Part shown: piece by piece, positions 1-64,000 of the stretch | Numbering within the stretch: the stretch's first letter is position 1 | Layout of the letters: every line of letters begins with the position of its first letter | Source of the DNA: Candidatus Woykebacteria bacterium RBG_13_40_15 | GTDB lineage: Bacteria > Patescibacteriota > Microgenomatia > Woykebacterales > RBG-16-39-9b | DNA: 64,000 nucleotides | NCBI GenBank assembly: GCA_001816655.1 | Contig: MHCP01000030.1 | Location: 5,623 to 69,622, forward strand | Reading direction: 5' to 3' | Program-made: the position numbers and the translations under genes | Notes under the pieces: generated by a model | Databases searched by the model: none | The model's input: only the letters and a program-made list of their open reading frames with translations | What the model was told of the DNA's origin: nothing

Positions 1-199
1 AACCATTTTTCTTTAGGTAATCGAGAAAAATTCCAGCACCACAACCAATTTCCAAAATCTCCTTTCCTTTTAAATAAACTTTTATTGCCTTTAGTCTCTT
101 CTCATAACCCAATCGGTATGCTACTTTTGGGTTCTCAAGATATTCTAAGGCTAAATCTTCTTTTTCAGCGTTAACAGAAATAACTTGTTTATCGTACAT
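1..199 (-). CDS. class I SAM-dependent methyltransferase, N-terminal part (continues beyond window start)
   Basis: The minus-strand translation from the ATG at about 199 reads MYDKQVISVNAEKEDLALEYLENPKVAYRLGYEKRLKAIKVYLKGKEILEIGCGAGIFLDYLKKNG. The ILEIGCGAG glycine-rich segment is SAM-binding motif I. The ORF runs off the window edge. Confidence 0.55.
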   Translation of the reverse strand, partial: MYDKQVISVNAEKEDLALEYLENPKVAYRLGYEKRLKAIKVYLKGKEILEIGCGAGIFLDYLKKNG

Positions 200-335
200 C
201 TCTTTTAAGTATTTCCTGGTTGGCTTAGGATAAGTTGAAATTAAATTACAATTTAAGCATTTAACTACACTGTAGCCATTCACATTTTTGTAAACAGTCG
301 AAAAGTTTTTTGAATTACAAAGAATGCATGTAAAG

Positions 336-1268
336 CTAATCTTTTTTGAATTTACTTTCATAAATTCCCTTCAAATAACCACTAAACTCTGCTAGGTCGT
401 AAGTAACAGTTAGAATAGGTGCCAAAATGATGGTTTCAATTTTTGGAATCTTTCCCGCAACCCTCAAATCTCTTTTCAGGAAAAATAAAATTAACCCCAA
501 AAAAAAGATAACGAACAAATATTTGAACCAGAAACTTAAAATAAACAAACCCAATCCAAAAATATAAATTGAAAACTTTTTCAAATATGCTTGCCAGCTA
601 ATAAGATCTAAACCATCACCAATTGCGTAATTGTGATACTGCTTAAAAAACTCAATTAGATTACTTCTTGGTCTCCAGTAAACAACTGCTTTTGGCGCGA
701 AAACAAATTTGTAGCTTGATTTTTTTACGGCTATATCAAATGGTGTGTCTTCGTTGTAACGAGTGTACTCTGGGTAACCGCCTGCTTTTTCCCAAACCTC
801 CCTGCGAAAAGCTATAGAACGAGCTGATGGAAGCCAATTTTCAGGATCAATTTCTTCAGGACTTTGAGTCAGCATTGTTGAGTAAATTCTTTCAAAAAAG
901 GTTTCTGGTTTACTTTCGAAAAAGCCAGCTACGGCCATGACAGAGCTATCTTCAAAGGGCTTTATAATTTCGTTGAACCAATTTCGGTCTGCAACCGTAC
1001 CGCCATCTGTAACAGCGATAACAGAGTTTCTTGATTCCTTAATTGCCGCATTTCTACCGATAGATCGATTGCCTGGTTTAGTTATTAGTTTTATTAGTGC
1101 ACCATCTTTTATTAATTTTTTTACTTTCTCAACAGTACTATCCGTAGAACCACCATCACAAATTACAATTTCGTCTGGTTTAACAGACTGATTCAGTAAG
1201 GCCTGGATGAATTTTTCAATTGTTCCTTCCTCATTCAATACTGTTGTAACTATTGAAGCCTTGATCAT
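336..1268 (-). CDS. glycosyltransferase family 2 with C-terminal transmembrane segments
   Basis: The N-terminus has the GT-A pattern SIVTTVLNEEGTIEKFIQALLNQSVKPDEIVICDGGSTDST with a DxD-like AVTDGG. The C-terminus is hydrophobic. Confidence 0.85.
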   Translation of the reverse strand: MIKASIVTTVLNEEGTIEKFIQALLNQSVKPDEIVICDGGSTDSTVEKVKKLIKDGALIKLITKPGNRSIGRNAAIKESRNSVIAVTDGGTVADRNWFNEIIKPFEDSSVMAVAGFFESKPETFFERIYSTMLTQSPEEIDPENWLPSARSIAFRREVWEKAGGYPEYTRYNEDTPFDIAVKKSSYKFVFAPKAVVYWRPRSNLIEFFKQYHNYAIGDGLDLISWQAYLKKFSIYIFGLGLFILSFWFKYLFVIFFLGLILFFLKRDLRVAGKIPKIETIILAPILTVTYDLAEFSGYLKGIYESKFKKD

Positions 1269-2350
1269 AAAATTGATTTGTAGATATTCTCTACTTGATC
1301 AGTCGATTTTTCCCAGTCGAATCTTTTTATGTTCTCCTGGCCTAATTCAATTAGTTTTATTCTAAGGTTTTTATCCAGCAAAACCCGACTCATTGCCTCA
1401 GAAATTTCCTTTTCTGAATCCACATCTATTAACAAACCTCCTTTGCCTGTAATTTCCGGCAAAGAAGAATTATTTCCTGTTATAACAGCTGTTCCAGCCT
1501 TTTGCGCCTCCAAAACTGGAAACCCAAAACCCTCGTAAACGGATGGGTAAACTAAAGCTACCGCCGAGGCAAGAGTTCTTTCAAGGGAATCTTGATCCAA
1601 ATAGCCAGGAAATATAACATTATCTTTAATTCTCAAAGAATCAATAAGTGAATCGAACTGTCCTAAGTATTTCCCAACAATTAACAGGCTTATCTTTTCT
1701 CTTTTTCTCAATTCAGCAAAGGCTTTGATTAAATTTGGAATATTTTTTCTCGGATCGATACCGCCAAGATAAACAAAGTAAGGGCCGAATTTTTCTAAAT
1801 CTTGATTTATTTTCTTACCACAAACCTTAATTTTGTGATTAATTCCTGGGTAGCAAACTTCGGTTTTACCAGCCGACTTTGGAAAATATTTTTTTAAATC
1901 ATTACTTGTGTTTTCTGAGTCTGTCAGTACTTTTCTTGATTTTTTTACCGACGTAGTCATATTAAAATTATACAGAGGTTGGTCCAACAACTTGCTTTTT
2001 GCAGAAGAAAAATAACCTCCCCAAGCCTTCGGAATTACGTCATGAACTGTGAGAACGGACGGTATATTGGAGAAAACTGGCAGTCCAAAGTTCCAAGTCG
2101 CATGATAAATATCTGGCTTTTCCTTATTCAAAAATTTTGGCAAAATAATCTGTTCCCAATAAGTCCTGCTTTTTCCCTTAAGAATTTTTATAGAAATGTT
2201 GGAGTGCTTCGGAACAAAGTTTGGGATTGAGTGATAAAGCAGACTGACTTTGTATCCCCTCTCCGCCAATCTTAATGCGGTTTCAAGAACTATTCGTCCT
2301 ACTCCGGTAACTTCCAGACAGGCTGCTCTGGCATCAAAAAATATTTTCAT
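1265..2350 (-). CDS. glycosyltransferase family 4 (group 1 GT)
   Basis: The C-terminal EGFGFPVLEAQKAGTAVI motif is typical of GT4/GT-B enzymes. It overlaps the downstream GT2 by 4 nt, which suggests an operon. Confidence 0.85.
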   Translation of the reverse strand: MKIFFDARAACLEVTGVGRIVLETALRLAERGYKVSLLYHSIPNFVPKHSNISIKILKGKSRTYWEQIILPKFLNKEKPDIYHATWNFGLPVFSNIPSVLTVHDVIPKAWGGYFSSAKSKLLDQPLYNFNMTTSVKKSRKVLTDSENTSNDLKKYFPKSAGKTEVCYPGINHKIKVCGKKINQDLEKFGPYFVYLGGIDPRKNIPNLIKAFAELRKREKISLLIVGKYLGQFDSLIDSLRIKDNVIFPGYLDQDSLERTLASAVALVYPSVYEGFGFPVLEAQKAGTAVITGNNSSLPEITGKGGLLIDVDSEKEISEAMSRVLLDKNLRIKLIELGQENIKRFDWEKSTDQVENIYKSIL

Positions 2351-2369
2351 TATTAAAACCTATTAATAC

Positions 2370-3713
2370 TTAAAAATTGTTTTGTTTATCTGCTGTGCTT
2401 AACTCTGGTAATTTATTTGAAATATAAATACTATAGATAATTACAGCAAGGGAGCCAAAAATTGTCGATATAAGAAAGGTCAACGCAGCCCCCACACTCC
2501 CCATTCTAGGTATTAAAAGCAGATTAAGACCAAAAACAAGCGCTAATTGAATATAGTTGGTCAAGGTAATATAAGCGTTTTTATGCAAACTAAATATAAC
2601 AAGGCTAATTGGGTTTGCGATTGTAGCAATCATATACGAAATTGTAAGAATAGCAAAAGACGGCACTGCCTGGGAATACTTTGCTCCAAATACAATAGAA
2701 ATAACATATGGCGCGAGAATAATTAAAGGTAGTAGCAAAACTACAAAAGCAACAGACAAGGAAAATGTTTTTTTTATGTAACTAAAAAATTTTTCTTTTG
2801 TTCTTTCAATTTTAGAAGCTTTCGGATAAAGCACACTTGTGATAGCGCTTATGAATAGTGGAAAGATTGTTGATAATTGAAATGCAGCACTGTATATTCC
2901 AACCTCGCTACTTTGCCTGAAGTGGGAAAGCATCAATATATCTAGCCTTCCAGCCAAACTAGTCGCAAAAAAGGACAGCATAATCCATTTACTAAAATGG
3001 AAAACTTCTGAAAAAACACTTCTTTGTTCCGCAGCAGTCGATTTATTATAAAGGTAATCTTTTTTAACTAGTAAAAGCCCAATAAAAAATCCCAGTAAAG
3101 GTACCAAAGCGTAAACCCACAAAGCGTTTATTAAAGTAAACTTAGCAATTAAAATGAGGCCTAATATTGATAGAAATCGGAAAGTATTTATAACTATAGG
3201 AAATAAACTAAGACGGGTAAATTGCTCGTAAGTCTGAAAGGCTGCGGGAATAAAAGCCCCAATTGATAGACCAAACCCGCCAATTATCGCTAACCTAAGA
3301 GGGAAAACTAATTGTCCCGGATTGCTTGGTGAAAGAAGATGAGAAAGTGGACCGACTAGTAACATTCCAACGATAAGAATCAATAAACCGATTATTAACT
3401 CAAGTTTGAAAATTAAATTAACAAAGATTTTTGCTTTGTGGCTATCCCGTTCAAGATTTAAATTAAAAAATCTTACCAAGCTACTGCCAAGACCAAAATC
3501 GGTAAAACCAGCTATCAATGTGGCTAATGCCGTTGCTAAAGAAAAGATTCCGAAGGAAGCAGGACCAAGTGTTCTAGAAATTACAGCGATCGTAAAGAAT
3601 GTCACAATAGCTGCCAAAATATTGCCTGAAAAAACCAGACCTGTGTTTACTGCTGTTCTCGAGAAAACCAGAGAATAAATTTTTGGAAAGTGGGACCTAA
3701 AAGTTTCAAGCAT
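2370..3713 (-). CDS. polysaccharide biosynthesis protein / Wzx-like flippase (MOP superfamily)
   Basis: The 447-aa product is polytopic with about 12 hydrophobic segments. It sits inside a glycosyltransferase and epimerase cluster. Confidence 0.7.
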   Translation of the reverse strand: MLETFRSHFPKIYSLVFSRTAVNTGLVFSGNILAAIVTFFTIAVISRTLGPASFGIFSLATALATLIAGFTDFGLGSSLVRFFNLNLERDSHKAKIFVNLIFKLELIIGLLILIVGMLLVGPLSHLLSPSNPGQLVFPLRLAIIGGFGLSIGAFIPAAFQTYEQFTRLSLFPIVINTFRFLSILGLILIAKFTLINALWVYALVPLLGFFIGLLLVKKDYLYNKSTAAEQRSVFSEVFHFSKWIMLSFFATSLAGRLDILMLSHFRQSSEVGIYSAAFQLSTIFPLFISAITSVLYPKASKIERTKEKFFSYIKKTFSLSVAFVVLLLPLIILAPYVISIVFGAKYSQAVPSFAILTISYMIATIANPISLVIFSLHKNAYITLTNYIQLALVFGLNLLLIPRMGSVGAALTFLISTIFGSLAVIIYSIYISNKLPELSTADKQNNF

Positions 3714-4857
3714 TGAATTTTTTTAAAATTACCTTAACAATTCTACCTGAAGCTTTACCATCACCATAGGGGTTTATTGCCTTTGCCATTTTTTGATAAA
3801 CAGTCTTATCTTTTAATAGTATGTTAGCCTCTTTTACAATTTTCTTTGGGTCTACTCCGATAAGCTTTGCCGTACCAGCGATAACACCCTCTGGTCGCTC
3901 TGTTGTACGACGCAATACAAGAACGGGTTTACCTAGTGCCGGCGCTTCCTCCTGCAAACCCCCTGAATCCGTCATTACAAAATAGACTTTCTTCAAAAGA
4001 GCTGACATATCTGGATAATCTAGTGGTTTAACTAGATAGACTCTCTTATTTTGACCTAATACCTTGTTAGCACTTTCTTTAATTTTTGGGTTTGGGTGAA
4101 CTGGAAATATTACTTCAACATCTGGATTTTTATCGACTACTTCTTTAATCGCCTTATGGATTTTCTCAATTGTTTCTCCCCAGTTTTCCCTTCTGTGCGT
4201 AGTAACCAAAATTACTTTTTTTCTGAAATCTACTTTATTTAATGACTTGTCTAAAAACTTCCTTTCTTTTTCCGTCGCCAAAAAAAGCGCATCGATAACA
4301 GTGTTACCCGTGACAAAAATATTTTCTTTGGGGTGGTTTTCTCGCAGCAAATTGTCTTTTGCGGTCTCTGTATGAGCAAAGTAAATATCACAAAGCACGT
4401 CAATAAGTTGGCGATTCATTTCCTCCGGAAAAGGATCGTATTTGTTGTAGGTACGCAAGCCCGCTTCAATATGAGCAATCGGAATTTTTTGGTAAAACGC
4501 TGCAGTAGCTGCTGAAAAAGCAGTAGGCGTATCTCCTTGTATCAAAACCAAATCTGGCTTTTCATATTCCAAAATTCGCTCCAGTTTATTAAGTATATCT
4601 ACAGAAATTGTCGTTAATGTTTGCTCGGGCATCATAACACCCAAATCGTAATCTGGCTTTATCTTAAAAAATTTCAAAACTTGATCCAAAAGTTCCCTAT
4701 GCTGCGCGGTGACCACTACTTTGTGTTCTACGACTTTCCCTTCAAGTTTTTTTATAACCGGAGCCATCTTTATAGCTTCTGGCCTAGTCCCAAAAATGCT
4801 AAGGATTTTAGCTTTTTTCATGGTTGTATTGGATTTTAACAGAAGCCCATTTAACAA
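3706..4857 (-). CDS. wecB: UDP-N-acetylglucosamine 2-epimerase (non-hydrolysing)
   Basis: The N-terminus KILSIFGTRPEAIKMAPVIKKL and the later HIEAGLRT and DSGGLQEE motifs are characteristic of WecB/MnaA. Confidence 0.85.
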   Translation of the reverse strand: MLNGLLLKSNTTMKKAKILSIFGTRPEAIKMAPVIKKLEGKVVEHKVVVTAQHRELLDQVLKFFKIKPDYDLGVMMPEQTLTTISVDILNKLERILEYEKPDLVLIQGDTPTAFSAATAAFYQKIPIAHIEAGLRTYNKYDPFPEEMNRQLIDVLCDIYFAHTETAKDNLLRENHPKENIFVTGNTVIDALFLATEKERKFLDKSLNKVDFRKKVILVTTHRRENWGETIEKIHKAIKEVVDKNPDVEVIFPVHPNPKIKESANKVLGQNKRVYLVKPLDYPDMSALLKKVYFVMTDSGGLQEEAPALGKPVLVLRRTTERPEGVIAGTAKLIGVDPKKIVKEANILLKDKTVYQKMAKAINPYGDGKASGRIVKVILKKFNA

Positions 4858-4916
4858 TCAACCAAGTTTAAAATAACTGTTGCAGATTTTTTACCGATAT
4901 CTTATAATTTTTATTC

Positions 4917-5156
4917 ATGAGGAACAAAGACTATCTCTCCATATTTACTTTAATACTTGCACTCTTGATCCTTTCAACCAAAGAGGCCTATGCTTACCTT
5001 GACCCTGGGACAGGCAGCTATATCCTCCAAATACTTATTGCTGGTATATTGGGTGGCCTAGTTGCTATTAGAGCCTTCTGGTCTAATATCAGAGATTTTG
5101 TAAAAGGTTTGTTTAAAAAAGACAAAAAATCTGCTCGCAAGAAAAATGGCAAGTAA
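4917..5156 (+). CDS. small membrane protein, hypothetical
   Basis: The 79-aa product has two hydrophobic segments and a lysine-rich C-tail. It overlaps the next ORF start by 11 nt. Support is weak. Confidence 0.35.
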   Translation: MRNKDYLSIFTLILALLILSTKEAYAYLDPGTGSYILQILIAGILGGLVAIRAFWSNIRDFVKGLFKKDKKSARKKNGK

Positions 5157-6534
5157 TCTAGCCTCATCCTCCTTCCGAGACCCATCTGGTTTTGTGTTTA
5201 AGAAGAACAATGTAATCTACCGACAAATAAGTAAGGATTATAAGGAAAACTATGACTATTTAATTAGCTCTGGTTTATACAAAAAGTTAGTTGACGAAGG
5301 TTTGCTGATTCCTCACAAAGAAGTTTCTGAAAATTACTCGCAAAAAGCAGACGCCTACAAAGTTATAAAACCAAAAGAAGTAAGTTTTATCTCTTACCCA
5401 TATGAATGGTGTTTTAGCCAACTGAAAGATGCAGCCCTACTTACATTAAAAATCCAACGGATTTCTCTTGATCACGGCATGTCCTTGAAAGACGCAAGTG
5501 CTTTTAATATACAATTTGTTGAGGGGAAGCCTGTTATAATCGATACTTTATCCTTCGAAAAATACCCTGAAGGGAAACCATGGGTGGCTTATAAACAGTT
5601 TTGCCAGCATTTTTTAGCCCCACTAGCTCTGATGTCTTATACAGATATAGGACTTAATAAATTAGCCCAAATTTATATTGACGGGGTACCTTTGGATCTA
5701 GCCTCAAAGCTGTTGCCTTTCAGATCAAAACTAAAACTAGCACTGTTAATTCATATACATTTGCATGCCGCAAGTCAAAAAAGATACGCTGATAAAAAAC
5801 TAAAAAGTGGTTCGCTTAATTTTAGTCGCAACTCCTTTATTGGTTTGGTAGATAGCCTAGAAAGCGCTATTAAAAATTTAAAATGGAAACCATCAGGTAC
5901 CGAATGGGCAGATTATTACCCTTCAAATAATAACTACGTTTCAGTCTCTTTAAAACAAAAGGGAAAACTCGTCAGCGATTTTCTAAAAATAGCTAAACCG
6001 AAAAACGTCTGGGACATTGGAGGAAACACTGGGCTATTTAGCCGAATTGCTTCCGATAAAGGAATCCAAACAATTTCTTTTGACATAGATCCTGCGGCAG
6101 TTGAACTAAACTACCAAGAAGTTGTAAGAAGAAATGAGCCTAATATTTTGCCGCTTGTAATTGATCTAACAAATCCCAGCCCAGCCATAGGTTGGGTAAA
6201 CAATGAAAGAGAGGCTTTTCTAGATCGCGGCCCTACGGACATGGCTCTGGCTCTCGCTCTTGTACATCATCTTGCTATTTCAAACAACGTACCTTTAGCT
6301 AATCTAGCTGAATTTTTTTCCGTACTTTGCAAAAGTATTATAATAGAATTTGTCCCAAAGGAAGACTCCCAAGTTAAGAAGCTACTTTCTACTAGGGAAG
6401 ATATTTTTCCTAATTACACGCAAAGTGATTTCGAAAAAGAATTTACTAAATTTTTCAAAATAAAAAAATCAGTACCTATAAAAGGCAGCCAAAGAGTCTT
6501 GTACTTAATGACCAATGGTAAAAAGGACAAGTAG
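5146..6534 (+). CDS. bifunctional-looking protein: N-terminal protein-kinase-like fold domain plus C-terminal class I SAM-dependent methyltransferase
   Basis: The C-terminal region has the methyltransferase motif VWDIGGNTGLFSRIA followed by an acidic FDIDP. The N-terminal half has a kinase-like catalytic pattern, LKDASAFN followed by VIID, which resembles the D-x4-N plus DFG-like Asp of phosphotransferases. Confidence 0.55.
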   Translation: MASNLASSSFRDPSGFVFKKNNVIYRQISKDYKENYDYLISSGLYKKLVDEGLLIPHKEVSENYSQKADAYKVIKPKEVSFISYPYEWCFSQLKDAALLTLKIQRISLDHGMSLKDASAFNIQFVEGKPVIIDTLSFEKYPEGKPWVAYKQFCQHFLAPLALMSYTDIGLNKLAQIYIDGVPLDLASKLLPFRSKLKLALLIHIHLHAASQKRYADKKLKSGSLNFSRNSFIGLVDSLESAIKNLKWKPSGTEWADYYPSNNNYVSVSLKQKGKLVSDFLKIAKPKNVWDIGGNTGLFSRIASDKGIQTISFDIDPAAVELNYQEVVRRNEPNILPLVIDLTNPSPAIGWVNNEREAFLDRGPTDMALALALVHHLAISNNVPLANLAEFFSVLCKSIIIEFVPKEDSQVKKLLSTREDIFPNYTQSDFEKEFTKFFKIKKSVPIKGSQRVLYLMTNGKKDK

Positions 6535-8155
6535 GCTAAAAATCCCGAAAAAATATAATCAAGTTGTAAAAACTATACAAAATTCAGGGGCTAAAATTTT
6601 CTTATTTCCTTTTCACCCAATCTTATTTGCCATTTACCCAATATTGTTTTTATATAACCAGAACATAAAAGAAGTTTATTTATCCGAAACAATAATTCCC
6701 TTATCAATCTCATTAATCTCTGCCACAATTATTTTGGTGAGCTTTAATTTCGTCTTCAAGAGTATAAACAAGGCAGCTTTTTTTTCTTCTTTGTTCATAA
6801 TTATATTCTTTTCTCACGGCCATCTTCATAAATTAATTGGGGAAAGGCCCTTCTGGATCTGGTCTTTCAAAATAGGCGTGGACAAGACTTTATTTTTTGT
6901 TTGGGTTTTATTGCTCACCTCTACAATTTTTTTTCTTTTGAGAACAAGAAAGAAATTGTTGACATTTAAAATCACTTTAAATATTGTTGCTATCTTCCTT
7001 GTTTTAATACCCCTATCGAGTATTACTTTGTATGAATTGTCGTCTGGAAGAATCTTAAAGAGAGGCTATTCCGAAAAAACGGCAAAGGAGTTAACAGAAG
7101 ATAAAAGAAACCCCGCCGGTAAAAACCCTGACATATATTACTTAATATTTGATTCTTACGCTGGTAATGATACTATCGAAGGCCTTTATAAATATGATAA
7201 CAGTAGCTTTATGAACTTCCTAAAAGAAAGGGGATTTTATATAGCTACAAAAAGTAACGCAAATTATGCTAAATCATCTCTCTCCTTAGCCTCTTCTCTA
7301 AACATAATGTTCCTCAACGATTTAAGCCAGAGGGCGGGTAATAACTCAAGCGAAACCTTACTTTATCCTTTGATTGAAGACAACAAAGTGGTTTCGTTTT
7401 TAAAATCCGCAGGGTACAACTACTACCATGTAGGGTCTTGGTGGCCCCCCACAAGCAAAAATAGAAATGCGACAAAGAGTTATCAACCAAATGGTGTTTC
7501 ATATTCAGATAATTTTTCTTCTAGATTAATCGACACTACTGCCCTGCTCCCTATAATAAGAGTTCTTTTCCCAAATACTGTTTATTGGGATGATTGGGAA
7601 AGACATTACAAAATAGCTATATTTCAACTTAATACTCTTGAAACAGTAGTTAATAAAAGAGGGCCGAAATTTGTCTTTGCCCACGTCCTACTACCCCATG
7701 GGCCGTTTGTTTTTGGAAAAAATTGTGAATACGTATCAAGAGGGCAACTGGAAAAGAAACCGTCTCGAAATGGCTATTTAGATCAGTTGTCTTGCACTAA
7801 CAAAAAAATCGAGACCCTTGTCGATAAAATACTAGAAGTATCAAAAGAGCCGCCTATAATCATATTGCAAGCTGATGAGGGCGGACCATTCATTAAATAC
7901 AAAAATAATGGAAATAATTATAAGGATTTTAATGACGAGACCCTAAAAGAAAGATATCGGATCATAAACGCTTACTATCTCCCAGGTGTTAAGGATAATC
8001 ATTTGTATAGTACAATAACGCCGGTAAATTCTTTTCGTCTTATCTTTAATCTATATTTTGATAAAAAACTTGATCTTCTTCCAGATAAAAGCTACGCCTA
8101 TGAAAACCTTGACCATCTTTATAAATTTTTTGAGATAACTGAAAGGATAAACTAG
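6515..8155 (+). CDS. membrane-anchored protein with large extracytoplasmic domain, putative alkaline-phosphatase-superfamily (sulfatase/LtaS/EptA-like) enzyme; tandem paralog 1
   Basis: The N-terminus has about 5 TM segments. After it come PDIYYLIFDSYAGNDT, FVFAHVLLPHGPFVFG and IILQADEGGPF. It shares all of these motifs with the neighbouring paralog at 8251..9864. Confidence 0.4.
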   Translation: MVKRTSRLKIPKKYNQVVKTIQNSGAKIFLFPFHPILFAIYPILFLYNQNIKEVYLSETIIPLSISLISATIILVSFNFVFKSINKAAFFSSLFIIIFFSHGHLHKLIGERPFWIWSFKIGVDKTLFFVWVLLLTSTIFFLLRTRKKLLTFKITLNIVAIFLVLIPLSSITLYELSSGRILKRGYSEKTAKELTEDKRNPAGKNPDIYYLIFDSYAGNDTIEGLYKYDNSSFMNFLKERGFYIATKSNANYAKSSLSLASSLNIMFLNDLSQRAGNNSSETLLYPLIEDNKVVSFLKSAGYNYYHVGSWWPPTSKNRNATKSYQPNGVSYSDNFSSRLIDTTALLPIIRVLFPNTVYWDDWERHYKIAIFQLNTLETVVNKRGPKFVFAHVLLPHGPFVFGKNCEYVSRGQLEKKPSRNGYLDQLSCTNKKIETLVDKILEVSKEPPIIILQADEGGPFIKYKNNGNNYKDFNDETLKERYRIINAYYLPGVKDNHLYSTITPVNSFRLIFNLYFDKKLDLLPDKSYAYENLDHLYKFFEITERIN

Positions 8156-8250
8156 CTAAACCAAGACAGGTTTGAAGTAATCTCGCAACTTGTTTAGAAT
8201 AAAAATTCTTTATCAGTTTAAATATTAGCGACTTACCTAACTAGCAACAA

Positions 8251-9864
8251 ATGACAAGAACACAAAACAGGATTAAAACTTCGTACAATTATTCCCAAAT
8301 TTTAAAAGGCGCCCAGTCTTTTGGAAACAAAATTTTGTCTTTTCCTTTTCACCCATTTCTTTTCGCCCTATTTCCCATTTTGTTTTTCTATTCAATTAAT
8401 ATAAAGGAGGCTATTTTTAGTGAAGCGATTCCTGTTTTAGCAATATCGATTGTCGCAACTGCTGTTTTATTTGCAATCTTTAGTTTTAGTGTCAAGAACG
8501 TTCAAAAAAGTGCTATCCTGTTATCGACCATAATTTTAGAATTTTTTTCCTACGGCCACGCAAGCAAAGTGATTGGAACTATAAACTTCAAGCTATTTAT
8601 ATTCCCCATTGGTAACGACAAAATTCTTTTTAGTATCTGCGTCTTGGTACTTGCCGTAGTAATATATTTTTTGTTTGCCAAAAGACTCAGCTATTTTAAA
8701 GCTACGAGAGTATTAAATATCATTTCAATAATCCTTGTATCTATTTCACTTTTTAACATTATCTCTTATCACTTAAGTCAAAGGGATTTTAATCTTCCGA
8801 TACAAAAAACAAAAATACTTGGACAATCAACGGTTTCAAATAACAAACCAGACATCTACTATATTATTTTGGATAGGTATGCTGGCGAAAAAACATTAAA
8901 AAGTTACAATTACGACAATAGCGATTTTACAAATTATCTAACCAGCAAGGGCTTTTTTGTTACTGAAGAGAGTACCAGCAATTACCCAAGAACCTCACTT
9001 TCGCTTGCTTCATCACTGAATATGGATTTCGTTCAAAACCTGATAGGAGGGCGGAACAGAGACGCTTCCGGGGAAAATTTGATGTACCCACTTTTGCAGG
9101 ATAACACCGTAGAAAAATTTTTGAAATCTCAGGGTTATAAATATTTTCACTTTGGGTCGTGGTGGGAACCAACGAAAGTAAACAAAAATGCTGATAAAAA
9201 CTTTTATCTGGAAGCAACAAGCTTCATAAAGCCAGGCGAATTTACAAGTAAGTTTCTAAGTACCACAATGGCCGAACCAATTATCGAACTAGTGTCTCCG
9301 AAAACAATACTTGATGAACCAATGAACCACCGAAATCGAATTTATTTACAGTTTGAAAAGTTACCAACAGTTGTTTCCGAAAAAGGGCCAAAATTTGTTT
9401 TTGCCCACATTTTAATCCCACACCCACCATATGTTTTTGGAAAAAAATGCGAAGAAAAAACCCAAGAACAAGCTAAAAAAGAGACTGAGATGGAAAATTA
9501 CAAAGAACAATTAAGTTGCGCCAATATCAAGGTAAAAAAATTGGTGTATGAGATACTAAAAAAATCAAAAAATCCCCCAGTAATAATTTTGCAAGCAGAT
9601 GAAGGCCCATATCCAATCAAAAATGGCGGTAAAACAGCAGCAAGTAACGAATGGCTCAAGGAAAAATTTCCTATCTTAAATGCTTATTATCTAGCAGGGA
9701 AAAAAGTAGATATTCCAAATGATATTACCCCTGTTAACTCATTTCGGTTGGTATTCAATGTCTTTTTTGACACCAATTTAAAGTTTTTTCCCAACAAGAA
9801 CTATATGTACGAAAGTCTCAACCACCTTTATAGGCTCACCGAAGTTACTGATAAACTGAAGTAA
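8251..9864 (+). CDS. membrane-anchored putative sulfatase-like protein; tandem paralog 2
   Basis: It has the same architecture and the motifs PDIYYIILDRYAGEKT, FVFAHILIPHPPYVFG, VIILQADEGPYP and TPVNSFRLVFNVFFD. It is collinear with the 6515..8155 paralog. Confidence 0.4.
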   Translation: MTRTQNRIKTSYNYSQILKGAQSFGNKILSFPFHPFLFALFPILFFYSINIKEAIFSEAIPVLAISIVATAVLFAIFSFSVKNVQKSAILLSTIILEFFSYGHASKVIGTINFKLFIFPIGNDKILFSICVLVLAVVIYFLFAKRLSYFKATRVLNIISIILVSISLFNIISYHLSQRDFNLPIQKTKILGQSTVSNNKPDIYYIILDRYAGEKTLKSYNYDNSDFTNYLTSKGFFVTEESTSNYPRTSLSLASSLNMDFVQNLIGGRNRDASGENLMYPLLQDNTVEKFLKSQGYKYFHFGSWWEPTKVNKNADKNFYLEATSFIKPGEFTSKFLSTTMAEPIIELVSPKTILDEPMNHRNRIYLQFEKLPTVVSEKGPKFVFAHILIPHPPYVFGKKCEEKTQEQAKKETEMENYKEQLSCANIKVKKLVYEILKKSKNPPVIILQADEGPYPIKNGGKTAASNEWLKEKFPILNAYYLAGKKVDIPNDITPVNSFRLVFNVFFDTNLKFFPNKNYMYESLNHLYRLTEVTDKLK

Positions 9865-9878
9865 ATAAAAAATTTAGC

Positions 9879-10750
9879 TTATTTTAAAACGAGAGCTTTT
9901 GCGATATCCCAACCAATCCAATAAGCATAATTAGATTTGTAGAAAGGCAGAGAAGAACCTAAAGGATGGATGCCTCCCAAACCATCCAAAACATAGCCAC
10001 CAGTACCATCAGTATTTAGACTGATTGACCTAGCAATATCTCTGCCGGGCCAGTAAGAATGAATAGAAATTGAAGGCGCCGCCCCAAAATTATGGACTCC
10101 ACCGTAACCGTCTAAAATATAACCCCCGCCTCCTGGCACTAAGACTACATCTCTAGCAATATCCCAAAGGGGCCAATAAGCGTGGGTGTTGTGAGCAATT
10201 GGAGTTGCCGAACCGAAAGCGTGCAAACCACCCCAACCGTCGAGAATGTAGCCTCCAGTATCATTTGTGTTCAACACGACTGCATTCACAATATCCCATT
10301 TCGGCCAGTAGGCATGCGAAGAATTAGGTATTGTCGGCGCTCCTCCAAAGGCGTGCAACCCACCCCAACCGTCAAGGATGTAGCCTTTTGGTGAAGAAGG
10401 TGTTGAGGATGAGAGTAGAATAACATCCCGTGCAATATCCCATTTCGGCCAGTAGGCATGGGTATTGTGAGCAATTGGAGTTGCCGAACCGAAAGCATGC
10501 AAACCACCCCAGCCATCCAGAACATAGCCCCCGCTATGATCTGGAAGTAACGCAATAGACCGTGCTATATCCCATGGCCATCTATTTCCGTTATCTGCCT
10601 TTGAAGCTGTACCAAATTCATGCACTCCCCCTCTCCCATCAAGTATGTATCCACCTATGTACAAATAATTTATTGCTGACAGTGGGTTTATCCTCCCATA
10701 ACCAAAATTCGCATCGAAACCAGAACTACCTAAATCAGTAGCCGTAGAGC
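9879..10750. repeat. tandem ~120-bp coding repeats (seven copies) forming the C-terminal repeat domain of the 1017-aa protein
   Basis: Near-identical DNA units recur, for example around 10155-10230 and 10428-10500. They produce the periodic small ORFs on both strands in the ORF track. Confidence 0.8.
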
Positions 10751-12932
10751 GCATTATGGCTTCTATATTTCCAGGGGTAGCATCTCCAAACCTTTCCGTC
10801 ATCAAGGAGGCTGTTGCCGCAACTACTGCTGAAGCAATTGAAGTGCCTGCAACAGTACCATAACTAAAGTTGGTACAGACCCTTCCAGACGTACATGTAA
10901 GTTTTTGATAAATTAGATCTTGGGTTCCTCCATATCCAGTACCACCAGGCGCCATCAAATCAAGATCTTTTCCATAGCTTGAATAATAAGCTCTAGTGCT
11001 TGTTTTCGTTAGAGCTCCCACCGCAGTTACAAGATTTCCCCTAGCTGGGTATGAAAGGTTACTTGAAGCACCATTCCCAGCTGCCGCAGAGATAAAATTA
11101 CCAGACAACCAAGCAGAATTTATTACTGCTTGAATTACTTCCGAATAATCGTCACCAACAATGGATAGGTTGATTACCTTTGAACCGTTTGCCTTAGCAA
11201 AATCAATACCTGATGCAACATCGCTATCAATACACCAACCTGAAGAATCGCAAACTTTCACCGGCATAATTGAAATGTTATATGCAAGTGAAGCTGAACC
11301 CAAAGCGTTATTTGTGCTTTCTGCTATCACAGAGGCTACAATTGTCCCATGGCCATTATCATCATTTGGATGAGAGTCGTGATTCACAAAATCATAACCA
11401 AGAACAAAATTTGTATGCACAAAGTCGGGTCCTTTAGCATAGTTTTCGCTACCTGCCGGATCATAATTTTCGTAAGCAACACCACTGTCAAGTACCGCAA
11501 CTTTAACTGAAGGGTTGCCACCAGAAGTGTCTTTCCAAACATTTAAAGCGTCCAGTTTTACTAAATCCCATTGCGATAAATAATTCGGATCATTAGGAAG
11601 TGTACTTCCATCAGATGGAAATGTAGCAATCTTTCGAATGTAGTTTGGAGCCACTGTCCCATAATGGCCATATCGACGTAACAGATCCTCGACAGTTGTA
11701 TCATTCCCTATATCTATTCGCTGCAAGCCAGACGCGTTCCTAAAAACAATTTGCTGAGGTAAGAAGTGCGCTAGAGATATCAGAGAGGGGGTAAACTTGT
11801 TTAAGTACGTTCCAGCGCAAGCAGTATTTGCAACCCGGCCATGAACAAACACCGCCGGTAAAGCAAAGCCATCTCTACCAAAGACAGAAATCTCATCGGG
11901 ATCAATATTATGTGAATAGAGCTTCCAAACAACAATTTTGTGTAGGGCATTTTGCACCCTCTTATTCGGGCCAACGTAGCGGAAATCTCCTAAAACAGCT
12001 ACCCCCACGCTACCGCTATTGTAACCACTAGTATGAGCTCCAATTACCCCATCACCTCCCCTTCTACCTTCATAAATAGTACCGTTATTTTGATCAATAA
12101 CAAAGTTGTAGCCTATATCTCCCCAACCCCTAACAACATTATGGTAATAATAAATTGCTCGTACCGTAGACACTGGATCTGGATCATTATTGGAAGTAAC
12201 CGTATGATGGATAATTATTTTTTTAATCGGCGCGTAGTCTTCGCCGGGAACATAAATTGACTCATCGGCTCCCCAGCAAGTTCTAGAACAAATAGCTGGA
12301 GCATCTGTTGGCCTTTTTGGTGCATCATATGCAGCAAAGACTTTTTCAAGGCTAATCTTTAGCTTTTTCAAAATTTTTTCTAGTAAACTTATTTTTTCTT
12401 TGCTATCAATATAAGTAAGGTTGAGCTTTTTCACTTCTGGAATTTTGTTAATATCCGTTGTTTTTAACACTACTTGTTCCTGAAAAAACTTTCCTTCTAG
12501 GGTTATTAATCGTCCGTACTTTTTGTTCGATAGTTCGTAATCTGAACCATCATCATCCACCTCTATCTCTTTCCACTCTGTCCAGATTTTTCCGTCTTTA
12601 CTTGTCCTCACTTGAATGTGTATTTCTGCACCTTTGGGAAGCGCGACTTCCCAGGAAGAAGATAATGCATTAAAAGAAAAGGGAGATGTTTTTACTTGAC
12701 CAATTTTTTTAACCTCGATTGGAGCAGCTTGTCCAAGCACAAAGTGATTGTTTTTGGAAGACAGCTCCTTTGCGAAAAGTTTTAACGTATCAGTTTTGGT
12801 TACTGAAGTAATGAAATGGCCTGCTCTTACTTTAACTGGTTTTTGGGGATTATAAAAAGCAACCAGAAGACCGAAGAAAACAAGTAGAACTAATAGAATT
12901 AGTACAGAAAAGACTTTTATTCTCACCTTCAC
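9879..12932 (-). CDS. secreted/anchored multidomain cell-wall hydrolase: N-acetylmuramoyl-L-alanine amidase (PGRP/Amidase_2) + subtilisin-like S8 peptidase + seven C-terminal ~40-aa tandem repeats
   Basis: It has an N-terminal signal/anchor, FSVLILLVLLVFFGLLVAF. The amidase_2 signature is GWGDIGYNFVIDQNNGTIYEGRRGG and GAHTSGYNSGSVGVAVLG. The S8 triad contexts are VAVLDSGVAY (Asp), NGHGTIVASVIA (His) and GTSIASAVVAATASL (Ser). There are seven repeats of the form GGYILDGWGGLHAFG...YWPKWDIARDVVL. Confidence 0.85.
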   Translation of the reverse strand: MKVRIKVFSVLILLVLLVFFGLLVAFYNPQKPVKVRAGHFITSVTKTDTLKLFAKELSSKNNHFVLGQAAPIEVKKIGQVKTSPFSFNALSSSWEVALPKGAEIHIQVRTSKDGKIWTEWKEIEVDDDGSDYELSNKKYGRLITLEGKFFQEQVVLKTTDINKIPEVKKLNLTYIDSKEKISLLEKILKKLKISLEKVFAAYDAPKRPTDAPAICSRTCWGADESIYVPGEDYAPIKKIIIHHTVTSNNDPDPVSTVRAIYYYHNVVRGWGDIGYNFVIDQNNGTIYEGRRGGDGVIGAHTSGYNSGSVGVAVLGDFRYVGPNKRVQNALHKIVVWKLYSHNIDPDEISVFGRDGFALPAVFVHGRVANTACAGTYLNKFTPSLISLAHFLPQQIVFRNASGLQRIDIGNDTTVEDLLRRYGHYGTVAPNYIRKIATFPSDGSTLPNDPNYLSQWDLVKLDALNVWKDTSGGNPSVKVAVLDSGVAYENYDPAGSENYAKGPDFVHTNFVLGYDFVNHDSHPNDDNGHGTIVASVIAESTNNALGSASLAYNISIMPVKVCDSSGWCIDSDVASGIDFAKANGSKVINLSIVGDDYSEVIQAVINSAWLSGNFISAAAGNGASSNLSYPARGNLVTAVGALTKTSTRAYYSSYGKDLDLMAPGGTGYGGTQDLIYQKLTCTSGRVCTNFSYGTVAGTSIASAVVAATASLMTERFGDATPGNIEAIMRSTATDLGSSGFDANFGYGRINPLSAINYLYIGGYILDGRGGVHEFGTASKADNGNRWPWDIARSIALLPDHSGGYVLDGWGGLHAFGSATPIAHNTHAYWPKWDIARDVILLSSSTPSSPKGYILDGWGGLHAFGGAPTIPNSSHAYWPKWDIVNAVVLNTNDTGGYILDGWGGLHAFGSATPIAHNTHAYWPLWDIARDVVLVPGGGGYILDGYGGVHNFGAAPSISIHSYWPGRDIARSISLNTDGTGGYVLDGLGGIHPLGSSLPFYKSNYAYWIGWDIAKALVLK

Positions 12933-12964
12933 AGCATCTGCCTCAAGAAAATTTTATCACACTT

Positions 12965-14767
12965 TTACTTAACAGTAACGGATTTTGCTAGGTTTCTCGG
13001 TTTGTCTGGATCGGCTTTTCTCTCTAGGGCTAAAAAGTACGCTAAAAGTTGGGCGACAACTATCTGCGAGATACAAGAAGCACTTCCTGCATCTTTTACT
13101 GGCAACCAATAATCGAATACCTGATTTTTCTTTGGTGATACTCCAATAATAAAACCGCCTCTACTTTTAATCTCAGTAGCCCCGGAGATTATCGAATCAT
13201 ATGTTTCATCGAACGGTGCAAACACAATTACAGGAGTACCCTTTTCAATCAAGGCAATAGCCCCATGTTTCAATTCTCCACCAGCAAATCCTTCCGCATG
13301 AATGTAACTTACTTCCTTTATTTTTAATGCTGCTTCAAGAGCTGTGGGGTAATTCAAACCTCGACCTATTGTGTAAATATGGTCGTGGGAAGAAATTTTC
13401 TTAGCTAATTTTTTTACATTTTCGACATATTTTTTCCTTAAGATTTCTTCGATTGATTCACTTGCCTTTGCAACTTGCTTCATACCGCTTACCACATCAT
13501 CTGCTAAAGCCGACGCTAATATGGCAAGTATTGCTAACTTCGAGACGTAGCTTTTTGTCGCACATACGGATTTTTCTGGTCCTGCCCCTAAAAGGATTTT
13601 ATAATCAGAATTCCGATACAAAGTTGAACCAAGATTGTTCACTAAACTAGCAATTTTAGCTCCTCTTTTCTTTGCCTCCATTACAGAATCAATAATATCT
13701 ATCGTTTCGCCTGATTGAGATAGGGCAATAACCAAACTTCTTGGAGTCAAAAAATTAGTTAGGTAAATAAATTCGCTCCCAAAGGAAAAATTAACATGTC
13801 GCGAAGCTATTTTTGAAAATAAGTAACTGCCGGCTAATGCTGCGTGAGCCGCAGTACCACAACCAATTATGTAAGTCCCGTAAGAACTCTTAACAACCCC
13901 TGAAAGAGCCAAAATCGCGTCTTTATAATTTCTGACAATATGGGAAAGAACTTTCGGTTGCTCATAAATTTCCTTAAGCATGTAGTGTGCATATTTACCA
14001 AGACTGGAGGAGCCTATTGACCATTCCAAATGGGTTGGCTCTCTGTTAATTACTTGCCCCGAATTCAAATCGTATAATTTTATACCCTCACTGTTAATCA
14101 ATGCGCCCTGGTTGTCTTCAAGAAAAATCACTTCTTTCGTGTACGGTAGGATTGCTACTGCATCTGAAGAAACCAAATATTCCTCTTTCCCTAAGCCCAG
14201 GCAAAGAGGAGAACCGGTTTTGGCAAGCACAATTTCGTTATTCGGTGAAAGTAATGCTACTGCGTTTAAACCAGTTAATTTTTTAAAAGAGTGCCTAAAG
14301 GCTTCAAATAACAGAGGACCACTATCCTTAGAGTTTGAATTCGTTTTTTTAATTTCATCCTCAACCAAATGATTAACCACTTCTGTATCGGTCTCTGATT
14401 TAAAGCGATGCCCCTTTTTTAGTAACGCTTTTTTTAATTCAGTGTAATTTTCAATTATGCCATTATGAACCAACGCATATTTATCATTACAATCAGTGTG
14501 AGGATGGGCGTTTTCATCTGTAACACCACCGTGAGTTGCCCACCTAGTATGCCCCAGGGCTGCTACGAATGAATTTCGAACGGGAGTTGAATTTATAGTT
14601 TTTACATTGGATATTTTGCCAACTGCTTTTTTTACAACTATTTTATCGTTCTCAAGCCAAGCAAAGCCCCAACTGTCATACCCCCGATACTCCAAAGTCT
14701 TGAGCCCCTCCAAAACTGCCTTAGGGGCACTTGTTTTCTTTCCGACATAGCCAAAAATGCCGCACAT
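12965..14767 (-). CDS. glmS: glutamine--fructose-6-phosphate aminotransferase (isomerising)
   Basis: The N-terminal MCGIFGYVG has the Cys2 nucleophile. The product is 600 aa with two SIS-domain regions and ends in KSVTVK. Confidence 0.9.
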   Translation of the reverse strand: MCGIFGYVGKKTSAPKAVLEGLKTLEYRGYDSWGFAWLENDKIVVKKAVGKISNVKTINSTPVRNSFVAALGHTRWATHGGVTDENAHPHTDCNDKYALVHNGIIENYTELKKALLKKGHRFKSETDTEVVNHLVEDEIKKTNSNSKDSGPLLFEAFRHSFKKLTGLNAVALLSPNNEIVLAKTGSPLCLGLGKEEYLVSSDAVAILPYTKEVIFLEDNQGALINSEGIKLYDLNSGQVINREPTHLEWSIGSSSLGKYAHYMLKEIYEQPKVLSHIVRNYKDAILALSGVVKSSYGTYIIGCGTAAHAALAGSYLFSKIASRHVNFSFGSEFIYLTNFLTPRSLVIALSQSGETIDIIDSVMEAKKRGAKIASLVNNLGSTLYRNSDYKILLGAGPEKSVCATKSYVSKLAILAILASALADDVVSGMKQVAKASESIEEILRKKYVENVKKLAKKISSHDHIYTIGRGLNYPTALEAALKIKEVSYIHAEGFAGGELKHGAIALIEKGTPVIVFAPFDETYDSIISGATEIKSRGGFIIGVSPKKNQVFDYWLPVKDAGSASCISQIVVAQLLAYFLALERKADPDKPRNLAKSVTVK

Positions 14768-14770
14768 AAA

Positions 14771-15781
14771 TTATTTTCTGGAAGCTATATTAATAATTAA
14801 CCTTGCAAGTTTTCCTTCATCGTGCCGAATTAACGTACCTTGAATTACCAAATCTTTTACTAAGATATTTTTTGCCATTTTTTCACATTCAGCCAAGTCC
14901 GACTCAACTGGGAAAGCAAGCTCTTTAGAGTATCTTTTTAATATTTTTTCTGGAAAACTACTCTTATTCAGAATTGCGTAATCAATGCTTCCGTCTTCCA
15001 AGTAATTATGGATCTCCCGGATAAAATCACTAGCCTTAAAATTGTCTGATTCTCCATGCTTGGTCATTAAATTGCAGGCGTATACTTTTTTTGCTTTTGA
15101 GAAATTGATCGCCTCAGCAATACCATCTACCAAGAGATTTGGAATAATGCTTGTATACAGATCTCCTGGTCCTAAAACTACAATATCTGCCTTTGCAATC
15201 TCTTCAATTGCAGGAGCATAAGCGTAGGCTTTAGGATCAAGATAAACATAGTCTATTGGAATATTAACTTTCTCTTTTCTCACATCTATGTTCGTCTCCC
15301 CAACAATTTCACTACCGTCTTCAAGTCTTGCAACTAAATTGGAACTTGTTAGCGTTACAGGCATCACTTTTCCTTTAATACCAAGAATCCGCCCTGCTTG
15401 AGCAATCGCTTTGTCAGCACCACCAGTTACCTCGGTAAGAGCAGTTAAAAATAGGTTTCCAAAAGAATGCCCCTCTAATCCTTCGCCTTTAGCAAAACGG
15501 TAATTGAAGAGCTGACGCAAAATTAATAAGGATCGATCATCGTTTGTCAAAGCAACCAGAGCCTGCCGACTATCTCCAGGTGGCAAGTGCCCAAATTCGT
15601 CCCGCAATCTACCCGAGGAACCCCCCGAATCCATCATTGTCACAATTGCAGTTATATTGTCAGTGTATTTCTTTAAACCACGTAAAAGGCCGTGAATTCC
15701 CGTACCACCACCAATTACTACAATATGAGGATCAGAATTTTTATTTGAAGAAGAGGGTGTATTTTTTCGTTTTTGTGCCAT
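14771..15781 (-). CDS. YvcK/UPF0052 family (CofD-like) gluconeogenesis-factor-like protein
   Basis: IVVIGGGTGIHGLLRGLKKYTDNITAIVTMMDSGGSSGRLRDEFGHLPPGDSRQALVAL matches the CofD/YvcK family signature. Confidence 0.8.
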   Translation of the reverse strand: MAQKRKNTPSSSNKNSDPHIVVIGGGTGIHGLLRGLKKYTDNITAIVTMMDSGGSSGRLRDEFGHLPPGDSRQALVALTNDDRSLLILRQLFNYRFAKGEGLEGHSFGNLFLTALTEVTGGADKAIAQAGRILGIKGKVMPVTLTSSNLVARLEDGSEIVGETNIDVRKEKVNIPIDYVYLDPKAYAYAPAIEEIAKADIVVLGPGDLYTSIIPNLLVDGIAEAINFSKAKKVYACNLMTKHGESDNFKASDFIREIHNYLEDGSIDYAILNKSSFPEKILKRYSKELAFPVESDLAECEKMAKNILVKDLVIQGTLIRHDEGKLARLIINIASRK

Positions 15782-15857
15782 GAGTTAGGTTCTGGACAAG
15801 CAATCTGATTCTAGCAAACAAGCTTCAAATTATCAAGCAAAGCAGTCAAGCGGGCTG

Positions 15858-16772
15858 TCAAAAAGTTTTAAAAAATTTGATTGTTTTTTCTAGCCCTTGA
15901 TCTAAAGTTGTCTTTGACTGCCAAGAGATCGCATTTTTTATCTTTTCTGCTGCTGTATAAAGTGATGGCGCATCACCTACTCGTTCACCTAAATTTTTGA
16001 TAGGAACACTGTAACCTACTATTTCAAAGATTTTTTTAACAACGTCAATTACCTTCGTTCCGAATCCTGTACCAACATTGAATATATTTAAACCTCCCAA
16101 GGAAAGTACGGCTGTGTGGGCAGACGCTAAATCCTCCACGTATATGAAGTCGCGAATCTGTTCCCCGTTCCAATAAAGTGGGATCGGTTTTCTATTCAGC
16201 GTCGACAAAATGAAATTTGGTATTGCATGAGTTTCAGGGCTGTGAAGTTCATTTGGACCATAAGGATTAAAATAGCGCAAGATTACTGCGTTTAAACCAG
16301 AATTTTCATGCTCTTTTTCGATTAATTTCTCCATTTCAATTTTTGTTTGCCCATAAGGGTTAGCTGCCTTTTTAATTACGGACTCCTCTGTAATCGGAAG
16401 TTTGTCCGGTTCGCCATAAACACAAGCTGAGGAGGAAAAAATTAACTTTTTAACCCCTGCTTCCCTCATGGCCTCCAGCAAAATCTTGCTTCCAACTACA
16501 TTGTTTTCCCAATAAAGATCTGGTTTTTCAACGCTTTCGGGAACAATAATTAAAGCAGCCATATGAATTATGGCATCAATGTTTTTAAGAGCTTCGGTAA
16601 GCTTTTCTTTTTCTGAGAGATCGCCCAACACAAATTCTGCTCTCTCGTCGACTAACTTTTTAAATCCGCGGCTAAGATTATCGTAAACAACTACCCCATG
16701 GCTTTGGTCTAGGAGTTGCTTGGTCACATGCGATCCAATGAAACCAGCGCCGCCAGTCACTAAAATTTTCAT
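15858..16772 (-). CDS. NAD-dependent epimerase/dehydratase (UDP-sugar 4-epimerase-like, SDR family)
   Basis: The N-terminus has the Rossmann motif MKILVTGGAGFIGSHV. A YxxxK pattern follows in ACVYGEPDKLPITEESVIKKAANPYGQTK. Confidence 0.8.
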   Translation of the reverse strand: MKILVTGGAGFIGSHVTKQLLDQSHGVVVYDNLSRGFKKLVDERAEFVLGDLSEKEKLTEALKNIDAIIHMAALIIVPESVEKPDLYWENNVVGSKILLEAMREAGVKKLIFSSSACVYGEPDKLPITEESVIKKAANPYGQTKIEMEKLIEKEHENSGLNAVILRYFNPYGPNELHSPETHAIPNFILSTLNRKPIPLYWNGEQIRDFIYVEDLASAHTAVLSLGGLNIFNVGTGFGTKVIDVVKKIFEIVGYSVPIKNLGERVGDAPSLYTAAEKIKNAISWQSKTTLDQGLEKTIKFFKTF

Positions 16773-16837
16773 AATTTATAACCCCAAAGAAATTTTTGTT
16801 TTTACTATATTAATAGATAGTAATATAGTGGCTAAAG

Positions 16838-17620
16838 TTAGGTTTTTGCTTTATTTAAATAGGTTTCCGGTTTAGAATACCGCCTTTTTATGGATAAACC
16901 CTGCCTAAATCTAAGTTTAACACTGTTCCACATAAACTCAATTATATCTAAAAGCCCAATTTTCGTATGACCCCATTTTCTCTCGCAGAAATGAATCGGC
17001 ACTTCTTTTATGTTTGCCCCCTTCATATAAGCTTCATAAAGAAGATTCATCTGGAAAGAATATCCTTTTACTTTCAATTTTCTTAAGCTAATTTTTTCCA
17101 AAATTCTCCTCCTTATAACCCGAAAGCCGCTTGTGCAGTCAAGAACATTGTCAATGCCTGCGATATATCTAGCAAAGCGGTTCCCCCAACGGCTATTCGC
17201 CCGACGTAAAAAATTCCAGTTTTTTGGCACTTTGCCGCCTCTAACGTAGCGACTTCCGATAACAAAGTCAGCTCCTCTGTCAATTTCTTTTATAAGAATG
17301 GGTAATTCACTCGGCTGGTGAGAAAAATCAGCATCCATTTCTACAACTGCGTCTGCTTTCAGCTCACCTAACGCATAATCAAATCCCCTAATATAAGCCG
17401 CCCCAAGTCCTTGTTTTTTACCAACCAACAAATGGATATTCTTATACTTTTTCGATAAATCGCGGACTACATCCCCTGTTCCATCTGGGCTTTTATCATC
17501 GACAACAAGAATTTGAAATCTGTGAGGTTTGATAAGCGCAAATTGATCAAGCAATTCTGGAATGAGTCGGGCGATATTTTCTCGTTCGCGATAGGTCGGA
17601 AGAACTATAACAATCTCCAT
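16838..17620 (-). CDS. GT2 polyprenyl-phosphate glycosyltransferase (dolichyl-phosphate mannose synthase-like)
   Basis: IVIVLPTYRERENIARLIPELL followed by ILVVDDKSPDGTGDVV and VVEMDADFSHQP is typical of the Dpm1/GtrB-like GT2 family. Confidence 0.8.
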   Translation of the reverse strand: MEIVIVLPTYRERENIARLIPELLDQFALIKPHRFQILVVDDKSPDGTGDVVRDLSKKYKNIHLLVGKKQGLGAAYIRGFDYALGELKADAVVEMDADFSHQPSELPILIKEIDRGADFVIGSRYVRGGKVPKNWNFLRRANSRWGNRFARYIAGIDNVLDCTSGFRVIRRRILEKISLRKLKVKGYSFQMNLLYEAYMKGANIKEVPIHFCERKWGHTKIGLLDIIEFMWNSVKLRFRQGLSIKRRYSKPETYLNKAKT

Positions 17621-17772
17621 AATTTCAAAATTTCATTACCTTCATAGAACACAGTTCACAGAACGCGAAGCGGTCTATTTTTCAGTATTCTCGATTGTTG
17701 CGACCACTTTGTGGACTATACAATTTGCACAAGGGGATAATAAACTTATAGGGCTTTTTTGTCAAAATAGTG

Positions 17773-19002
17773 TTATTTTGCGACTTCGTAAAAAGTATTA
17801 TTTTGGAGATTTATCACAACAAAGGTGTTTTCTACAGCAGTGTAACATTCAACTCCAACCTCGCAACTACAATTTTGATCTTGATCGTCTGCAGCGCATT
17901 TCCTTGTTTTTCCACCAACCAAGTAATTATTTCCCACCCAAACACCTCCTAGAACAGAGGTTTTAACCAGTTTTTCTTCTTTCGTCTCGATATTGTAAGT
18001 GTAAACATTTCTATCCCCATCAAGACCGCTCATCATTTGGAAATTATTGCCAATATTGTAAGAAATCTTTTTTCTGTCAGAAGATACATCTACAATAGTC
18101 CAATCCTTATTACTATTTAGTTTGGTTGATTTATCTTTTGACAGATCGTATGTAAACACTCCCTCATCCCAATTACTATAAAGAATGGTGTTATTGTTTG
18201 TCCAAAATGGTGCGGTTAGTTTTCCAGTGATCTCTCCTAATTTTTCTCCATTAATATTCCAAATAATAATTTTTACTGATTCAAGATTCATCGTATTGAT
18301 AAGGAAAAATTTTGATGATTCCGGAGAAAATTCCAACTTGAAACAATCACGACTGCTACCACCCCGACCGCCTACTACCCCAAGATCAAAAGTTAGTTTC
18401 TTATCCGACCCAGATGATTTTAAGTCCACTATTGTAACCTCACCACTATCATATTTGGAATAAATTAATATGTTTAAGTTTGGATCAACTTCATAAAATG
18501 TGTTAACAGGAATTTTCTTAAGTTGGCTTTTTTCAAACTGATTTTGCTCTAGATCCACTAGCCAAATTTCACAACTTGAGTCACCACATATTTCGTAACT
18601 GAAAGTATCCGAATCTATAAACTCCCCAACCGAATAATAATGGCTTTGACTTCCATCCGAAGTTACCTGAATTTTTCCCTTTGTAACAACATCCAAAACC
18701 CATATGTTCCCATCGCTACCTGTATAGGCATATTTTGTTTTCTCTTTTTTGGTTTCTGGTTTTGAAGAGGAGGTTGCAGATGACTTTGATGTAGTGCCCT
18801 TTGACTCCTTCGAAAAAGGTTTTGCTAACCAGACCCACAAACCTACCCCGACCAAAAGCAGAATTAAAATCACAACTAGTGAAATCCAAAGCCACTTTTT
18901 TGATCTCTTAGGCTTTTTATTCAAGGAAACATCTATGACTTGTGGTGAATCGGTTTTTTGATCTGAAACCGGTTGCTCTTCTCCAGGTTGTTGCAAAGGC
19001 AT
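17773..19002 (-). CDS. membrane-anchored hypothetical protein with Ser/Thr/Lys-rich linker and probable beta-propeller (TolB-like) ectodomain
   Basis: A single N-terminal TM segment, WLWISLVVILILLLVGVGLWVWLA, is followed by a low-complexity linker. The rest is beta-rich with repetitive W/Y-x-x-D segments and ends in a Cys-rich tail. Confidence 0.55.
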   Translation of the reverse strand: MPLQQPGEEQPVSDQKTDSPQVIDVSLNKKPKRSKKWLWISLVVILILLLVGVGLWVWLAKPFSKESKGTTSKSSATSSSKPETKKEKTKYAYTGSDGNIWVLDVVTKGKIQVTSDGSQSHYYSVGEFIDSDTFSYEICGDSSCEIWLVDLEQNQFEKSQLKKIPVNTFYEVDPNLNILIYSKYDSGEVTIVDLKSSGSDKKLTFDLGVVGGRGGSSRDCFKLEFSPESSKFFLINTMNLESVKIIIWNINGEKLGEITGKLTAPFWTNNNTILYSNWDEGVFTYDLSKDKSTKLNSNKDWTIVDVSSDRKKISYNIGNNFQMMSGLDGDRNVYTYNIETKEEKLVKTSVLGGVWVGNNYLVGGKTRKCAADDQDQNCSCEVGVECYTAVENTFVVINLQNNTFYEVAK

Positions 19003-19106
19003 TAGTTTAATTGTATCTGTAATAAGTTTGATTTGTCAAAAAGGAAATAGAATTTACAAAATAAGATCGCCCCGTATTGCGAAATCTTTGATTTCTTGAT
19101 ACTTTC

Positions 19107-19183
19107 GCGTCTTTATTTGTCGCTTTGCTCCAAAATAAGATCGCTTGTGCGTCTTTATTTGTCGCTTTGCTCCAAAATAAGAA
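19107..19183. repeat. 33-bp perfect direct repeat (two copies, 11-bp spacer) in divergent intergenic region
   Basis: The unit cgtctttatttgtcgctttgctccaaaataaga occurs at 19107-19139 and 19151-19183. Confidence 0.8.
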
Positions 19184-19222
19184 ACCCCGTACTTCGAAAA
19201 CTCTTGGCACGGGGTTTGGGTA
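19184..19222 (-). terminator. possible intrinsic terminator-like hairpin (minus-strand reading)
   Basis: A stem of aaccccgt with acggggtt and an 18-nt loop. In the minus-strand reading it is followed by TTCTTATTTTGG. No obvious minus-strand gene lies upstream of it, so it may end a short sRNA. Confidence 0.3.
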
Positions 19223-19373
19223 ACACCCGCAGCAATCTTATCAATAATTTTTTTGTTGTCAAGACCCCTAATTGGTGAATAGTCAATGGTAACTAGTGCT
19301 TAGTAACAAGGTGGATTACGGCTAGCGTATTTGAACGGAAGATGGTAGAATTAGTTGTCCTTGCGAAGCTAAA

Positions 19374-19745
19374 ATGGAGAAAATAAAAGATTTTACTGAT
19401 TTAAGAATATGGCAGCAAGCACATAAACTAATGCTAGAGATTTATAAGTTAGGTGCAAAATTGCCAAGAGAAGAAAAATTTAACCTTATAGACCAGCTAA
19501 AACGCGCTTCCTTGTCAGTACCAACAAATATAGCCGAAGCTTTTGGTAGGTTTCATTTCACAGACTCCAATCATTTTCTACTAAATGCTAGGGGATCGGC
19601 GTACGAGGTTAGGAGTTTATTAATGGCTGTACGAGATATACAAGGAAAGAATATTATTAATTTTGATAGTTTAGATCATGATTACCAGGAACTAATTAAA
19701 GGAATAAACGCGTTAATTAAATCGCGAAAAGGAAGTAATGGTTAA
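19374..19745 (+). CDS. four-helix-bundle protein (23S rRNA intervening-sequence protein family)
   Basis: MEKIKDFTDLRIWQQAHKLMLEIYKLGAKLPREEKFNLIDQLKRASLSVPTNIAEAFGRF matches the conserved four-helix-bundle family signature. Confidence 0.8.
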   Translation: MEKIKDFTDLRIWQQAHKLMLEIYKLGAKLPREEKFNLIDQLKRASLSVPTNIAEAFGRFHFTDSNHFLLNARGSAYEVRSLLMAVRDIQGKNIINFDSLDHDYQELIKGINALIKSRKGSNG

Positions 19746-19819
19746 GTGGCTTGCCATTAGTAACTACTGGGATTTTGTTTACTAGTGACTATTGCACTAA
19801 TGACCATTGACTAATAAAA

Positions 19820-22534
19820 ATGCTTAAATTTTTAGGTTCTCTCTTAGATTCAAACGAACGAGAATTGAAAAAAATTGATCCCTTGGTCGCCAAAATCAAT
19901 TCTTTGGAAGATGGGGTAAAAAAACTCTCCCCCACAAAGTTTAAAGAAAAAGCAGACCTCTTTAGAAAAGAGATGGAAAAAGGCGAAAATCCAGACGAGT
20001 TTCTACCCGAAGTTTTTGCCTTAGTAAGAGAAGCCGCCCGAAGAACCCTAGGTCAGAGGCATTTTGATGTACAAATAGCTGGCGGTATTATCCTTCACCA
20101 GGGGAAAATAGCTGAGATGAAAACGGGTGAAGGAAAAACTCTTGTTGCCACACTCCCTCTCTCCCTAAACGCTTTAACAGGCAGGGGTGCTCATCTAGTA
20201 ACCGTGAATGATTATTTAGCCAAACGCGATGCCGAATGGATGGGTCCTATCTACCATTACCTGGGTTTATCTGTCGGGGTTATAAATCACGATGTAAGCT
20301 ACCTTTTCGACCCGAACAAAGAAGAGGAGGAAAAAGAGGAATTGAAAGAACAAAGCACAACCCCAGAAGCAGAAGGTTTGGGAGTAGGAAAATTTTTGCG
20401 AGAAGTAACAAGAAGAGAAGCTTACGCAGCTGATATCACCTACGGTACTAATAATGAGTATGGCTTTGATTATTTGCGCGATAATATGGCAGGAAGCCTA
20501 GAGGAAATGGTTCAGCGACCACTCAACTACGCAATCGTCGACGAAGTAGACTCAATTTTAATTGATGAAGCCCGCACTCCTCTTATAATCTCAGCTCCAG
20601 CAGAAGAAAGCACGGAAAAATATTTTCAATTTGCTTCTTTAGTCAGCCGATTAGTTAAAGACACAGATTACGTGATCGATGAGAAACTAAGGACCGCAAA
20701 TTTGACTGAAATTGGCGTGTCTAAAATCGAGCGGATGCTTGGAGTTAAAAATCTTTACGAAAGTGATTTTGAAGCTATTCACCACATCGAAGAGGCCCTA
20801 AAAGCGCAAACTCTTTACCACAAAGATAAGGACTACGTTGTGAAGGAAGGTGAGGTAATAATTGTTGACGAATTTACTGGAAGAATGCTTCCTGGCCGCC
20901 GTTACTCCGAAGGATTGCACCAGGCAATTGAAGCCAAAGAAGGAGTTGCGGTTCAGAAAGAAAGCAAAACCATGGCGACAATTTCTTTTCAAAATCTTTT
21001 CCGATTGTATGAAAAATTAGCCGGAATGACTGGTACTGCAACAACCAGCGCAGAAGAGTTCCACAAAGTTTACAAACTAGATGTGGTTAGTACTCCAACT
21101 CATAAGCCAATGATCAGAGAGGACTTTCCGGATAGTGTCTACAAAACAGAAAAAGCAAAATGGCAGGCTGTGGCAGCAGAGATTGAAGAAAATCACGCTA
21201 AAGGGCAGCCAGTTCTGGTTGGAACTACTTCAATTGAAAAGAATGAGTTGCTCTCAGATTTATTAAAACGCAAGAAAATCCCTCATGAACTGCTTAATGC
21301 AAAAAATCATGAGAGAGAGGCGCAAATTATTGCCAATGCAGGACAGAACGGTAGTGTGACTGTTGCAACCAACATGGCCGGCCGTGGTGTTGATATAAAA
21401 CTTGGCGATGGTGTTGAAAAAATCGGTGGTCTCCATGTAATCGGTACAGAGAGACACGAGGCAAGGAGAATTGATAATCAGCTTCGAGGCAGGTGTGGCC
21501 GGCAAGGAGATCGGGGATCTAGCCGTTTCTTTGTTTCTCTGCAAGACGATATTATGAGGCTTTTTGGCGGAGATACGGTTGCAAAAGTTATGGACACGCT
21601 GAAGATCCCAGAAAATGTCCCAATTGAAAACTCAATGATTTCAAAAGCAATTGAAAGTGCGCAATCTAGAGTCGAGGGGCACAATTTTGATATCAGGAAA
21701 CGTTTAGTAGATTACGACGACGTTTTAAATAAACAAAGAGAAATAATTTATTCGCAACGTCGAAAAATTTTGGAACAGATTACTAAAAAAGACGAAACAG
21801 ATAAAAGTGAGAAAAACCAAAATTTGAAGGACCTGATGCTAGAAAAAATAGGTTCGGAAATTGATCAGATTATAGCGATATCCCAAACGGAGAGCAAAGT
21901 ACCAGACTACGAACAAATCGCAAAAGAGTTTTTTACTGTTACCCCGTTTGATGAAAAATCTCAAGGCCAAATAAAAGATCAGATTGAAAAACTTGGGATA
22001 CCTGAAAAAATAAGTGAGTTTCTATTCGACTTAGCAAAGAAGGTTTACAATGCCAGGGAAGAGCAATATGGTGCGGATGTTACAAGAGAAATAGAAAAGC
22101 TCGTTTTGCTCAACACAATTGATAGCCTCTGGATAAATCACTTGGAAGACATCGATTACTTGCGTGAAGGAATTGGTCTTCGCGGCTACGCTTCAAGAGA
22201 CCCGCTTGTAGAATACAAAGGAGAGGCTTTTAAACTGTTTGAAGATTTAATACGGGCGATTGATTTTGAAGTAACACATAGGATTTTCAAAATCCAACTT
22301 GTCCCACAAAATCAGCAAGCGCAGACAACAACTACAACAAGCGGCAGCTCAAGCTCTACAAGCGAGACTATCGCGTCAACCCCCCTCGCCAATAACCAAT
22401 CACCACTAACCAGTCATAAAAACAAGATTAGCCGCAACGACCCCTGTCCCTGTGGATCTGGATTGAAGTATAAACGTTGTGGCCTTGTAGATAGCCCGAT
22501 ACATCAAGAAAATATGGCCAAGGCTAGAGCCTAA
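19820..22534 (+). CDS. secA: preprotein translocase ATPase SecA
   Basis: The 904-aa product has DEAD-like motor motifs, GEGKTLVATLP with DEVDSILIDEARTPLIIS, and the C-terminal zinc-binding tail CPCGSGLKYKRCG. Confidence 0.95.
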   Translation: MLKFLGSLLDSNERELKKIDPLVAKINSLEDGVKKLSPTKFKEKADLFRKEMEKGENPDEFLPEVFALVREAARRTLGQRHFDVQIAGGIILHQGKIAEMKTGEGKTLVATLPLSLNALTGRGAHLVTVNDYLAKRDAEWMGPIYHYLGLSVGVINHDVSYLFDPNKEEEEKEELKEQSTTPEAEGLGVGKFLREVTRREAYAADITYGTNNEYGFDYLRDNMAGSLEEMVQRPLNYAIVDEVDSILIDEARTPLIISAPAEESTEKYFQFASLVSRLVKDTDYVIDEKLRTANLTEIGVSKIERMLGVKNLYESDFEAIHHIEEALKAQTLYHKDKDYVVKEGEVIIVDEFTGRMLPGRRYSEGLHQAIEAKEGVAVQKESKTMATISFQNLFRLYEKLAGMTGTATTSAEEFHKVYKLDVVSTPTHKPMIREDFPDSVYKTEKAKWQAVAAEIEENHAKGQPVLVGTTSIEKNELLSDLLKRKKIPHELLNAKNHEREAQIIANAGQNGSVTVATNMAGRGVDIKLGDGVEKIGGLHVIGTERHEARRIDNQLRGRCGRQGDRGSSRFFVSLQDDIMRLFGGDTVAKVMDTLKIPENVPIENSMISKAIESAQSRVEGHNFDIRKRLVDYDDVLNKQREIIYSQRRKILEQITKKDETDKSEKNQNLKDLMLEKIGSEIDQIIAISQTESKVPDYEQIAKEFFTVTPFDEKSQGQIKDQIEKLGIPEKISEFLFDLAKKVYNAREEQYGADVTREIEKLVLLNTIDSLWINHLEDIDYLREGIGLRGYASRDPLVEYKGEAFKLFEDLIRAIDFEVTHRIFKIQLVPQNQQAQTTTTTSGSSSSTSETIASTPLANNQSPLTSHKNKISRNDPCPCGSGLKYKRCGLVDSPIHQENMAKARA

Positions 22535-22600
22535 AATCACACTAATTTCTCTAAACTATAGGGCTAAATTTTGGGGTGTTTGTAACTTATTACCTCCGTG
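22470..22600 (+). repeat. repeat copy A: native secA 3' end plus downstream segment (master copy of island-boundary repeat)
   Basis: The sequence cgttgtggccttgtagatagcccgatacatcaagaaaatatggccaaggctagagcctaaaat...ctatagggctaaattttggggtgttt recurs in degenerate form at 24235-24335 and 25085-25230. Confidence 0.7.
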
Positions 22601-22701
22601 TGGGGTCCAAATTTGTTTATTCAATAATGATTATTAGATTAATCGCTCAGCCAAAACCTCAAAATAGTTCTAATTATGTAGAAACAGTATCGGATTCTTA
22701 G

Positions 22702-23670
22702 CTATAAGACGATATTGAACAGGTAACCTGTGAAAATTATCCCTAAACCAACAATCGAGGCAAAAGTAATTATTAGTTTAGGTTTCAAAACCTTCCTAAG
22801 GATGATAAATTCAGGTAATGATAAGGCTGTGACAGACATCATAAAGGCCAAAGCAGTTCCCATTGCCATACCTTTATCAATCAAAACAGAAACGATAGGG
22901 ATTGTTCCTGCTGCGTTTGAATAGAGTGGGATACCGATTACGGTTGCCAAAGGAACAGCAAAAAAGTTTCCTTTACCTGCATAACTAACAAGAAAATCGT
23001 TTGGAATATAACCGTGTATAACTGACCCTAGAGCAACACCGCTAATAATATAAAGCCAAACTTTACCTACTATTTCTTTTGAGTAATTAACTGCGTAGTT
23101 TACCCTGTCTTTGAAAGTTAGTGTTTGTTCACTGCCATTTGCTGCCTTTACCTTATAAACAAATTCCTCTACCCACTTTTCAAGTTTTAATTTGCCTAGG
23201 ATACTTCCGGCAACAGTAGCTATCAAAACACCGCTGACAACATAGATTAAAGCGATTTTCCAACCAAACAGGCCCCAAAGAAGAATAAGGGCGACTTCAT
23301 TTACCATAGGAGAAGATATTAAGAAGGAAAAAGTGACACCTAAAGGAACTCCCGCCTCAACAAATCCGATAAATAATGGTACTGCAGAGCAAGAGCAAAA
23401 TGGCGTAACAATTCCAACCGTGGCAGCTAAGAAGTTATTTAGTAGTGGAAATTTTTGATTCGATAGATACTTCTTTGTTTTTTTAGGAGGGAAGTAAGAG
23501 CGAATAATGGATACAATAAAAATAATAGCCGATAAGAGAATGATGATTTTGATTGTGTCGTAGATAAAAAAGTTTAATGACTTTGCTAACGCAGAACTTT
23601 GGTCAACTTTAAGCAGAGTTTCGGTAATAAATTTAGAAAATAACTCTAACGGATAGAATATCTTATCCAT
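22702..23670 (-). CDS. arsP: ArsP-like permease (DUF318/UPF0718 family, putative organoarsenical efflux)
   Basis: The product is polytopic and carries the TPFCSCS motif in VTPFCSCSAVPLFIGFVEAG. It sits in an operon with arsR and a thioredoxin-like protein. Confidence 0.7.
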   Translation of the reverse strand: MDKIFYPLELFSKFITETLLKVDQSSALAKSLNFFIYDTIKIIILLSAIIFIVSIIRSYFPPKKTKKYLSNQKFPLLNNFLAATVGIVTPFCSCSAVPLFIGFVEAGVPLGVTFSFLISSPMVNEVALILLWGLFGWKIALIYVVSGVLIATVAGSILGKLKLEKWVEEFVYKVKAANGSEQTLTFKDRVNYAVNYSKEIVGKVWLYIISGVALGSVIHGYIPNDFLVSYAGKGNFFAVPLATVIGIPLYSNAAGTIPIVSVLIDKGMAMGTALAFMMSVTALSLPEFIILRKVLKPKLIITFASIVGLGIIFTGYLFNIVL

Positions 23671-23942
23671 TAACAGCAGTCCTTATCAGAACAACAGTTA
23701 TCACCACAAGTATTTTCTAGAATTGCCTCTTTTACGCCCTCAACACTAAAACTTTTGACTTCCGCTAGTGTTCCATCGACTGTAAGTATAGGGCCGTGCA
23801 CAAGACTCATCTCAACTATCTCTTGGACATTTGTTGAGTACTCAATTTCAGCATCAATGTTCGCTTCTTTAACTGCTTCTTTTGCCATTTCGTACAGTTT
23901 TTTACAAGTGGGACAACCCGAACCGATAATTTTAATTTTCAT
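23670..23942 (-). CDS. thioredoxin-fold redox-active disulfide protein 2 (ars-operon associated)
   Basis: The N-terminal CPTCKKLYEMAKEAV has a CxxC in a thioredoxin-like small protein. The C-terminal Cys cluster is GDNCCSDKDCC. Confidence 0.7.
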   Translation of the reverse strand: MKIKIIGSGCPTCKKLYEMAKEAVKEANIDAEIEYSTNVQEIVEMSLVHGPILTVDGTLAEVKSFSVEGVKEAILENTCGDNCCSDKDCC

Positions 23943-24201
23943 TATTTCCTCCTATTTTATTTAATGCTTTTATAATGTTATGAAGGCCATTTTTATTGAG
24001 TGAATAGTAGTTATTCTTACCACAACGACAGTTTTCAATTATTCCTGCTTCTTTTAGTACGCCTAGGTGATGGGAGACAAGATTTTGAGGAAGTTTTACT
24101 TTTTTCTCGATTTCGCAAACGCACAAAGAACCTTTTGATAGTAGTTCAACTATCTTTAATCTATTTTCTTCCGCTAAGGCCTTAAACATATCAATCATCA
24201 T
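23932..24201 (-). CDS. arsR: ArsR/SmtB family metalloregulatory transcriptional repressor
   Basis: It has a wHTH domain with the metal-binding CVC, LSKGSLCVCEIEKKVKLPQNLVSHHLGVLKEAGII. Confidence 0.85.
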   Translation of the reverse strand: MMIDMFKALAEENRLKIVELLSKGSLCVCEIEKKVKLPQNLVSHHLGVLKEAGIIENCRCGKNNYYSLNKNGLHNIIKALNKIGGNNEN

Positions 24202-24234
24202 TGATATGATACAACTGGTTGCTTGTTTTAGTCA

Positions 24235-24335
24235 AGGGCTATATGTGCACCATTACACAAGCACTTCAAAAAATGCGGGCTTGTAGATAGCCCTACCCAT
24301 CAAGAAAATATGGCTAAGGCTAAACCATAATATTA
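24235..24335 (+). repeat. repeat copy B: degenerate in-frame copy of secA 3' end
   Basis: tgcgggcttgtagatagccctacccatcaagaaaatatggctaaggctaaaccataa translates in frame to CGLVDSPTHQENMAKAKP* with the stop codon retained. The secA end reads CGLVDSPIHQENMAKARA*. Most differences are at synonymous positions. Confidence 0.7.
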
Positions 24336-24394
24336 TTCTAATCTTCCAAGTAACTCCAAATGCGACTTGACAAGATACAACAATATGTAATACA

Positions 24395-24643
24395 ATGTGT
24401 TACGTAATGAAACCCGAATCATTGCCAAGAAAAATTTTAAATGTATCTATTACCCCAACAATCGAAAATGAAGTAACTTCAATTGCAAAGCAGGAGCAAA
24501 AAACTAAAAGTGAAGTGGTACGCGATGCTATACGCCAGTACAGTATTTCAAGATCCTTAAACAAAATCTATGCTTATGGAAGAGAACGATCCCAAAGTTT
24601 AGGCATCGAAACCTACGAAGATATTGAAAGAATAGCTGGTTAA
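24395..24643 (+). CDS. putative ribbon-helix-helix antitoxin
   Basis: This small ORF immediately precedes the PIN toxin and overlaps it at taATGa. A CopG/RHH-like segment, KTKSEVVRDAIRQY, is present. Confidence 0.5.
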   Translation: MCYVMKPESLPRKILNVSITPTIENEVTSIAKQEQKTKSEVVRDAIRQYSISRSLNKIYAYGRERSQSLGIETYEDIERIAG

Positions 24644-25065
24644 TGAAAGTAGTTTTTGATACTAACGTCCTGATTGCTAACGCTTTAAAAGATGGATTTA
24701 CCAGAGAAATATTTAAACTAGCCGCCAACGGCACTATAGATCTCTTAACCTCAAATCCAATCCTTTCCGAATTAGAAGAAAAACTTAAGATCAAATTTTC
24801 TTGGGAAGAATCAAAAATAAACCAGTATCTGACCGTAATACGAGAAATATCCCAAGTTATAGAGCCTACGGAAAAAATAGATGTCATAAAAAACGATCCA
24901 GATGATAATAAAATTCTCGAGTGTGCGGCAGCTGGAAAAGCTGATCTAATAGTATCGTCAGATAAGGATTTAATAAAACTTAAAAATTTCCAGAGTATTG
25001 GGATAATTCACCCTAGGACTTTATCTTGGACCTTTCCTAAATATTTCAAGAAGAACAAGCCTTAA
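24643..25065 (+). CDS. PIN-domain toxin (VapC-like ribonuclease)
   Basis: MKVVFDTNVLI has the first acidic residue. Further acidic residues are in SELEEKL and DPDDNKILECA...LIVSSDKDL. The fold is a typical PIN and the product is 140 aa. Confidence 0.75.
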   Translation: MKVVFDTNVLIANALKDGFTREIFKLAANGTIDLLTSNPILSELEEKLKIKFSWEESKINQYLTVIREISQVIEPTEKIDVIKNDPDDNKILECAAAGKADLIVSSDKDLIKLKNFQSIGIIHPRTLSWTFPKYFKKNKP

Positions 25066-25084
25066 AGGTTTTAGCAGTCGTTTA

Positions 25085-25230
25085 AACCTATATGTGTACC
25101 ATTACACTAGCACTTCAAACGTTGTGGGGTTGTAAATAGTCCGATAAATCAAGAAAATATGGCTGAAGCTAGAGCCTAAAACTCCCTTAAATTTCTAAAA
25201 TTATAGGATTAAAATTTGGGTGTTTTAGTC
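25085..25230 (+). repeat. repeat copy C: degenerate in-frame copy of secA 3' end plus downstream segment
   Basis: aaacgttgtggggttgtaaatagtccgataaatcaagaaaatatggctgaagctagagcctaaaa is in frame as KRCGVVNSPINQENMAEARA*. The following ttataggattaaaatttgggtgtttt matches the region downstream of secA. Confidence 0.7.
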
Positions 25231-25311
25231 CACGAAGTGGTTGCATAACTCAAGGAGATCTATAACTTATTACACCCCCAGAAGTCTCAATAAAGTTACC
25301 CAAAAGAGTTT

Positions 25312-25845
25312 TTATTTTTTAGCAACCTGCAAGATATCTTTCTTTTTCAGGACAATATTTGAAGAACAATTATTTAGAAGTGCTCGGCTTATAAAATTTT
25401 CAAATCCAACATATATTATTTCTTTACCTTCGTCTTTTGCAGTTTTTATGGCAGGCAAAAGATCTGTGTCTGAAGAGATTAAATAGCATTTGTCATATTC
25501 ATTCTTGATAGAACCACGAACAATATCCACAGCAATCTGAACATCAACACCCTTCTCGTGAAATTTACCATCGGACATTAATAAATAACCCAGTTTTATC
25601 TCAATACGTTGATTTCTTAAGCTAGTAAAAAGTTTTTGTTGGTTAGAATAAAGAGTAAGGGATTTTTTATTGTTGTCATATTGCTTTATCTCCCCAACGT
25701 AGTAAATCAAATTTATATTTCCAGCTTTTACAATAGATTTTGCTAATGCAGCGTAATCAAATTCTGTCAGATGAAGTTTAGGAAGAATTTTCTTCACCTT
25801 ATTGTAAAAATTACTGCCATCAAACTGGACTAATATTTTTTCCAT
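25312..25845 (-). CDS. NYN-domain (LabA-like) putative ribonuclease
   Basis: The NYN motifs are LVQFDGSNFYNKV, HEKGVDVQIAVDIV and LISSDTDLLPAIK. Confidence 0.7.
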   Translation of the reverse strand: MEKILVQFDGSNFYNKVKKILPKLHLTEFDYAALAKSIVKAGNINLIYYVGEIKQYDNNKKSLTLYSNQQKLFTSLRNQRIEIKLGYLLMSDGKFHEKGVDVQIAVDIVRGSIKNEYDKCYLISSDTDLLPAIKTAKDEGKEIIYVGFENFISRALLNNCSSNIVLKKKDILQVAKK

Positions 25846-25989
25846 TTTGTTTATTGTAAGGTAAATAAAACTGACTGCAACAAAAACCCCCAGCTCGAAT
25901 TGAACTGGGGGGAATTAGCAACTTAATAGTTCTTTTCAGAACCAGCCTTATACTATCACAATTATAGAAACAACACAATATTAAATGTA

Positions 25990-26045
25990 TCCCATTAAAC
26001 AAGCACTTCAAGAAGTGTGGTCTAATCAACGCACCGCAACACAAG
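25990..26045 (+). repeat. repeat copy D: partial copy of the element-side part of the boundary repeat
   Basis: cccattaaacaagcacttcaagaagtgtggtctaatcaacgcaccgcaacac is similar to the upstream halves of copies B and C, accattacac(a/t)agcacttcaaa. It shares taatcaacgcac with copy E. Confidence 0.45.
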
Positions 26046-26171
26046 GGATAAAGTGTAGGAAAGAAAGCCCTATTAATCCTCATTAGTTGGAGCCAAATTA
26101 CCACATTTTTGTTAAAATGGTTTGTTAGTTTAAGAAATTAGGGTGGGAATTGAATTATAATTTGGTCGCTA

Positions 26172-29027
26172 TTGATGAAAGACCAACCTCGAAGCAACAA
26201 AAAAAAGAGGATTGATACAAGTTCGGAATTTTTCTACTCAGAAACGCTTCATAAGTATATCCCCTTGGATTTTCTTAAGGTCGATGAACGAATTGTGGTA
26301 GCAGCGAATAAGTTACACCTAAAACTAGATTGGGATGATGAAGGGCGGATTTGCAATATAAGTTTTATCGATGCCAAGAGACTTATTGATGTGTTAGGAT
26401 CCCATCTTTTAACCCCTGCCGAATACTGGCAGGTTTATGAGGAGATTCGAAAAAGTGGGAATAATCAGATGCTTAGTTTATTGCAATCCAATACTGCGAC
26501 TGAATGGTTAGACGCAGTGTTTGAAAGAAACGCTAACGGAGTTGTCTACATGACTGGGCACCCAAAGATTAAATATAGCAGCGGAAAAGCTGAGTTCGTA
26601 GGCGACCGTCGGAAGATTATTCAACCGGTTGCCACACCTGGTTGGTTTAACCCCACAAACAATATTGATAAACAAACCGGAATGCCGCTTAGGGTAGAAA
26701 CACGAAGAGAAAAAGGCTCCCCCAGCTGGAGTGAAACTACCTGGAAGTATTGGTCAACATTTAAAGTTGGGTACTTTGTAGCCGGCATACGCGGTTATGT
26801 AACTTCTTCAGGAACACCTTCACTCGATATGGGTATCCCGGTTGAAAACACACAGCGCTTCCTAATGATCCGAGAATGTCGGGACAAATTAGTGATCCCA
26901 GAGTTACCACCGCAACTTCTAGCAAAAGCAAAACGTTTGATAGAAGCTTATATAAAGACGACCGTGGGCACCCCTGGGATAAAAAATCCTAAAGAACACG
27001 AAAAGTTTTATGGGATGAAAGAAACGGTATTTAAATTTCTAACAAAATGTAGAAATGGGCTATTTACATCACGGGGGAAAGAAGCAAGGGAAATACAAGA
27101 GAAATTAATTGATATGTTAGGTATATTGAAGATTGAGGCGTTGAGAAAAAAAGATAATGACACTATAAAAGCTCTTGAAAGGATCACCCCAAATCTTTTC
27201 CCAAGACCTTCAAAGTTTGGTTTTTATCACTCTTTGGTAGATTTTTTAGAAAAATCCCGCGAAAGGCTTAAAAAGGCAATATCGGAAAACAAACCAATCG
27301 TGTTTGTGATGGGCCATAAGAACCCAGACACCGACACGGTAATAAGTTCTTTATTTGAAGCATATCGTAATTTTTCCTTAGACCAAACCACTTGTTTTGT
27401 ACCGTTAGTTCAAGCTTCCCGTATTCCAGATGAGATAAAACGCCTTTTGGGCCAGCGAATATCTAATGGCTTTCTTTTATCAACCGAGAAAATCTACCAA
27501 CAGGCGTTGGCGCTAGGCCAAGCTAGGTGGATTATGGTCGACCATAGTAGAAGTGAGCAACAGAAATTTACAATCAGTATTGTTGATCATCATATTTTAT
27601 CGACAACCGCCGCGCGCCAGGCAATTCCCAAAACGTGGGAGATGATTGGATCTTGCTCCGCCCAAATTACGCAAAAGATTTTTGGGGTCGGGATAGTACC
27701 CGATCAAGAGATGGCACGACTTCTGCAAGGAGCAGCGCTTATGGATACGGAAAACCGGGGGCCTAAAAAGATGACTTACAAGGACGAATTGATAATGGAT
27801 GCCTTGAGAGCTATTTCCGGGATACAGGATGAGAACCGTTTCTATCAGGATTTGATGAGCAGCCTCCTAAATACCGACGACCCAACCCGTCTGTTTGAGC
27901 GAGATTATAAGGAGGACTGGGGCATATTTGGATTTGCAGTAGCTAAAGTCAAAAATGTCTTTGATACACGAGGAGACGAACTTAAACCGGAACTTCTGAT
28001 TAAGATAGTAAGCGAAGCGGAAAGGAACAACAAACAAAAAAATTTTTGTCTGACAATAGTCAAAGTGGTTGACTATGAGGATGATAACGAGAGAGTAAAT
28101 CGTGAAAGAGTATATTTGGTTTTTAACGATTACGCCCCGGAAAAGTTTAGAGCTGTGACGTTCGAATGTCTGGAGAGAATAATCAGACATGAATTCGGAG
28201 AACGAGTAAAAATCAGAAGGCTTAATAATGCAGTCGAGTTTTGGGGAGTAGGCGATCAACTCTCTCGCAAGGTAACCGCTCCAACGTTTGAACCAATTGT
28301 ATCGGCATTTAATGAATACTATTATTCTCCTGCTATTGGGGTTCACGTTAAAAGAGACTTCTTAAGAGTAGATGAAGAAATTACTAGCTTCGCAAAAGAA
28401 CTAGGAATAAAACTTTACACTGATAAGGAAGGTAGGGTTTGTAACATTACATTTAATGAAGCTAAATGTTTGCTTGATAGCCTTGGTTTTACAATGTTAA
28501 GCTTACCGGAATATTGGCGGGTCTTGAGCGAAGTTACTAAAGTTAATGATGTTCAAATGAACCAACATTTACGCTCTAGAGGATTTGTGGAATTTCTGGA
28601 TACAGTGATTCTCGATCATCAGTTTTCGCTAAATCATCCACATATTACCGGATCGGGCGAAAATATAACATATAAAGGAAAAATAAACAAAGTCGAGATT
28701 CCGGTGGCTCTTCCAGCTCTAATTTATCCCAACGAAATTGACCAAAAGACTGGTTTACCAACTAAAACTTACGAAGCGCAGGAAAGCTATGCCGATGTAA
28801 AAGCCTGGCGATATTGGTCCCCAGATGCTCCCGTATGTATACCCACTCGTGGATATATATTTTTAATCGATAAACCAGCGTTGGATTTAAAGATTCACCC
28901 CAATGATGCTTTACCAAACTTGGGGATTAGAGTAGCCGCTAAAAAGCTTATATATCCAAATATCGAATTTCAGGAGACAAAAAAAGGACTTGAGATTAAA
29001 ATAGTTAGACCTCGGACAGCAGTTTGA
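26172..29027 (+). CDS. 951-aa protein with central DHH-family phosphoesterase domain flanked by an internally duplicated ~200-aa domain of unknown function
   Basis: The DHH motifs are FVMGHKNPDTDTVISS (I/II), MVDHSRS, IVDHHILST (DHH motif III) and GAALMDTENRG (motif IV-like). The N-terminal segment FLKVDERIVVAANKLHLKLDWDDEGRICNISFIDAKRLIDVLG...YWQVYEEI is repeated near the C-terminus as FLRVDEEITSFAKELGIKLYTDKEGRVCNITFNEAKCLLDSLG...YWRVLSEV, including the IDKQTGMPL/IDQKTGLPT motif. Confidence 0.7.
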   Translation: MMKDQPRSNKKKRIDTSSEFFYSETLHKYIPLDFLKVDERIVVAANKLHLKLDWDDEGRICNISFIDAKRLIDVLGSHLLTPAEYWQVYEEIRKSGNNQMLSLLQSNTATEWLDAVFERNANGVVYMTGHPKIKYSSGKAEFVGDRRKIIQPVATPGWFNPTNNIDKQTGMPLRVETRREKGSPSWSETTWKYWSTFKVGYFVAGIRGYVTSSGTPSLDMGIPVENTQRFLMIRECRDKLVIPELPPQLLAKAKRLIEAYIKTTVGTPGIKNPKEHEKFYGMKETVFKFLTKCRNGLFTSRGKEAREIQEKLIDMLGILKIEALRKKDNDTIKALERITPNLFPRPSKFGFYHSLVDFLEKSRERLKKAISENKPIVFVMGHKNPDTDTVISSLFEAYRNFSLDQTTCFVPLVQASRIPDEIKRLLGQRISNGFLLSTEKIYQQALALGQARWIMVDHSRSEQQKFTISIVDHHILSTTAARQAIPKTWEMIGSCSAQITQKIFGVGIVPDQEMARLLQGAALMDTENRGPKKMTYKDELIMDALRAISGIQDENRFYQDLMSSLLNTDDPTRLFERDYKEDWGIFGFAVAKVKNVFDTRGDELKPELLIKIVSEAERNNKQKNFCLTIVKVVDYEDDNERVNRERVYLVFNDYAPEKFRAVTFECLERIIRHEFGERVKIRRLNNAVEFWGVGDQLSRKVTAPTFEPIVSAFNEYYYSPAIGVHVKRDFLRVDEEITSFAKELGIKLYTDKEGRVCNITFNEAKCLLDSLGFTMLSLPEYWRVLSEVTKVNDVQMNQHLRSRGFVEFLDTVILDHQFSLNHPHITGSGENITYKGKINKVEIPVALPALIYPNEIDQKTGLPTKTYEAQESYADVKAWRYWSPDAPVCIPTRGYIFLIDKPALDLKIHPNDALPNLGIRVAAKKLIYPNIEFQETKKGLEIKIVRPRTAV

Positions 29028-29054
29028 GGCGCATTGTCCTAATAGTATTTCAAG

Positions 29055-29090
29055 AATTTTTGTTTAATCAACGCACTACAGTATAAAGGT
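29055..29090 (+). repeat. repeat copy E: short partial copy resembling copy D (putative far boundary of the cassette region)
   Basis: tttcaagaatttttgtttaatcaacgcactacag is compared with D, cttcaagaagtgtggtctaatcaacgcaccgcaac. They share the 12-mer taatcaacgcac and its flanks. Confidence 0.35.
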
Positions 29091-29167
29091 TAGCAATTTC
29101 TAATTTCTCATAAAGCACCCTTATACAATAAAGCAGTTGACTAGCAGGCTGTTTCAATCGATAATAT

Positions 29168-30388
29168 GTGCTGATTATGATTTCAATTGTCATTCCCACG
29201 TACAACGAGGAAAAAAGAATTAGTTCTTCTCTAGAGAAAGTAGTTTCATTCTTGAAAAACAGAGTCGAGGAATTCGAAATTATTGTGTCTGATGAAGGAA
29301 GCAGCGATAAGACAGGGGAAAAAGTCGAGGACTTTAAGGGAAGAATCAAAAACTTAAAGCTAATCAAAAGCGAGAGAAAGTCTTGGGCAAGAAAAGGGTT
29401 AGCCGTAAACAAAGGTGTTCTCGCGGCTAGTGGAGATATAATAGTTTTTACAGATGCCGATTTCTCAACACCAATCGAAGAAATCGACAAACTGTTATCC
29501 AAGTTAAATGCTGGGTACGATATTGCTATTGGCTCCCGCGCCCTGGATCGCTCAACTGTGAAAAGGCACCAAAATATTTTCCGCGAAACCATGGGAAGAA
29601 TTTTCAATATTCTAGTAAGAATTTTGACTGTAAGAGGTATTGTTGACACACAGTGCGGTTTCAAAGCCTTCAAACGATCCGCTGCGCGCGATCTTTTTGA
29701 ATCACAGCGAATTTTTGATTTTGGGTTTGATGTAGAGATACTTTTTCTCGCTCAACAAAGAAATTTAAAAATTGCTGAAGTACCAGTCCTTTGGTACAAC
29801 GATCCGACAAGTACTGTAAGTCCATTCAAGGACTCCCTAAATGCGTTTTTAGATCTAATCAAGATACGTTTATTTCACTCTAAGAAAAGTGGTTCTCTAT
29901 TGGATAAATTCTTCTACGCAATATTCAAATATCGAACCTTTTGGCGCTTTTCTATCGTTGGGTTGTCAAACACAGTGGTCGATTACGGGTTGTTCTTCGT
30001 CTTAACAAGTATCGTTTTCCTACCTCCTCTTGTTTCCAACCCAATTTCAGTTGAAACCGCGATTGTCTGGAGTTTTGTTTGGAATAATCTCTGGACTTTT
30101 TCAAAAAGACAAACCGAAAAGACTCTTATAAACCGCTTTTTCATATTCCAATTTGTTTCTCTCGGGGCTTTAATTCTTTCCCAAATTGGCCTTCTTATTC
30201 TAAATCAATTTTTTGGTGTTTATGCCCTCCTTGCAAAAGCAATAACAATACCAATTGTTTTGATATTTAACTATTTGCTAAACAGCCGCTGGACCTTCCG
30301 TGAAACAAGTACTGGGAAAGCAAATTGGTATATGTATGCGGCCTTCATTATTCTTCTATCAATTATCTATCTAGTTCTAGCTTTGTAA
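29168..30388 (+). CDS. GT2 glycosyltransferase fused to C-terminal GtrA-like membrane domain
   Basis: The N-terminus has ISIVIPTYNEEKRISSSLEKV, EIIVSDEGSSDKTGEKV and VFTDADFSTP. The C-terminus has four TM helices with the GtrA-like ending YLLNSRWTFRE. Confidence 0.85.
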   Translation: MLIMISIVIPTYNEEKRISSSLEKVVSFLKNRVEEFEIIVSDEGSSDKTGEKVEDFKGRIKNLKLIKSERKSWARKGLAVNKGVLAASGDIIVFTDADFSTPIEEIDKLLSKLNAGYDIAIGSRALDRSTVKRHQNIFRETMGRIFNILVRILTVRGIVDTQCGFKAFKRSAARDLFESQRIFDFGFDVEILFLAQQRNLKIAEVPVLWYNDPTSTVSPFKDSLNAFLDLIKIRLFHSKKSGSLLDKFFYAIFKYRTFWRFSIVGLSNTVVDYGLFFVLTSIVFLPPLVSNPISVETAIVWSFVWNNLWTFSKRQTEKTLINRFFIFQFVSLGALILSQIGLLILNQFFGVYALLAKAITIPIVLIFNYLLNSRWTFRETSTGKANWYMYAAFIILLSIIYLVLAL

Positions 30389-30562
30389 ATCAGTAGTAAT
30401 TGCTATCAGCCGATCGCTTTACACAAGTTATACAAGCTATATCAATAAAAATTACAAATAGTTTTCACTATTGACTAATCATATAAAAAACCGATAATAT
30501 TGTTGTAGTAAACTTCTGCCCATATCCCCCGACAAATCGGGGTGAAAGGGGGTGAAACACAC

Positions 30563-30949
30563 ATGGACCAACGCGCAATTCGCGCTGGTGTGGGCTCTTC
30601 GATTGTAGCTCTTCTTGTTGGAGCTACTCTAGGTACTTATGGTGGTTGGGCACCTGTATTCGACTTAGCATCAACTTCCCTCGGTTCTTGGCTGGTAGCA
30701 ATTGTTCTCGGTACAGTTTTGGCTTATATCTACGGCTACTGGTTCAACGCTTTTCTTCCTGGCACTACTGTAACTCGAGGTATAATTTTTGGGGTTTTAG
30801 CCTGGATTCTGATGCTAATCTTAGGCGGGGTCTCTGGTTTCTTCAAAGAAGCTACTTATCCAAACCCGGCCGGCCCAACAATATTCCTCACCCTATTACT
30901 CCATGTAGTTTGGGGCTCGATCTTGGGAATATTGTACGAAACTAGATAG
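30563..30949 (+). CDS. small polytopic membrane protein, hypothetical (GC-richer than surroundings)
   Basis: The internal Met at 30563, MDQRAIRAG, is preferred as the start because a GGGGG Shine-Dalgarno lies 9 nt upstream. A TTGACT-18-TAATAT promoter-like element lies at about 30471-30500. The product has four hydrophobic helices. Confidence 0.5.
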   Translation: MDQRAIRAGVGSSIVALLVGATLGTYGGWAPVFDLASTSLGSWLVAIVLGTVLAYIYGYWFNAFLPGTTVTRGIIFGVLAWILMLILGGVSGFFKEATYPNPAGPTIFLTLLLHVVWGSILGILYETR

Positions 30950-30993
30950 AAACGAAAAAGAAGCTTTTATAATCTTGTTTGAAAATGAAAGTG

Positions 30994-31032
30994 CCCACGA
31001 GACTTTTGTGGGCACTTTTAGTTGTCGGAAAA
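30994..31032 (+). terminator. intrinsic terminator
   Basis: An 8-bp stem of agtgcccac with gtgggcact has loop gagactttt and is followed by ttttag. It lies directly after the 30563..30949 gene. Confidence 0.55.
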
Positions 31033-31077
31033 ACCTCGAGAGAATTTGGAAGCTGTTTGATGCTATAATTTAGGACT

Positions 31078-32154
31078 ATGCAACCTTTGATCAATAAACT
31101 AAATACTTTACAAAAAAACCTCTCTAGTTTTGAGGAGAAATTAAATATAAGAGAGAAGAACTTGCAGTTAAACAAACTCTTGGCGGAAAGCGCAAAAAGC
31201 AATTTCTGGAAAGATATAGCAGAGGCAAACTCGGTTATGGAAAGGGTTTCTTTTTTGAAAAAAGAACTCGAGGAGGTTACAAGCCTAAAGAGCCGTATCT
31301 CAAACGCAATTGATCTGGCAAATCTTGGTTCCGGGAGTAATTTAGAAAACGATTTGGAGAAAGAGGCAGCGTATATTGAAGACGAATTCAAGAAAATTGA
31401 ATTTCATCTTTTTTTATCTGGAAAGTACGATGCAGGATCTGCAATTTTGGCGGTTCACTCAGGTCAAGGTGGTGTGGAAGCAATGGATTGGGCACAAATG
31501 TTACTTCGAATGTACCTGAGATTTTTTGAAAGACGTGGATGGAAAGCTAGTTTACTTTCTGAAACCAGAGGTGAAGAAGCAGGAATAAAGAGTGCTGCTG
31601 TTGAAGTTTCTGGCTACTACGCTTATGGGTTTTTGAAAAATGAAGCAGGAACTCACCGATTGGTAAGACAATCCCCTTTTAACGCCGATCGCTTAAGGCA
31701 GACTTCCTTTGCCTTAGTTGAAATACTACCAGTAATTGAAGGTATCAAAGAGGTAACAATCTCTCCTGATGATCTGGAAATCGAAACCTTTCGCTCTAGC
31801 GGGCCGGGCGGCCAAAACGTCCAAAAGGTAGAAACCGCCGTGCGAATCCGTCACATTCCAACCGGTATTGTTGTCTCAACTCAATCTGAACGATCGCAAG
31901 CACAAAATAAAGAAAATGCTCTCAAGCTACTCCGATCAAAAGTTTTTGCACTGAAGGAAGAGGAAAAGAAAACAGAGAAAAAGAAGTTAAAAGGAGGGTT
32001 TAAGATAGCCTCCTGGGGAAACCAAATAAGAAGCTACGTCCTCCACCCTTACAAAATGGTAAAGGATTTACGCACAAAAATAGAAAGCAGGGACCCATTC
32101 GCCGTACTTGATGGAGATTTAGACAAATTTATCGAAGCCGAAATCAAGCTCTAA
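31078..32154 (+). CDS. prfB: peptide chain release factor 2
   Basis: The GGQ motif is in SGPGGQNVQKVETAVRIRHIPTGIVVSTQSERSQAQNKENALKLL. The upstream SPF-like region is consistent with RF2. The ORF is continuous, so no programmed +1 frameshift is needed here. Confidence 0.9.
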   Translation: MQPLINKLNTLQKNLSSFEEKLNIREKNLQLNKLLAESAKSNFWKDIAEANSVMERVSFLKKELEEVTSLKSRISNAIDLANLGSGSNLENDLEKEAAYIEDEFKKIEFHLFLSGKYDAGSAILAVHSGQGGVEAMDWAQMLLRMYLRFFERRGWKASLLSETRGEEAGIKSAAVEVSGYYAYGFLKNEAGTHRLVRQSPFNADRLRQTSFALVEILPVIEGIKEVTISPDDLEIETFRSSGPGGQNVQKVETAVRIRHIPTGIVVSTQSERSQAQNKENALKLLRSKVFALKEEEKKTEKKKLKGGFKIASWGNQIRSYVLHPYKMVKDLRTKIESRDPFAVLDGDLDKFIEAEIKL

Positions 32155-32228
32155 ATTAGTGACATGCAACAGGTAACAAGTTGGCAAAGTACAATTGAAA
32201 TCTGAAATCTTTTTACTTTTGACTTTCA

Positions 32229-33380
32229 CTATTGGATGTGCCCGTATACTGTTCTCCAACCATTGTAATGTTCTATGGTGATCCATTTCCCTGGAACGCT
32301 ACCAGTAATTCCAGGAACACCAGGGCAACCATTATCAGTGTTTAAGTAAGCTACTCCATCAGCCGCTGCCAAAATTGGGGCTCCATAATAACTGTACATA
32401 TCGATACCGTTGTGGGGAGGAATAAAGGGAGACCACTGCTGACCATAATACTGGCTAATTGTGTACCCAGTCATTGGCCAACTAATACTTCCCGAATTTA
32501 AATAAGGCAGTGGATTAACGTGGCTGTTTGGGGACGCTGATAAGTATAGACCAAAATGTAAATGGCTTCCAGTTGAACAGCCAGTGTTTCCTTGAGAAGC
32601 GATGTACTCCCCCCTTCTTACAGGCCCTAGCCGAACACCGCCCCCACCCAAAAGTCTTGCAATTGTCGCAATTTCATTTTGTACCTGGGCCAACATTCCT
32701 TGATAAACACGCTCATCATTCTTTGTAGCACTTAAAAGATAGTTTTTAGAACTTTCTTCTGATGATAAGTTTGCTTTTTCAGTTTCTAGATTCGCCTTGA
32801 GGCTTTCTTCTTTGGCTTTTTTATCTTCAAGTTCATTTTTTTGTTGGCTGTAATCGTTCTTCAAACTATCTAGTTGATGCAAAAGCTCAAGATCAGAATT
32901 TCTAATCGCCTCTAGGTATTTTTTCTTGGTTAGAAAATCGTTAAAGCTTGAAGACCCTAAAAATCTGTTTAGAGACCCCGAAAAGCTTTCCATGTAAAGC
33001 TGTCGTAGCCGTGTATTTGCAACCTCTGTTGAAAAATCTAGATTGTTTTTTGTCTCTTCAAGTTTCCCTGAAACAGTACCGATATCTCCAACGAGTTGTT
33101 CGAGCCGGTTTTCAGTTTCTTCAATTTTCAATTTCGTAAGTTCGATTTGATTTTCCAAATAAGAGATTTCGGAAGCAAGGGTTTTCTCTTTTGCTTGTGC
33201 GTCAGAAAGTTTCCGTCGCAACTCTTCTTGTTTACGTAAATTTTCATTCAATTGATCAATCAAAGACCCGTGGGGTAATTCGCTCCCCGACGAGGAAACA
33301 CTAACGCTGTAGGCAAACGCGTTTGGAGACAGAATTGTTATTAAAGTTAGAAGGATTACAAAAATGTAGCGCTTTAACAT
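32229..33380 (-). CDS. M23 family metallopeptidase with N-terminal coiled-coil (EnvC-like activator of cell separation)
   Basis: The N-terminus has a signal peptide. A long heptad-like coiled-coil region is rich in E, K and L. The C-terminal M23 core contains GSHLHFGLY and IEHYNGWRTVYGHI. Confidence 0.8.
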   Translation of the reverse strand: MLKRYIFVILLTLITILSPNAFAYSVSVSSSGSELPHGSLIDQLNENLRKQEELRRKLSDAQAKEKTLASEISYLENQIELTKLKIEETENRLEQLVGDIGTVSGKLEETKNNLDFSTEVANTRLRQLYMESFSGSLNRFLGSSSFNDFLTKKKYLEAIRNSDLELLHQLDSLKNDYSQQKNELEDKKAKEESLKANLETEKANLSSEESSKNYLLSATKNDERVYQGMLAQVQNEIATIARLLGGGGVRLGPVRRGEYIASQGNTGCSTGSHLHFGLYLSASPNSHVNPLPYLNSGSISWPMTGYTISQYYGQQWSPFIPPHNGIDMYSYYGAPILAAADGVAYLNTDNGCPGVPGITGSVPGKWITIEHYNGWRTVYGHIQ

Positions 33381-33385
33381 ATTTA

Positions 33386-34267
33386 TTAGGAAGACAGATA
33401 TTTTCTAGTCGCCACAAACGAACCAATTATCCCAATTGTAGCTCCAATCAAAAATTCCCCAAGTAGAAGATATATAAAAATTAGAGGAGCGCTTGGCAAA
33501 ATATCGATCCCTGCGAAAGTTCTATGCAGAGTAGGTGAGGCCCAAAGGAAAAATGAAAATAAGAGCATAGCAGCAACTAACCCACTAAAAACTCCGTAAA
33601 AGACCCCTTCCAAGATAAATGGCGTACGGATGTACCAACTAGTCGCTCCAACAAGTCTCATAATCTCAATCTCATCTTTATGAATAGAGATATTTAGACC
33701 AATTACAATTAGGGTGATAAGAAACGAGGTTAAAAGCAAAAAGATCACTACCCCAATGCCTACAAGGCGAATTGTGTTGGACCATTTTGTAAGGGTGTTG
33801 ACTATGTCTTTTTCGAAAACTACCTCTTCCACTGACGACTCTTTTTTAAGAACTTCCGCAACTTTTGAAAGATCTGCTAGTTTATATGTCGAAACTTCAA
33901 TACTCGCCGGTAAAATATCACTTGTAACAAACTGGGTGAGAAGGGGTTCATTTTTGTTCCTCTCTTTATAAATCCTCAAAGCCTCCTCTTTAGAAACATA
34001 TTTAGTTTTGGAAACTACTCCGCTGTCGGAAAGTGTCTGTTGAATCTTTTTCACTTGGTCGCCGGTAGTATTATCTTTCAAAAAGGCTGTTACTTCGGGT
34101 CGCGATTCAAAATAGTGAAGGAGTGCCCCTGAGGCTACAGTTACCAAGACAAATGCACCACAAATAAAGAAAGCTGAAAACATCACAAGGACTGCTGCTA
34201 ACGCATTAGAAGGGTTTCGAAAAATTCTCTGTATTGCAACTTTTATTAATCGAGGAAACTTTATCAT
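33386..34267 (-). CDS. ftsX: cell division permease FtsX
   Basis: It has four TM helices with a periplasmic loop. It directly follows ftsE with a 4-nt overlap. Confidence 0.85.
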   Translation of the reverse strand: MIKFPRLIKVAIQRIFRNPSNALAAVLVMFSAFFICGAFVLVTVASGALLHYFESRPEVTAFLKDNTTGDQVKKIQQTLSDSGVVSKTKYVSKEEALRIYKERNKNEPLLTQFVTSDILPASIEVSTYKLADLSKVAEVLKKESSVEEVVFEKDIVNTLTKWSNTIRLVGIGVVIFLLLTSFLITLIVIGLNISIHKDEIEIMRLVGATSWYIRTPFILEGVFYGVFSGLVAAMLLFSFFLWASPTLHRTFAGIDILPSAPLIFIYLLLGEFLIGATIGIIGSFVATRKYLSS

Positions 34268-34962
34268 TTTTCCTTTTCTTTCTTTGAGGCTCCTTTAGTT
34301 TTTTGTTTTGTGTCTCTTACTAATCTACCTCTCTGTAGCTCTAATTTTCGGTGAGGCAAACTAGAAGAAATATCAACGTTGTGAGTTGCCATAACTACTG
34401 TTGTTCCTAAACTATTAAGTTTAGCTAATAGTTGCATCACTTCCCATGCGCTACCTGAATCAAGATTGCCGGTTGGTTCATCGGCCAAAATTATCTCGGG
34501 GCGGAGAACCATTGCCCTAGCAATCGCTGTACGTTGCAGCTCACCACCGGAAAGCTGATCTGGGAAATTTGCTGCTTTTGAATTTAAATCAACTAATCTC
34601 AATATCTCATCTGTTGTTTTTTCTATCTCATCGTCTGGTAATCCTAAAATTTCCAAGGGAAATGAGACATTTTCGAATACTGTTCTCTGGGGAAGAAGTT
34701 TGAAATCTTGAAATATTGTACCTACTTTTCGGCGCAAATGAGGAACACCAGAGGAGGGGATTTTTGACACTTCTTCACCGTCTACAAAAAGCGAACCTTC
34801 AGTCGGTAGCTCTTCCCGAATAATCAATTTAAGAAGTGTGGATTTACCAGCCCCTGAAGGGCCAACTAGAAAAACGAACTCCCCTCCTTCAATATCAAGA
34901 GAAAAATCGGCTAAAGCTTTGACACCATCATATTGTTTTGAAACTTCGTTAAAGACAATCAT
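34264..34962 (-). CDS. ftsE: cell division ATP-binding protein FtsE
   Basis: The Walker A is GPSGAGKST, the ABC signature is LSGGELQR and the Walker B is [11 protein letters not shown]. Confidence 0.9.
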
Positions 34963-35087
34963 CGGGCAAGACCCTCAAAAGACCTATCTGTAGGTTTAAG
35001 GATATCAAATAACAGGCTAAAAAGCAACCTTATAGAACTAAAAAATCACTTGACTTGCCCCTTTTTTAATAATATCCTTTTCGCTAA

Positions 35088-36200
35088 ATGCCTGCTTTGC
35101 TTGCCCTAATACTACTTTTAATAATTCCTAAGCCTACTTATGCTTCCAGCTCGGATATAGTTTTTAACGAGATCTTTCCACATCCCGAAACTGGTTCTAA
35201 AGAATGGATCGAGCTCTATAATAATTCTTCGCTAGAAGTCAATTTAAGCAGCTGGAAAATATTCGATAATACAATGAATGCTGAAAAAAGCAATCCTATA
35301 ATTAAACTTGCTGACGAAACTAAAATAGGTGCGAAGAGTTTCTTAATACTGGAGCTTTCAGCAGCGAAACTTAATAACGATGGTGATAATTTAACATTAA
35401 TTACCAATAATGATAGCTTTGTCAGCAGTTGTGAATACACTGGTTCTGAGTTAGATAAATCTCACGCCCTAATACCGGACGGGATAGGAATTTTGCTACC
35501 TGGTAAAACTCCAACGAAAGGGTATTCAAATGGAGCTAACAATCCTGCCCCACCTACAATACCAAAAACCGGAAACATTATCTTGAGTGAATTTATGCCT
35601 TATCCGGCTGATAATGATGAGTGGGTAGAAATTTATAACTTGGAATTTTTTGACATTGATATCGGCGGCTGGAAAATAGATGATATTGAAGGGGGCTCTT
35701 CTCCATTTCCTATACCAGAAGGAACGATCATTGGGGCAAAAAGCTACAGGGTTTTTTCTTTTTCTTCCAAACTAAACAACGCCGGCGACACAGTACGTTT
35801 GATAAATTCTACTGGGAAAGTCTTGGAGACTTACACTTACGAAAAGGCGGTTGAGGAAGTCTCTTTTGCGAAAGACTCTAGTGGTAGCTGGCAATTAACT
35901 ACCACACCAACTCCACTATCAGGAAACAGAATAACTCAATTAAACCCAACTAATGAATCGGATGAAGGTACGAAAAACAAGAAAAAAACAACCTCCAAAA
36001 CAGAAGGAAAAAGCAAACAATCTACCTTAAGTAGTTTAAAAAATAATTCTAATGATAGCGGAAACATAGCCGGTGCAACCAATACGAAGCAATCTAATCA
36101 CAAACTATCAACGTTGATAACCGCAGTTGGTTTCTCCTTGTTAATATCATCTGCCGCTTATCCTTTTGTTAAAAAGCAATTTTTGAACGAACATCACTAA
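35088..36200 (+). CDS. surface protein with two lamin-tail domains (LTD) and C-terminal membrane anchor
   Basis: After a signal peptide come two LTD-like units, IVFNEIFPHPETGSKEWIELYNNSSLEVNLSSWKIFD and IILSEFMPYPADNDEWVEIYNLEFFDIDIGGWKIDD. A low-complexity S/T/K/N linker and a C-terminal hydrophobic segment follow. Confidence 0.7.
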   Translation: MPALLALILLLIIPKPTYASSSDIVFNEIFPHPETGSKEWIELYNNSSLEVNLSSWKIFDNTMNAEKSNPIIKLADETKIGAKSFLILELSAAKLNNDGDNLTLITNNDSFVSSCEYTGSELDKSHALIPDGIGILLPGKTPTKGYSNGANNPAPPTIPKTGNIILSEFMPYPADNDEWVEIYNLEFFDIDIGGWKIDDIEGGSSPFPIPEGTIIGAKSYRVFSFSSKLNNAGDTVRLINSTGKVLETYTYEKAVEEVSFAKDSSGSWQLTTTPTPLSGNRITQLNPTNESDEGTKNKKKTTSKTEGKSKQSTLSSLKNNSNDSGNIAGATNTKQSNHKLSTLITAVGFSLLISSAAYPFVKKQFLNEHH

Positions 36201-36226
36201 AAGCTACTTTCTGTTAAAATCTTAAT

Positions 36227-36667
36227 GTGGAAATAATTACAAACTCTGCTGAAGAAACAAGAAGTTTTGCAAAAAAAATATCTAAAAACTTGAAGCCAGG
36301 GAATATCTTATCTCTATACGGATCTCTCGGTGCTGGCAAAACCACCTTTATACAAGGCTTGGCACAAGGTCTAGGTTTCAGGCAGAGAGTCTTTTCGCCT
36401 ACTTTTGTAATTGCTCGCCCATACAAAATTGAACAAGGTAACATAAAAACCTTATATCATATAGATCTCTACCGCCTGGAAGGGGTAGGAGACATTGAAA
36501 ATACCGGAATAGAAGAGCTTTTGCTGGATAAAGAAGCCGTATCTACCATTGAGTGGCCTGAAAAAATCGAAAAATGGCTGCCGAAGAAGGCTATAAAGGT
36601 ACGATTGGAAACTCTTGGTAAAGAAAAGAGAAAAATTACCGTAGATCTACCAAACTCGCGGCTCTAA
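36227..36667 (+). CDS. tsaE: tRNA threonylcarbamoyladenosine biosynthesis ATPase TsaE
   Basis: The P-loop is LSLYGSLGAGKTTFIQGLAQGLG. The product is 146 aa, which matches the size of the YjeE family. Confidence 0.8.
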   Translation: MEIITNSAEETRSFAKKISKNLKPGNILSLYGSLGAGKTTFIQGLAQGLGFRQRVFSPTFVIARPYKIEQGNIKTLYHIDLYRLEGVGDIENTGIEELLLDKEAVSTIEWPEKIEKWLPKKAIKVRLETLGKEKRKITVDLPNSRL

Positions 36668-37781
36668 CTAAAAGAAAATCGCAAATTTGTAAAAGATAGT
36701 TTTTGCCCTCTTCTGCTAATTTTGAAGCTGTCATTACTCCTCTAGCTTGGTTTATCAGTTCTCTCGCTAGAGTATCTGAGTATTTCAAGGAACCAGTAGA
36801 TTTTATTATTTCTCGAACCTTTTCTATTTGCCCCTCACTTGCTTTTTTGTTGCCAACTACTTTATTTAAAACCGACTTTTCCAAAAGGTTGGTAAGTTCA
36901 TAAGCTTTTATTATTAAAAGGGTTTTCTTCCCTTCTTTAATATCTGAATCTACTGATTTACCAATTTCTTCTTCTTTTCCGAAAGTCCCAAGGATATCGT
37001 CCTGAATCTGAAAAGCTTGTCCAAGTGGCACCCCATAGGCAGAAAAAATCTGAAAATATTTCTCATCAGCCCCGGCCAGCGCAGCTCCAATGTGAAGTGG
37101 CCGCTCGATTGTATATTTGGCTGTTTTATATTCTAGAATTTTCAAGACATCTGCTTCGGAAATTTGTTTTTTAAATTGCGAAATAACATCCAGATGCTCA
37201 CCATAAGCAGTCTGTTGCTTCATTGCGTTGTAGTAAATTTTGGCGCGGCGAATTCTCTCGGCAGGGAAAGGAGCACTATCAAGCAACTCGTCCGCAAAAG
37301 AAAAGGCTAAATCTCCTGCTAGAATTGCCGCAGAGATACCAAATCTCTGAGAGTCGCCTGAAAAATTGCGGTTTTGGTGAAATTTATCAAAAGCAATGTG
37401 CGCTGTGGGTTGGCCGCGCCGCAAATTCGATTCATCAATAATATCGTCATGAATTATTGCAAAGGTGTGCCAGAGTTCTAAAGCAGCAGAAGCATATAAT
37501 ATCGCCTCGTGGGAACGCCCACCGCTAGCTACGTAAGCAGCGTAGGCAAACGCCGAACGTATTTTTTTACCTCCCGCTCCAACCATTCTTCTGATTTCTT
37601 CAACCAAAACAACGGCCTCCGGGTGAACTTCCGATGCTTCTCTTATCTTTTCGTCGAAATACTCTTCCAAAAAAGGTTCGATTTCTTTTTTAAACCAAGC
37701 GAGAAATTCACTTGCCTTCTTTCCGGAAGTTTCAAGTGATCTGTCGATATAAAGCTCGGGGTATAAAAAAGGTTCTACCAT
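36636..37781 (-). CDS. polyprenyl diphosphate synthase (trans-isoprenyl transferase family)
   Basis: The first DDxxD is FAIIHDDIID and the second is FQIQDDILG. Confidence 0.85.
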   Translation of the reverse strand: MVEPFLYPELYIDRSLETSGKKASEFLAWFKKEIEPFLEEYFDEKIREASEVHPEAVVLVEEIRRMVGAGGKKIRSAFAYAAYVASGGRSHEAILYASAALELWHTFAIIHDDIIDESNLRRGQPTAHIAFDKFHQNRNFSGDSQRFGISAAILAGDLAFSFADELLDSAPFPAERIRRAKIYYNAMKQQTAYGEHLDVISQFKKQISEADVLKILEYKTAKYTIERPLHIGAALAGADEKYFQIFSAYGVPLGQAFQIQDDILGTFGKEEEIGKSVDSDIKEGKKTLLIIKAYELTNLLEKSVLNKVVGNKKASEGQIEKVREIIKSTGSLKYSDTLARELINQARGVMTASKLAEEGKNYLLQICDFLLVRAASLVDLR

Positions 37782-37908
37782 AAGTACCAGCTATATTTAC
37801 ATAATAGTAAGCAGGCAAGTCTATCTGCTTATTTTAGCACAAATTTAATTTCAATAAAACGGATTTTAATCTTTACAAAGTTGATCGTTTTCTAAAAATG
37901 GTTTATTA

Positions 37909-38616
37909 TTGCCCTCTATGGAAGACCCAACAATCATTTCTCTTGGCGGCTCTTTAATCGTACCAAAAGAGTTTACCAACCCAACAACTGTGGATACCTC
38001 TTTTTTGAAAAATTTCAGACAAATAATTTTAGACTTTGCAGGCAAAGGAAAGTCTTTTTTTATCATAGCCGGCGGTGGTAAGACTTGCCGAAATTACCAG
38101 GAAGCAGCTAAGCAAATTGTAGAACTTTCAGTCACCGAACTTGATTGGCTCGGAATAGCCGCAACCCATCTCAATGGAAGCCTTTTGAAAACACTTTTCA
38201 AGGAAAACGTTTTTCCAAAAGTAATAACTTCTTATGACAAAAAGGAGGAGATTAAGGAATCTTTGGCGGTTGGTGCTGGTTGGGAACCAGGCCATTCAAC
38301 TGACTTTGATGCTTGTTTAGTAGCTGAAATATATAGTAGCCACACTGTAATAAATATGTCCGATGTTTCTTTTGTTTACGATAAAGATCCAAGATCTTCT
38401 CCAGACGCTAAACCGCAAAAAAATCTTAACTGGGACCAGTATCTTACAATTGTTGGAGAAACCTGGGTTGCTGGCAAAAATTTTCCCTTTGACCCTGTAG
38501 CAGCTAAAAAAGCAAGAGAACTTGGAATAAAAGTGGTAATAATAAAGGGTCAAGATTTGCAAAACTTCCAAAATTTCCTCGAAGGCAAAGATTTTGAAGG
38601 GACAACTATCACTTAA
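37909..38616 (+). CDS. pyrH: uridylate kinase, archaeal-type (amino-acid-kinase fold)
   Basis: ISLGGSLIVPKE, FFIIAGGGKTCRNY, GAGWEPGHSTD and VSFVYDKDPRSSPDAKP align with the motifs of archaeal-type UMP kinase. Confidence 0.65.
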   Translation: MPSMEDPTIISLGGSLIVPKEFTNPTTVDTSFLKNFRQIILDFAGKGKSFFIIAGGGKTCRNYQEAAKQIVELSVTELDWLGIAATHLNGSLLKTLFKENVFPKVITSYDKKEEIKESLAVGAGWEPGHSTDFDACLVAEIYSSHTVINMSDVSFVYDKDPRSSPDAKPQKNLNWDQYLTIVGETWVAGKNFPFDPVAAKKARELGIKVVIIKGQDLQNFQNFLEGKDFEGTTIT

Positions 38617-38685
38617 AATGTAGAAGCGCCGCTGGTTTGCGACGCTTCAAGCTCTTAAATGCTAACTAATACTGCCTCCTTTGCC

Positions 38686-39537
38686 CTAAGGCGCCTCATT
38701 TTCCAGCTTAGAGATCCGTAGCTTGACATCCGATGGCTCTTCGAAGCCGTCAATACTCACCAGATGAAACTCGCGGACCTCCGTTTCCATACAGAGGAAA
38801 TCTGTTGAGAGAATCAGGCCGTATTCGATGTTCACGGTCTGACTCCCTGGCTGGATCTCAAACTCCCAGTTTCCCTCCACAGTCTCAGGTGGGTACCAAT
38901 GAAGGATGGGGAGCCCAGAGGCCTCACCACACCTGCTCTCATCGACCGGGTCGGTAGGGGGTAGGAAAGTATCGAACGACACGTACACTTCTACCTTATG
39001 GGCCTCTTGAGTCGGGTTCTCTACTTGGATCGGTATAGCTAGGATTCGTTCATCCTCGTAACCCCTACCCCTCATATTAGGGTTAGACGACTCCTCGGTC
39101 GTTATGAACTTTGGAGCAAGCGGAGTGAGCCCCATTCTGTCGAAGGCTTCCAAGACGTCCCGAAGTCTTATGATCTCATCTCTTCTCTTGGCTTCGTCGG
39201 GAAGCATCTTGAACTCACTTAAGGGGGAAGGCACGGGGTTGCTACCTCCCGGCCATGTAACAGTAATGGTGGCTCCCTTTTTCCACCACCCATCGCTATC
39301 CTGGAACTCCCCAGAAATAGCTGCTGTCACGGACATGATATTATCCGTGTAGTCGATCGTTACCTCCCTGTTTGGCTCGGGAATCTTGCCTTCGACCTCC
39401 TTTATGATCAGTTCTTTCGCCTGCGCGAGCCTTCCCTCAGAAGTCTTTGGCATGCTTGCCTTACTACTATCACAGCCGCATCCTACCAATGCGGCAGCCA
39501 TAAGGATCAAGGAAAAACCTGCTAATAGCGTTCTCAC
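38686..39537 (-). CDS. lipoprotein, hypothetical (GC-rich island gene)
   Basis: The lipobox is LILMAAALVGC. GC is markedly higher than in the flanks. Confidence 0.55.
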   Translation of the reverse strand: MRTLLAGFSLILMAAALVGCGCDSSKASMPKTSEGRLAQAKELIIKEVEGKIPEPNREVTIDYTDNIMSVTAAISGEFQDSDGWWKKGATITVTWPGGSNPVPSPLSEFKMLPDEAKRRDEIIRLRDVLEAFDRMGLTPLAPKFITTEESSNPNMRGRGYEDERILAIPIQVENPTQEAHKVEVYVSFDTFLPPTDPVDESRCGEASGLPILHWYPPETVEGNWEFEIQPGSQTVNIEYGLILSTDFLCMETEVREFHLVSIDGFEEPSDVKLRISKLENEAP

Positions 39538-39784
39538 CGGTCACTCCCCCTTTTTCCGATTTTCCAATCTCGCTCTAACCAATTTGGGCTTATAATAGTA
39601 TTGTTTGCAGCAAAAAGCAAATTTTAAGAGCTTTTTTAGCGCAAGCAGACAAAAAAATTGATTATTTTAACCTATACCCGTAGCCTTCTTGTTCTAATTT
39701 GATACTTTGGGATATAATTAAGTTAATAACCCGCTAAAGCGTGATGTAAATAATTAACACGCCAATTAAGCGTAGTTATTACTT

Positions 39785-40282
39785 ATGAAAATAATTGTAA
39801 CAGCAGGGCGTGGTGAAGGTAGTACCACACTTTCAGCATTTGATGCCGCTTTGAAAGAGGCGGGGATTTTAAATTACAACATAATCCGTCTAACCTCGGT
39901 CATTCCACCTGGGACTGAAGTTGTTGAAGGAAAATGGCCAAACGGGCCGGCTGAACATGGTAAAAAACTCTATACCGTTTTATCTGACATGAGAACAGAC
40001 CTTCTTGGCCGATCGATTGCAGCTGGAATCGGTTGGTATCAAGACAAAGACGGAAGAGGAATCTTCGCAGAACATACAGATATAATAGAAAGTTTAAATG
40101 GAAAAGAAGCAGAAAGAAATGTCAGGCTAAAGATTCAAGCAACCATTAAAGATCTGTGTAAACATAGAGAGTATCAATTCGAATTGAAAAAACTAAAAAT
40201 GATTGTTTCTTCAGCCGAAGTAACAAATAAACCTACTTGCACACTCGTTGCGGCAGTTTACCAGTCAGAACCATTCAAATAG
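39785..40282 (+). CDS. pdaD: pyruvoyl-dependent arginine decarboxylase family protein (PdaD-like)
   Basis: AGRGEGSTTLSAFDAALKEAGILNYNIIRLTSVIPPGTEV matches the PdaD signature around the self-cleavage serine. The product is 165 aa, which fits the expected size. Confidence 0.65.
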   Translation: MKIIVTAGRGEGSTTLSAFDAALKEAGILNYNIIRLTSVIPPGTEVVEGKWPNGPAEHGKKLYTVLSDMRTDLLGRSIAAGIGWYQDKDGRGIFAEHTDIIESLNGKEAERNVRLKIQATIKDLCKHREYQFELKKLKMIVSSAEVTNKPTCTLVAAVYQSEPFK

Positions 40283-40307
40283 CCTGAACTAGCCTCAAAA
40301 CTATAGG

Positions 40308-40907
40308 TTGATTTCCCTACTCAAATGTGGTAGAATTTATGCACAAAATAAATACAGAAGGAAGGGGATGGCTAAATTGGCACTTTTAACAACTGCAAAG
40401 CGTCCACTCAGGTTTGCCATTACGGCCCTCCTTGCTATTCCAGTTATCGCTGGGGTGGTATGGGATGAGGTCTTGCTGGCAGGCCCAATCATATTCCTGG
40501 TCGACGTCTTTGGATTTTGGCTGGGGTATGTAGTTTTCTGCCTTGCGTGGGCAGGAATCGGCCTTTTTGTTCTCTCCGTATGGCTTCGAATCGAGCCGTG
40601 GGTCAAGAAGCATCTGCTCCACCCCATCTTTGGCAAGAGAGAATCCAAAAACAAAAAGGAGGAAAGGTCGAAAAGCTGGCGTGAAAGGCTAGTGTTTTGG
40701 TTTGCTCGTATGACACGGGCAATCGGAGCGCTAGCAGCAGCGGTAATCCTAGGACCTGTATACGGCTGGGCGGTTTTCAAACTGCTTGGTTATCGTGAGC
40801 GGGACGTCTACATCCTAACCCTAATCGCCACCTGGATCTTTGGCGCGATCTGGGTACCGTTTTATGGCTTGGGCGTATGGGGTTTCGGCCTCAGCCGACT
40901 GTTCTAA
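40308..40907 (+). CDS. membrane protein, hypothetical (GC-rich island gene; real start may be the internal Met near 40368)
   Basis: It has 4-5 hydrophobic helices with a basic linker. It overlaps the next ORF. Confidence 0.45.
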   Translation: MISLLKCGRIYAQNKYRRKGMAKLALLTTAKRPLRFAITALLAIPVIAGVVWDEVLLAGPIIFLVDVFGFWLGYVVFCLAWAGIGLFVLSVWLRIEPWVKKHLLHPIFGKRESKNKKEERSKSWRERLVFWFARMTRAIGALAAAVILGPVYGWAVFKLLGYRERDVYILTLIATWIFGAIWVPFYGLGVWGFGLSRLF

Positions 40908-40926
40908 AGAAGGAGGCAGACCAGTC

Positions 40927-41514
40927 ATGACAATCGGTACACCACGGACAGATGTTGTGGTCTCTACCAAGGACGATTTCTCGGAAGAGGAGATCGAACA
41001 TCTCTGGGAGATGTACGACGAAGCCTTTAAGGCTAAACGTACGGAAAACCCATGCAGACAGTACTATCGCCACAACGATTTCTGCGATGCGATGAAGCAT
41101 CCCGATTTCGTCAGGCTAATTGGCACTGACCGTGGGGAGGTAAGGTTCTTCTGCCTCTTAACCCGGCAGTTTGAACTGATCCCCTGGATAGAACCAGCCT
41201 ACTACGAGTGCCACTACCCGCAGTTTGTAGGGCACATGATCTACATCCCTGTGATCTTCGTGCCAATCAATCTGAAGGGAGCTGGGTACTTCAGACCCCT
41301 CGTCGAGGCGATTCAACGGCATATGTGGGAATACAACATCTGGGCAGTCCTCTACGACCATGGTGGTGCAGGAGCAATCAGTCTACTAACTGAGATGATC
41401 CTTCGCACCCCCAACATAAAATCTCTGGGGACCATCGGCACCCAGGTGTACAAAGGTGTCGTGACATTCCCACCCGGTAAATGGCCTGAAGGACTCCGCT
41501 TGAAGGCGATGTAG
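40927..41514 (+). CDS. hypothetical protein, possibly acyltransferase-like (GC-rich island gene)
   Basis: The start was chosen at the internal Met, MTIGTPRTD, to avoid a 68-nt overlap. No confident motif was found. The product is rich in Tyr and Trp. Confidence 0.4.
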   Translation: MTIGTPRTDVVVSTKDDFSEEEIEHLWEMYDEAFKAKRTENPCRQYYRHNDFCDAMKHPDFVRLIGTDRGEVRFFCLLTRQFELIPWIEPAYYECHYPQFVGHMIYIPVIFVPINLKGAGYFRPLVEAIQRHMWEYNIWAVLYDHGGAGAISLLTEMILRTPNIKSLGTIGTQVYKGVVTFPPGKWPEGLRLKAM

Positions 41515-41626
41515 CATCAGGACATGCAGTAGTGTTTTGGACCCATGATCACTGAGGGTAGCCATCCAGGTTACCCTCTCCCTTTTTCATTGAAAAAAAA
41601 TAAGCAATCAATTAATATAGAACCAG

Positions 41627-43882
41627 ATGGCCACAAATAACTTTATTTCAATAGCCACAGTTATTACCTCTTTTTTACTTGGTACGTACATAATTTATAA
41701 AGACCCCAGGAATAAAATAAATCTAGCTTTCGCTGTGTCGACTTTTTGTGTAACAGGTTGGGTGTTAGTAAATTATTTAGCTGACACCGCTAAAACTCCA
41801 GAACAAGCACTATTTTGGGCACGCATGGCACTAGCCACACCTATAATAATACCCTTGAGCTTACTATATTTTTCTCGGGTCTTTCCAATACAAAGCAAGC
41901 CATTTAAGAGATTAAATTGGTTTTTAATTTCTCTTCCAACTATTATTATTCTGATTCTAACTCCAACAAAACTTAACATAGGAAATGTAAGCTTTACTGA
42001 TTCAGGTCAAGAAACCATCGTCGGACCACTTTATATCCCGTTCGCCATTTATTTTATTGCTTATATATTTGCAACTTTTTTTAACTTATTTAAGTCATAT
42101 AAAACGTTGGGCGGTAGTTATAAAAACCAAATTAGGTACTTATTTCTTGGCTTAACTGGATTTTTCGTAATAGCATTATTAACAAATGCGGTACTTCCAA
42201 TATTTGGGTTGTCTTCATTAGTCAGTTTTGGCCCATTAGCTTCCTTGATATTCTTATTCTCAGTAAGCTATGCCATAGTAAAGCATAGACTCTTAGATAT
42301 AGAAGTTATTATTCGGCGGTCTCTTGTCTATTCAATCCTCTTAGCCACCCTAACCGGTCTTTACTCAATTCTCGTCTTTGGTTTGAATCGTGTTTTTCTA
42401 CCGGAAGGAACCGCAGCTTTCCCAAGAATCACAGATATTATCGCTATTGTTTTAGTTGCTTTGACAGTGGATCCTCTCAAGCGAATAATTGAAAGGTCCA
42501 CAGACAAAGTTTTCTTCAAAGCCCGTTACAATATGGAAGAGACTCTAAACCAAGTCTCGGAAAAGATAGCTTCTGTTATTGAGCTACCTCAACTTGTTGC
42601 AGAAATAAAAAAAGTACTAAAGGAGAGTGTTAAAGTAAGTAAAGTAGCTATTTATGCAAAGGCTGATCACCATTATGTACTCCTAGACAGTACTAATGAT
42701 TTCCACCACCACTTAGATATCTCAACCGAGAAAAAACATTTCATTAAAGACTATCTTGAAAAAAACCCCAAGCTCGTTGTTCTCAGTGACGTAAATCAAG
42801 ACCTGCAAGACAATAAATGGGTGGATCCCAGTCTTGCTGAAACAGTAAAAGCTTTAAGCGAGCACAAGGTTGAAATAATTGCCCCGCTTCTCGTCAAAGG
42901 AGGGCTAACGGGTGCAATGTTTCTAGGCGAAAAACTTTCCCAAGATATTTACTCCAACGAAGACCTACGATTTATTGAGATCCTATCCCACCAAGCAGCT
43001 TTAGCACTTGAAAACGCAAAGCTTTATCAAGAAGAAAAATTGTATGGCGTCCACTTAAAACAAGAGGTGGAAAATGCAACTACGAATCTGCGGGCGGCAA
43101 ATGAAAGATTGAAGGAACTTGATCAGGCGAAGGATGAATTTGTTTCTGTCGCAAGCCATGAACTGCGTACCCCTATGACGGCTATTAAATCTTATATCTG
43201 GCTTGCTTTGCACAATCGAGCTGGTGAAGTAAACGATAAGCTACGCGACTATTTAGATAAAGTCTATACTTCTTCCGAGCGAATGATTGCTCTAATCGGC
43301 GATATGTTGAATGTTTCAAGAATTGAAACAGGCAGAATCCAAATGGAAATTGCGGTTGTTTCTGTTTATAAAGTAGTCGAAATGATCTTAAGCGACCTGT
43401 CTGCAAAGGCTGCGGAACTTGGGGTAACCTTAACGGCTGAAAAAGAAAATATAATTCCCCTAGTCAAAGCTGACAGGAATAAACTAGCAGAAATTCTAAT
43501 GAATCTTGCTGGCAATTCCTTGAAATTCACACCGAGAGGAGGGAAAGTGGTCATTACAGCTAAAAAGAATGGCAGCGCTGTCGAAATTTCCGTAGCTGAC
43601 ACTGGTGTTGGAATTTCCAAGGAAAATATGACCAGGCTTTTTGCGAAATTTGGCCGGATTGAGAGTTCTTATGCAACGGCTGGCCAGGCCGCCTCAACTG
43701 GCACAGGACTTGGACTATGGATCTCCAAAAACTACGTAGAAAAAATGGGCGGTAAGATCTGGGTAAATAGCACTCTCGGCAAAGGTACTACATTTACCTT
43801 CTCCCTTCCGGTAGCTTCCGGAGCCAAGGAAGAAACGGAAATCAAAGAAGAATCTTTTGTCCCTCGGAAAGTCATAACCTAA
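41627..43882 (+). CDS. sensor histidine kinase with N-terminal multi-TM sensor, GAF domain, HisKA and HATPase_c
   Basis: It has about 8 TM helices. The H-box is FVSVASHELRTPMTAI. The N-box LMNLAGNSLKFT and the G-boxes DTGVGIS and GTGLGLWISK are present. No response regulator lies adjacent. Confidence 0.85.
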   Translation: MATNNFISIATVITSFLLGTYIIYKDPRNKINLAFAVSTFCVTGWVLVNYLADTAKTPEQALFWARMALATPIIIPLSLLYFSRVFPIQSKPFKRLNWFLISLPTIIILILTPTKLNIGNVSFTDSGQETIVGPLYIPFAIYFIAYIFATFFNLFKSYKTLGGSYKNQIRYLFLGLTGFFVIALLTNAVLPIFGLSSLVSFGPLASLIFLFSVSYAIVKHRLLDIEVIIRRSLVYSILLATLTGLYSILVFGLNRVFLPEGTAAFPRITDIIAIVLVALTVDPLKRIIERSTDKVFFKARYNMEETLNQVSEKIASVIELPQLVAEIKKVLKESVKVSKVAIYAKADHHYVLLDSTNDFHHHLDISTEKKHFIKDYLEKNPKLVVLSDVNQDLQDNKWVDPSLAETVKALSEHKVEIIAPLLVKGGLTGAMFLGEKLSQDIYSNEDLRFIEILSHQAALALENAKLYQEEKLYGVHLKQEVENATTNLRAANERLKELDQAKDEFVSVASHELRTPMTAIKSYIWLALHNRAGEVNDKLRDYLDKVYTSSERMIALIGDMLNVSRIETGRIQMEIAVVSVYKVVEMILSDLSAKAAELGVTLTAEKENIIPLVKADRNKLAEILMNLAGNSLKFTPRGGKVVITAKKNGSAVEISVADTGVGISKENMTRLFAKFGRIESSYATAGQAASTGTGLGLWISKNYVEKMGGKIWVNSTLGKGTTFTFSLPVASGAKEETEIKEESFVPRKVIT

Positions 43883-43884
43883 AG

Positions 43885-44178
43885 ATGAGATTATTTATTG
43901 ACACCGCAGTCGCAAAAAAAGCAGTTGTTTCAATTTTTGATGGGAAAAAACTAATTGCTAGTGAGGAGGCTTCTCAGCCGTTAGTCGCGATTGACAAACT
44001 TTTGAAAAAAACCAGCAAGAAACTGGAAGATTTTGACGAAATTTCCTCCCATCCTGGTCCTGGCTCTTTCACGGGCTTACGCGTTGGCACCGCAGTTGCG
44101 ATGACCTTAAATTTCGCCCTCGGGAGAAAAGTTGAAATTCCAGATTTGAAGTACGAATGGCCACCAAAAAAGAAATAG
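43885..44178 (+). CDS. tsaB: short TsaB-like protein (tRNA t6A biosynthesis, YeaZ N-domain only)
   Basis: The Kae1/YeaZ signature is SSHPGPGSFTGLRVGTAVAMTL. The product is only 97 aa, as is seen in reduced genomes. Confidence 0.6.
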   Translation: MRLFIDTAVAKKAVVSIFDGKKLIASEEASQPLVAIDKLLKKTSKKLEDFDEISSHPGPGSFTGLRVGTAVAMTLNFALGRKVEIPDLKYEWPPKKK

Positions 44179-44179
44179 A

Positions 44180-44998
44180 TTACTTAATTAGTATGGCCCA
44201 AGCGATTAAGAAAATCCCAAATAAAACTCTATAAACAACAAAAATATTGAAATCGTGCTTTTGGACAAATCCAAGTAAAAGCTTTATCGCTAAAATCCCG
44301 GAAATAGTTGCAAAAATAAAGCCCGTCAGAAAGATTGGAAAATCAGCCCCTCCTTGAAAATCTTTAGCTGAAAGTAGTCCTGCTCCTAAAACTGCCGGAG
44401 TTGACAGCAAAAATGAGAAGCGAACAGCAGAAGTTCTATCAAACTTTTGCGAGCGGCCTGCAGTAATTGTAATACCACTTCGCGAAACGCCAGGAATTAA
44501 AGAAATTGTCTGGGCTACTCCAATAAAAATTGAATCGAACAAATTTGCCTGCGCAGTTTTTCTTTCTTGAACGCTTACCTTGTCCGTCCACCAAAGAAGT
44601 AAGCCAAAAATAACCATAGTCACACCAACAAGTAGAGCACTTCGAAAAGCGGTTTCAATCGTATCTTTAAATAAGATTCCAACGAAAGCAGCTGGAATAG
44701 AACCAACTATTAATAAAATTAGTAATCTCGCATCCGAATCTGAAGAAATACCCCTAAAACCTCTCAGCGTTTGAGCAATAAAAGAGGTTGTTAACCTTAC
44801 CCAATCTCTCCAGAAAAAACCTATTAAAGCAGCTGCTGTCCCAAGATGGGCTGCAATATCAAAATCCAAAGAATTGACTACGCCATTCCAACCAAAAATC
44901 TGCGGCAAGACAATCAAATGTCCCGATGAAGAAATCGGGAAAAATTCAGTTAATCCCTGTATTATTCCTAAAACAGCTGCTTGAAAAATTTGGATCAC
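44180..44998 (-). CDS. uppP: undecaprenyl-diphosphatase
   Basis: The N-terminus AVLGIIQGLTEFFPISSSGHLI and eight TM helices match the BacA/UppP signature. Confidence 0.9.
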   Translation of the reverse strand: MIQIFQAAVLGIIQGLTEFFPISSSGHLIVLPQIFGWNGVVNSLDFDIAAHLGTAAALIGFFWRDWVRLTTSFIAQTLRGFRGISSDSDARLLILLIVGSIPAAFVGILFKDTIETAFRSALLVGVTMVIFGLLLWWTDKVSVQERKTAQANLFDSIFIGVAQTISLIPGVSRSGITITAGRSQKFDRTSAVRFSFLLSTPAVLGAGLLSAKDFQGGADFPIFLTGFIFATISGILAIKLLLGFVQKHDFNIFVVYRVLFGIFLIAWAILIK

Positions 44999-45003
44999 GT
45001 AAA

Positions 45004-45654
45004 CTAAGCCCTTTCAGCAACAACAATTACGTTATCAAGCGTCCTACTACCCCGTACTATAAAAAAACTTACCTTTGAAAAAATACTATTTATAAAATTT
45101 TCGTAATCTTCCAATTCCTGCTTTCCTTTGAAAATTTTGTTAATAGTTACTCTTCCACCGTCTTTCAGCAAATTTTTTACAGAAGAGAAAAACTCGTCTG
45201 TCTCAACACCAGGTGGCGCCCTGTTACTCATAAAAAGATCTATGCATATAAGATCGTATTTAAACCTAGCTTCTTTAACAAACTTAATAGCGTCGTCAAT
45301 GATGATGTTTACATTTGGTTCGTTCAAGGAAAAGTAGTTTTTTGCGATCTTAATAACCTCTGGGTCTATTTCTACCCCATCGATTGCAATAGGACCAAAA
45401 CGCCTTGTAAGCATCTTGGCCACAGTCCCAGCCCCTAACCCTAAAATGAGTACTCTAGAATCCTCCCTTAAAGAAATGTCTTCGGGTATCATCCTATCCC
45501 AACAAGGTTGCCCTGTACAACCGTCAGATCTAAGAGATTGACTTTGAGTAAAACCGCCGATAATGAGGCGGCGTATTCCGGAATTTTCAGCAACTTTTAT
45601 TTCACCACTAATCTCGCTTCTATCTTTGAATAGAATCTTGTCCCATATACTCAT
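45004..45654 (-). CDS. spermidine-synthase-like class I methyltransferase-fold protein
   Basis: VLILGLGAGTVAKML, IDGVEIDPEVIKIAKNYF and DLICIDLF match the glycine motif and the Asp positions of polyamine aminopropyltransferases. The protein is shorter than a canonical SpeE. Confidence 0.5.
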   Translation of the reverse strand: MSIWDKILFKDRSEISGEIKVAENSGIRRLIIGGFTQSQSLRSDGCTGQPCWDRMIPEDISLREDSRVLILGLGAGTVAKMLTRRFGPIAIDGVEIDPEVIKIAKNYFSLNEPNVNIIIDDAIKFVKEARFKYDLICIDLFMSNRAPPGVETDEFFSSVKNLLKDGGRVTINKIFKGKQELEDYENFINSIFSKVSFFIVRGSRTLDNVIVVAERA

Positions 45655-46849
45655 GGAGAGCCTTTGGAAGTTTTACACTGCCATCTTTTTGTTGGTGGTT
45701 TTCTAGAATTGCGATAATCGTCCGAGAAAGAGCAATTGCAGTTCCGTTTAATGTATAAACATATTTAATTTCGTTTCCTTCTCTGTATCGAATATTCAAT
45801 CGCCGTGCTTGATAATCAGTTGTGTTGGACGCACTCGTAAGCTCCCTGTAAATTTTATTAACCGGATCCCAATATTCAATATCGTATTTAAGGTAAGCCG
45901 GTGCGCTCATTTCACCAGAGCAAATATTAACTATACGGTAGGGGATTTCTAGAGCTTGGCAGATTTCTTCTTGCAATGAAATTATTTCCTCGAAGGCTTT
46001 ATCCGAGTCGGAAGGATTAACGAATTTGAAGATTTCTACTTTATCAAATTCATGAACTCGAAATATCCCGTGAGTATATTTTCCGTAGGTGCCGGCTTCC
46101 TTCCGGAAACACGGGGAAAAACCAGCATAATTTTTTGGTAGCTCCTTTTCGGACAATACTTCGTCGGAATGCAGACCAGCAAGAGGAATCTCTGCTGTAG
46201 CGATCAAATAAAGATCTTCGCCCTCGATTTTGTAAATATCGGGTTCTTCCCTCTTGGGAAGGTACCCCGTGCCTTCAACAAACTGTTTCCTAACAAGAGC
46301 CGGGGTAATTACCGGTGGGTATCCTTTTTTGGAGAGAAAATCGGTAACCCAATTGAGTAAAGCTAACTCTAGATTAGCTCCCAATCCCATAAGAAAATAA
46401 AATCCGTGACCTGAAATTTTTGCCGCTCTTTCCTGATCGATAATTCCCAAACTTTTTCCTAGATCCAAATGATCCTTTGGTTCAAAATCAAATTCGGTTG
46501 GCTTTCCCCATTTTTTTATTTCAACGTTATCTTCTTCCCCCTTACCTCTCGGAACATTTGGAGAAAGAATATTTGGAACCTGCTCCATATACTCGTTCAG
46601 CTCTGCCTCTACAGCTGCTAACCCTGCTTCTTTTTTCGATAGTTCTTCTTTTAGCTTTTTTCCCTTTTCGATTTCCTTTTTGGTAGCAATTTCTCGTCTA
46701 CCATGCCTCAACTCTTCCACTTCTCTAATAAGCTTTCTTCTTTCCTCGTCAATTTCCAAAATATGCGCTAGATCAACAACTACGCGCCTTTTTTCAAGTA
46801 TTTCTGAAACTTCTTTTAAATTATCCCTAATATAATTTACGTCTAACAT
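45620..46849 (-). CDS. serS: seryl-tRNA synthetase
   Basis: It has an N-terminal coiled-coil arm. The class II motifs are in FRKEAGTYGKYTHGIFRVHEFDKVE and the C-terminal GSGMAIGRT-like segment NGTAIALSRTIIAILEN. Confidence 0.95.
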   Translation of the reverse strand: MLDVNYIRDNLKEVSEILEKRRVVVDLAHILEIDEERRKLIREVEELRHGRREIATKKEIEKGKKLKEELSKKEAGLAAVEAELNEYMEQVPNILSPNVPRGKGEEDNVEIKKWGKPTEFDFEPKDHLDLGKSLGIIDQERAAKISGHGFYFLMGLGANLELALLNWVTDFLSKKGYPPVITPALVRKQFVEGTGYLPKREEPDIYKIEGEDLYLIATAEIPLAGLHSDEVLSEKELPKNYAGFSPCFRKEAGTYGKYTHGIFRVHEFDKVEIFKFVNPSDSDKAFEEIISLQEEICQALEIPYRIVNICSGEMSAPAYLKYDIEYWDPVNKIYRELTSASNTTDYQARRLNIRYREGNEIKYVYTLNGTAIALSRTIIAILENHQQKDGSVKLPKALHEYMGQDSIQR

Positions 46850-46850
46850 A

Positions 46851-47078
46851 CTATTTACCTGATTTTAAAATATTCCTTGCACTACTCGCAAATTTTTCCG
46901 GCACCCAAATTGTCCGGCTAGCCCCCGGAACACCAAAGACACCAGCGCCAGCAGATTCATTACCAAGCCTTGTTGGGATACCTAGGTTAGAAAGTTTTTC
47001 AATCAACATCTCTGCCATCGCCGACGATTCTGCAGTATAAACAGCAATCTCTACTAGATTTTCTTTCTTTTTAGCCAT
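46851..47078 (-). CDS. small hypothetical protein (possibly DUF2007-like)
   Basis: The 75-aa ORF is tightly packed between serS and lysK and is compositionally native. No diagnostic motif was found. Confidence 0.4.
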   Translation of the reverse strand: MAKKKENLVEIAVYTAESSAMAEMLIEKLSNLGIPTRLGNESAGAGVFGVPGASRTIWVPEKFASSARNILKSGK

Positions 47079-48618
47079 TTACAACTTCCGTAAATCTTTT
47101 CTTAACGAATTCTCTATCTAAACTCAACATAAGCCAAGCTGCTTTTGGTCCTGATTCTTTTCCGAGAAGTGCGACATAAATTGCGGAGAACGTTTCGGCG
47201 GAAGAAAGTCCTAGATCCTTACCGACTTTGTAAATTTCATTTTGGAAATCCTCCGGTCCGCCAGCTGGCGGATCTTCCAGCTCTTCTGCAATTTTTAAAA
47301 GTAACTTTCTTTGACTTTCAGAAAGTTCTTTTACTTCTTTTGGCAAGCTCTCTTTAACGCTGAATTTAACATTTTCTGGGGCGAATCTTTCAATGTAGAT
47401 TTTTACGTAGCCAACACGTTTCTCAAGCGCTTTTCTTTCTTCTTCAGTTAAATCTTTTCCTTTTTGCTTTTTAGCTTCGTCGGAAATGTTGATGTTTGGC
47501 ATCTGTACTAAATTAACTAAATCCCGGAATCTTAGAACAAAAATTTCCGAGGGCTGGGAGTCAGTGTGGGACAATCCCCAGACTTCTTTAATTTCTGGAT
47601 CTTTCGAGACTTTTGCCGAATCAAAATCATCAAAAAGCTTTGGAATTGTGTCTGGCTCTGTCGGATCAAAATCTAAATGCTGCGCAGGCCTGGTTCTAAT
47701 TATTAAAAAGCGCAGAACTACTGGTGGTAATATTTCTGAAATTTCTTTTGCTGACACCCCAATTCCCTTGGAACTACTCATCTTTTTACCAGAAACCAGG
47801 AAGTGTTCGTACGGAATGTTGTACGCTGGTTCTATTTTGAAAACCTCCTTTGCGATTGCCTCAGCAGTGTCCCGGGTGCCACCTTTTGAAATATGATCTT
47901 TGCCGGCACCTTCTACAGTAATACAGAAAGCCGCCCATTTTGCCGGCCACTCAACCCTAAATGGAAGCTTCCCGGTTCCTCCATATGGGCTAACACTACC
48001 CTCATAACCACAGCCCTTTGCCCAATCCACCTTTTTTTCGTCGCATTTATAATAAACTAGCTTACCATCCCAATCTGTAGCAATGGTTGTACCTATTTTC
48101 CCGCATTTCTCGCAGACTGGTTGGAATGGAATAAAATCGCGAGGTCTCTTTGAACCGGAAACTTTTTCGTAAATTTCTTGAATTTTTTCTGCCGAGTCTA
48201 GTGCTATTTTTATTTGCTTATCAAGCTTGCCCTCCTTATAAATCTTTGATGTCCACAAAATTTCTGGATTTGCTCCAAGCTCTTTAAAAACGTTGATGAA
48301 TTCTGTGGCAAAATATTCTGCGTAAGAAACCTTGCCTTCCGGTGCTGGAACATCTTTAAGAGGAGTTCCCATATATTTTTCATATTTTTCTTTTGGTAAA
48401 TAAGTGGGGAGGGAGTCCATTGGATCAAAATCGTCAATAATATAGGTGTATTTGGCTTCTACTTTTTCGGTGAGAAGCGATTTGTAAATTAGATCGTGAA
48501 TGAGAACCCCACGTAAAGCGCCAACGTGAACTCTGCCTGAAGGGGTTTTGGCGTCGTTGACAAGTTGGGCTCTCCCTTTTTCTTTCAGTTTTTTCGCTAT
48601 TTCACCTGCCCAAAACAT
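47071..48618 (-). CDS. lysK: class I lysyl-tRNA synthetase
   Basis: The HIGH-type motif is PSGRVHVGALRG and the KMSKS-type motif is KMSSSKG. The N-terminus is MFWAGEIAKKL. Confidence 0.9.
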   Translation of the reverse strand: MFWAGEIAKKLKEKGRAQLVNDAKTPSGRVHVGALRGVLIHDLIYKSLLTEKVEAKYTYIIDDFDPMDSLPTYLPKEKYEKYMGTPLKDVPAPEGKVSYAEYFATEFINVFKELGANPEILWTSKIYKEGKLDKQIKIALDSAEKIQEIYEKVSGSKRPRDFIPFQPVCEKCGKIGTTIATDWDGKLVYYKCDEKKVDWAKGCGYEGSVSPYGGTGKLPFRVEWPAKWAAFCITVEGAGKDHISKGGTRDTAEAIAKEVFKIEPAYNIPYEHFLVSGKKMSSSKGIGVSAKEISEILPPVVLRFLIIRTRPAQHLDFDPTEPDTIPKLFDDFDSAKVSKDPEIKEVWGLSHTDSQPSEIFVLRFRDLVNLVQMPNINISDEAKKQKGKDLTEEERKALEKRVGYVKIYIERFAPENVKFSVKESLPKEVKELSESQRKLLLKIAEELEDPPAGGPEDFQNEIYKVGKDLGLSSAETFSAIYVALLGKESGPKAAWLMLSLDREFVKKRFTEVVNG

Positions 48619-48691
48619 ACGTCTTTAGTATAGACGAATAGTAATTTGGTAGCAATAACGATTGAAGCCCCCACGGTTACCCGAAGGGGCT

Positions 48692-49303
48692 TCAGTTATT
48701 CTTTGCTCCAAATGCTTTCCTCACCTTCTCCTGAACTTCCAGCAGAAGCTTTCGGAGATAGAGGTCCGTTATTATCTGGTCCCCCTCGGCGAAGAAGGAG
48801 TTTAGGGAAGCCATTCCTTCGTTACCTGGCTGCTCCCGGCAGAACAAACCCCAGCTAGCCCCTACAAGCGGATGGATCTCCCGCAGGTAGCGATCTTCTC
48901 GGGTTTTCCCCTCGTAGTACTCTACCCATGCTTCCCGAAGGACATTACGAACTTTCCTACTCAGCGGCCTCGTCAACTTCCACATCGCTCTCTTCTCCTC
49001 AGCGAAAAAGAGAGTCTCCCAATCACGCCAATCCTTCACCCGTTCTCGGGCTCTTTCCCAGAAGCGCCTGATTTGAGCTCTCGTCCGCCCCTTCGAGTAA
49101 ACTTGGGCGGGGTTACGATCGGTAGTCAGTATCTCGTGCAAATCGTGAGCTATTGCTTTGATCGCAAGCTTCGCGAGGTCCAGCTCAAGCCCCCTTGACA
49201 GATTGTCGAAAAACCCGAAGAAGAAAAGGCTTGCACTGTGCTCGAGACTAGACTCAAATCTCGTTTGGACATCCCTATCCGGCCAACCACTCCTAATCGT
49301 CAA
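48692..49303 (-). CDS. hypothetical Arg/Trp-rich protein in a short GC-rich insert (ORFan)
   Basis: The ORF has a long open frame and strongly elevated GC relative to the neighbours. No recognisable domain was found. Confidence 0.4.
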   Translation of the reverse strand: MTIRSGWPDRDVQTRFESSLEHSASLFFFGFFDNLSRGLELDLAKLAIKAIAHDLHEILTTDRNPAQVYSKGRTRAQIRRFWERARERVKDWRDWETLFFAEEKRAMWKLTRPLSRKVRNVLREAWVEYYEGKTREDRYLREIHPLVGASWGLFCREQPGNEGMASLNSFFAEGDQIITDLYLRKLLLEVQEKVRKAFGAKNN

Positions 49304-49461
49304 TTGCCAACCGGAAGATTAGCCTTAAGAGAATCCAGGAGTCTTGATTTTGCGCCATCGTTCTCTCCTCCTTCTAGGATCAAGTCCTATTAGAAACTGC
49401 CGATCGACGCAAAGGTGGAGCGTATTATATATTATTTAGGGTATATTTGCAAGCTACAGGA

Positions 49462-50736
49462 TTACAACTTGGTGCTGTAGTAGTGACGGTCGAGGGCTTC
49501 TACAAATCTTAAAAGAAAAGGGTCGTCTACAAGTTCTTTTAAACCTAGCCAAAAAGAGGTAGGTGAAACGCTTTTGTCCTTCTTGTGATACTCCATCGCC
49601 TGCAAAACTGTCTCAATCCGATCTACTTGTCTAGCATATCTTCCTTCTTTACTTGTCCCTGTTCTAAATTCAAGCCATAAATACTTTAGTTCATGACGCT
49701 GGTAATGCGGCAGGTATTTAAAAAGCTTTTCCATGGCACTACTTTCTTTTTGCAAAGCCTCTTTCATAATAACTTCTTTTTCCTGTTTCAAACCAATCCA
49801 AGGAAAGGTCTCTATAACACGGTCTATATCTTTTAATTTTTCTAGGAAAACATCATGAGGTGTGTGATCACCAATATCTACTGTAAACAAATTGTGGATC
49901 CCCGACATTACAATCATCGCCTCTTGATCCAACCTGCGGCTTACCGAAAAGATCCAAGAAGCAAAGGCTACTAAGAATGAGTGGGAAGCAACTGATTCTG
50001 GGTCCTTCACTCCTCTCAAAACCCACCCTTTTCTTTTTATCTCCTTCAATTTGCCAATTTCGAGTAAGAATTCAATGATATTTCTGTCTTTTTTGGTTTT
50101 TACATCTCCCTTACCACTCTTAATGTATATCTGCAAACTCTCAACGAATTTCAAAAGTTGTTTGTCATAGGTAAACTCTTTAATTTGAACTAAAAACGGA
50201 GTTAGAATATCCTCTTTCACTTTATCTTTGTATTCAAAAGCTTGTATAAGATTTTCTATTTTGTCTAGAGCTCTTAAAAATTTAGCTTCCCTGGAACTGC
50301 GTTGCTGAAATTCCAACCAAAGATAATTAATCTCGTGATTAATTGGTTCAGGAAGGTTTCTAGTAAGTTTTTCCATAGCTTTCTTTTCTTCCTCTAGTCT
50401 TTGTTTAGCTATCTTACCTTTTTGATCTATTGGAGCCCGAAGGGCCAAGGCTGGGTATCTCTTTATAATTTCTTTTCTGTTTTTTAGTTCGAGCAATTTA
50501 TCGTAGGGGCTTATGTAATCAATATAAACGGCTGAAAGGCTATGGACTAAAGCGAGTTTTAGAAGTCTTTTGATGTTTAAGTTTCTTTCTTTTCCAAATA
50601 CCCAAGCGAGAATTAGAACCCGAAAAGCATGGTCGGCTACACTCTCTGGGTTATTTATGCCGCGGAGGAGCCAACCTCTTCGCTGAATAGTCTTTAGCCT
50701 TCCTACTTCAACAAAAAATTTTATAAATTCTTCCAT
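49462..50736 (-). CDS. tandem HD-domain phosphohydrolase (two YfbR-like 5'-nucleotidase-type HD modules)
   Basis: IQRRGWLLRGINNPESVADHAFRVLILAWVFG is repeated as IKRKGWVLRGVKDPESVASHSFLVAFASWIFS. Both copies carry the RAL/RQVDRIE-type downstream helices. Confidence 0.75.
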   Translation of the reverse strand: MEEFIKFFVEVGRLKTIQRRGWLLRGINNPESVADHAFRVLILAWVFGKERNLNIKRLLKLALVHSLSAVYIDYISPYDKLLELKNRKEIIKRYPALALRAPIDQKGKIAKQRLEEEKKAMEKLTRNLPEPINHEINYLWLEFQQRSSREAKFLRALDKIENLIQAFEYKDKVKEDILTPFLVQIKEFTYDKQLLKFVESLQIYIKSGKGDVKTKKDRNIIEFLLEIGKLKEIKRKGWVLRGVKDPESVASHSFLVAFASWIFSVSRRLDQEAMIVMSGIHNLFTVDIGDHTPHDVFLEKLKDIDRVIETFPWIGLKQEKEVIMKEALQKESSAMEKLFKYLPHYQRHELKYLWLEFRTGTSKEGRYARQVDRIETVLQAMEYHKKDKSVSPTSFWLGLKELVDDPFLLRFVEALDRHYYSTKL

Positions 50737-50858
50737 AAATACCTATTATAATGCTTAAAGAGGTTGTTGCCAATACTCTAGGATATTCAACTTGTTAACT
50801 AAATCAAAATTAGGAAAGAGTCACCAAAAGAGTAATTAGAAGAAGCCAGACGGGAAAT

Positions 50859-51320
50859 CTAATTAATCTCGATTATGGTATAAGTAGACTTAATAGTCGA
50901 CGCAACAGTAACGACATCTCCTACCTTTGTTCCTATCAGTGTTTTTCCAACAGGGCTTTGATCGGAGATTTTTCCTTGCATGGGATCTGCCTCAATCGAG
51001 GAAACAATGATAAATTCATCTCTCTCGCCATTTACTTCAACTTTTACACGTGAGCCTACCTGAACTAAACCGGGTTTTTCTACTTGAGTAACTACTTTTG
51101 CATTCCGAAGTATCTCTTCAAGTTCGATTATTCTTCCTTCAATAAACGACTGTTCTTCTCTCGCACTGTCATATTCTGAATTTTCAGCAATATCACCAAA
51201 TTCTCTTGCGCGGGCAATGCGTTTTGTAACTTCTTTTCTTCTTATCTTCGTAAGATCTTCGTATTCTTTTTGAAGTTTTTCTAATCCCTGTTTAGTCAGG
51301 AAAATCTTGGCTTTTTCCAT
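50859..51320 (-). CDS. greA: transcription elongation factor GreA
   Basis: The N-terminus is MEKAKIFLTKQGLEKLQKEYEDL. The coiled-coil has acidic tip residues in FGDIAENSEYD. A C-terminal FKBP-like domain follows. The start was chosen at the internal Met. Confidence 0.9.
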   Translation of the reverse strand: MEKAKIFLTKQGLEKLQKEYEDLTKIRRKEVTKRIARAREFGDIAENSEYDSAREEQSFIEGRIIELEEILRNAKVVTQVEKPGLVQVGSRVKVEVNGERDEFIIVSSIEADPMQGKISDQSPVGKTLIGTKVGDVVTVASTIKSTYTIIEIN

Positions 51321-51538
51321 AAATTCTCCTTCTGTCTGAAATAAAAAACCCCACACTGGGGACTTGGAGGTCTTTTACTTTTACCCTTAATGGTTTAGGT
51401 TTCAGGAGGAACAATAGCACAAATGGGTCGTTTTTGTCAACAACCAATCACCAAGCTAGCCTCTTAATTCGAGTAGGTTGCCTCTTGCATCTTCCAAGTA
51501 GACAGCCTTAAAATGATTATGTTACTCTGTTTAATCGT

Positions 51539-52306
51539 ATGGAAAATAACTATAAAAACCTCAGAGTCTACAACACTATAATGGGTTTTTTACATTTGGC
51601 TCAAGGTACAACTGTACTTCTTCTTAGCAACGATTTTAAACTTCCAATAAACACAACTTATTTAAGTTTCAACTCTACTTTAAAAGTGTTGGAACCAGTT
51701 ACAAAGCAGCTTTTCCAAGTCAAATTTGGAATATTGGTTGCCGCCTTTCTACTCATTTCCGCAGCCGCCCACTTTATAATCTCGACTGTTTATTACAAAA
51801 ATTACCAACAAAACTTAAGTAAAGGAATAAATAAAGCTAGGTGGTTTGAATATGCTTTCTCCGCTTCGCTAATGATTGTATTGATTGGAATGTTGAGCGG
51901 AATTTACGATCTTTCAAGCTTACTAATGATGTTTGGGCTGGTAGCAATTATGAACCTTTGTGGGTTACTAATGGAACTTTACAATCAGGGTAAAGAACAG
52001 GTCAATTGGGCTTCTTTCATTGTTGGTTGTATTGCGGGTATTATCCCTTGGATTGTAATTGCGATTTATTTCTGGGCAGCAGAAATAAACGGCAGCAGCA
52101 ACAATATCCCAACCTTTGTCTATTGGATTTTTGTTTCAATCTTCCTTTTCTTCAACAGCTTTGCCCTCAATATGTTTTTGCAATATAAAAAGGTGGAACC
52201 ATGGAAAGACTATCTTTTTGGAGAAAGAGTGTATATTCTGCTTAGCCTAACTGCCAAATCGGCTCTGGCCTGGCAAATCTTCGCCGGCACTTTGCGCCCA
52301 ATGTAA
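51539..52306 (+). CDS. heliorhodopsin
   Basis: It has 7 TM helices. The family motifs are GFLHLAQG (His in TM1), AAHFIIS (His in TM2) and RWFEYAFSASLMIVLIG, where the Glu corresponds to the Schiff-base counterion position. Also present are FIVGCIAGIIPW and FLFFNSFALNMFLQYKK, followed by GERVYILLSLTAKSALAWQIFAGTLRP with the retinal-binding Lys. Confidence 0.85.
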   Translation: MENNYKNLRVYNTIMGFLHLAQGTTVLLLSNDFKLPINTTYLSFNSTLKVLEPVTKQLFQVKFGILVAAFLLISAAAHFIISTVYYKNYQQNLSKGINKARWFEYAFSASLMIVLIGMLSGIYDLSSLLMMFGLVAIMNLCGLLMELYNQGKEQVNWASFIVGCIAGIIPWIVIAIYFWAAEINGSSNNIPTFVYWIFVSIFLFFNSFALNMFLQYKKVEPWKDYLFGERVYILLSLTAKSALAWQIFAGTLRPM

Positions 52307-52355
52307 TTAAATCGATTAACTAAACTCGACAACCGCCATTCAGTTTATTAGAATC

Positions 52356-53201
52356 TTGTTAATGACTAAATTATTAATTTACAGAGAAGATTTAAAGATA
52401 CTTGTACAAGAAAAAGCAAATGAACTAACTTTGCCCAACACTGATTTGACTAATCATGAGGATATAAGATTATTTGCACTTAAAAATCTTGGTTTTTCGA
52501 TCCGAAGTTTTGGACAAAGACATAAAGATATCTTGATAGCGAGAAGGATATTTGGAGACCAAAAAGAAGGATTAAAATGGGTAGGCCTAGAAGAAGCTTC
52601 CAAATTGATCGGAATGAAAGAGGAAATCATCAAAACATGGATCGATAAAGACATTGAATACTCAACAAAGAAGCAACTTGAACTTATCAAAAAAGTTTTT
52701 GATGAATTTAAGAAACAAAAGATTGATATTTTTATGTGGGGAGGTTGGGCGATTGATTTTTTGGTAGGGCATGTGACAAGACTACATATTGACATCGATA
52801 CACTTGTCTGGAAAAAGGATAAAGAAAAGGTAGAGAAGATAATGGGAAATTTAGGCTTTTCGATGCAAGATAAGATACGAAAATTTCAAAATGAATATGA
52901 AGGCTTTCAATTCGATACTGATTTTGTAGAACCCTACAACAGTGACTTTATTTCCAGCAGATCACCGCAAACAAAAGGGTTAAAATGGTCAAAAGAAACT
53001 TTTTATGAAGCATTTGAAGCGAAAATGGGCGATGTCCAAGTTACAGTGATAAATCCTAAATCCCTTTATTCTTCTCTTGAGTATAAACTTAAGTTTTACA
53101 AAAGAAAGATAGGTGAGACAAGCGGACCAGTAGAAAAGACAAAGCAAGATTTGGAAACTTTAAAGAACCTGAAGCTTTATTTTCCTACTCAAAAAAGTTA
53201 A
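52356..53201 (+). CDS. nucleotidyltransferase-domain protein of the ANT(2'')/Lnu-like family with ~110-aa N-terminal extension
   Basis: IDIFMWGGWAIDFLVGHVTRLHIDIDTLV matches the characteristic LWIGGGWAIDARLGRVTRKHDDIDL core of aminoglycoside-2''-adenylyltransferase-family NTases. Confidence 0.6.
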   Translation: MLMTKLLIYREDLKILVQEKANELTLPNTDLTNHEDIRLFALKNLGFSIRSFGQRHKDILIARRIFGDQKEGLKWVGLEEASKLIGMKEEIIKTWIDKDIEYSTKKQLELIKKVFDEFKKQKIDIFMWGGWAIDFLVGHVTRLHIDIDTLVWKKDKEKVEKIMGNLGFSMQDKIRKFQNEYEGFQFDTDFVEPYNSDFISSRSPQTKGLKWSKETFYEAFEAKMGDVQVTVINPKSLYSSLEYKLKFYKRKIGETSGPVEKTKQDLETLKNLKLYFPTQKS

Positions 53202-54034
53202 ACAACTCTTTCAAATTTATTTTCGGCAACATCTCCGATATATAACCCAACCCTATTTTCATGACACTGCTCAACTAAAACTTTTCTCACTGCATCATCA
53301 AAAGAAAATCCTTGCTCAACCAACCTGTCTTCCTGTTCATTCATCCCTTTTGCGTAAGCTGACCGCCCTGCTGATTCAAAGGATGAACTTTCTTTAGTCC
53401 TTACCATCGCATACAAAGTATCTTGACCTATTACTAACCTTGTCTGATCAGCTTCACCAATGGGAAAAATCATTTTACTAAAATCTTGAGCACTTGGAGG
53501 ATTACCGGAAGGATGTGTATGAATAGAACCTAAAACTTTTTTACCTCTTTCAATCTCTACCCATTCTCTTTTCGCAAAACACTTGTTAAGAAGTGCCGCA
53601 TTCGAATAATTTGCGGGCACCAAAATGAATTCTTTATCTGGATGATCAGATAGAGGAACGTGCTTCCTCATAGCTTGATCAATCCCCACTATCATCATAT
53701 CAGTATTGTCACCAAAAGAAGATAGATCCCAAATAGTAACTCGAACACTATCTTCAGAACCTCGATTCAATTCTCTCAAGGTTAGACCATTACTAGCATT
53801 TACATACAAAACTCCGCTAACTTCTTTGCCAGATTCCTTTGACCATTTAGCCAGGGATGAAAGGCCATATTTGATCTCATCACTAAAAGAAATTTCTTTC
53901 GGTAGCTCACCAATAGACCTTTCTTCCATAAAAAGATCTTCGGCATTGGTTGATTTTTCAGGGGGCTTATTAACTGCTGTGTCTTCAGGACCAAGACCCC
54001 TGTCCTCTGCTGATGGACCAAATTCACCTGACAT
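53198..54034 (-). CDS. JAB/MPN (RadC-like) metalloprotease-fold domain protein
   Basis: The C-terminal region contains GSIHTHPSGNPPSAQD, which matches the H-x-H-P-S-G-x-P-x-P-S-x-x-D JAB/RadC signature. The N-terminal half is unknown. Confidence 0.5.
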   Translation of the reverse strand: MSGEFGPSAEDRGLGPEDTAVNKPPEKSTNAEDLFMEERSIGELPKEISFSDEIKYGLSSLAKWSKESGKEVSGVLYVNASNGLTLRELNRGSEDSVRVTIWDLSSFGDNTDMMIVGIDQAMRKHVPLSDHPDKEFILVPANYSNAALLNKCFAKREWVEIERGKKVLGSIHTHPSGNPPSAQDFSKMIFPIGEADQTRLVIGQDTLYAMVRTKESSSFESAGRSAYAKGMNEQEDRLVEQGFSFDDAVRKVLVEQCHENRVGLYIGDVAENKFERVV

Positions 54035-54103
54035 AAGACAAGTATTTCAGGAAGGTTGGTTTTAGTCAAGGAAAAACAAAAAAATAGGAGAACAAGCAAT
54101 CCT

Positions 54104-54216
54104 GGTGACGCTACGGGGGATAGAACGCTACAGCGTCCTGCGACCATTTCTCCCGATTGAATCGGGATCCGTGGACTTCGAACCCCGGTTTAGTAGGTGA
54201 CCCGCCTGCCTAGATT
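54104..54216 (-). pseudogene. tRNA-derived remnant: degenerate duplicate of tRNA-Glu 3' end (T-arm/acceptor) plus unrelated anticodon-like hairpin; not a functional tRNA
   Basis: The plus-strand tggtgacgctacgggggatagaac is compared with the tRNA-Glu 3' end tggtaccgccagggggattcgaac. The T-stem 5' strand is missing and no cloverleaf could be built. The hairpin tcccgATTGAATcggga lies between. Confidence 0.35.
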
Positions 54217-54293
54217 TGGTACCGCCAGGGGGATTCGAACCCCCGATCTCAGCGTTGAGAACGCTGCGTCCTAGACCACTAGACGATGGCGGC
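54217..54293 (-). tRNA. tRNA-Glu (anticodon CUC)
   Basis: The minus-strand read is GCCGCCATCGTCTAGTGGTCTAGGACGCAGCGTTCTCAACGCTGAGATCGGGGGTTCGAATCCCCCTGGCGGTACCA. It has a 7-bp acceptor stem, the anticodon loop TTCTCAA, the T-loop GGTTCGAATCC and an encoded CCA. Confidence 0.8.
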
Positions 54294-54479
54294 ATATTCG
54301 GGCAGGGAACCACGCTAGACGATAGCGTCAAAACTTAAAACAGAGAGATTAGATTATATATTTTTTCGCTTTTGGAGTCAAAGTTTGGAATCCAAAACAA
54401 AGTAAACTATCTTGACAATTATTAATCAAATAAAGTACCCTAAAGCAAGGAGGCTGCCCTTTTTATTAGGGCAGAAATT

Positions 54480-55124
54480 ATGCCCGAAGCACCAAATGAT
54501 CCATTAAATAATCCAACACCGCCTGCAGGAAACCCCGCGGTTGGAGGGTCGGTAAGCAACTCAACGCCAACACCACCGCCTTTAGACCCAATTGCACCAG
54601 CACCGGTTGATCCAGCTCCAATCACGCCTAACCCAGCACCGTCTGCTCCAGATCCAGTAGCTACTCAACCAACTGTTCCTCTAGCACAAGAAACAGCACC
54701 GCCTTCAGCTCCCGCGATTGACCCAGTCTCTAGCCCACAAGCGGCTCCTGAACCAGCAGCGACGCCTCCTCCAACAAGTACTGCTCCTACCACCAATCCG
54801 ATGGTAACTAGCGATCAACCAGCAACTCAAGGGGCACCTGGAGAAGAAGTTGGGCCATCTTGGCTTCGCCCAACCCCTGAACAAGGCGGCCAACCTCAAG
54901 CAGAACCACAGCAAGCTCCAGATCTTCCACCACTAACAGATGTGCCACCACCTTGGCAAGTGCCTGCAGAAAACGCCCCAGCGGAAACCCCACAACCGAT
55001 TGCTGAAGAGCGTCATAGTGGTTTTCCGGTAGCTATATTTATAATTTTAATACTAGGAATTATTGTAGCTATTGGTGCCTGGTTGTTCATAAGTGGTAAT
55101 CTGGGTTTTCCCTTTACCGGATAA
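54480..55124 (+). CDS. proline/alanine-rich low-complexity protein with C-terminal transmembrane tail anchor
   Basis: The product is 214 aa with a PxP-rich composition and ends in VAIFIILILGIIVAIGAWLFISG. Confidence 0.55.
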   Translation: MPEAPNDPLNNPTPPAGNPAVGGSVSNSTPTPPPLDPIAPAPVDPAPITPNPAPSAPDPVATQPTVPLAQETAPPSAPAIDPVSSPQAAPEPAATPPPTSTAPTTNPMVTSDQPATQGAPGEEVGPSWLRPTPEQGGQPQAEPQQAPDLPPLTDVPPPWQVPAENAPAETPQPIAEERHSGFPVAIFIILILGIIVAIGAWLFISGNLGFPFTG

Positions 55125-55132
55125 GTAACCCT

Positions 55133-55819
55133 TCAGGCGCCAAAATTTCTTACTCTCTCGTGAAAATCGTCTAACGCTTTCTTAAGTTCTTTTTCATTAA
55201 AATCCGGCCATAGAGTATCCGTAAAATACAATTCTGAGTATGTTCCTTGCCAAAGCAAGAAGTTGGAAAGCCTTTTTCGCCCACCTGTTCGAATAATTAA
55301 ATCTGGTTCAGGAATCCCTGCTGTGTATAGATTGGAATTTATAGCATCTTCACTTATTTCCTGTCGGTCGGAAACCACTTTTCTCACAGAAGAAATTATC
55401 TCGTACCGACCTCCGTAATTTATTGCTGCAGTGAGAATCAGTTTATTGTTTTTAGAAAGCTTGTCCTCTACATCCTTGAACGACTTAATAACATTTTTTG
55501 GTAGCTTACTTAGATCGCCAATGAATTTTAACCTTACACCATTTTCGTTAAGAGAGGAAAATTTACTTTTGGTCATTTTTAGCATGGTATTAAATAAAAA
55601 TGATATCTCAATAGATTTTCTAGATTTTAAATTTTCTGTAGAAAGAGCATAAACTGTTAGATACTTGATGCCGATTTTTGATGCTACTTCGACAATTCTT
55701 TGTAGGTTCTCCGCCCCAGCCTCGTGGCCAGCACTGGAAGGAAGGTTTTTATTGGCCGCCCAACGACGGTTTCCGTCCATTATTATTCCCACGTGTTTTG
55801 GAGCATTGTTTTTTTCCAT
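55133..55819 (-). CDS. uppS: undecaprenyl diphosphate synthase (cis-isoprenyl transferase)
   Basis: HVGIIMDGNRRWA and LTVYALSTENL match the cis-isoprenyl transferase signature. The C-terminus RLSNFLLWQ confirms the family. The start was chosen at the internal MEKNN. Confidence 0.9.
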   Translation of the reverse strand: MEKNNAPKHVGIIMDGNRRWAANKNLPSSAGHEAGAENLQRIVEVASKIGIKYLTVYALSTENLKSRKSIEISFLFNTMLKMTKSKFSSLNENGVRLKFIGDLSKLPKNVIKSFKDVEDKLSKNNKLILTAAINYGGRYEIISSVRKVVSDRQEISEDAINSNLYTAGIPEPDLIIRTGGRKRLSNFLLWQGTYSELYFTDTLWPDFNEKELKKALDDFHERVRNFGA

Positions 55820-55891
55820 AAAGAAGATTATATATCGCCAGAGAAACAACAGCAATCTAACACCTAGCTAATAGAAACAAGGTCTATTATT

Positions 55892-57064
55892 TTGACTAAA
55901 ATTACCAAAAAAGTTAAACTTAAAATACAAATGCGAAAACCTGCCCACCTACCAATAAAAAGGCTAAAGCCTTCGAATGGAATTGTGAATTTAAATCCGT
56001 TCAAAGAAGATGATTTTGCATCGGTACTAAAAAATACCATCAACAAAGTGGTGGCTTCGGGGCTTCCCCCAGATTTAAAAGAAGAAACTAAAGAGACTCT
56101 CACACGGCTAAACCGGGCGATGGAGCATTCCTTTTACCAAACAGAGTTTGAACAAACGACAAAATATATAGATTGGTTACTACAATTACCTTGGAATAGA
56201 CGAACAAAGGACAATCTTGACCTAGTAAAAGGGCGGCAAGCTTTAGACAAAAATCACTATGGATTATCTTCAATTAAAGAGAGGATCCTAGAATATCTAG
56301 CTGTTTTAAAAATACAATCCGATAAAGACGAAGATAATATAATCCGTTTTTCTCGCTCTCCTGTACTCTGTTTTGTTGGTCTACCAGGTACAGGTAAAAC
56401 GTCGCTTGCGGCTTCAATTGCTGAAACCTTAGGACGTCAGTTTATTAGAATTCCAATGGGTGGTATGAGCTCACCACTTTTGTTACGCGGCCAACCAAGA
56501 GCCTACCCGGAAGCTGAACCTGGATTAATAATTAAGGGCTTGCGCCGTGCTGGTACAAAAAACCCAGTCATACTGCTTGACGAAATTGATTCAATAGCAG
56601 AGGGTGCGGAAAGTGACATAATGGGCGTGCTACTGGAATTACTGGATCCCGAGCAAAATAACGCCTTTACTGATTATTACGTTGATTATCCCTTTGACTT
56701 ATCGGAAGTACTTTTTATAGCTTCCGCCAACAAAATTGGAAACGTGACACCTGCAGTATTGGATCGTTTGGAAATAATAATCATGCCCCGTTACACAGAT
56801 GATGATAAAATTCGTATTGCCAGAGATTATTTATTTCCTAGAGAGCTGGCTATAGTTGGCTTAGAAAAAAATGTAGTTAAGATTTCAGATGACGCATGGA
56901 TTCATATAATAAAACCTTTTGGTTATGACGTAGATATTCGTGCTTTGCAGAGAACAATAAATGGAATTTTACGTAAAGTTGCAAAGAAATCTATCGAAGG
57001 AAAACTAACTTCATTTGATATTAATGCCGCGAACCTCGCTGAATTCCTCCCCGAATTTATCTAG
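55892..57064 (+). CDS. Lon-protease-like AAA+ ATPase module lacking the N-terminal LON domain and the C-terminal S16 protease domain
   Basis: YIDWLLQLPWNRRTKDNLDLVKGRQALDKNHYGLSSIKERILEYLAV and the Walker A VLCFVGLPGTGKTSLAASIAETLGRQFIR are present. The Walker B with sensor region is ILLDEIDSIAEGAESDIMGVLLELLDPEQNNAFTDYYVDYPFDLSEVLFIASAN. These are collinear with the LonA ATPase core. The ORF stops before any protease domain. Confidence 0.75.
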   Translation: MTKITKKVKLKIQMRKPAHLPIKRLKPSNGIVNLNPFKEDDFASVLKNTINKVVASGLPPDLKEETKETLTRLNRAMEHSFYQTEFEQTTKYIDWLLQLPWNRRTKDNLDLVKGRQALDKNHYGLSSIKERILEYLAVLKIQSDKDEDNIIRFSRSPVLCFVGLPGTGKTSLAASIAETLGRQFIRIPMGGMSSPLLLRGQPRAYPEAEPGLIIKGLRRAGTKNPVILLDEIDSIAEGAESDIMGVLLELLDPEQNNAFTDYYVDYPFDLSEVLFIASANKIGNVTPAVLDRLEIIIMPRYTDDDKIRIARDYLFPRELAIVGLEKNVVKISDDAWIHIIKPFGYDVDIRALQRTINGILRKVAKKSIEGKLTSFDINAANLAEFLPEFI

Positions 57065-57068
57065 CGGA

Positions 57069-57836
57069 TTATTCTTTAAGAATTTCCAAAAGCTGCTCGT
57101 GGATTTTGCCGTTGGTCGCTAAAATATCTTTTGATTCTAGGGACCACGGTTTGCCACTCAATTCTGTCACCTTACCACCTGCTTCTTCTACAATTAAGAC
57201 TCCGGCAGCAAAGTCCCAAGAGCTTGGCGGAAAGACAATTGAGGCATCTAAAACCCCACTTGCAACATAGCAAAGGTGCAAAGCTGTACTACCAAGCATT
57301 TTTGGAGTTCTAGTAGAAAGTTCTACTTTTGAAAAGGTTTTTACAAATTTCTCCTTTATATACCAAGGGCGAGTATAACCAATCATCGAGTCTTTAAGTT
57401 TTTCTGTGGCTGTAACTCTTATTATCGCATCATTTAACCTTGCGCCTTTGTTTTTCTCGGCAACATACAAATTTTCATGAACTGGGTCATAAACAACACC
57501 AACTTGTACTTCATTTTTAACCACTAACGCAATTGAAACGGCAAAAAGAGGAAGATGAGTGGCGTAGTTTGTGGTACCATCCAAAGGATCTACTAGCCAG
57601 AGGTATTCTGAGTCTTTTTTCGAAAAACCGCTTTCTTCTGCGTTGATGGAATGGGTTGGGAAGTTTTCTTTAATAATCGAAATAATTTTGTTTTCAGAAA
57701 GTTTATCGATTTCGGTTGCCCAACTAGCGTCTTGCTTAAGAGTTGGCTTATTGGCCTTGTGGTAATTTTCTTTTAAAATCTTTCCGGCCTCTTTTGCAGC
57801 TTTTATTGCAACTTCAAGGTACAAGCTTACCTCCAA
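57069..57836 (-). CDS. inositol monophosphatase family protein
   Basis: WLVDPLDGTTNY and the C-terminal WDFAAG match the IMPase/SuhB family signature. Confidence 0.85.
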   Translation of the reverse strand: MEVSLYLEVAIKAAKEAGKILKENYHKANKPTLKQDASWATEIDKLSENKIISIIKENFPTHSINAEESGFSKKDSEYLWLVDPLDGTTNYATHLPLFAVSIALVVKNEVQVGVVYDPVHENLYVAEKNKGARLNDAIIRVTATEKLKDSMIGYTRPWYIKEKFVKTFSKVELSTRTPKMLGSTALHLCYVASGVLDASIVFPPSSWDFAAGVLIVEEAGGKVTELSGKPWSLESKDILATNGKIHEQLLEILKE

Positions 57837-59232
57837 TTACTTTTGAAACTTCAGATATTCTTTTTTCCAAGTCCTCTTTTTTGGTTGTTTCCACATTTAA
57901 CCTAACGAGTGGGTCGTTCAGTGATGGCCTAACATTAAAATGCCAGTCGGGAAATTCGACCGAAACTCCATCTAGAAAGTAAGCATTCGGCATATTTTTA
58001 TAGACTTCCTTAATTGATCCAATGGTTTTTTCCCGATCAGAAACCTCAAAATTTATTTCACCAGAAGGATAATATTCACCAATTTCGGATAAAAGAGCGG
58101 AGAGGGGCTTTTTTTCCTCTGTCATAATGTCCAGTATTGTTAGGAATGGGATCAAGTCATTTTCAGCATAATATGTATGCTTATAGTAATAGTGCCCACT
58201 GAGTTCACCTGCAAAAAACGCATCTACTTCACGGTTTTTTTGTTTTATAAAAGCATGCCCAGTTCTCTGCATAATCGCCCGACCGCCTAATTTCGTTACC
58301 CAATTCTTGACAGCCCAACTAGAAGGAGTATTGTAAACAACAGCGACCCCTGGGTTTCTTTTTAGGAAATATTTGGCAAAAAGAACGGTAATAAAGTCAC
58401 CCGGTACAAGATCCCCTTTCTCATCAATAAACATTATCCTATCCCCATCTCCGTCCCACATTACTCCAAGATCAGCTTTTTCTTTTAGAACCGCTTCTCG
58501 TGCCTCCTCTCGGTTTTCTGGAATCAATGGATTTGGGTCATGAGCTGGGAAGTCTCCATTCGGTTCAAAATTGAGTTTAATAACATCACTATTCAGCCTC
58601 GGAAGTATTTTTTCCAGCGGCTTAAACATCGGACCACTACTTGAATCAAGAACCAGTTTAAATTTTGCTATTTTTGCAGGGTTTATAAATCTACATACGC
58701 TTTCTACATAATCATCCACAATATCTACTTTCTTAATTGATCCTTTTGGCCCAACGCTGGTAAAATTGCCTGCCAGGGCTATATTGCGCAGTTCTTCTAT
58801 TCCTGACCCCGACCCAATAATATCAGCATCCTTGCGAACCATCTTAAAACCATTGATTTCTCTTGGGGTGTGGGACGCCGTAATATTAACAGCAGCGTCA
58901 TAATCGTATCTTCCTGAGGCAAAATAAACCATACTAGTAGTCGTAATTCCTAAATCAAAGACATCTACACCAGCATCGCCAAGGCCTTCCGTAAATTTTT
59001 CGAAAAATTTATTTGCTGAAAGACGAGTATCGCGACCAACTAGTACTTTTTTAGGTTTGAGGTATTCTGCAAAAGCTCGAGCAATTATGTAAACCTGCTC
59101 GGTGTCTATTGGGGCTAGAATTGTTTCTGGTTTTCCGACTATTCCAAAATAAATACTACGTTTATCAACTAACCATGGCACAATTCCTCTTATATCGCAG
59201 TCACGAAAAAGTCTTGGGTTTATTATCGACAT
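57814..59232 (-). CDS. phosphoglucomutase/phosphomannomutase (alpha-D-phosphohexomutase family)
   Basis: The active-site region is TASHTPREINGFKM. The metal-binding loop is DGDGDR, and GGELSGHYYY is also present. Confidence 0.85.
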   Translation of the reverse strand: MSIINPRLFRDCDIRGIVPWLVDKRSIYFGIVGKPETILAPIDTEQVYIIARAFAEYLKPKKVLVGRDTRLSANKFFEKFTEGLGDAGVDVFDLGITTTSMVYFASGRYDYDAAVNITASHTPREINGFKMVRKDADIIGSGSGIEELRNIALAGNFTSVGPKGSIKKVDIVDDYVESVCRFINPAKIAKFKLVLDSSSGPMFKPLEKILPRLNSDVIKLNFEPNGDFPAHDPNPLIPENREEAREAVLKEKADLGVMWDGDGDRIMFIDEKGDLVPGDFITVLFAKYFLKRNPGVAVVYNTPSSWAVKNWVTKLGGRAIMQRTGHAFIKQKNREVDAFFAGELSGHYYYKHTYYAENDLIPFLTILDIMTEEKKPLSALLSEIGEYYPSGEINFEVSDREKTIGSIKEVYKNMPNAYFLDGVSVEFPDWHFNVRPSLNDPLVRLNVETTKKEDLEKRISEVSKVIGGKLVP

Positions 59233-59308
59233 TTAACCTCTTGAAACTTAGATTATCGAGCTAGAAAGCAAGATCTATTATAACCAAGAATGAATAGCGG
59301 GGGCAAGT

Positions 59309-59845
59309 TTAAGCGTTTATTTCTGCTGGCTTAATTTTTTTAACAACCCTTAAAGCCAATTCATAGCCCCCAAAGAAAACGCCTGTGTAAAATAAATCGC
59401 CGAGAAGTGTGTTTCGGAAAAATGGAATGGCTAAAGTATAGCAAGTGGTCAATCCCACAAGGTTTTTTGGATACCAAGCAAACCAAACTGCAAAATTAGT
59501 TACAAGAAAAAACAAAAGAGATGAACCAATTGCGGCGAAAATAACATTTGTCGGCGACTTCCTTTTCGAAAGACCTAAACCAATTAAACCGGTCAACACA
59601 AAAGAGCCGTAAACTGAAAACATTACGATAGGGGAGTAAAAACCAATGAATAGATCACTCACCAACATTGCGACAATTGGCACCAAAAGGGCATATTTAC
59701 GGTTTAAATAAACGCCTCCAAATAGAGCCATAGCAGCGATTGGGGTGAAGTTTGGCACATGTGGTATCAAACGTAATGATACCGCAATGAAAATTATCAA
59801 TAATGGATTGACCAATCTTTCGGCACACTTCTTCAAAATTTCCAT
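59309..59845 (-). CDS. small polytopic membrane protein, possible ECF-type transporter substrate-capture (S) component
   Basis: The product is 178 aa with about 6 TM helices. It lies immediately downstream of a DUF4430-like gene and a cobalamin-riboswitch-like leader. The assignment rests on context only. Confidence 0.4.
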   Translation of the reverse strand: MEILKKCAERLVNPLLIIFIAVSLRLIPHVPNFTPIAAMALFGGVYLNRKYALLVPIVAMLVSDLFIGFYSPIVMFSVYGSFVLTGLIGLGLSKRKSPTNVIFAAIGSSLLFFLVTNFAVWFAWYPKNLVGLTTCYTLAIPFFRNTLLGDLFYTGVFFGGYELALRVVKKIKPAEINA

Positions 59846-59874
59846 ACCATATTAATAGATAGTAATATAGTGGC

Positions 59875-60321
59875 CTAAAACTTACTAAGACGCCACTCTA
59901 TTTTATCCCCGTCGCGAACTACATAAGAACCTGCACCCACTTGAGAAGATTTCCCATTAATGATCAATTCCCAATATTCGTTTTTGGAAGAGTCCGCTTT
60001 CTCGCCGTTTATAGCGGTTACAAAAGCATCTTTGCCTTCTCCGGTTTTCTCGACAGTTGCGACGCTAGAAGTCAGATCCAAAGCTGTCTTGTCTTCTTCG
60101 ATTTCTACATCTTTAGCTGTTTGACTGCTTAAAATTTTCTGATCTACAGCAGAATTGATTATTATACTTACTTTTATTTTATTTATCTCTTCTGCTTGAT
60201 TATTTGTTGCGGAGGCAACTTCACCACTACGCCGTACATTAACAATAGCCGAATAGGCACCAATTACTGTAAAGGCTATTAAAACTACCGCTATTAACTT
60301 ATTATTTTGATTATTTCTCAT
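59875..60321 (-). CDS. membrane-anchored DUF4430-like protein (transcobalamin beta-domain-like, putative B12-binding)
   Basis: The C-terminus YWELIINGKSSQVGAGSYVVRDGDKIEWRLSKF resembles the DUF4430 signature. The start was moved to the internal Met, MRNNQNN, because the annotated N-terminus overlaps a terminator hairpin. Confidence 0.5.
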   Translation of the reverse strand: MRNNQNNKLIAVVLIAFTVIGAYSAIVNVRRSGEVASATNNQAEEINKIKVSIIINSAVDQKILSSQTAKDVEIEEDKTALDLTSSVATVEKTGEGKDAFVTAINGEKADSSKNEYWELIINGKSSQVGAGSYVVRDGDKIEWRLSKF

Positions 60322-60333
60322 AAATATGGCCAC

Positions 60334-60565
60334 AAAAAACCAGCCTCGCAAAATTAGCTGGTTGCACATTCACCTCCTTTGCGCGAAGTGTCCGCCAGCT
60401 GGCGGATCAAAGGCGGGGTTCTGGGTTTTACCACGATTAAACATTGAACTTGTTCGATGTTTAACGCCTACAAAAAGCAGGCATTTTATCGGGGTTACAG
60501 TAGCGGCACTCCCCTGGAATCTCACCAGGCTTCACCCGTTTTCCTCTGAATTAAATTTTTAATGT
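60334..60565 (-). ncRNA. putative cobalamin (B12) riboswitch with terminator-type expression platform
   Basis: The minus-strand RNA reads GGAAAACGGGUGAAGCCUGGUGAGAUUCCAGGGGAGUGCCGCUACUGUAACCCCGAUAAAAUGCCUGC. Conserved blocks like GGUGAnAUUCC and GCCGCUACUGUAAC are present. It ends in the hairpin CCAGCUAAUUUUGCGAGGCUGG followed by UUUUUUGU, just upstream of the downstream start codon. Confidence 0.55.
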
Positions 60566-60695
60566 GAAACTACTTTACAAAAAATTATCTCTAGCTGTCA
60601 ATCTAGCATTCGCTATTCCCGCAAGAATAGAATCGCTCGTAGCTTATGCCTTTTCACTTCGTTTAAAGCCAGCTACTCCGCGTCCTTATCTTGCG

Positions 60696-63176
60696 CTAAC
60701 ATTCACTGTTACCGCAAGAATAGCACTTTTTGCAGCCTTCTTCGTAGACAAAAGCGGCTACACCGCATTTTGGACAAATATCACGTCGAGTTTCTATTTT
60801 TAGTGATTTTGTAGATACAGCCGGCTGTACCACCATCGGTTCTTTTATCTCCACCGGTTTTTCTTCTTTCTCAGTTTCAATCTTGCCGTTACCATTTCCA
60901 TTTTCTCCAGTCTCAAGTATTGGTCTCAGACCTTGTTCCGACAGATACTCTGACAAAACTTTAGAAACAGCATCTGCCAGGGAGTAAACTCGATCCATAC
61001 CAAAACCTCGCTGGCTTGAACCACCGATACCTGTTAATTGGTTTACTATCTGCCGAGCAACTTCTTTAGGAGAGTAGCCAGACGGTATACGAAGAGCCAG
61101 AGAAACTAATCTTCCAATGGCTTCGGCATCGGCAGCGATATCACTTCCGGCCTTACCGACAGTTATAAAAACTTCAAAAGGATTGCCCTCGCTATCAGCA
61201 TTAATTGTCACAAAAGCGTGCCCCACCGGAGTAGCAATTCGGCGGGTAATTCCTTGCAAATAATCTGGGCGCTTTCTTAAGTGTACGGGATAATTGATAT
61301 TTGGAGTTGAAACTTTGGTTGGTTGTTTCTGTTCTACTTCTTTTGTCTTCTTTTCGCTCTCAGCATGGGAAAGCACACCTTCTCTACTACCGTCACGCAT
61401 ATAAGTAATTCCCTTACAGCCAAGTTCGTAGGCTAAATTGTAAAGTTTTTTAACATCTTCAACACTATGGGTATTTGGGGCATTAACGGTTTTAGATATC
61501 GAAGCGTCTGTATATTCTTGAATTGCCGCTTGCATTTTAACATGTTCCTCTGGGGTAAGTTCGTTTGCTGAAACAAAATAATCTGGGTGAGACTCTCCTG
61601 GGTGTTCTTCCTGCCATTTTTTATAAAGTGGGTGGTAAATTATATGTTCGCCGATCCTATCACGCCGAATCATGGTAAAGTCAAAAACAGGCTCTATGCC
61701 GCTTGAAACATCGCTAAACAAACTGGTACTCCCCGTTGGGGCTTGGGTCAACAAAACTGAGTTACGGATACCGTTTTTTACAATTTTACTCCTTATACTT
61801 TCTGGCAATTTTTTTATGAAGGGACGCTGAAGGTATTTCTCTTTGTCAAATTTTTGAAAAATCCCCTTCTCGATAGCTAAATCTGCACTTGCATCGTAGA
61901 CCGCATCTCTAATTATCTTGTATATTTTATGTACAACCGATATGCTCTCATCACTACCGTATCGCAACCCCATCAAAATCAGAGCATCGCCCAAGCCTAA
62001 GGTTCCCAAACCAATTCGACGTGTATCAAGCTGAGTTTCTTCATTTTCTTTGTAGTAGTACCCAGTGGCATCAATCACATTGTCCATAAAGCGGACAGCT
62101 TTACGAACAGTGTCCTCCAGAAACTCATAATCCATCTTTCCATCTTTGACAAACTTAGTTAAATTTATGGATCCTAAATTGCAAACAGCCCAGGGACCTA
62201 GCGGCTGTTCACCACAAGGATTGGTGCAAATAAGTTTTTCAAAATACCCGGTATTGCTTTGCTTATTCGCCCTCTCCATAAAATAAATACCCGGTTCAGC
62301 CGATTCCCAAGCAGCTTGGCAAATCTTGTCCCAAATTTCTCTCGCCCTAACAGTTTTGTAGACTTTGACATTTTTACCAAGAGCAATCCAGTTTTCTAAG
62401 TTGCCGTCCCAAATCTTGTCGTAATCTGGCTCATCAATATCCGGAAAAACCAAATCCCAGTTTTTATCTTCTTTCACAGCTTCCATAAACTTGTCAGAGA
62501 TACAAATTGAAAGATTAGCTCCATTTATCCTCGTCAAATCCTTCTTTACCTCTATAAATTCAACCACATCCGGATGCCAGTCATTTAACATCAGCATCAA
62601 AGCTCCCCGCCGAGTCCCCCCTTGTTGAATAACATCATGGGTAGCTGTCGAATAGAGGGCGGCCCAGTTTACCGGCCCAGAGCTAGTACCATTTACTTTC
62701 TTTACCCTAGCACCACGGGGGCGAAGAGAAGAAATGTTAACACCCGCTCCGCCTGAACGGCTAAAAATATCAACCATCACTTTTAAGTTATCGAGTATGC
62801 CATCTCGCGAATCGTGGGGAGAGGGAATCACGAAACAATTGTAAAAAGTTACCTCATAAGGTGTTCCTGCTCCTGAAAGGATCCTTCCACCGGCTACAAA
62901 TTTGAAATCTTTCAGAATATCATAGAATTTAACTGTAAACTCTTTTCTCTTTTTCTTTGTTTTTTCGACTTGAGCAATTCCAGCTGCTACACGTCTCCAC
63001 ATCTGCTCGGGATATTTTTCGGTTGGATTTCCACTCTCATCTTTAAGGGAATAGCGATCCATAAAAACTTTTTCCCTCATACCGTCTAGAGTGGTTTGGG
63101 ATGGATCAATAATTAAAGCCTCAAGCTCATTTTGTAACTTTTGACTAAATTTTCCGCGGCTAATTTTTGCCCTCAT
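60696..63176 (-). CDS. nrdJ: adenosylcobalamin-dependent (class II) ribonucleotide reductase
   Basis: The 826-aa product has the active-site region CTNPCGEQPLGPWAVCNLGSINL and the C-terminal Cys-rich tail CPKCGVAAFVYEEGCKKCYSCGNSEC. Confidence 0.95.
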   Translation of the reverse strand: MRAKISRGKFSQKLQNELEALIIDPSQTTLDGMREKVFMDRYSLKDESGNPTEKYPEQMWRRVAAGIAQVEKTKKKRKEFTVKFYDILKDFKFVAGGRILSGAGTPYEVTFYNCFVIPSPHDSRDGILDNLKVMVDIFSRSGGAGVNISSLRPRGARVKKVNGTSSGPVNWAALYSTATHDVIQQGGTRRGALMLMLNDWHPDVVEFIEVKKDLTRINGANLSICISDKFMEAVKEDKNWDLVFPDIDEPDYDKIWDGNLENWIALGKNVKVYKTVRAREIWDKICQAAWESAEPGIYFMERANKQSNTGYFEKLICTNPCGEQPLGPWAVCNLGSINLTKFVKDGKMDYEFLEDTVRKAVRFMDNVIDATGYYYKENEETQLDTRRIGLGTLGLGDALILMGLRYGSDESISVVHKIYKIIRDAVYDASADLAIEKGIFQKFDKEKYLQRPFIKKLPESIRSKIVKNGIRNSVLLTQAPTGSTSLFSDVSSGIEPVFDFTMIRRDRIGEHIIYHPLYKKWQEEHPGESHPDYFVSANELTPEEHVKMQAAIQEYTDASISKTVNAPNTHSVEDVKKLYNLAYELGCKGITYMRDGSREGVLSHAESEKKTKEVEQKQPTKVSTPNINYPVHLRKRPDYLQGITRRIATPVGHAFVTINADSEGNPFEVFITVGKAGSDIAADAEAIGRLVSLALRIPSGYSPKEVARQIVNQLTGIGGSSQRGFGMDRVYSLADAVSKVLSEYLSEQGLRPILETGENGNGNGKIETEKEEKPVEIKEPMVVQPAVSTKSLKIETRRDICPKCGVAAFVYEEGCKKCYSCGNSEC

Positions 63177-63185
63177 ACAATCTTT

Positions 63186-63674
63186 CTAAGCCGATCTAAT
63201 TGGTTTATCTGAATTTAGCAAGTTGTGAACTTCTTTTTCAAAAGATTCTAGATCCTCAAATTGGCGATAAACCGAAGCAAATCTGATATAAGCTACCTTG
63301 TCTAGAACACGCAACCGTCTCATGACCATCTCTCCAATCACGCGGCTGGAAATTTCTGTGGTCTCTCGTTTTCTGAGATCTTGTTCAATTTCGCTAACTG
63401 TTTCTTCAATTGTTTCCATAGAGATAGGCCTTTTCTCACAAGCTTTTTTTAGACCCATTAGAAGTTTATCGCGATTAAATTGTTCTCTCCGACCATCTTT
63501 TTTTATGACAGCCAAATCAACCGTATCTACTCTCTCATATGTGGTGAAACGCTTATTACATTTCAAGCATTCCCGCCGTCTCCTGACTGAAGAAAGATCC
63601 TCGGAATCCCTTGAATCCAAAACCTGATTCTCGTTATGGGCACAATAAGGACACTTCATAGCTTTAACCTTCAA
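63186..63674 (-). CDS. nrdR: transcriptional repressor NrdR
   Basis: The zinc ribbon MKCPYCAHNENQVLDSRDSEDLSSVRRRRECLKCNKRFTTYE precedes an ATP-cone. Confidence 0.9.
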   Translation of the reverse strand: MKVKAMKCPYCAHNENQVLDSRDSEDLSSVRRRRECLKCNKRFTTYERVDTVDLAVIKKDGRREQFNRDKLLMGLKKACEKRPISMETIEETVSEIEQDLRKRETTEISSRVIGEMVMRRLRVLDKVAYIRFASVYRQFEDLESFEKEVHNLLNSDKPIRSA

Positions 63675-63754
63675 AAAAATTAGACTCTGTCCTAGAAATT
63701 CACCCGCTTCGCATCAAAAAAGAGGCCAAAACAAAGTTTACTGAAAGCTCGCCA

Positions 63755-63817
63755 AGCACAATATGTTGAGTCTATAAATAACTGTAACACCAAGATCTTG
63801 AGATTGTCAAGATAGTT
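63755..63817 (-). promoter_or_regulatory. candidate NrdR-box-like palindromes upstream of nrdR-nrdJ
   Basis: The imperfect palindromes cacaatatgttgag (about 63760) and caagatcttgag (about 63802) lie in the 5' region of the operon. This call is speculative. Confidence 0.25.
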
Positions 63818-63887
63818 TGAGACCCTTTGTAGCAGAAGTTAACCTTAGGTTATAGTAACTAACAAAAAACCTCTTATACTGCTTGCT

Positions 63888-64000
<113 letters not shown>

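What the first reader, a model, noticed from the sequence alone, without database searches (positions are those of the whole stretch)
9879..12932. Giant secreted PGRP-type amidase and S8 protease fusion with a seven-repeat C-terminal domain that is recently duplicated at the DNA level
A single polypeptide combines a peptidoglycan amidase (Amidase_2), a subtilisin-like protease with an intact D/H/S triad, and seven tandem repeats of about 40 aa of the form GGYILDGWGGLHAFG...AYWPKWDIARDVVL. The repeat count and the recurring W-D/G-G-h-H pattern suggest a seven-bladed beta-propeller or a binding module. Two repeat units are nearly identical at the nucleotide level at about 10155-10230 and 10428-10500, so the array is evolving by recent duplication. 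A combined murein-cleaving and proteolytic surface enzyme would suit an organism that attacks or remodels a host cell wall.
Basis: partly seen in the sequence, partly recalled or inferred. Interest (0 to 1): 0.6.

Follow-up and report, generated by a model that had tools for sequence, protein, structure and literature searches.

The report
Wall amidase–protease with six-bladed anchor
This gene from an uncultured Candidatus Woykebacteria bacterium encodes a membrane-anchored enzyme that joins a peptidoglycan amidase to a subtilisin-type protease and ends in a six-bladed (not seven-bladed) beta-propeller from an unannotated family, which most likely holds surface proteins on the cell wall.

Summary
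The ORF is real (9879-12932, minus strand, 1017 aa). It is identical to a deposited "hypothetical protein" of Candidatus Woykebacteria RBG_13_40_15. Amidase_2 (PGRP/T7-lysozyme type) and Peptidase_S8 (thermitase-like) are both confirmed, and every catalytic residue is invariant in 22 S8-bearing homologues.

There are six repeats, not seven. There is also no recent duplication: blades 2 and 4 are 82% identical over the 114-nt blade core, and only a 54-nt patch is 51/54 identical. That patch is a lineage-specific gene-conversion tract from blade 4 into blade 2. The nearest homologue with this module has the same six blades, one to one.

The repeats are predicted with high confidence (pLDDT 94) to form a six-bladed beta-propeller. 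The family has no Pfam model and no PDB relative. It comprises about 1,900 clusters at 50% identity, mostly in Dormibacterota, Chloroflexota and Actinomycetota, and is attached to CHAP, CAP, M23, cohesin, GH9 and other exoprotein domains.

Homologues of this enzyme carry SLH domains, other repeats or nothing in the same position. Every locus examined sits in a wall-polysaccharide gene cluster, and the SLH variant lies near a CsaB-type pyruvyltransferase gene. The best reading is an interchangeable, non-covalent cell-wall anchor. This is a new variant of a known kind, of moderate interest.

The parts
9879..12932 (-). Whole ORF, 1017 aa plus stop. Identical to NCBI 'hypothetical protein A2172_02945', Candidatus Woykebacteria bacterium RBG_13_40_15.
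   Evidence: P0121, 100% identity
12855..12929 (-). N-terminal hydrophobic helix (aa 2-26). Read as a signal anchor or transmembrane segment. It is conserved in the homologues.
   Evidence: AF2 helix 2-26; N-termini of homologues
12405..12827 (-). N-terminal mostly-beta domain (aa 36-176) with no Pfam model. It travels with Amidase_2 in many Chloroflexota and Actinomycetota amidases.
11772..12236 (-). Amidase_2 (PGRP/T7-lysozyme type) zinc N-acetylmuramoyl-L-alanine amidase domain, aa 233-387. Key residues: H243, Y275, H364, T370, C372.
11640..11765 (-). Small beta-beta-alpha-beta domain (aa 390-431). It is homologous by position to the fervidolysin-type subtilase prodomain of distant homologues, but 20 aa shorter here.
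11598..11636 (-). Low-confidence linker (aa 433-445) just before the PNDPNY motif that aligns to the start of the thermitase chain. Inferred autoprocessing region.
   Evidence: pLDDT 40-49; alignment to thermitase residue 3
10665..11597 (-). Peptidase_S8 (thermitase-like subtilase) catalytic domain, aa 446-756. Key residues: D482, H528, N620, S698.
9882..10664 (-). Predicted six-bladed beta-propeller, aa 757-1017. Blades: 10530-10652, 10386-10529, 10254-10385, 10125-10253, 9999-10124, 9882-9998.
   Evidence: (pLDDT 94, pTM 0.91)
10182..10235 (-). Gene-conversion tract, donor copy in blade 4 (codons 7-24 of the blade).
   Evidence: 51/54 identical to 10458-10511
10458..10511 (-). Gene-conversion tract, recipient copy in blade 2.
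   Evidence: Over this stretch it is closer to blade 4 of the homologue (72%) than to the homologue's blade 2 (57%).
12965..15781 (-). Upstream co-directional genes: cofD/yvcK-like (14771-15781) and glmS (12965-14767), separated by gaps of 3 and 32 bp. Probable operon partners.
336..9864 (.). Adjacent wall-polysaccharide genes: GT2, GT4, Polysacc_synt flippase, UDP-GlcNAc 2-epimerase, a methyltransferase-like gene, and two LtaS/sulfatase-like membrane proteins.
   Evidence: The same set is present at the propeller-bearing homologue's locus L079.

Best explanation
This is a membrane-anchored, extracytoplasmic, bifunctional cell-envelope hydrolase of a CPR bacterium (Candidatus Woykebacteria).

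Shown:
- Domain order is: N-terminal transmembrane anchor; a beta-rich domain; a PGRP-type zinc amidase with all catalytic residues; a shortened subtilase prodomain-like mini-domain; a thermitase-like S8 protease with an intact triad; and a predicted six-bladed beta-propeller.
- Both active sites are invariant across 22 homologues that share 38-66% identity over the amidase-S8 core.
- The gene always lies in a wall-polysaccharide or peptidoglycan-precursor locus.
- The C-terminal module is interchangeable among homologues: propeller, SLH, two other repeat types, or none.
- The propeller belongs to an unannotated family that is attached to many different exoprotein domains.

Inferred:
- The propeller is a non-covalent cell-wall anchor. 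It probably binds a secondary wall polysaccharide through the repeated aromatic and His motif of each blade, and so does the job that SLH does in a sister homologue.
- The amidase removes stem peptides from the glycan, while the protease trims stem peptides or surface proteins during wall remodelling.
- More speculatively, subtilase autoprocessing at the aa 433-445 linker would split the protein. The amidase half would stay on the membrane anchor and the protease half would be kept at the surface by the C-terminal anchor.
- The DNA similarity between blades 2 and 4 is a roughly 54-nt intragenic gene-conversion tract, not a copy-number change.

Structure:
- Propeller-only model: pLDDT 94, pTM 0.91, 18 strands, three per repeat.
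- Full-length model: pLDDT 87.5 with the domain boundaries given above.
- All Foldseek matches with E below 0.001 are beta-propellers. The best TM-scores (0.58-0.59) are to entries for the LRP2 ectodomain.

The propeller family:
- No Pfam hit even at E of 10 or less, and no PDB sequence hit with the family profile at E of 1 or less.
- 1,923 clusters at 50% identity.
- 520 genomic hits. The best 80 are mostly from Dormibacterota, Chloroflexota and Acidimicrobiia/Actinomycetota, often with several copies per contig.
- Partner domains: CHAP about 20, CAP about 18, M23, Amidase_2, GH18, C39-like, TIG, fn3, S8, cohesin, GH9, Big_1 and Kelch. No member seen carries another wall anchor such as SLH or LysM.

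Anchor role:
- The two closest relatives (59% and 53% identity) are cohesin-plus-propeller proteins. One is flanked by seven dockerin-bearing genes, which is the layout of an anchoring scaffoldin, with the propeller where SLH usually sits.
- Homologues swap the C-terminal module.
- Six loci all lie in wall-polysaccharide clusters whose content changes with the module. The SLH variant lies four genes upstream of a PS_pyruv_trans (CsaB-type) gene, and CsaB-dependent pyruvylation makes the SLH ligand (PMC6030368). Both propeller variants share a cluster with WecB/MnaA, LtaS-like proteins and a flippase.

Prodomain:
- PF22148 hits the equivalent segment in four distant homologues.
- The linker has low pLDDT, and the thermitase chain start aligns just after it.

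Gene conversion:
- The chance of 51/54 matches at the background identity of 70% is about 1e-5.
Against: - No binding or enzymatic data exist, and the organism is uncultured.
- The link between module type and polysaccharide locus rests on only six loci.
- The prodomain-like segment of this protein does not itself hit any prodomain model. Two relatives that lack the S8 domain (P0134, P0135) still keep the segment, so it may not act as a classical prodomain and autoprocessing may not occur.
- I could not inspect model coordinates, so ring closure, blade geometry and the position of the conserved aromatic residues are not verified.
- Some partner domains (GH9, GH18) would also fit a carbohydrate-substrate-binding role.
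Confidence: 0.6

Rival explanations
1. Host-attack enzyme. The CPR cell uses the amidase-protease pair to breach the wall of a host or prey bacterium. The C-terminal module is then a host-wall targeting domain, analogous to the cell-wall-binding domain of a phage endolysin, and is swapped to match different hosts. The propeller would have been borrowed from the phyla that use it on their own walls.
For: - CPR bacteria are commonly episymbionts (general knowledge).
- The module is swapped between close homologues in the way endolysin binding domains are.
- The bulk of the propeller family lies in Dormibacterota, Chloroflexota and Actinomycetota, which could be hosts.
- Two lytic activities sit on one chain.
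Against: - The N-terminal membrane anchor is conserved, so the enzyme starts out tethered to the producer.
- The gene is fixed inside the producer's own wall-polysaccharide and glmS locus, and the module type tracks that locus, including the SLH and CsaB-like pairing.
- The closest propeller relatives are cohesin scaffoldin-like proteins on low-GC contigs (44% GC; L080 has tetranucleotide r 0.87 to the Woykebacteria-like locus L079). This implies self-surface display.
- GC3 of the module (0.37) is within about 1.6 SD of the window's genes, so there is no sign of recent acquisition.
Confidence: 0.2
2. The propeller is a carbohydrate-binding (lectin or CBM-like) module for external polysaccharide substrates rather than a wall anchor.
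For: - Some family members carry GH9 or GH18 catalytic domains.
- The repeated Trp/Tyr/His motif in every blade resembles the multivalent sites of propeller lectins (my own knowledge, not tested here).
Against: - Most identified partners are peptidoglycan hydrolases or non-glycosidase surface domains: CHAP, CAP, M23, cohesin, Ig-like.
- In homologues the same position is occupied by SLH, a known wall anchor.
Confidence: 0.12
3. The propeller is an integral regulatory or substrate-gating domain of the protease, like the propeller of prolyl oligopeptidases or the P-domain of kexins.
For: It follows the S8 domain directly without a long linker.
Against: - About a quarter of the homologues lack any C-terminal module, and others have unrelated modules, while the protease core is conserved.
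- The same propeller is fused to many unrelated domains.
Confidence: 0.05
4. The repeat array is an assembly artefact or a recently expanded tandem duplication with variable copy number.
For: A 54-nt patch is 94% identical between two blades.
Against: - Blades are only 48-75% identical at the DNA level overall, and no tandem repeat is detected.
- An independent assembly has the same six blades in one-to-one correspondence, including blade-specific linkers and indels.
- 83 of 122 family proteins show six blades. The rest show 4, 5 or 7 HMM-detected blades. At least one of the three 7-blade counts (P0001) is a blade split between the two ends of the domain, and many of the sequences come from short contigs.
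Confidence: 0.03

Closest known systems
Staphylococcal bifunctional autolysins Atl/AtlE (amidase, wall-binding repeats, glucosaminidase)
   Same: A single secreted polypeptide joins an Amidase_2-type MurNAc-L-Ala amidase, a second hydrolase and a repeat module that targets the wall. Atl is proteolytically processed into separate enzymes, and the same is inferred here. This comparison rests on my own knowledge.
   Different: The second activity here is a subtilase, not a glycosidase. The repeats form a C-terminal beta-propeller rather than internal GW/SH3b-like repeats. This protein has an N-terminal membrane anchor.
Cell-envelope subtilases of monoderm bacteria (B. subtilis WprA, lactococcal PrtP, streptococcal ScpA)
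   Same: An S8 protease is kept at the cell surface by an extra module, and it has a prodomain N-terminal to the catalytic domain. The catalytic domain is thermitase-like.
   Different: Those enzymes are not fused to a peptidoglycan amidase and use LPXTG or other anchors. Here the prodomain is shortened and lies internal to the chain.
SLH-domain trimer binding pyruvylated secondary cell-wall polymer (CsaB-dependent)
   Same: Functional analogue. It is a terminal module of about 170-270 aa, shared by many different exoproteins of one organism. An SLH module occupies the same position in homologue P0128, whose locus also encodes a CsaB-type pyruvyltransferase (PMC6030368).
   Different: There is no sequence or fold relationship: SLH is helical. 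The ligand of the propeller is unknown.
Cellulosome anchoring scaffoldins (cohesin plus SLH)
   Same: The closest relatives of this propeller are cohesin-plus-propeller proteins, one of which sits among dockerin-bearing genes.
   Different: The anchor is a propeller rather than SLH or a sortase signal. The protein in this window has no cohesin.
Drosophila PGRP-LB / T7 lysozyme amidases
   Same: PGRP-LB is the best solved relative of the amidase domain (E 8.5e-19). The His/His/Cys zinc site with H-x7-C spacing, the catalytic Tyr and the Thr two residues before the Cys are all conserved.
   Different: Those are single-domain soluble proteins. Here the domain is embedded in a five-domain membrane-anchored protein.
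Beta-propeller lectins (tachylectin-2, PVL, AAL/RSL) and YWTD/YVTN propellers
   Same: Predicted multi-bladed propeller with one repeated aromatic motif per blade. Foldseek assigns the fold with probability 1.0, with best TM-scores of 0.58-0.59 to LRP2 ectodomain entries.
   Different: There is no sequence similarity to any Pfam propeller repeat. TM-scores are too low for a specific relationship. DSSP finds only three regular strands per repeat. The lectin comparison comes from memory and was not tested.

Membership tests
Amidase_2 (PF01510; PGRP/T7-lysozyme zinc amidases) | Profile HMM score above the curated cut-off | tested here: met
   50.9 bits against a cut-off of 26, aa 233-365.
Amidase_2 (PF01510; PGRP/T7-lysozyme zinc amidases) | Zinc ligands His, His and Cys, plus the catalytic Tyr | tested here: met
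   H242/H243, Y275, H364 and C372 are present and invariant in 26 homologues. The first half aligns to PGRP-LB. The H-x7-C spacing equals that of T7 lysozyme H122/C130; that comparison rests on my own knowledge.
Amidase_2 (PF01510; PGRP/T7-lysozyme zinc amidases) | MurNAc-L-alanine amidase activity | not testable with these tools
   Needs a biochemical assay.
Peptidase_S8 (subtilases, thermitase-like S8A) | Profile HMM score above the curated cut-off | tested here: met
   146.9 bits against a cut-off of 21.8, aa 475-746. The best PDB matches are AK.1 protease and thermitase, E 1e-30 to 1e-31.
Peptidase_S8 (subtilases, thermitase-like S8A) | Asp-His-Ser triad in that order, plus the oxyanion Asn, aligned to a solved subtilase | tested here: met
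   D482, H528, N620 and S698 fall in the conserved D-T/S-G, H-G-T, G-N and G-T-S motifs shared with thermitase in the alignment. They are invariant in 22 homologues.
Peptidase_S8 (subtilases, thermitase-like S8A) | N-terminal prodomain (I9 or fervidolysin type) that is autoprocessed | tested here: inconclusive
   The segment of this protein has no Pfam hit. PF22148 hits the equivalent segment in four distant homologues (E 1.5e-6 to 0.03). The segment here is 20 aa shorter and is predicted as beta-beta-alpha-beta.
Mycosin (TIGR03921), dentilisin PrtP and other named S8 equivalogs | Score above the NCBIfam equivalog cut-off | tested here: not met
   132 bits against 278.75 for mycosin; 63.6 against 300 for PrtP.
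Known beta-propeller repeat families in Pfam (WD40, Kelch, YVTN, NHL, FG-GAP, PQQ, SBBP and others) | Sequence match to a repeat or propeller model | tested here: not met
   No propeller family matches at E of 10 or less for aa 755-1017. No Pfam family was precomputed on this region in the 120 listed relatives.
Beta-propeller fold (structural class) | Closed ring of beta-sheet blades | tested here: inconclusive
SLH / LysM / CW_binding / SH3b wall-binding modules | Sequence match to the module | tested here: not met
   No Pfam hits. The resemblance is functional only, based on positional replacement by SLH in P0128.
Recent tandem DNA duplication | High nucleotide identity across whole units, and variable copy number between relatives | tested here: not met
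   TRF finds nothing. Unit-to-unit DNA identity is 48-75%. Only a 54-nt tract reaches 94%. The homologue has the same six blades.

The most novel reading that the evidence does not exclude
The C-terminal modules of this amidase-protease family (the unannotated six-bladed propeller, SLH, and two other unannotated repeat types) may be a swappable targeting cassette. It would let different Woykebacteria aim a two-activity lytic enzyme at the walls of particular host phyla. The propeller would then be a new class of wall-glycopolymer lectin, with three regular strands per blade, borrowed from Dormibacterota, Chloroflexota or Actinomycetota. In effect, an episymbiont would be using the logic of a phage endolysin to determine host range.
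Probability: 0.15. Interest if true: 0.75.

Novelty: new variant of a known kind. Interest (0 to 1): 0.45.

Why it matters
Little is known about how CPR bacteria, Dormibacterota and many Chloroflexota and Actinomycetota hold enzymes on their surfaces.

This locus points to a family of about 1,900 sequence clusters with no database model and no solved relative. In this family a predicted six-bladed propeller takes the place that SLH domains occupy elsewhere, both in peptidoglycan hydrolases and in cohesin scaffoldin-like proteins.

If the family is confirmed as a wall-polymer anchor, three things follow:
- It would add a new non-covalent surface-display system.
- It would allow better annotation of the many proteins now named only after their N-terminal domain or called hypothetical.
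- It would provide a handle, in the form of a fluorescent propeller fusion, for labelling or capturing uncultured cells.

The conserved amidase-subtilase fusion, which sits in the wall-polysaccharide locus and carries cassette-like C-terminal modules, is also a tidy system for studying how an enzyme's anchor co-evolves with the wall polymer.

Tried and rejected
- Tandem Repeats Finder on 9700-13100 found nothing, so the repeats are protein-level only.
- Pfam and NCBIfam searches on the repeat region and on the N-terminal 230 aa gave no meaningful hits.
- A profile search of the family against PDB sequences gave no hits.
- Foldseek against PDB and BFVD returned only generic propellers with TM-scores of 0.59 or lower, so no specific structural relative was found.
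- Full-text searches for the LDGWGG-type motif, for CPR amidase/subtilisin fusions and for propeller cell-wall-binding domains found nothing relevant.
- The raised GC of the gene (44-47%) looked at first like horizontal transfer. I rejected this: GC3 is 0.37 against 0.33 +/- 0.024 for the window's genes, so the excess comes from the Gly/Trp/Ala/Pro-rich composition.
- The promoter and terminator scan was no better than shuffled sequence.
- The cluster-member look-up gave organism names for only two relatives, both Dormibacteraeota.
- I considered mycosin or dentilisin membership and rejected it because the scores fall below the cut-offs.
Full report
**What is in the sequence**

- A single ORF runs from 12932 to 9879 on the minus strand. 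It has a GTG start with GAGG 9 nt upstream and encodes 1017 aa.
- The product is identical to a deposited protein, [quoted passage not shown]. The window therefore comes from a CPR/Patescibacteria genome with 39% GC.
- Pfam finds Amidase_2 at aa 233-365 (50.9 bits, cut-off 26) and Peptidase_S8 at aa 475-746 (146.9 bits, cut-off 21.8).
- NCBIfam gives only sub-threshold S8 hits, for example mycosin at 132 bits against a cut-off of 278.75.

**Active sites**

- The best solved relatives of the amidase domain are animal PGRPs, headed by the catalytic Drosophila PGRP-LB (E 8.5e-19).
- The amidase motifs are IIIHHT (H242/H243), DIGYNF (Y275) and VHGRVANTAC (H364, T370, C372). The H-x7-C spacing is that of the zinc site of T7 lysozyme and the PGRPs (my own knowledge).
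- The S8 domain aligns end to end with AK.1 protease and thermitase (E 1e-30 to 1e-31). D482, H528, N620 and S698 sit in the catalytic motifs.
- In an alignment of homologues, all ten of these residues are invariant in the 22 proteins that carry the S8 domain, at 38-66% identity over the amidase-S8 core.

**Domain map**

A full-length AlphaFold model (60-sequence alignment, mean pLDDT 87.5) gives this layout:

| Residues | Feature |
|---|---|
| 2-26 | Helix, read as a transmembrane or signal anchor; conserved in homologues |
| 36-176 | Mostly-beta domain with no Pfam model |
| 183-199 | Helix |
| 233-387 | Amidase |
| 390-431 | Small beta-beta-alpha-beta unit |
| 433-443 | Linker, the lowest-confidence segment (block means 40-49 for aa 431-450) |
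| 446-756 | Subtilase |
| 757-1017 | Repeat domain |

- In more distant homologues (P0141-P0144) the segment between amidase and protease is 20 aa longer. It matches the fervidolysin N-terminal prodomain model PF22148 (E 1.5e-6 to 0.03). The segment in this protein gives no hit.
- The PNDPNY motif that follows the linker aligns to residue 3 of the thermitase chain.
- I therefore read aa 390-431 as a shortened subtilase prodomain and aa 433-445 as a possible autoprocessing site. This is inference.
- One point counts against it: two relatives without an S8 domain (P0134, P0135) still keep the segment.

**The repeats**

- There are six, not seven, starting at aa 761, 802, 850, 894, 937 and 979.
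- A blade HMM finds exactly six in this protein and none elsewhere in the window.
- With a 43-sequence alignment, AlphaFold models aa 755-1017 at pLDDT 94 and pTM 0.91, with 18 strands, three per repeat.
- Every Foldseek hit in PDB with E below 0.001 is a beta-propeller. TM-scores are only 0.4-0.59, with the best to LRP2 ectodomain entries. The viral structure library gave the same picture.
- No Pfam model matches even at E of 10 or less. The family profile finds no PDB chain at E of 1 or less.

**Recent duplication?**

No.

- Tandem Repeats Finder finds nothing.
- Pairwise DNA identity between blades is 48-75%.
The similarity is concentrated in one 54-nt patch, 10182-10235 against 10458-10511, which matches 51/54. 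The flanks are at the background level of 69-72%. The chance of 51/54 at 70% background is about 1e-5.
- The one homologue in the set that also carries this module (P0129, an independent Logan assembly, locus L079) has six blades that pair one to one with these, including blade-specific linkers and a 2-aa deletion in blade 5.
- In that homologue, blades 2 and 4 are only 70% identical over the patch. Blade 2 of this protein is closer over the patch to the homologue's blade 4 (72%) than to its blade 2 (57%).
- This is the signature of a short intragenic gene conversion from blade 4 into blade 2 in this lineage. Three substitutions have accumulated since.
- Copy number is fixed. Among 122 family proteins, 83 show six blades by HMM, 35 show five, 3 show seven and 1 shows four. 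At least one of the seven-blade counts (P0001) is a blade split across the two ends of the domain.

**The propeller family**

- A word-indexed search found 640 relatives.
- An exhaustive profile search of 1.84 billion representatives found 1,923 clusters at E of 1e-3 or less, and 883 at E of 1e-30 or less. Some proteins match in four or five separate stretches and may carry two propellers.
- A scan of GTDB species genomes found 520 loci. The best 80 are mostly from Dormibacterota, Chloroflexota and Acidimicrobiia/other Actinomycetota, at 68-73% GC in the four loci checked, often with several copies on one contig. One cultured organism is among them, Salinilacustrithrix flava.
- The module is usually at the C-terminus of proteins with N-terminal hydrophobic leaders.
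- Its partner domains are very diverse: CHAP (about 20 of the 120 best hits), CAP (about 18), M23, Amidase_2, GH18, C39-like, TIG, fn3, ASH, S8, cohesin, GH9 with Ig domains, Big_1/invasin and Kelch. None carries SLH, LysM or another known wall anchor.
- Public annotations name these proteins only after their N-terminal domain, or call them hypothetical.

**What the module does: context evidence**

1. The two closest relatives of this propeller (59% and 53% identity) are cohesin-plus-propeller proteins. They lie on low-GC contigs (44%). One of these loci, L080, has tetranucleotide r 0.87 to the Woykebacteria-like locus L079. In L080 the gene is flanked by seven genes carrying C-terminal dockerins. 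Cohesin plus a surface anchor is the architecture of cellulosome anchoring scaffoldins, where the anchor is normally SLH (my own knowledge).
2. Homologues of the amidase-S8 core (58-66% identity) carry different C-terminal modules:
   - a repeat of about 55 aa of the form PDGTL...G.KRWI (ten proteins);
   - an FG-GAP-like repeat (three proteins);
   - SLH domains (P0128);
   - nothing at all (six proteins of about 769 aa).

   Only P0129 shares the propeller.
3. In all six loci examined, the gene sits inside a wall-polysaccharide or peptidoglycan-precursor cluster, and the content of the cluster changes with the module:

| Locus | C-terminal module | Neighbouring genes |
|---|---|---|
| Window and L079 | Propeller | CofD/YvcK, GlmS, UDP-GlcNAc 2-epimerase, LtaS/sulfatase-like membrane proteins, Polysacc_synt flippase, glycosyltransferases |
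| L083 | PDGTL repeats | RmlABCD, ABC2/Wzt exporter |
| L084 | SLH | RmlCBD, NeuB, a CMP-sugar synthetase, a PS_pyruv_trans (CsaB-type) gene four genes downstream, flippase |
| L085 | None | GT4s and a TagF-like gene |
| L086 | FG-GAP-like | RmlABCD, UDP-glucose dehydrogenase |

SLH trimers bind pyruvylated secondary wall polymer made by CsaB (PMC6030368), and a UDP-GlcNAc 2-epimerase supplies ManNAc for such polymers (PMC11464976). The pairing of SLH with a CsaB-like gene is therefore what self-anchoring predicts.

Together these observations make a non-covalent anchor to the producer's own wall polymer the best-supported function for the propeller. The support is six loci, and there are no experiments.

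**How the whole protein probably works**

- Shown: an N-terminal membrane anchor, two intact hydrolase sites under strong purifying selection, an interchangeable C-terminal module, and a gene arrangement compatible with an operon. The cofD-like gene, glmS and this gene lie on the same strand with gaps of 3 and 32 bp. The promoter scan was not informative.
- Inferred: an extracytoplasmic wall-remodelling enzyme. The amidase strips stem peptides from the glycan. The subtilase degrades peptides or surface proteins, or processes other wall enzymes.
- Inferred: if the subtilase autoprocesses at aa 433-445, the amidase half stays on the membrane and the protease half is retained by the C-terminal anchor. 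This would explain why an anchor sits at the far end of a protein that already has a membrane anchor.

**Rival readings**

- A host-attack role remains possible, and I give it about 0.2. CPR lifestyles and the endolysin-like module swapping favour it. The membrane tether, the fixed position in the cell's own envelope locus, the link between module and locus, and the cohesin scaffoldin relatives argue against it.
- A role in binding external polysaccharide substrates, a role in gating the protease, and an assembly artefact are each less likely, for the reasons given under the rivals.

**Composition**

The gene's raised GC (41-47% in the three C-terminal domains against 38% for neighbouring genes) comes from amino-acid content. 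GC3 of the propeller is 0.37 against 0.33 +/- 0.024 for the window's genes. There is no sign of recent transfer.

**Comparison with known systems and novelty**

- In function the protein resembles bifunctional autolysins such as staphylococcal Atl, and wall-associated subtilases such as WprA or PrtP.
- By sequence it is a member of Amidase_2 and Peptidase_S8. It is not a member of any named S8 equivalog.
- Its C-terminal domain belongs to no described repeat or wall-binding family.
- I found no paper describing the fusion or the propeller.
- I rate it a new variant of a known kind, namely a modular wall hydrolase with a non-covalent anchor. Its main value is that it exposes a sizeable, unannotated anchor-like propeller family, together with cassette-like anchor exchange that is linked to the wall-polysaccharide locus.
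- Interest: 0.45.

Noticed in passing
Homologues P0122-P0124, P0126, P0127, P0130, P0131, P0137, P0141, P0142 (C-terminal ~260 aa); locus L083 7001-10042: A second repeat family with no Pfam match fills the C-terminal position in most homologues. It has four to five units of about 55 aa of the form PDGTL(v/i)k...vY(l/v)i..G.KR.I.s..vF...gy.w..v..vs...l..yp.G. It is probably another wall-binding module.
   Followed up: partly
L080 1-16308 (Logan SRR22452306 contig, 65 kb, GC 44%): The cohesin-plus-propeller gene (P0001, 8001-9335) lies in a run of nine same-strand genes; seven of its neighbours carry C-terminal Dockerin_1 domains (with GSDH, Peptidase_M11, Big_7 or fn3). This is a cellulosome-like surface display system in a low-GC, possibly CPR, genome.
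   Followed up: partly
P0134 (595 aa) and P0135 (674 aa): These relatives have lost the S8 catalytic domain but keep the amidase and the short prodomain-like segment, followed directly by FG-GAP repeats. The 'prodomain' may therefore have a role of its own.
   Followed up: no
window 6515-8155 and 8251-9864 (+): Two tandem paralogous membrane proteins (546 and 537 aa) each have a C-terminal sulfatase/LtaS-like domain. They converge on the 3' end of the amidase-S8 gene with a 14-bp gap. A homologue is present at the propeller-bearing locus L079, so they may be polymer transferases for the wall polymer.
   Followed up: partly
P0133, P0137: Homologues of this bacterial amidase-S8 protein are labelled in NCBI as Candidatus Pacearchaeota or Nanoarchaeia archaeon. 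This is either misbinning of CPR contigs or transfer into DPANN archaea.
   Followed up: no
Precomputed Pfam lists (e.g. P0134, P0141, P0149): Accession PF27503.1 recurs in Amidase_2 proteins but is absent from the local Pfam copy, so I could not establish what it is. It is not listed for this protein or for any propeller-family hit.
   Followed up: no
window 17773-19002 (-): A 409-aa ORF within the envelope gene cluster has no Pfam match at E of 0.001 or less.
   Followed up: no
aa 673-694 of the ORF (window ~10851-10916): Relative to thermitase, the subtilase has an insertion before the catalytic Ser (LIYQKLTCTSGRVCTNFSYG) that contains two Cys residues. It could form a disulfide-stabilised loop near the active site.
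   Followed up: no

Follow-up and report, generated by a model that had tools for sequence, protein, structure and literature searches.

The 3′ end of secA in Candidatus Woykebacteria bacterium RBG_13_40_15 is followed by four unrelated gene modules, set apart by five same-strand direct copies of the secA 3′ end. The modules are probably horizontally mobile cassettes of an integron- or SCC-like array that occupies the last 10-20 codons of secA and is driven in trans. What is observed is the anatomy of the array, the mobility of its units, the variability of the site, the switching of SecA tails and the lack of a recombinase in cis.

Organization of the secA site

The window, the whole stretch of 64,000 nt analysed here, contains the following features at the site. 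Cargo identities are by Pfam.

19820-22534, plus strand: secA, the target gene, 904 aa; protein 100% identical to SecA of Candidatus Woykebacteria bacterium RBG_13_40_15
22472-22534, plus strand: copy A, functional secA end; core AAACGTTGTGG at 22472-22482, long tail ending in GLVDSPIHQENMAKARA, stop at 22532-22534
22535-22612, plus strand: "long 3′UTR" block, taaaa.c..taatttc..tata.g..taaattttggggtgttt.taacttattacctcc
22702-24201, minus strand: M1; ArsP_1 permease (22702-23670), thioredoxin-like protein (Thioredoxin_3, 23670-23942) and ArsR (HTH_5, 23932-24201)
24230-24330, plus strand: copy B; arm 24230-24267, core 24268-24278, long tail, stop 24328-24330
24331-25065, plus strand: M2; RHH antitoxin (RHH_1, weak match, 24395-24643) and PIN toxin (PIN_3, 24643-25065)
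25079-25179, plus strand: copy C; arm 25079-25116, core 25117-25127, long tail, stop 25177-25179
25180-25311, plus strand: long 3′UTR block 3′ of copy C, split by a 33-nt mini-insert (25230-25262)
25312-25845, minus strand: M3; NYN-domain protein
25887-25911, minus strand: strong hairpin with T-run, terminator-like, between the NYN start codon and the arm of copy D
25972-26051, plus strand: copy D; arm 25972-26009, core 26010-26020, short tail KKCGLINAPQHKG, stop 26049-26051
26172-29027, plus strand: M4; 951-aa protein with a weak DHH match
29014-29093, plus strand: copy E; decayed arm, core 29052-29062, decayed short tail KNFCLINALQYKG with stop
29168-30388, plus strand: GT2/GtrA glycosyltransferase, a conserved gene that flanks the variable site on the right

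The preliminary description of the window had reported five copies of the secA 3′ end, and all five are present, with their cores at the positions listed above. They align far beyond chance. The arm sequence CCATTACACAAGCACTTCAA has three matches in the window and a 28-mer specific to copies D and E has two, against 0.01 expected in each case, which excludes a chance origin of the copies. Copy A is, as proposed, the true end of secA. Its allele is identical at 60 of 63 positions to the secA end of L096, the closest relative found (SecA protein 91% identical), where that end adjoins an RHH/PIN cassette. The "long 3′UTR" block accompanies long tails in many genomes. Copy E is probably the oldest copy, the ancestral secA end, and it adjoins the conserved GT2/GtrA gene, whose orthologues are found in three relatives (L001, L098 and L103).

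The earlier identification of the four modules agrees with the Pfam matches, and their orientations alternate (-,+,-,+). Well-placed promoter-like sites precede M1, M2 and GT2, and those before M1 (24235-24206) and M2 (TTGACA-18-TACAAT in the leader, 24367-24396) are strong. The central part of the M4 protein, residues 377-637, resembles DHH and family II pyrophosphatase proteins. Across the arrays, the cargo includes toxin-antitoxin pairs, nucleases, a DNA methyltransferase, and metal or efflux regulators. A plasmid-type Replic_Relax gene (PF13814, E 1.6e-8) in one unit of L098 is the only plasmid-like gene among the units. Cassette units are 0.8-3 kb in length and contain mostly one to three cargo genes, five at most, tightly packed between site halves.

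Arm, core and tail of the cassette sites

Each displaced copy is composed of a 38-nt arm (TTGAACCTATATGTGTACCATTAAACAAGCACTTC), which is absent from secA, an 11-nt core encoding Lys-Lys/Arg-Cys-Gly, and a replacement SecA tail. The 38-nt left arm of copies B, C and D is not secA sequence and had not been separated out in the preliminary description. The arm is sharply bounded; positions -38 to -1 are conserved in 13-16 non-orthologous cassettes, and the sequence further upstream is random. Judged by its substitution pattern, the arm is not coding, as differences are uniform over codon positions and in-frame stops occur in 3 of 15 copies. An origin as diverged secA sequence was rejected, since the identity is 25%, equal to that in shifted registers. 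No arm-like coding sequence was found among 240 SecA.

The replacement tails are of two types, a long type ending in SPTHQENMAKAKA and a short type ending in INAPQHKG, and either is the genuine SecA C-terminus in relatives. The core-tail block is 42-63 nt in length, or up to ~150 nt when the shared 3′UTR is counted. The differences among displaced long tails per codon position (5.0/2.4/6.4) are coding-like when compared with those among native tails (3.9/3.1/6.3). The in-frame readings given for copies B (KKCGLVDSPTHQENMAKAKP, then stop) and C (KRCGVVNSPINQENMAEARA, then stop) are exact, and the proposal that displaced copies once served as secA ends elsewhere is supported by the match of their tails to the genuine C-termini of relatives. 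The statement that the differences from copy A are mainly synonymous was too strong; by hand count of codon changes, there are four synonymous and three non-synonymous between A and B, and three and four between A and C.

Small cassettes rich in toxin-antitoxin genes, related sites of ~100 nt between them and an array without an integrase would also be expected of an integron, or of a cluster of attC sites without integrase (CALIN). The sites, however, fold no better than shuffled sequences on either strand (z = -2.0, -1.5, -0.2, -0.7, 0.0, 0.0, +0.2 and +0.2 for copies A-D, both strands), and the site alignment contains no conserved instance of the RYYYAAC/GTTRRRY motifs (R″/R′). In addition, the cassettes alternate in orientation and have their own promoters, there is no intI or attI, and the coding end of secA forms the proximal site. 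A true integron is thus very improbable here.

There is no invariant run of 6-8 bp common to secA and all cassette sites, only AA....TG.GG. The dyad symmetry around the core is not significant, as a value as high as that observed arises in 164 of 1000 column permutations. No likeness to known dif consensus sequences was seen; the dif site of Woykebacteria may differ from these. Tn7-like elements, which carry tnsABC(D) and terminal inverted repeats, generate a 5-bp target duplication, insert past the stop codon and leave the gene end uncopied. Such insertion, at attTn7, was rejected because transposase genes are absent and each unit lies between 42-63-nt copies of the secA end. In integration at CRISPR repeats or by casposons, both flanking repeats are duplicates of one target. 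This was also rejected, because the two repeats flanking M2 are unlike in both L096 and L098, the upstream one having a long tail and the downstream one a short tail.

Variation among relatives and mobility of the units

In ~10 related genomes, the secA site contains zero to seven cassettes with differing cargo between conserved flanks, and secA is intact in all genomes examined. In L001, a single cassette separates secA from the same GT2/GtrA gene. In L096, the RHH/PIN cassette is directly 3′ of secA and the ArsR module (M1) is missing. L098 contains six units, with up to seven copies of the secA end. In the distant relative L092, secA is directly followed by bacA and prfB. The comparison of these four genomes supports the earlier suggestion of a hotspot with different cargo. 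A metagenome scan with arm and core yielded seven matches, and in all seven a remnant of a SecA tail comes after the arm. Four matches (in L081, L083, L086 and L087) are visibly downstream of secA, and L085 starts within a secA 3′ end.

The RHH/PIN cassette is clearly horizontally mobile, as indicated by the comparison of divergences. Between the window, L096 and L098, the M2 unit with its arm (786 nt) shows 95.7-96.6% identity, and 6-8% of third positions differ. The secA genes of the same three genomes are 69-83% identical, with third-position differences of 39-53%. M2 is the first unit of the array in L096 and the second in the window and L098.

Repeats of this kind can in principle be generated by slippage or by mis-assembly of metagenomes, so that local duplication or an assembly artefact without any mobility might be considered. 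Nothing specific favours it, and the chance that it accounts for the array is slight indeed. The same array order is seen in two independent assemblies, L088 (Logan SRR1605725) and L089 (ERZ4902897), arm-tail sites accompany different cargo in many further genomes and samples, and M2 is far more alike between genomes than secA is.

The arm and the tail behave differently. For both M2 and the NYN cassette, the arm travels with the upstream cargo, while the tail type downstream changes. The NYN gene, for example, has a 72%-identical copy in L084 with the same arm variant, but a different tail type after it. More than one assignment of tails to the cassettes that brought them is possible; the tail allele paired with the RHH/PIN cassette elsewhere is copy A in the window, not copy B. 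On a SecA tree of 67 taxa, the tail type has switched at least 16 times. In the comparison with L096, the two stop codons delimit the insertion of M1, and the right junctions of M2 and NYN are at the arm/core border. Breakpoints are therefore observed at both edges of the core-tail block, not at one fixed crossover point. The preliminary description had proposed elements that integrate site-specifically and restore secA; mobility and variable cargo support this, but with breakpoints at both edges the site-specificity may not be strict.

The same anatomy and mobility might be explained without a dedicated recombinase, by RecA-type homologous recombination in which the core-tail block serves as portable homology and cassettes arrive after DNA uptake or from circles. 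Holliday junctions that migrate as far as heterology allows would leave breakpoints at both edges. The tails are mosaic; between the tail of copy B and d1 of L098, identity is 94% over the 5′ half and 58% over the final 24 nt. L098 and L102 have a ParE/Phd module in common (87% identical), but not its flanking tail or arm. The lack of a cis-encoded recombinase anywhere examined, and of recombinase-type symmetry or an invariant overlap in the sites, also fits this explanation. It leaves unexplained, however, why a sharply bordered, non-coding arm of 38 nt is kept across unrelated cargo. The homology is short and only ~80% identical, with perfect runs of 14-17 nt between copies A and B (read from the aligned tails), so that RecA-type recombination would be inefficient. 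Moreover, the tails within one array are not homogenised. Homologous recombination alone is thus rather unlikely, though the strongest of the alternatives.

An integrase or recombinase had been noted as missing from the window, and a scan of 40 ORFs agrees; the remaining ORFs, read by eye, look housekeeping. None was found in ~24 cassettes or in the 10-kb flanks of ~10 genomes, and no protein with a Resolvase or Recombinase domain was found in any array or flank examined. Upstream of secA in L096-L105, there is no recombinase except an IS-type rve gene in L102. The enzyme is hypothetical, since window ORFs, cassettes and flanks all lack a candidate. Neither a circular form nor an autonomous parent of the units was seen.

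The site had been likened to tRNA and tmRNA genes with their integrated elements, but the units are not classical integrase-bearing islands; they are 0.8-3 kb in length, and no integrase was seen in ~24 units from ~10 genomes. Decay of integrase-bearing islands (ICE, IME or prophage), accreted in tandem at secA and later deprived of their integrase modules, could produce such a state. Tandem elements with direct repeats that hold the 3′ end of the target gene are the pattern of CIME accretion (PMC5704250), and the Replic_Relax gene of the L098 unit might also be a trace of it. On the other side, neither an integrase nor a relaxase with a coupling set is present in ~24 units from ~10 genomes, no phage or plasmid bearing attP was found, and small, tightly packed units are unlike ragged products of deletion. 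The 96% identity of M2 (786 nt) in three genomes indicates that the small unit itself moves, which also counts against decay. Decayed islands are improbable as an explanation.

Possible mechanism and comparison with known systems

We therefore return to cassettes driven in trans. Each cassette would carry a two-part recombination site, composed of the element-specific 38-nt arm and an adjoining mimic of the secA end. The mimic is the 11-nt core (K-K/R-C-G codons) and a replacement tail with stop, often followed by the secA 3′UTR. Such a site, probably on a circular intermediate, would have as its partner in reciprocal recombination either the secA end in place or a copy displaced before. The cassette would thereby enter and the core-tail block be duplicated, while secA would remain whole and would sometimes receive a new tail. 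Further rounds would stack cassettes, probably mostly at the secA-proximal end, and the oldest copies, such as E, would decay. The most likely catalyst would be an arm-recognising recombinase encoded elsewhere in the genome. The cargo genes have promoters of their own and are typical accessory or addiction modules.

In staphylococci, Ccr large serine recombinases insert SCC elements (SCCmec and pseudo-SCC) into the 3′ end of rlmH/orfX, with repeats of 15-18 bp. Like the secA arrays, these elements lie within the 3′ coding part of a housekeeping gene that is conserved and stays intact, and they form tandem composite arrays with direct repeats holding the gene end. Some SCC units without recombinase rely on supply in trans, as proposed here. 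The secA arrays differ in their target, in their repeats of 80-100 nt (arm and full replacement tail), in the lack of a ccr-type serine recombinase in any array, in their much smaller units and in their CPR host.

In complete integrons, intI, attI and the Pc promoter head the array, and the cassettes are mostly promoterless and co-oriented. Integron cassette arrays, among them sedentary chromosomal integrons and CALINs, resemble the secA arrays in their small units with one or few genes, many toxin-antitoxin pairs and one recombination site per unit, and in that the integrase may be missing from the array. Proximal insertion, with older units distal, is also inferred for both. The secA arrays, in contrast, lack attC hairpins, IntI and attI, their cassettes carry promoters of their own and lie in either orientation, and an essential gene's coding end forms the proximal site, which each cassette site mimics.

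IMEX/pdif systems use 28-bp dif-like sites with two 11-bp arms, partial dyad symmetry and a 6-bp spacer. Like the secA units, pdif modules are small, without recombinase, often toxin-antitoxin modules, and are moved by a host enzyme in trans. No 28-bp dif-like site with 11-6-11 symmetry is detectable at secA, although the dif of Woykebacteria may differ, and the secA sites are all direct repeats, unlike pdif sites, whose orientation alternates. Islands at tRNA and tmRNA genes likewise restore the target 3′ end with an element-borne copy, but at secA this is a protein-coding end.

In Streptococcus thermophilus, ICESt1/ICESt3 accrete in tandem with CIMEs at the fda 3′ end (PMC5704250). There, too, att repeats include the end of a protein gene, and att-bounded units without integrase pile up in tandem. 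CIMEs are, however, decayed ICEs or IMEs beside an integrase-bearing partner (PMC5704250), none of which was seen at secA, where the small unit itself is common to several genomes.

It is possible, and we suggest it tentatively, that the secA arrays represent an undescribed platform for cassette capture, so far seen only in Woykebacteria. In such a platform, the secA coding end would act as attI and the arm with its SecA mimic as the equivalent of attC, served by an unlinked recombinase, possibly of a new type, or by one of the host's own enzymes, for example Xer, and the zinc-finger tail of SecA would be swapped between two alleles as a by-product. CPR/Patescibacteria have tiny genomes, and little is known of their mobile elements. 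Our literature search found nothing on secA-targeted cassettes or integron-like platforms in these bacteria. At the secA site, a well-defined hotspot present repeatedly within the lineage, accessory genes pile up and pass from one species to another. The traffic of cassettes explains the polymorphic C-terminal tail of SecA in this clade, and the coding end of an essential gene would be a recombination target rebuilt by each incoming element. The motif of arm and core can be used to hunt for the enzyme and to detect excised circles in read data, and it may perhaps one day be a basis for integration tools in organisms without a genetic system.

Modules and secA-end copies downstream of secA

The preliminary description placed four cassette-like modules (M1 to M4) on the 3' side of secA, separated by five direct copies of the secA 3' end (A, the functional end, and B to E, the displaced ones). 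This arrangement was confirmed, and the identities of the modules were upheld by Pfam. The locus is composed as follows.

19820-22534, plus strand: secA, 904 aa, with a product 100% identical to SecA of Candidatus Woykebacteria bacterium RBG_13_40_15 (Microgenomates branch of the CPR/Patescibacteria)
22702-24201, minus strand: M1, ArsR, thioredoxin-like protein and ArsP_1 permease (Pfam)
24395-25065, plus strand: M2, RHH/PIN toxin-antitoxin pair (Pfam)
25312-25845, minus strand: M3, NYN protein (Pfam)
26172-29027, plus strand: M4, 951-aa protein with a DHH core (Pfam)
29168-30388: conserved GT2/GtrA glycosyltransferase gene, the right border of the modules

The repeat exceeds chance expectation. 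A 20-nt piece has three matches against 0.01 expected, and a 28-mer specific to D and E has two, again against 0.01. A difference in GC content between modules and secA was seen only in part: M1 to M3 are somewhat AT-richer (0.31-0.39 vs 0.415 in secA), but M4 is not. The GC contrast carries little weight for or against the cassette reading.

Alignment of the copies in the window with those of other genomes revealed a three-part structure in the displaced repeats, designated arm, core and tail. The arm is 38 nt long (consensus TTGAACCTATATGTGTACCATTAAACAAGCACTTC, with the segments GTACCATTA and AGCACTTCAA). Copies B, C and D carry it, E has a decayed version, and secA itself lacks it. The core of 11 nt, AARMRNTGYGG, codes for Lys-Lys/Arg-Cys-Gly, in which the Cys is the third zinc-finger cysteine of SecA. 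The tail, which ends in a stop codon, is of two types. The long tail, ..L(V/I)(D/N)SP.HQENMAKA.A, is found in copies A, B and C, and the short tail, ..LINAPQHKG, in copies D and E. A conserved 3'UTR block of ~90 nt often trails long tails, as after A, C and many secA genes. Copy E is the most degenerate, at the end of a gradient of decay.

Both tail types occur as genuine SecA C-termini among relatives, and thus D and E are former or potential secA ends too, which widens the earlier observation on B and C.

The borders of the arm are sharp: in the alignment, conservation extends from -38 to -1, and the sequence further upstream is random. Differences among arms are spread uniformly over the three codon positions (4.1/3.5/4.3), in-frame stops are present in 3 of 15 copies, and none of 240 SecA has such an end, which excludes the arm as a coding sequence. 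Neither is it recognizable as a diverged form of the secA zinc-finger sequence at the corresponding position, as their 25% identity is at the level of shifted registers; the sole local match between the two, a possible lead, is GA.CCT at -33 to -28.

Several other features of the window were observed. In the 951-aa M4 protein, the central residues 377-637 resemble family II Mn-dependent inorganic pyrophosphatases (PDB 9m0m, E 4e-9), and a single unknown domain is present twice, once in the N-terminal and once in the C-terminal third; the protein has no PADLOC match. A strong hairpin of 10 pairs with a T-run lies at 25887-25911 on the minus strand, upstream of NYN, between its start codon and the copy D arm, and could protect the NYN cassette from transcripts that read in from the right. 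The coding sequences of secA (21803-21835) and the 951-aa protein (27202-27234) are linked by an inverted repeat of 33 nt with 85% complementarity; a rough estimate puts the chance expectation for 9 kb at ~0.004 pairs of this kind. Between a conserved 409-aa gene and secA lies a PF05635 gene (23S rRNA intervening-sequence protein, 19374-19745). It is missing at the corresponding position in L096, the closest relative found, and in L098, another relative, so there is slight variability also upstream of secA. Farther away, the window contains a full-length heliorhodopsin gene (51539-52306; PF18761, E 1e-100). A small accessory patch may occupy 52356-54293, where tRNA-Glu (54217-54293), the window's single tRNA gene, has as neighbours a nucleotidyltransferase (Aminoglyc_resit-like) and a protein that weakly matches a JAB domain.

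Related arrays and the mobility of cassettes

A scan of JGI metagenomes with the pattern CCATTANNNNAGCNCTTCAANNNNTGNGG gave seven matches, and in each of them the arm precedes a remnant of a SecA tail. In contigs L081, L083, L086 and L087, four of the seven, the site is visibly downstream of secA, and L085 starts inside a secA 3' end. Several of the compared loci are short metagenome contigs. The neighbourhoods of SecA relatives show a variable interval between conserved flanks, glmS-cofD-epimerase-GT2-(400-aa protein)-secA on the left and GT2/GtrA-128-aa protein-prfB on the right. Behind secA there is one cassette in L001 and L101, two in each of L087, L102 and L105, at least one in L096, and six units bounded by seven copies in L098. 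There is no cassette in the distant L092, where bacA and prfB directly follow secA, and no secA-end copies were seen at the three loci examined from distant relatives (L092-L094).

Many RHH/PIN, Phd/RelE/ParE/YafQ and HigB-like pairs are found as cargo across the arrays, together with NYN proteins, a C5 DNA methyltransferase and proteins of unknown function. MarR-type regulator genes are also carried, in one cassette with an RnfD-like gene; MarR-ABC efflux sets in L096 and L102 lie just past the last detectable repeat copy. In the largest array, that of L098, the unit at 18480-19271 codes for a Replic_Relax protein of plasmid type (PF13814; its E of 1.6e-8 passes the curated cut-off), the sole replication- or mobilisation-like gene among all cassettes examined.

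The cassettes are mobile. For M2, defined as the 786 nt from just past the upstream stop codon to the arm end, comparisons of the window, L096 and L098 give 95.7-96.6% identity, and only 13-18 of 224 third codon positions differ. The adjacent secA of the window shows 82.7% identity to that of L096 (39% of third positions differ) and 69.2% to that of L098 (53%). M2 is the first unit in L096, the second in the window, after M1, and the second in L098, after an unrelated unit. The arm travels with its upstream cargo, and the sequence after the arm varies. Behind the M2 arm, the window has a long tail with UTR, but L096 and L098 have a short tail; behind the NYN arm, which carries a derived TGTATCCC variant, the tail is short in the window and long in L084, another such locus.

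Tail types were mapped on a neighbour-joining tree of 67 SecA bodies, with label shuffling as control. At least 16 switches of tail type are required (shuffled labels: mean 22, minimum 15), indicating that the functional tail of SecA has been replaced repeatedly.

A mini-insert of ~33 nt with two small hairpins, CCACRAAGTGG.YGCA.A.CTCRAG.AGATCTA, is found only inside copies of the secA tail or UTR: at 25230-25262 of the window, ~680-712 of L084, ~1080-1112 of L085, and 10884-10915 and 14688-14720 of L002. It lies within the long 3'UTR, within short tails (splitting CGL from INAP.HK), or directly after the L002 secA stop, and appears to be a minute mobile sequence or a scar associated with the secA system. 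In L002 (OZ246414.1, 10841-11009), secA ends in the short tail ..SPQHKG; a displaced long-tail remnant, NIPTHQEYLAKAKT and a stop, follows ~95 nt after the secA end, with a hairpin in between, and a Phd/RelE cassette with a degenerate arm lies ~3.8 kb beyond the remnant. The L002 genome bears scars of this cassette system. An "empty unit" in L087 (1803-1871), composed of the secA stop, 34 nt like a truncated arm and a second, incomplete short tail, GLINTPWHKG with its stop, followed by the first cassette, could be an excision scar.

Proposed recombination at the secA end

It is proposed that a cassette-borne arm-core-tail site recombines reciprocally with the resident secA end. Such recombination would account for the direct repeats, the intact secA and the stacking of cassettes, as well as for the decay gradient with E as the worst copy, the reshuffled neighbours and the tail switching.

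A comparison with L096 places the limits of the M1 insertion in the window exactly: it begins after the stop of A and ends with the stop of B. In L096, M2 adjoins the allele of tail A (60/63 identical); tail B is a different allele throughout, with 49-51/63 identity to every other tail. For the right-hand junctions of M2 and NYN, and for the tail switching of SecA itself, an exchange is needed at the arm/core border or close to it. The breakpoints are not at a single position, which places recombination inside the core-tail block of 42-63 nt, at one edge or the other. Variable breakpoints are in favor of RecA-type recombination on portable homology, a serious rival for the movement of cassettes.

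The preliminary description found no integrase or recombinase in the window, and there is indeed none among the 40 ORFs scanned; the rest of the window is housekeeping-like, as judged by reading the sequences by eye. The cassette ORFs of L001, L081, L083 and L087 include no recombinase, and an integrase-like peptide in L082 is spurious, as it sits on the strand opposite a real gene. Precomputed Pfam annotations of all genes called up to 10 kb from secA in L092-L106 include no Phage_integrase, Resolvase or Recombinase domain. The sole match in this survey is in L102 (8800-9519), where a DDE transposase gene of IS type (rve, rve_3) immediately precedes secA; it is most likely an unrelated IS insertion.

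The site was compared with known structures. It folds no better than shuffled sequence, which excludes attC-like folding, and neither the window array nor related arrays match any Rfam family. A palindromic recombinase site around the core was apparent against per-sequence shuffles, but the dyad symmetry is not significant, as 164 of 1000 column permutations reach the observed value. Target-site duplication is excluded, as the tails on the two sides of M2 differ in type. Viral contigs gave two chance matches only, and phage and plasmid collections none. No cassette was seen as an excised circle.

RecA-type recombination agrees also with the lack of a detected recombinase and of site symmetry. 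The conserved non-coding arm, on the other hand, argues for a protein that recognizes it, and from this pattern of conservation we favor a recombinase acting in trans. Accretion of decayed integrase-bearing islands, as in CIMEs (PMC5704250), fits the repeat pattern only; there is no integrase in ~24 units, and the small unit itself is common to several genomes.

In its working, the secA system resembles SCC arrays at rlmH, CIME accretion at fda and integron cassette arrays, but it belongs to none of these classes, and it fails every defining feature of integrons that was tested. Nothing was found in the literature on secA-targeted cassettes or on cassette platforms in Patescibacteria. If its enzyme or chemistry proves unusual, the secA cassette system would count as a new kind.

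What the first reader, a model, noticed from the sequence alone, without database searches (positions are those of the whole stretch)
26172..29027. 951-aa cassette protein with a DHH phosphoesterase core between two copies of an unknown ~200-aa domain
The central region carries a complete DHH motif set, GHKNPDTDT, VDHSRS, VDHHIL and GAALMDTENRG. Residues about 20-230 and about 715-900 are clear paralogous copies of each other. The shared blocks are FLKVDE..., CNISF/CNITFxxAKxLxDxLG, YWQVYEEI/YWRVLSEV and IDKQTGMPL/IDQKTGLPT, and they match no domain I recognise. DHH enzymes hydrolyse nanoRNA, pAp and cyclic dinucleotides. This fusion sits in a mobile cassette array beside a toxin-antitoxin pair and a NYN nuclease-fold protein. 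That context suggests a role in conflict or defence, or in signalling, for example degrading a nucleotide second messenger. It could be an undescribed architecture.
Basis: partly seen in the sequence, partly recalled or inferred. Interest (0 to 1): 0.7.

Follow-up and report, generated by a model that had tools for sequence, protein, structure and literature searches.

The report
Pyrophosphatase-like enzyme between twin lectin-fold domains
The 951-residue protein is real: it has a family II pyrophosphatase-type catalytic core between two copies of a divergent C-type-lectin/FGE-fold domain, it belongs to an uncharacterised family of ultra-small symbiotic bacteria and archaea that is usually encoded next to nucleoside diphosphate kinase, and the evidence points to nucleotide and phosphate metabolism rather than defence.

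Summary
The ORF at 26172-29027 (+) carries all four DHH motifs. Its N- and C-terminal ~230-residue segments are paralogues (34% identity, E 9e-39).

- **Core:** it matches family II inorganic pyrophosphatases across the DHH and DHHA2 domains (Foldseek TM 0.75-0.79). Every metal and substrate ligand is invariant, including the C-terminal SRKK signature. It lacks a DHHA1 domain and the GGGH motif, so a nanoRNA or cyclic-dinucleotide phosphodiesterase is unlikely.
- **Family:** about 190 representative clusters, from CPR bacteria, DPANN archaea, Omnitrophota and others. Nearly all keep this architecture.
- **Partners:** nucleoside diphosphate kinase is adjacent or fused in 10 of 21 loci. Other fusions carry uridine kinase plus CYTH. 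No PADLOC hit and no defence islands were found.
- **Local context:** in this Woykebacteria genome the gene is a single-gene cassette. It lies in a variable, toxin-antitoxin-rich array whose repeated sites copy the secA 3' end.

Most likely it is a regulated phosphoanhydride hydrolase for nucleotide salvage. It is a new variant of a known kind, of moderate interest.

The parts
26172..29027 (+). Whole gene, 951 codons including the TTG start (ATG at 26175); stop codon at 29025-29027
   Evidence: The exact protein is also called on a Logan contig.
26172..26225 (+). N-terminal basic, disordered tail (aa 1-18). Absent from many homologues.
   Evidence: pLDDT below 50 for aa 1-15; alignment A2.
26226..26906 (+). 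N-terminal C-type-lectin/FGE-fold domain (aa ~19-245)
26907..27290 (+). All-helical linker domain (aa ~246-373, seven helices). No assignment.
   Evidence: Secondary structure of the full-length model. Only a spurious weak Pfam hit.
27291..27869 (+). DHH catalytic domain (aa ~374-566). Motif I H382/D386/D388, motif II D457, motif III D472-H473-H474, motif IV D525.
   Evidence: All these residues are invariant in 36 homologues.
27870..28310 (+). DHHA2-like domain (aa ~567-713) with K580 and the S698-R699-K700 (SRKK-type) substrate-binding signature
   Evidence: Whole-chain Foldseek match to family II PPases, TM 0.75-0.79. Alignment with canonical PPases. Invariance. Role of the signature from PMC11210485.
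28311..29015 (+). C-terminal paralogous C-type-lectin/FGE-fold domain (aa ~714-948)
   Evidence: BLASTP E 9e-39 against the N copy. Same secondary-structure pattern in the full-length model.
25982..26050 (+). Cassette-boundary site c4 (type B), upstream of the gene
29044..29092 (+). Cassette-boundary site c5 (type B), starting 17 nt after the stop codon
   Evidence: 24/28 identical to c4, z = 7. Aligns with type-B sites of a relative's array.
22443..22553 (+). secA 3' end: the anchor copy (c1) of the repeated site
   Evidence: 92/112 identical to c3, z = 43.
24239..24349 (+). Site c2 (type A), between the ArsP-Trx-ArsR unit and the RHH-PIN unit
25088..25198 (+). Site c3 (type A), between the RHH-PIN unit and the NYN unit

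Best explanation
The gene encodes a cytoplasmic, Mn2+/Co2+-type phosphoanhydride hydrolase. Its catalytic module is a family II inorganic pyrophosphatase-like DHH+DHHA2 pair. It most likely hydrolyses pyrophosphate, or a closely related short polyphosphate or nucleoside polyphosphate. It works together with nucleoside diphosphate kinase and other salvage enzymes to drive or balance nucleotide pools in genome-reduced symbionts.

The two paralogous C-type-lectin/FGE-fold domains and the helical linker are accessory modules. Their sequences are strongly conserved rather than hypervariable. They most likely bind a fixed small ligand or a partner protein such as NDK and so regulate or target the hydrolase. 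This would be analogous to the CBS insert of regulated family II pyrophosphatases, or to the NDK-binding tail of eukaryotic PRUNE1.

In this Woykebacteria genome the gene was acquired as a single-gene cassette in a variable array downstream of secA.

Shown: the fold assignments, the conservation of catalytic residues, the NDK linkage and the cassette boundaries. Inferred: the substrate, the regulatory role of the flanks and physical interaction with NDK.
For: Core.
- The best sequence matches are all family II PPases: NCBIfam PRK05427 at 1.2e-14, and PDB 9m0m at 4e-9, or 6e-12 with the family profile.
- Foldseek aligns whole PPase chains at TM 0.75-0.79.
- H382, D386, D388, D457, D472, H473, H474, D525, K580, S698, R699 and K700 are invariant in 36 homologues.
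- These residues align with the PPase metal and substrate ligands and the SRKKQ signature (PMC11210485).
- No transmembrane segment was found (maximum Kyte-Doolittle 19-residue mean 1.1).

Flanks.
- The model is confident and has the C-type-lectin/FGE fold.
- Both copies carry many invariant residues across bacteria and archaea.
- The full-length model is compact (pTM 0.82).

Functional linkage.
- NDK is immediately adjacent, mostly upstream on the same strand and often overlapping, or fused, in 10 of 21 independent loci.
- Further neighbours are UPRTase, NUDIX, dCTP deaminase/dUTPase-type (DCD) protein, AAA_28 or thymidylate-kinase-like kinases, HD hydrolases and inosine-uridine nucleoside hydrolase.
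- Three independent fusions carry uridine kinase + CYTH. Others carry APH, a methyltransferase or pseudouridine synthase.
- Precedent: PRUNE1, a DHH+DHHA2 short-chain exopolyphosphatase, complexes with the NDK proteins NME1/2 (PMC11156750, PMC7788287).

Cassette.
Against: - Scores against curated PPase equivalog models are far below cut-off (54.5 against 283 bits). Pfam DHHA2 does not match. So this is not an orthologue of PpaC.
- Canonical ~310-aa family II PPases also occur in CPR and DPANN genomes (L022, L027, L031, L067). The large protein is therefore probably not simply the housekeeping PPase.
- Family-specific invariant residues next to motif IV (T526, E527, N528, R529) and a ~25-residue insertion before SRKK leave room for a different substrate.
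- This window has no NDK in 64 kb.
- Nothing was learned directly about what the lectin-fold domains bind.
Confidence: 0.55

Rival explanations
1. One reading: a conflict or defence enzyme, or a signalling enzyme, that degrades a nucleotide second messenger (cyclic di- or oligonucleotides), nanoRNA or pAp. The flanks would act as sensors.
For: The gene lies in a variable array next to a PIN toxin-antitoxin pair and a NYN protein. Both of those give weak PADLOC hits (NYN to HEC-09 at 3e-11; PIN to PDC-M11A at 7e-7). With the family profile, a GdpP-type structure appears at E 5.8e-5, over the DHH half only.
Against: The protein itself has no PADLOC hit. There is no DHHA1 domain and no GGGH motif. 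DHHA1 enzymes superpose poorly (TM ~0.46, rmsd ~14 A) whereas PPases reach 0.78. The PPase-specific SRKK and K580 substrate residues are invariant. Homologues sit beside NDK and salvage genes, not defence genes. There are no viral homologues.
Confidence: 0.1
2. It is simply the housekeeping inorganic pyrophosphatase of these organisms. The two lectin-fold domains would serve only for oligomerisation or stability.
For: The PPase catalytic set is complete. JGI annotates relatives as inorganic pyrophosphatase/exopolyphosphatase. Neighbouring UPRTase and other phosphoribosyltransferases produce PPi.
Against: The distribution is patchy: only ~190 representative clusters among 1.84 billion proteins. 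Canonical PPases are present in the same phyla. In this lineage the gene is accessory: two Woykebacteria relatives lack it at this locus. About 600 extra residues are strongly conserved, which argues for an added function.
Confidence: 0.2
3. The lectin-fold domains are targets of a diversity-generating retroelement, giving a hypervariable binding protein. DGR variable proteins are the closest structures and are common in CPR and DPANN.
Against: No reverse transcriptase was found among 48 scanned ORFs. No template/variable repeat pair exists in the window. The C-terminal part of each lectin-fold domain, where DGR variable regions lie, is among the most conserved parts of the family.
Confidence: 0.02

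Closest known systems
Family II (Mn2+/Co2+) inorganic pyrophosphatase, PpaC (e.g. B. subtilis 1K23, S. gordonii 1K20)
   Same: The two-domain DHH+DHHA2 fold superposes over whole chains (TM 0.75-0.79). All metal ligands, the motif III His pair, the DHHA2 Lys and the SRKK signature are conserved.
   Different: Only ~17-27% identity, far below the equivalog cut-offs. The protein is three times longer, with two lectin-fold domains and a helical linker. It has family-specific invariant residues (TENR after motif IV) and an insertion before SRKK. Its taxonomic distribution is patchy.
CBS-domain-containing (regulated) family II pyrophosphatases
   Same: A family II PPase core decorated with accessory, presumably ligand-binding, domains. 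In CBS-PPases these bind adenine nucleotides and diadenosine polyphosphates (PMC11172384, abstract).
   Different: There the accessory CBS-DRTGG module is an insert inside the DHH domain. Here unrelated lectin-fold domains flank the core at both termini, and no CBS or DRTGG match is found.
PRUNE1 / yeast PPX1 (DHH+DHHA2 short-chain exopolyphosphatases)
   Same: Same DHH+DHHA2 class. PRUNE1 is functionally and physically coupled to the NDK proteins NME1/2 (PMC11156750, PMC7788287). This family is genomically coupled to, or fused with, NDK.
   Different: No detectable closer sequence similarity: no PPX1 or prune chain appears at E <= 1. The accessory regions are different.
C-type-lectin/FGE-sulfatase fold proteins: DGR variable proteins (TaqVP 5VF4, TvpA 2Y3C, AvpA 5IOO), SUMF2, EgtB/OvoA/SenA C-terminal domains
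   Different: 11-17% identity. No Pfam FGE-sulfatase or Lectin_C match for any member. No conserved FGE-type Cys pair. Not hypervariable and no DGR present. Present as a duplicated pair around an enzyme.

Membership tests
DHH phosphoesterase superfamily (Pfam PF01368) | Motifs I-IV (DxD, D, DHH, D) and an HMM score above the gathering cut-off | tested here: met
   28.9 bits against the 28.1 cut-off. All motif residues are invariant in 36 homologues.
Family II inorganic pyrophosphatase (PpaC) | Two-domain DHH + DHHA2 fold | tested here: met
   Foldseek whole-chain TM 0.75-0.79 to 4RPA, 1K20, 2IW4 and 1I74. However, the Pfam DHHA2 HMM does not match.
Family II inorganic pyrophosphatase (PpaC) | Metal ligands His9/Asp13/Asp15/Asp75/His97/Asp149, substrate ligands His98/Lys205/Arg295/Lys296, and the C-terminal SRKKQ signature | tested here: met
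   H382/D386/D388/D457/H473/D525 plus H474/K580/R699/K700 align with them and are invariant. The signature reads SRK(K/V)T (PMC11210485).
Family II inorganic pyrophosphatase (PpaC) | Score above the curated NCBIfam equivalog cut-off (orthology) | tested here: not met
   PRK05427 gives 54.5 bits against a cut-off of 283. The PRK14869 variants give 25-55 bits against cut-offs of 335-1105.
Family II inorganic pyrophosphatase (PpaC) | Mn2+/Co2+-dependent hydrolysis of PPi | not testable with these tools
   Needs an enzyme assay.
DHH/DHHA1 phosphodiesterases (NrnA, GdpP, Pde2/DhhP, RecJ) | DHHA1 domain with the GGGH motif | tested here: not met
   No GGGH or GGH in the sequence. No Pfam DHHA1 hit. 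Structures of this class align at TM ~0.46, rmsd ~14 A.
FGE-sulfatase / C-type-lectin-like fold superfamily | Fold similarity | tested here: met
FGE-sulfatase / C-type-lectin-like fold superfamily | Sequence-profile membership (Pfam FGE-sulfatase PF03781 or Lectin_C) | tested here: not met
   No such hit for the query or for any of 32 flank segments at E <= 10. A PDB profile search found nothing.
Formylglycine-generating enzyme proper | Conserved catalytic cysteine pair | tested here: not met
   Only one near-invariant Cys (C236, N copy). No conserved Cys pair in either copy.
DGR variable protein | Nearby reverse transcriptase, a template/variable repeat pair, and a hypervariable C-terminal part of the lectin fold | tested here: not met
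   No RT among the scanned ORFs. No such repeat in the window. The region is highly conserved.
Integron gene cassette | Repeated recombination-site-like sequences bounding ORFs, and cassette content that varies between relatives | tested here: met
   Five site copies in the window and seven in relative L174. Content downstream of secA differs completely between three Woykebacteria genomes.
Integron gene cassette | Adjacent IntI integrase, and attC sites that fold as imperfect hairpins with R''/R' cores | tested here: not met
   No integrase among 48 ORFs scanned or in L173/L174. ssDNA folds are not better than shuffles. No consensus structure. The named hairpin is not above controls.
Known anti-phage defence proteins (PADLOC-DB) | HMM match | tested here: not met
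   0 families for the 950-aa protein.

The most novel reading that the evidence does not exclude
The lectin-fold/DHH-DHHA2/lectin-fold protein and its partner NDK form a prokaryotic counterpart of the eukaryotic prune-NM23 (PRUNE1-NME) module. In this reading the protein is a ligand-gated short-polyphosphate or nucleoside-polyphosphate hydrolase. Its twin lectin-fold domains sense a conserved metabolite, or dock NDK, to set NTP pools in ultra-small host-dependent cells.

The gene would be exchanged between CPR bacteria and DPANN archaea. In Woykebacteria it would move as cargo of a previously undescribed cassette system that has no adjacent integrase and whose recombination sites mimic the secA 3' end.
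Probability: 0.2. Interest if true: 0.8.

Novelty: new variant of a known kind. Interest (0 to 1): 0.55.

Why it matters
CPR bacteria and DPANN archaea cannot make nucleotides de novo. How they manage nucleotide and phosphate pools is poorly understood.

This is a conserved ~900-residue enzyme shared across both domains of life. It is tightly linked to NDK, uridine kinase/CYTH and other salvage enzymes, so it is a concrete and testable candidate for that physiology.

It also shows the C-type-lectin/FGE fold in a new role. In these lineages that fold is best known as the hypervariable ligand-binding scaffold of DGRs. Here it appears as a fixed, duplicated accessory module of a metabolic enzyme.

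The DHH/DHHA2-NDK coupling parallels the long-known but mechanistically unclear prune-NM23 interaction in animals.

The local context reveals a cassette array anchored at the secA 3' end in Woykebacteria. This could be a separate lead on gene mobility in CPR genomes.

Tried and rejected
- **Sequence-profile identification of the flanks.** Pfam on the query, Pfam on 32 flank segments at E <= 10 and a PDB profile search found nothing. Only structure comparison worked.
- **AFDB50 fold search.** Not available. The BFVD viral fold search gave only marginal tail-fibre/CLec matches (E >= 1e-3).
- **DGR hypothesis.** Rejected. See the rival explanations.
- **Classical integron/attC hypothesis for the repeats.** ssDNA folds, RNAalifold and explicit pair counting gave no support for a conserved hairpin. 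Rfam found nothing in 19-33 kb.
- **Viral link.** No family member in IMG/VR. The 20 viral matches to the 17-nt site core are chance seeds without extension.
- **Compositional evidence for foreign origin.** None. The gene is 40.4% GC against 39.1% for the window.
- **Promoter/terminator scan around the cassette.** Nothing above shuffles.
- **Large censuses.** The genome and metagenome scans with the family patterns were swamped by ordinary PPases. They yielded only 14 extra full-length loci, so the NDK statistic rests on 21 loci.
- **Model coordinates.** Not exposed, so the domain interfaces and the location of conserved flank residues could not be inspected.
- **Canonical RF2 frameshift site near prfB.** Not found.
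Full report
**1. The observation**

The window carries an uninterrupted ORF at 26172-29027 on the + strand (951 codons; TTG at 26172, ATG one codon later). Pfam DHH matches aa 377-503 just above its gathering score (28.9 against 28.1 bits).

The N-terminal segment (aa 14-245) and the C-terminal segment (aa 710-940) align at 34% identity over 233 residues with BLASTP E = 9e-39. The internal duplication is therefore real.

**2. The catalytic core**

Every significant sequence match is to family II (Mn2+-dependent) inorganic pyrophosphatases:
- NCBIfam PRK05427 at 1.2e-14, covering aa 377-634.
- PDB 9M0M at 4e-9 with the single sequence and 6e-12 with a 36-sequence family profile. Ten further PPase structures follow.

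The full-length AlphaFold model is confident (pLDDT 89, pTM 0.82). It superposes on whole PPase chains at TM 0.75-0.79 normalised to the target. DHH/DHHA1 enzymes (GdpP, NrnA, TM1595, DhhP, RecJ-like) reach only ~0.46 at ~14 A rmsd, which means only the DHH half fits.

H382, D386, D388, D457, D472, H473, H474, D525, K580, S698, R699 and K700 are invariant in 36 homologues. In alignments with canonical PPases they correspond to the metal ligands, the motif III histidines, the DHHA2 lysine and the C-terminal SRKKQ signature. Arg295 and Lys296 of that signature bind substrate in the B. subtilis enzyme (PMC11210485). There is no GGGH motif and no DHHA1 match.

The core is therefore a PPase-type phosphoanhydride hydrolase, not a nanoRNase or cyclic-dinucleotide phosphodiesterase type. 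It is not an orthologue of PpaC:
- Equivalog scores are far below cut-off.
- The Pfam DHHA2 HMM does not match.
- The family has its own invariant T526-E527-N528-R529 after motif IV and a ~25-residue insertion before SRKK.

**3. The flanking domains**

No Pfam model matches them, in this protein or in 32 flank segments of homologues. A flank profile finds nothing among PDB sequences.

- SUMF2 9.1, TvpA 9.0, SenA/EgtB/OvoA 8.1-8.8, PvdO and PorK 8.6.
- The Nanoarchaeota DGR protein AvpA 7.5 and Mtd 7.4.
- Dozens of animal C-type lectin domains near 7.

The flanks are thus a divergent, previously unmodelled sequence family of a well-known fold, not a new fold. They are not DGR targets:
- No reverse transcriptase among the 48 ORFs scanned.
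- No template/variable repeat in the window.
- The C-terminal part of each copy is among the most conserved stretches of the family.

There is no conserved FGE-type cysteine pair. Between the N copy and the DHH domain lies a ~125-residue all-helical region that could not be assigned. No hydrophobic segment suggests a membrane anchor, and no N-terminal hydrophobic stretch suggests a signal peptide (by inspection of the sequence). The protein is presumably cytoplasmic.

**4. The family**

A word-index search found more than 120 full-length relatives (880-975 aa, 41-57% identity). Sources annotate them only as 'DHH family phosphoesterase', 'inorganic pyrophosphatase/exopolyphosphatase' or hypothetical. 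They come from:
- CPR bacteria: Paceibacteria, Patescibacteria, SR1, Saccharibacteria.
- DPANN archaea: Aenigm-, Woese-, Pace- and Nanoarchaeota.
- MAGs labelled Omnitrophota, Bdellovibrionales, Planctomycetota, Spirochaetales and Leadbetterella.

The closest named relative of this bacterial protein is archaeal (P0012, Aenigmarchaeota, 52%). That is closer than the named CPR relatives at 43-47% and implies inter-domain transfer.

An exhaustive HMM search with the flank profile over 1.84 billion representatives found only 193 proteins (83 at E <= 1e-30). Nearly all have two flank copies in an 800-975-aa protein. The flank domain therefore essentially exists only in this architecture.

The exceptions are informative. 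In giant proteins of 2,400-4,300 aa the whole module is fused to other domains:
- Uridine kinase + CYTH, in three different arrangements (P0123, P0126, P0132).
- An APH-type phosphotransferase (P0138).
- A methyltransferase + TPR (P0132).
- Pseudouridine synthase + TPR (P0121).

P0118 carries an N-terminal NDK fusion. No member occurs in IMG/VR viral contigs.

**5. Genomic association**

Nucleoside diphosphate kinase is immediately adjacent, or fused, in 10 of 21 independent loci holding a full-length member. It is usually upstream on the same strand, often with overlapping stop and start. One locus has NDK on both sides. Three of the 11 negative loci have less than 1 kb of upstream sequence.

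Other recurrent neighbours:
- UPRTase and other phosphoribosyltransferases.
- NUDIX.
- dCTP deaminase/dUTPase-type (DCD) protein.
- AAA_28 and thymidylate-kinase-like kinases.
- HD hydrolases.
- Inosine-uridine nucleoside hydrolase.
- TrmB regulators.

None of these contexts is a defence island, and the protein has no PADLOC match. The partners all make, move or remove phosphoanhydride bonds on nucleotides. The eukaryotic DHH+DHHA2 protein PRUNE1, a short-chain exopolyphosphatase, is known to complex with the NDK proteins NME1/2 (PMC11156750, PMC7788287). That is a functional parallel, not evidence of orthology: no PPX1 or prune chain appears at E <= 1.

**6. Local context**

The window is from Candidatus Woykebacteria bacterium RBG_13_40_15 (SecA 100% identical). 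Outside 22.5-29.1 kb the genes found are housekeeping or cell-envelope genes: GlmS, CofD, an epimerase, GT2, SecA, GT2-GtrA, a release factor, M23/FtsX/FtsE, TsaE and others.

The last ~70-110 nt of secA (22443-22553) recur as direct copies:
- 24239-24349, 59/73 identical to the secA copy.
- 25088-25198, 92/112 identical, z = 43.
- A variant form at 25982-26050 and 29044-29092, 24/28 identical to each other, z = 7.

The copies delimit four units:
- ArsP permease-thioredoxin-ArsR.
- RHH-PIN.
- NYN.
- The 951-aa gene, whose downstream site begins 17 nt after its stop codon.

Two relatives keep the upstream synteny but have entirely different content after secA. L173 (SecA 91% identical) has RHH-PIN, an ABC exporter + MarR and Phd-ParE. 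L174 (SecA 74% identical) has seven small units, mostly toxin-antitoxin pairs, separated by seven copies of the same site. Its array ends at the same GT2-GtrA gene as in the window.

The sites fall into two types. Type A is a near copy of the secA end. Type B is CACTTCAAG(C/T)GTTGCGGATTAATAAATGCGCC(G/A)CAACATAAAG. The two sites that bracket the 951-aa gene are type B.

This is integron-like in organisation but not a classical integron:
- No integrase lies nearby.
- No conserved hairpin is supported.

Neither relative carries the 951-aa gene at this locus, so here it is accessory, horizontally acquired cargo. Its GC content (40.4%) does not differ from the window's (39.1%).

**7. Most likely mechanism**

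Shown:
- A PPase-type active site that is intact and under strong purifying selection.
- Two conserved lectin-fold domains.
- A compact predicted multi-domain arrangement (pTM 0.82).
- Tight genomic coupling to NDK and salvage enzymes.

Inferred:
- The enzyme hydrolyses PPi or a related short polyphosphate or nucleoside polyphosphate with Mn2+/Co2+. This would pull or balance nucleotide-salvage reactions.
- The flanks act as binding modules for a fixed ligand or partner that regulate or target the core. This would be analogous to the CBS insert of regulated family II PPases (PMC11172384) or to the NDK-binding region of PRUNE1.

My estimates are about 0.8 that it is a phosphoanhydride hydrolase of this type and about 0.35 that PPi is the main physiological substrate. 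The role of the flanks is open. Canonical 310-aa family II PPases exist in the same phyla (L022, L027, L031, L067). This argues that the large protein does something additional.

**8. Novelty and verdict**

The catalytic class and the flank fold are both known. New here are:
- The flank sequence family.
- The lectin-fold/helical/DHH/DHHA2/lectin-fold architecture.
- Its restriction to CPR, DPANN and other mostly small-celled lineages.
- Its coupling to NDK.

I found none of this in Pfam, NCBIfam, PADLOC or the searchable literature. I rate it a new variant of a known kind with moderate interest (0.55). The defence and second-messenger reading is not supported. The secA-anchored cassette array is a separate lead worth its own follow-up.

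Noticed in passing
window 22443-29092 (sites at 22443-22553, 24239-24349, 25088-25198, 25982-26050, 29044-29092); L174 12632-20400; L173 6140-6245: An integron-like, toxin-antitoxin-rich cassette array is anchored at the 3' end of secA in Woykebacteria. Its ~50-110-nt boundary sites are copies (type A) or variants (type B) of the secA 3' end. Cassette content differs completely among three related genomes, while the flanking synteny is kept (upstream genes to secA in all three; the downstream GT2-GtrA gene in L174). No integrase was seen nearby and no attC-like hairpin is supported.
   Followed up: partly
window 19374-19745 (+): A 23S_rRNA_IVP family gene (PF05635, E 1e-29) lies just upstream of secA. 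From memory, this family contains the DGR accessory protein Avd. No reverse transcriptase or template repeat was found in the window.
   Followed up: partly
L010 (ORF 211-10224, 3338 aa; Omnitrophota MAG); L017 (ORF 163-13992, 4610 aa; Planctomycetales MAG); P0121, P0123, P0124, P0126, P0132, P0138: The whole lectin-fold/DHH/lectin-fold module is embedded in giant multi-domain proteins of 2,400-4,600 aa. Partner domains include uridine kinase + CYTH, APH, methyltransferase, pseudouridine synthase and TPR.
   Followed up: partly
L022, L027, L031, L067 (about 6001-6930 in L022 and L067): Canonical ~310-aa family II pyrophosphatases with the SRKKQ or SRKKE signature occur in CPR (Nealsonbacteria, Moranbacteria, Paceibacterota) and DPANN (Aenigmatarchaeota) MAGs. 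The large family is therefore not the only DHH-type PPase in these phyla.
   Followed up: no
window 9892-10543 (inside the 1017-aa ORF 9879-12932, minus strand): Four copies of a ~121-nt repeat (60-82% identical) lie at 132-255-nt spacing inside a gene that combines Amidase_2 and subtilase S8 domains. This indicates a repeated protein module.
   Followed up: no
window 7642-7729 and 9366-9453: An 88-nt direct repeat (75% identical) lies within two neighbouring ORFs of similar size (6515-8155 and 8251-9864). They are probably tandem paralogues and were not annotated.
   Followed up: no
window 25887-25911: A strong 10-bp G+C-rich hairpin followed by a T-run on the minus strand lies between the NYN gene start and site c4. 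It sits upstream of NYN rather than downstream of any minus-strand gene, so its role is unclear.
   Followed up: no
window 49462-50736 (minus strand): A 424-aa protein carries a duplicated HD_3 / YfbR-like 5'-deoxynucleotidase domain. It is another nucleotide-salvage enzyme in this genome, but it is not linked to the finding's locus.
   Followed up: no
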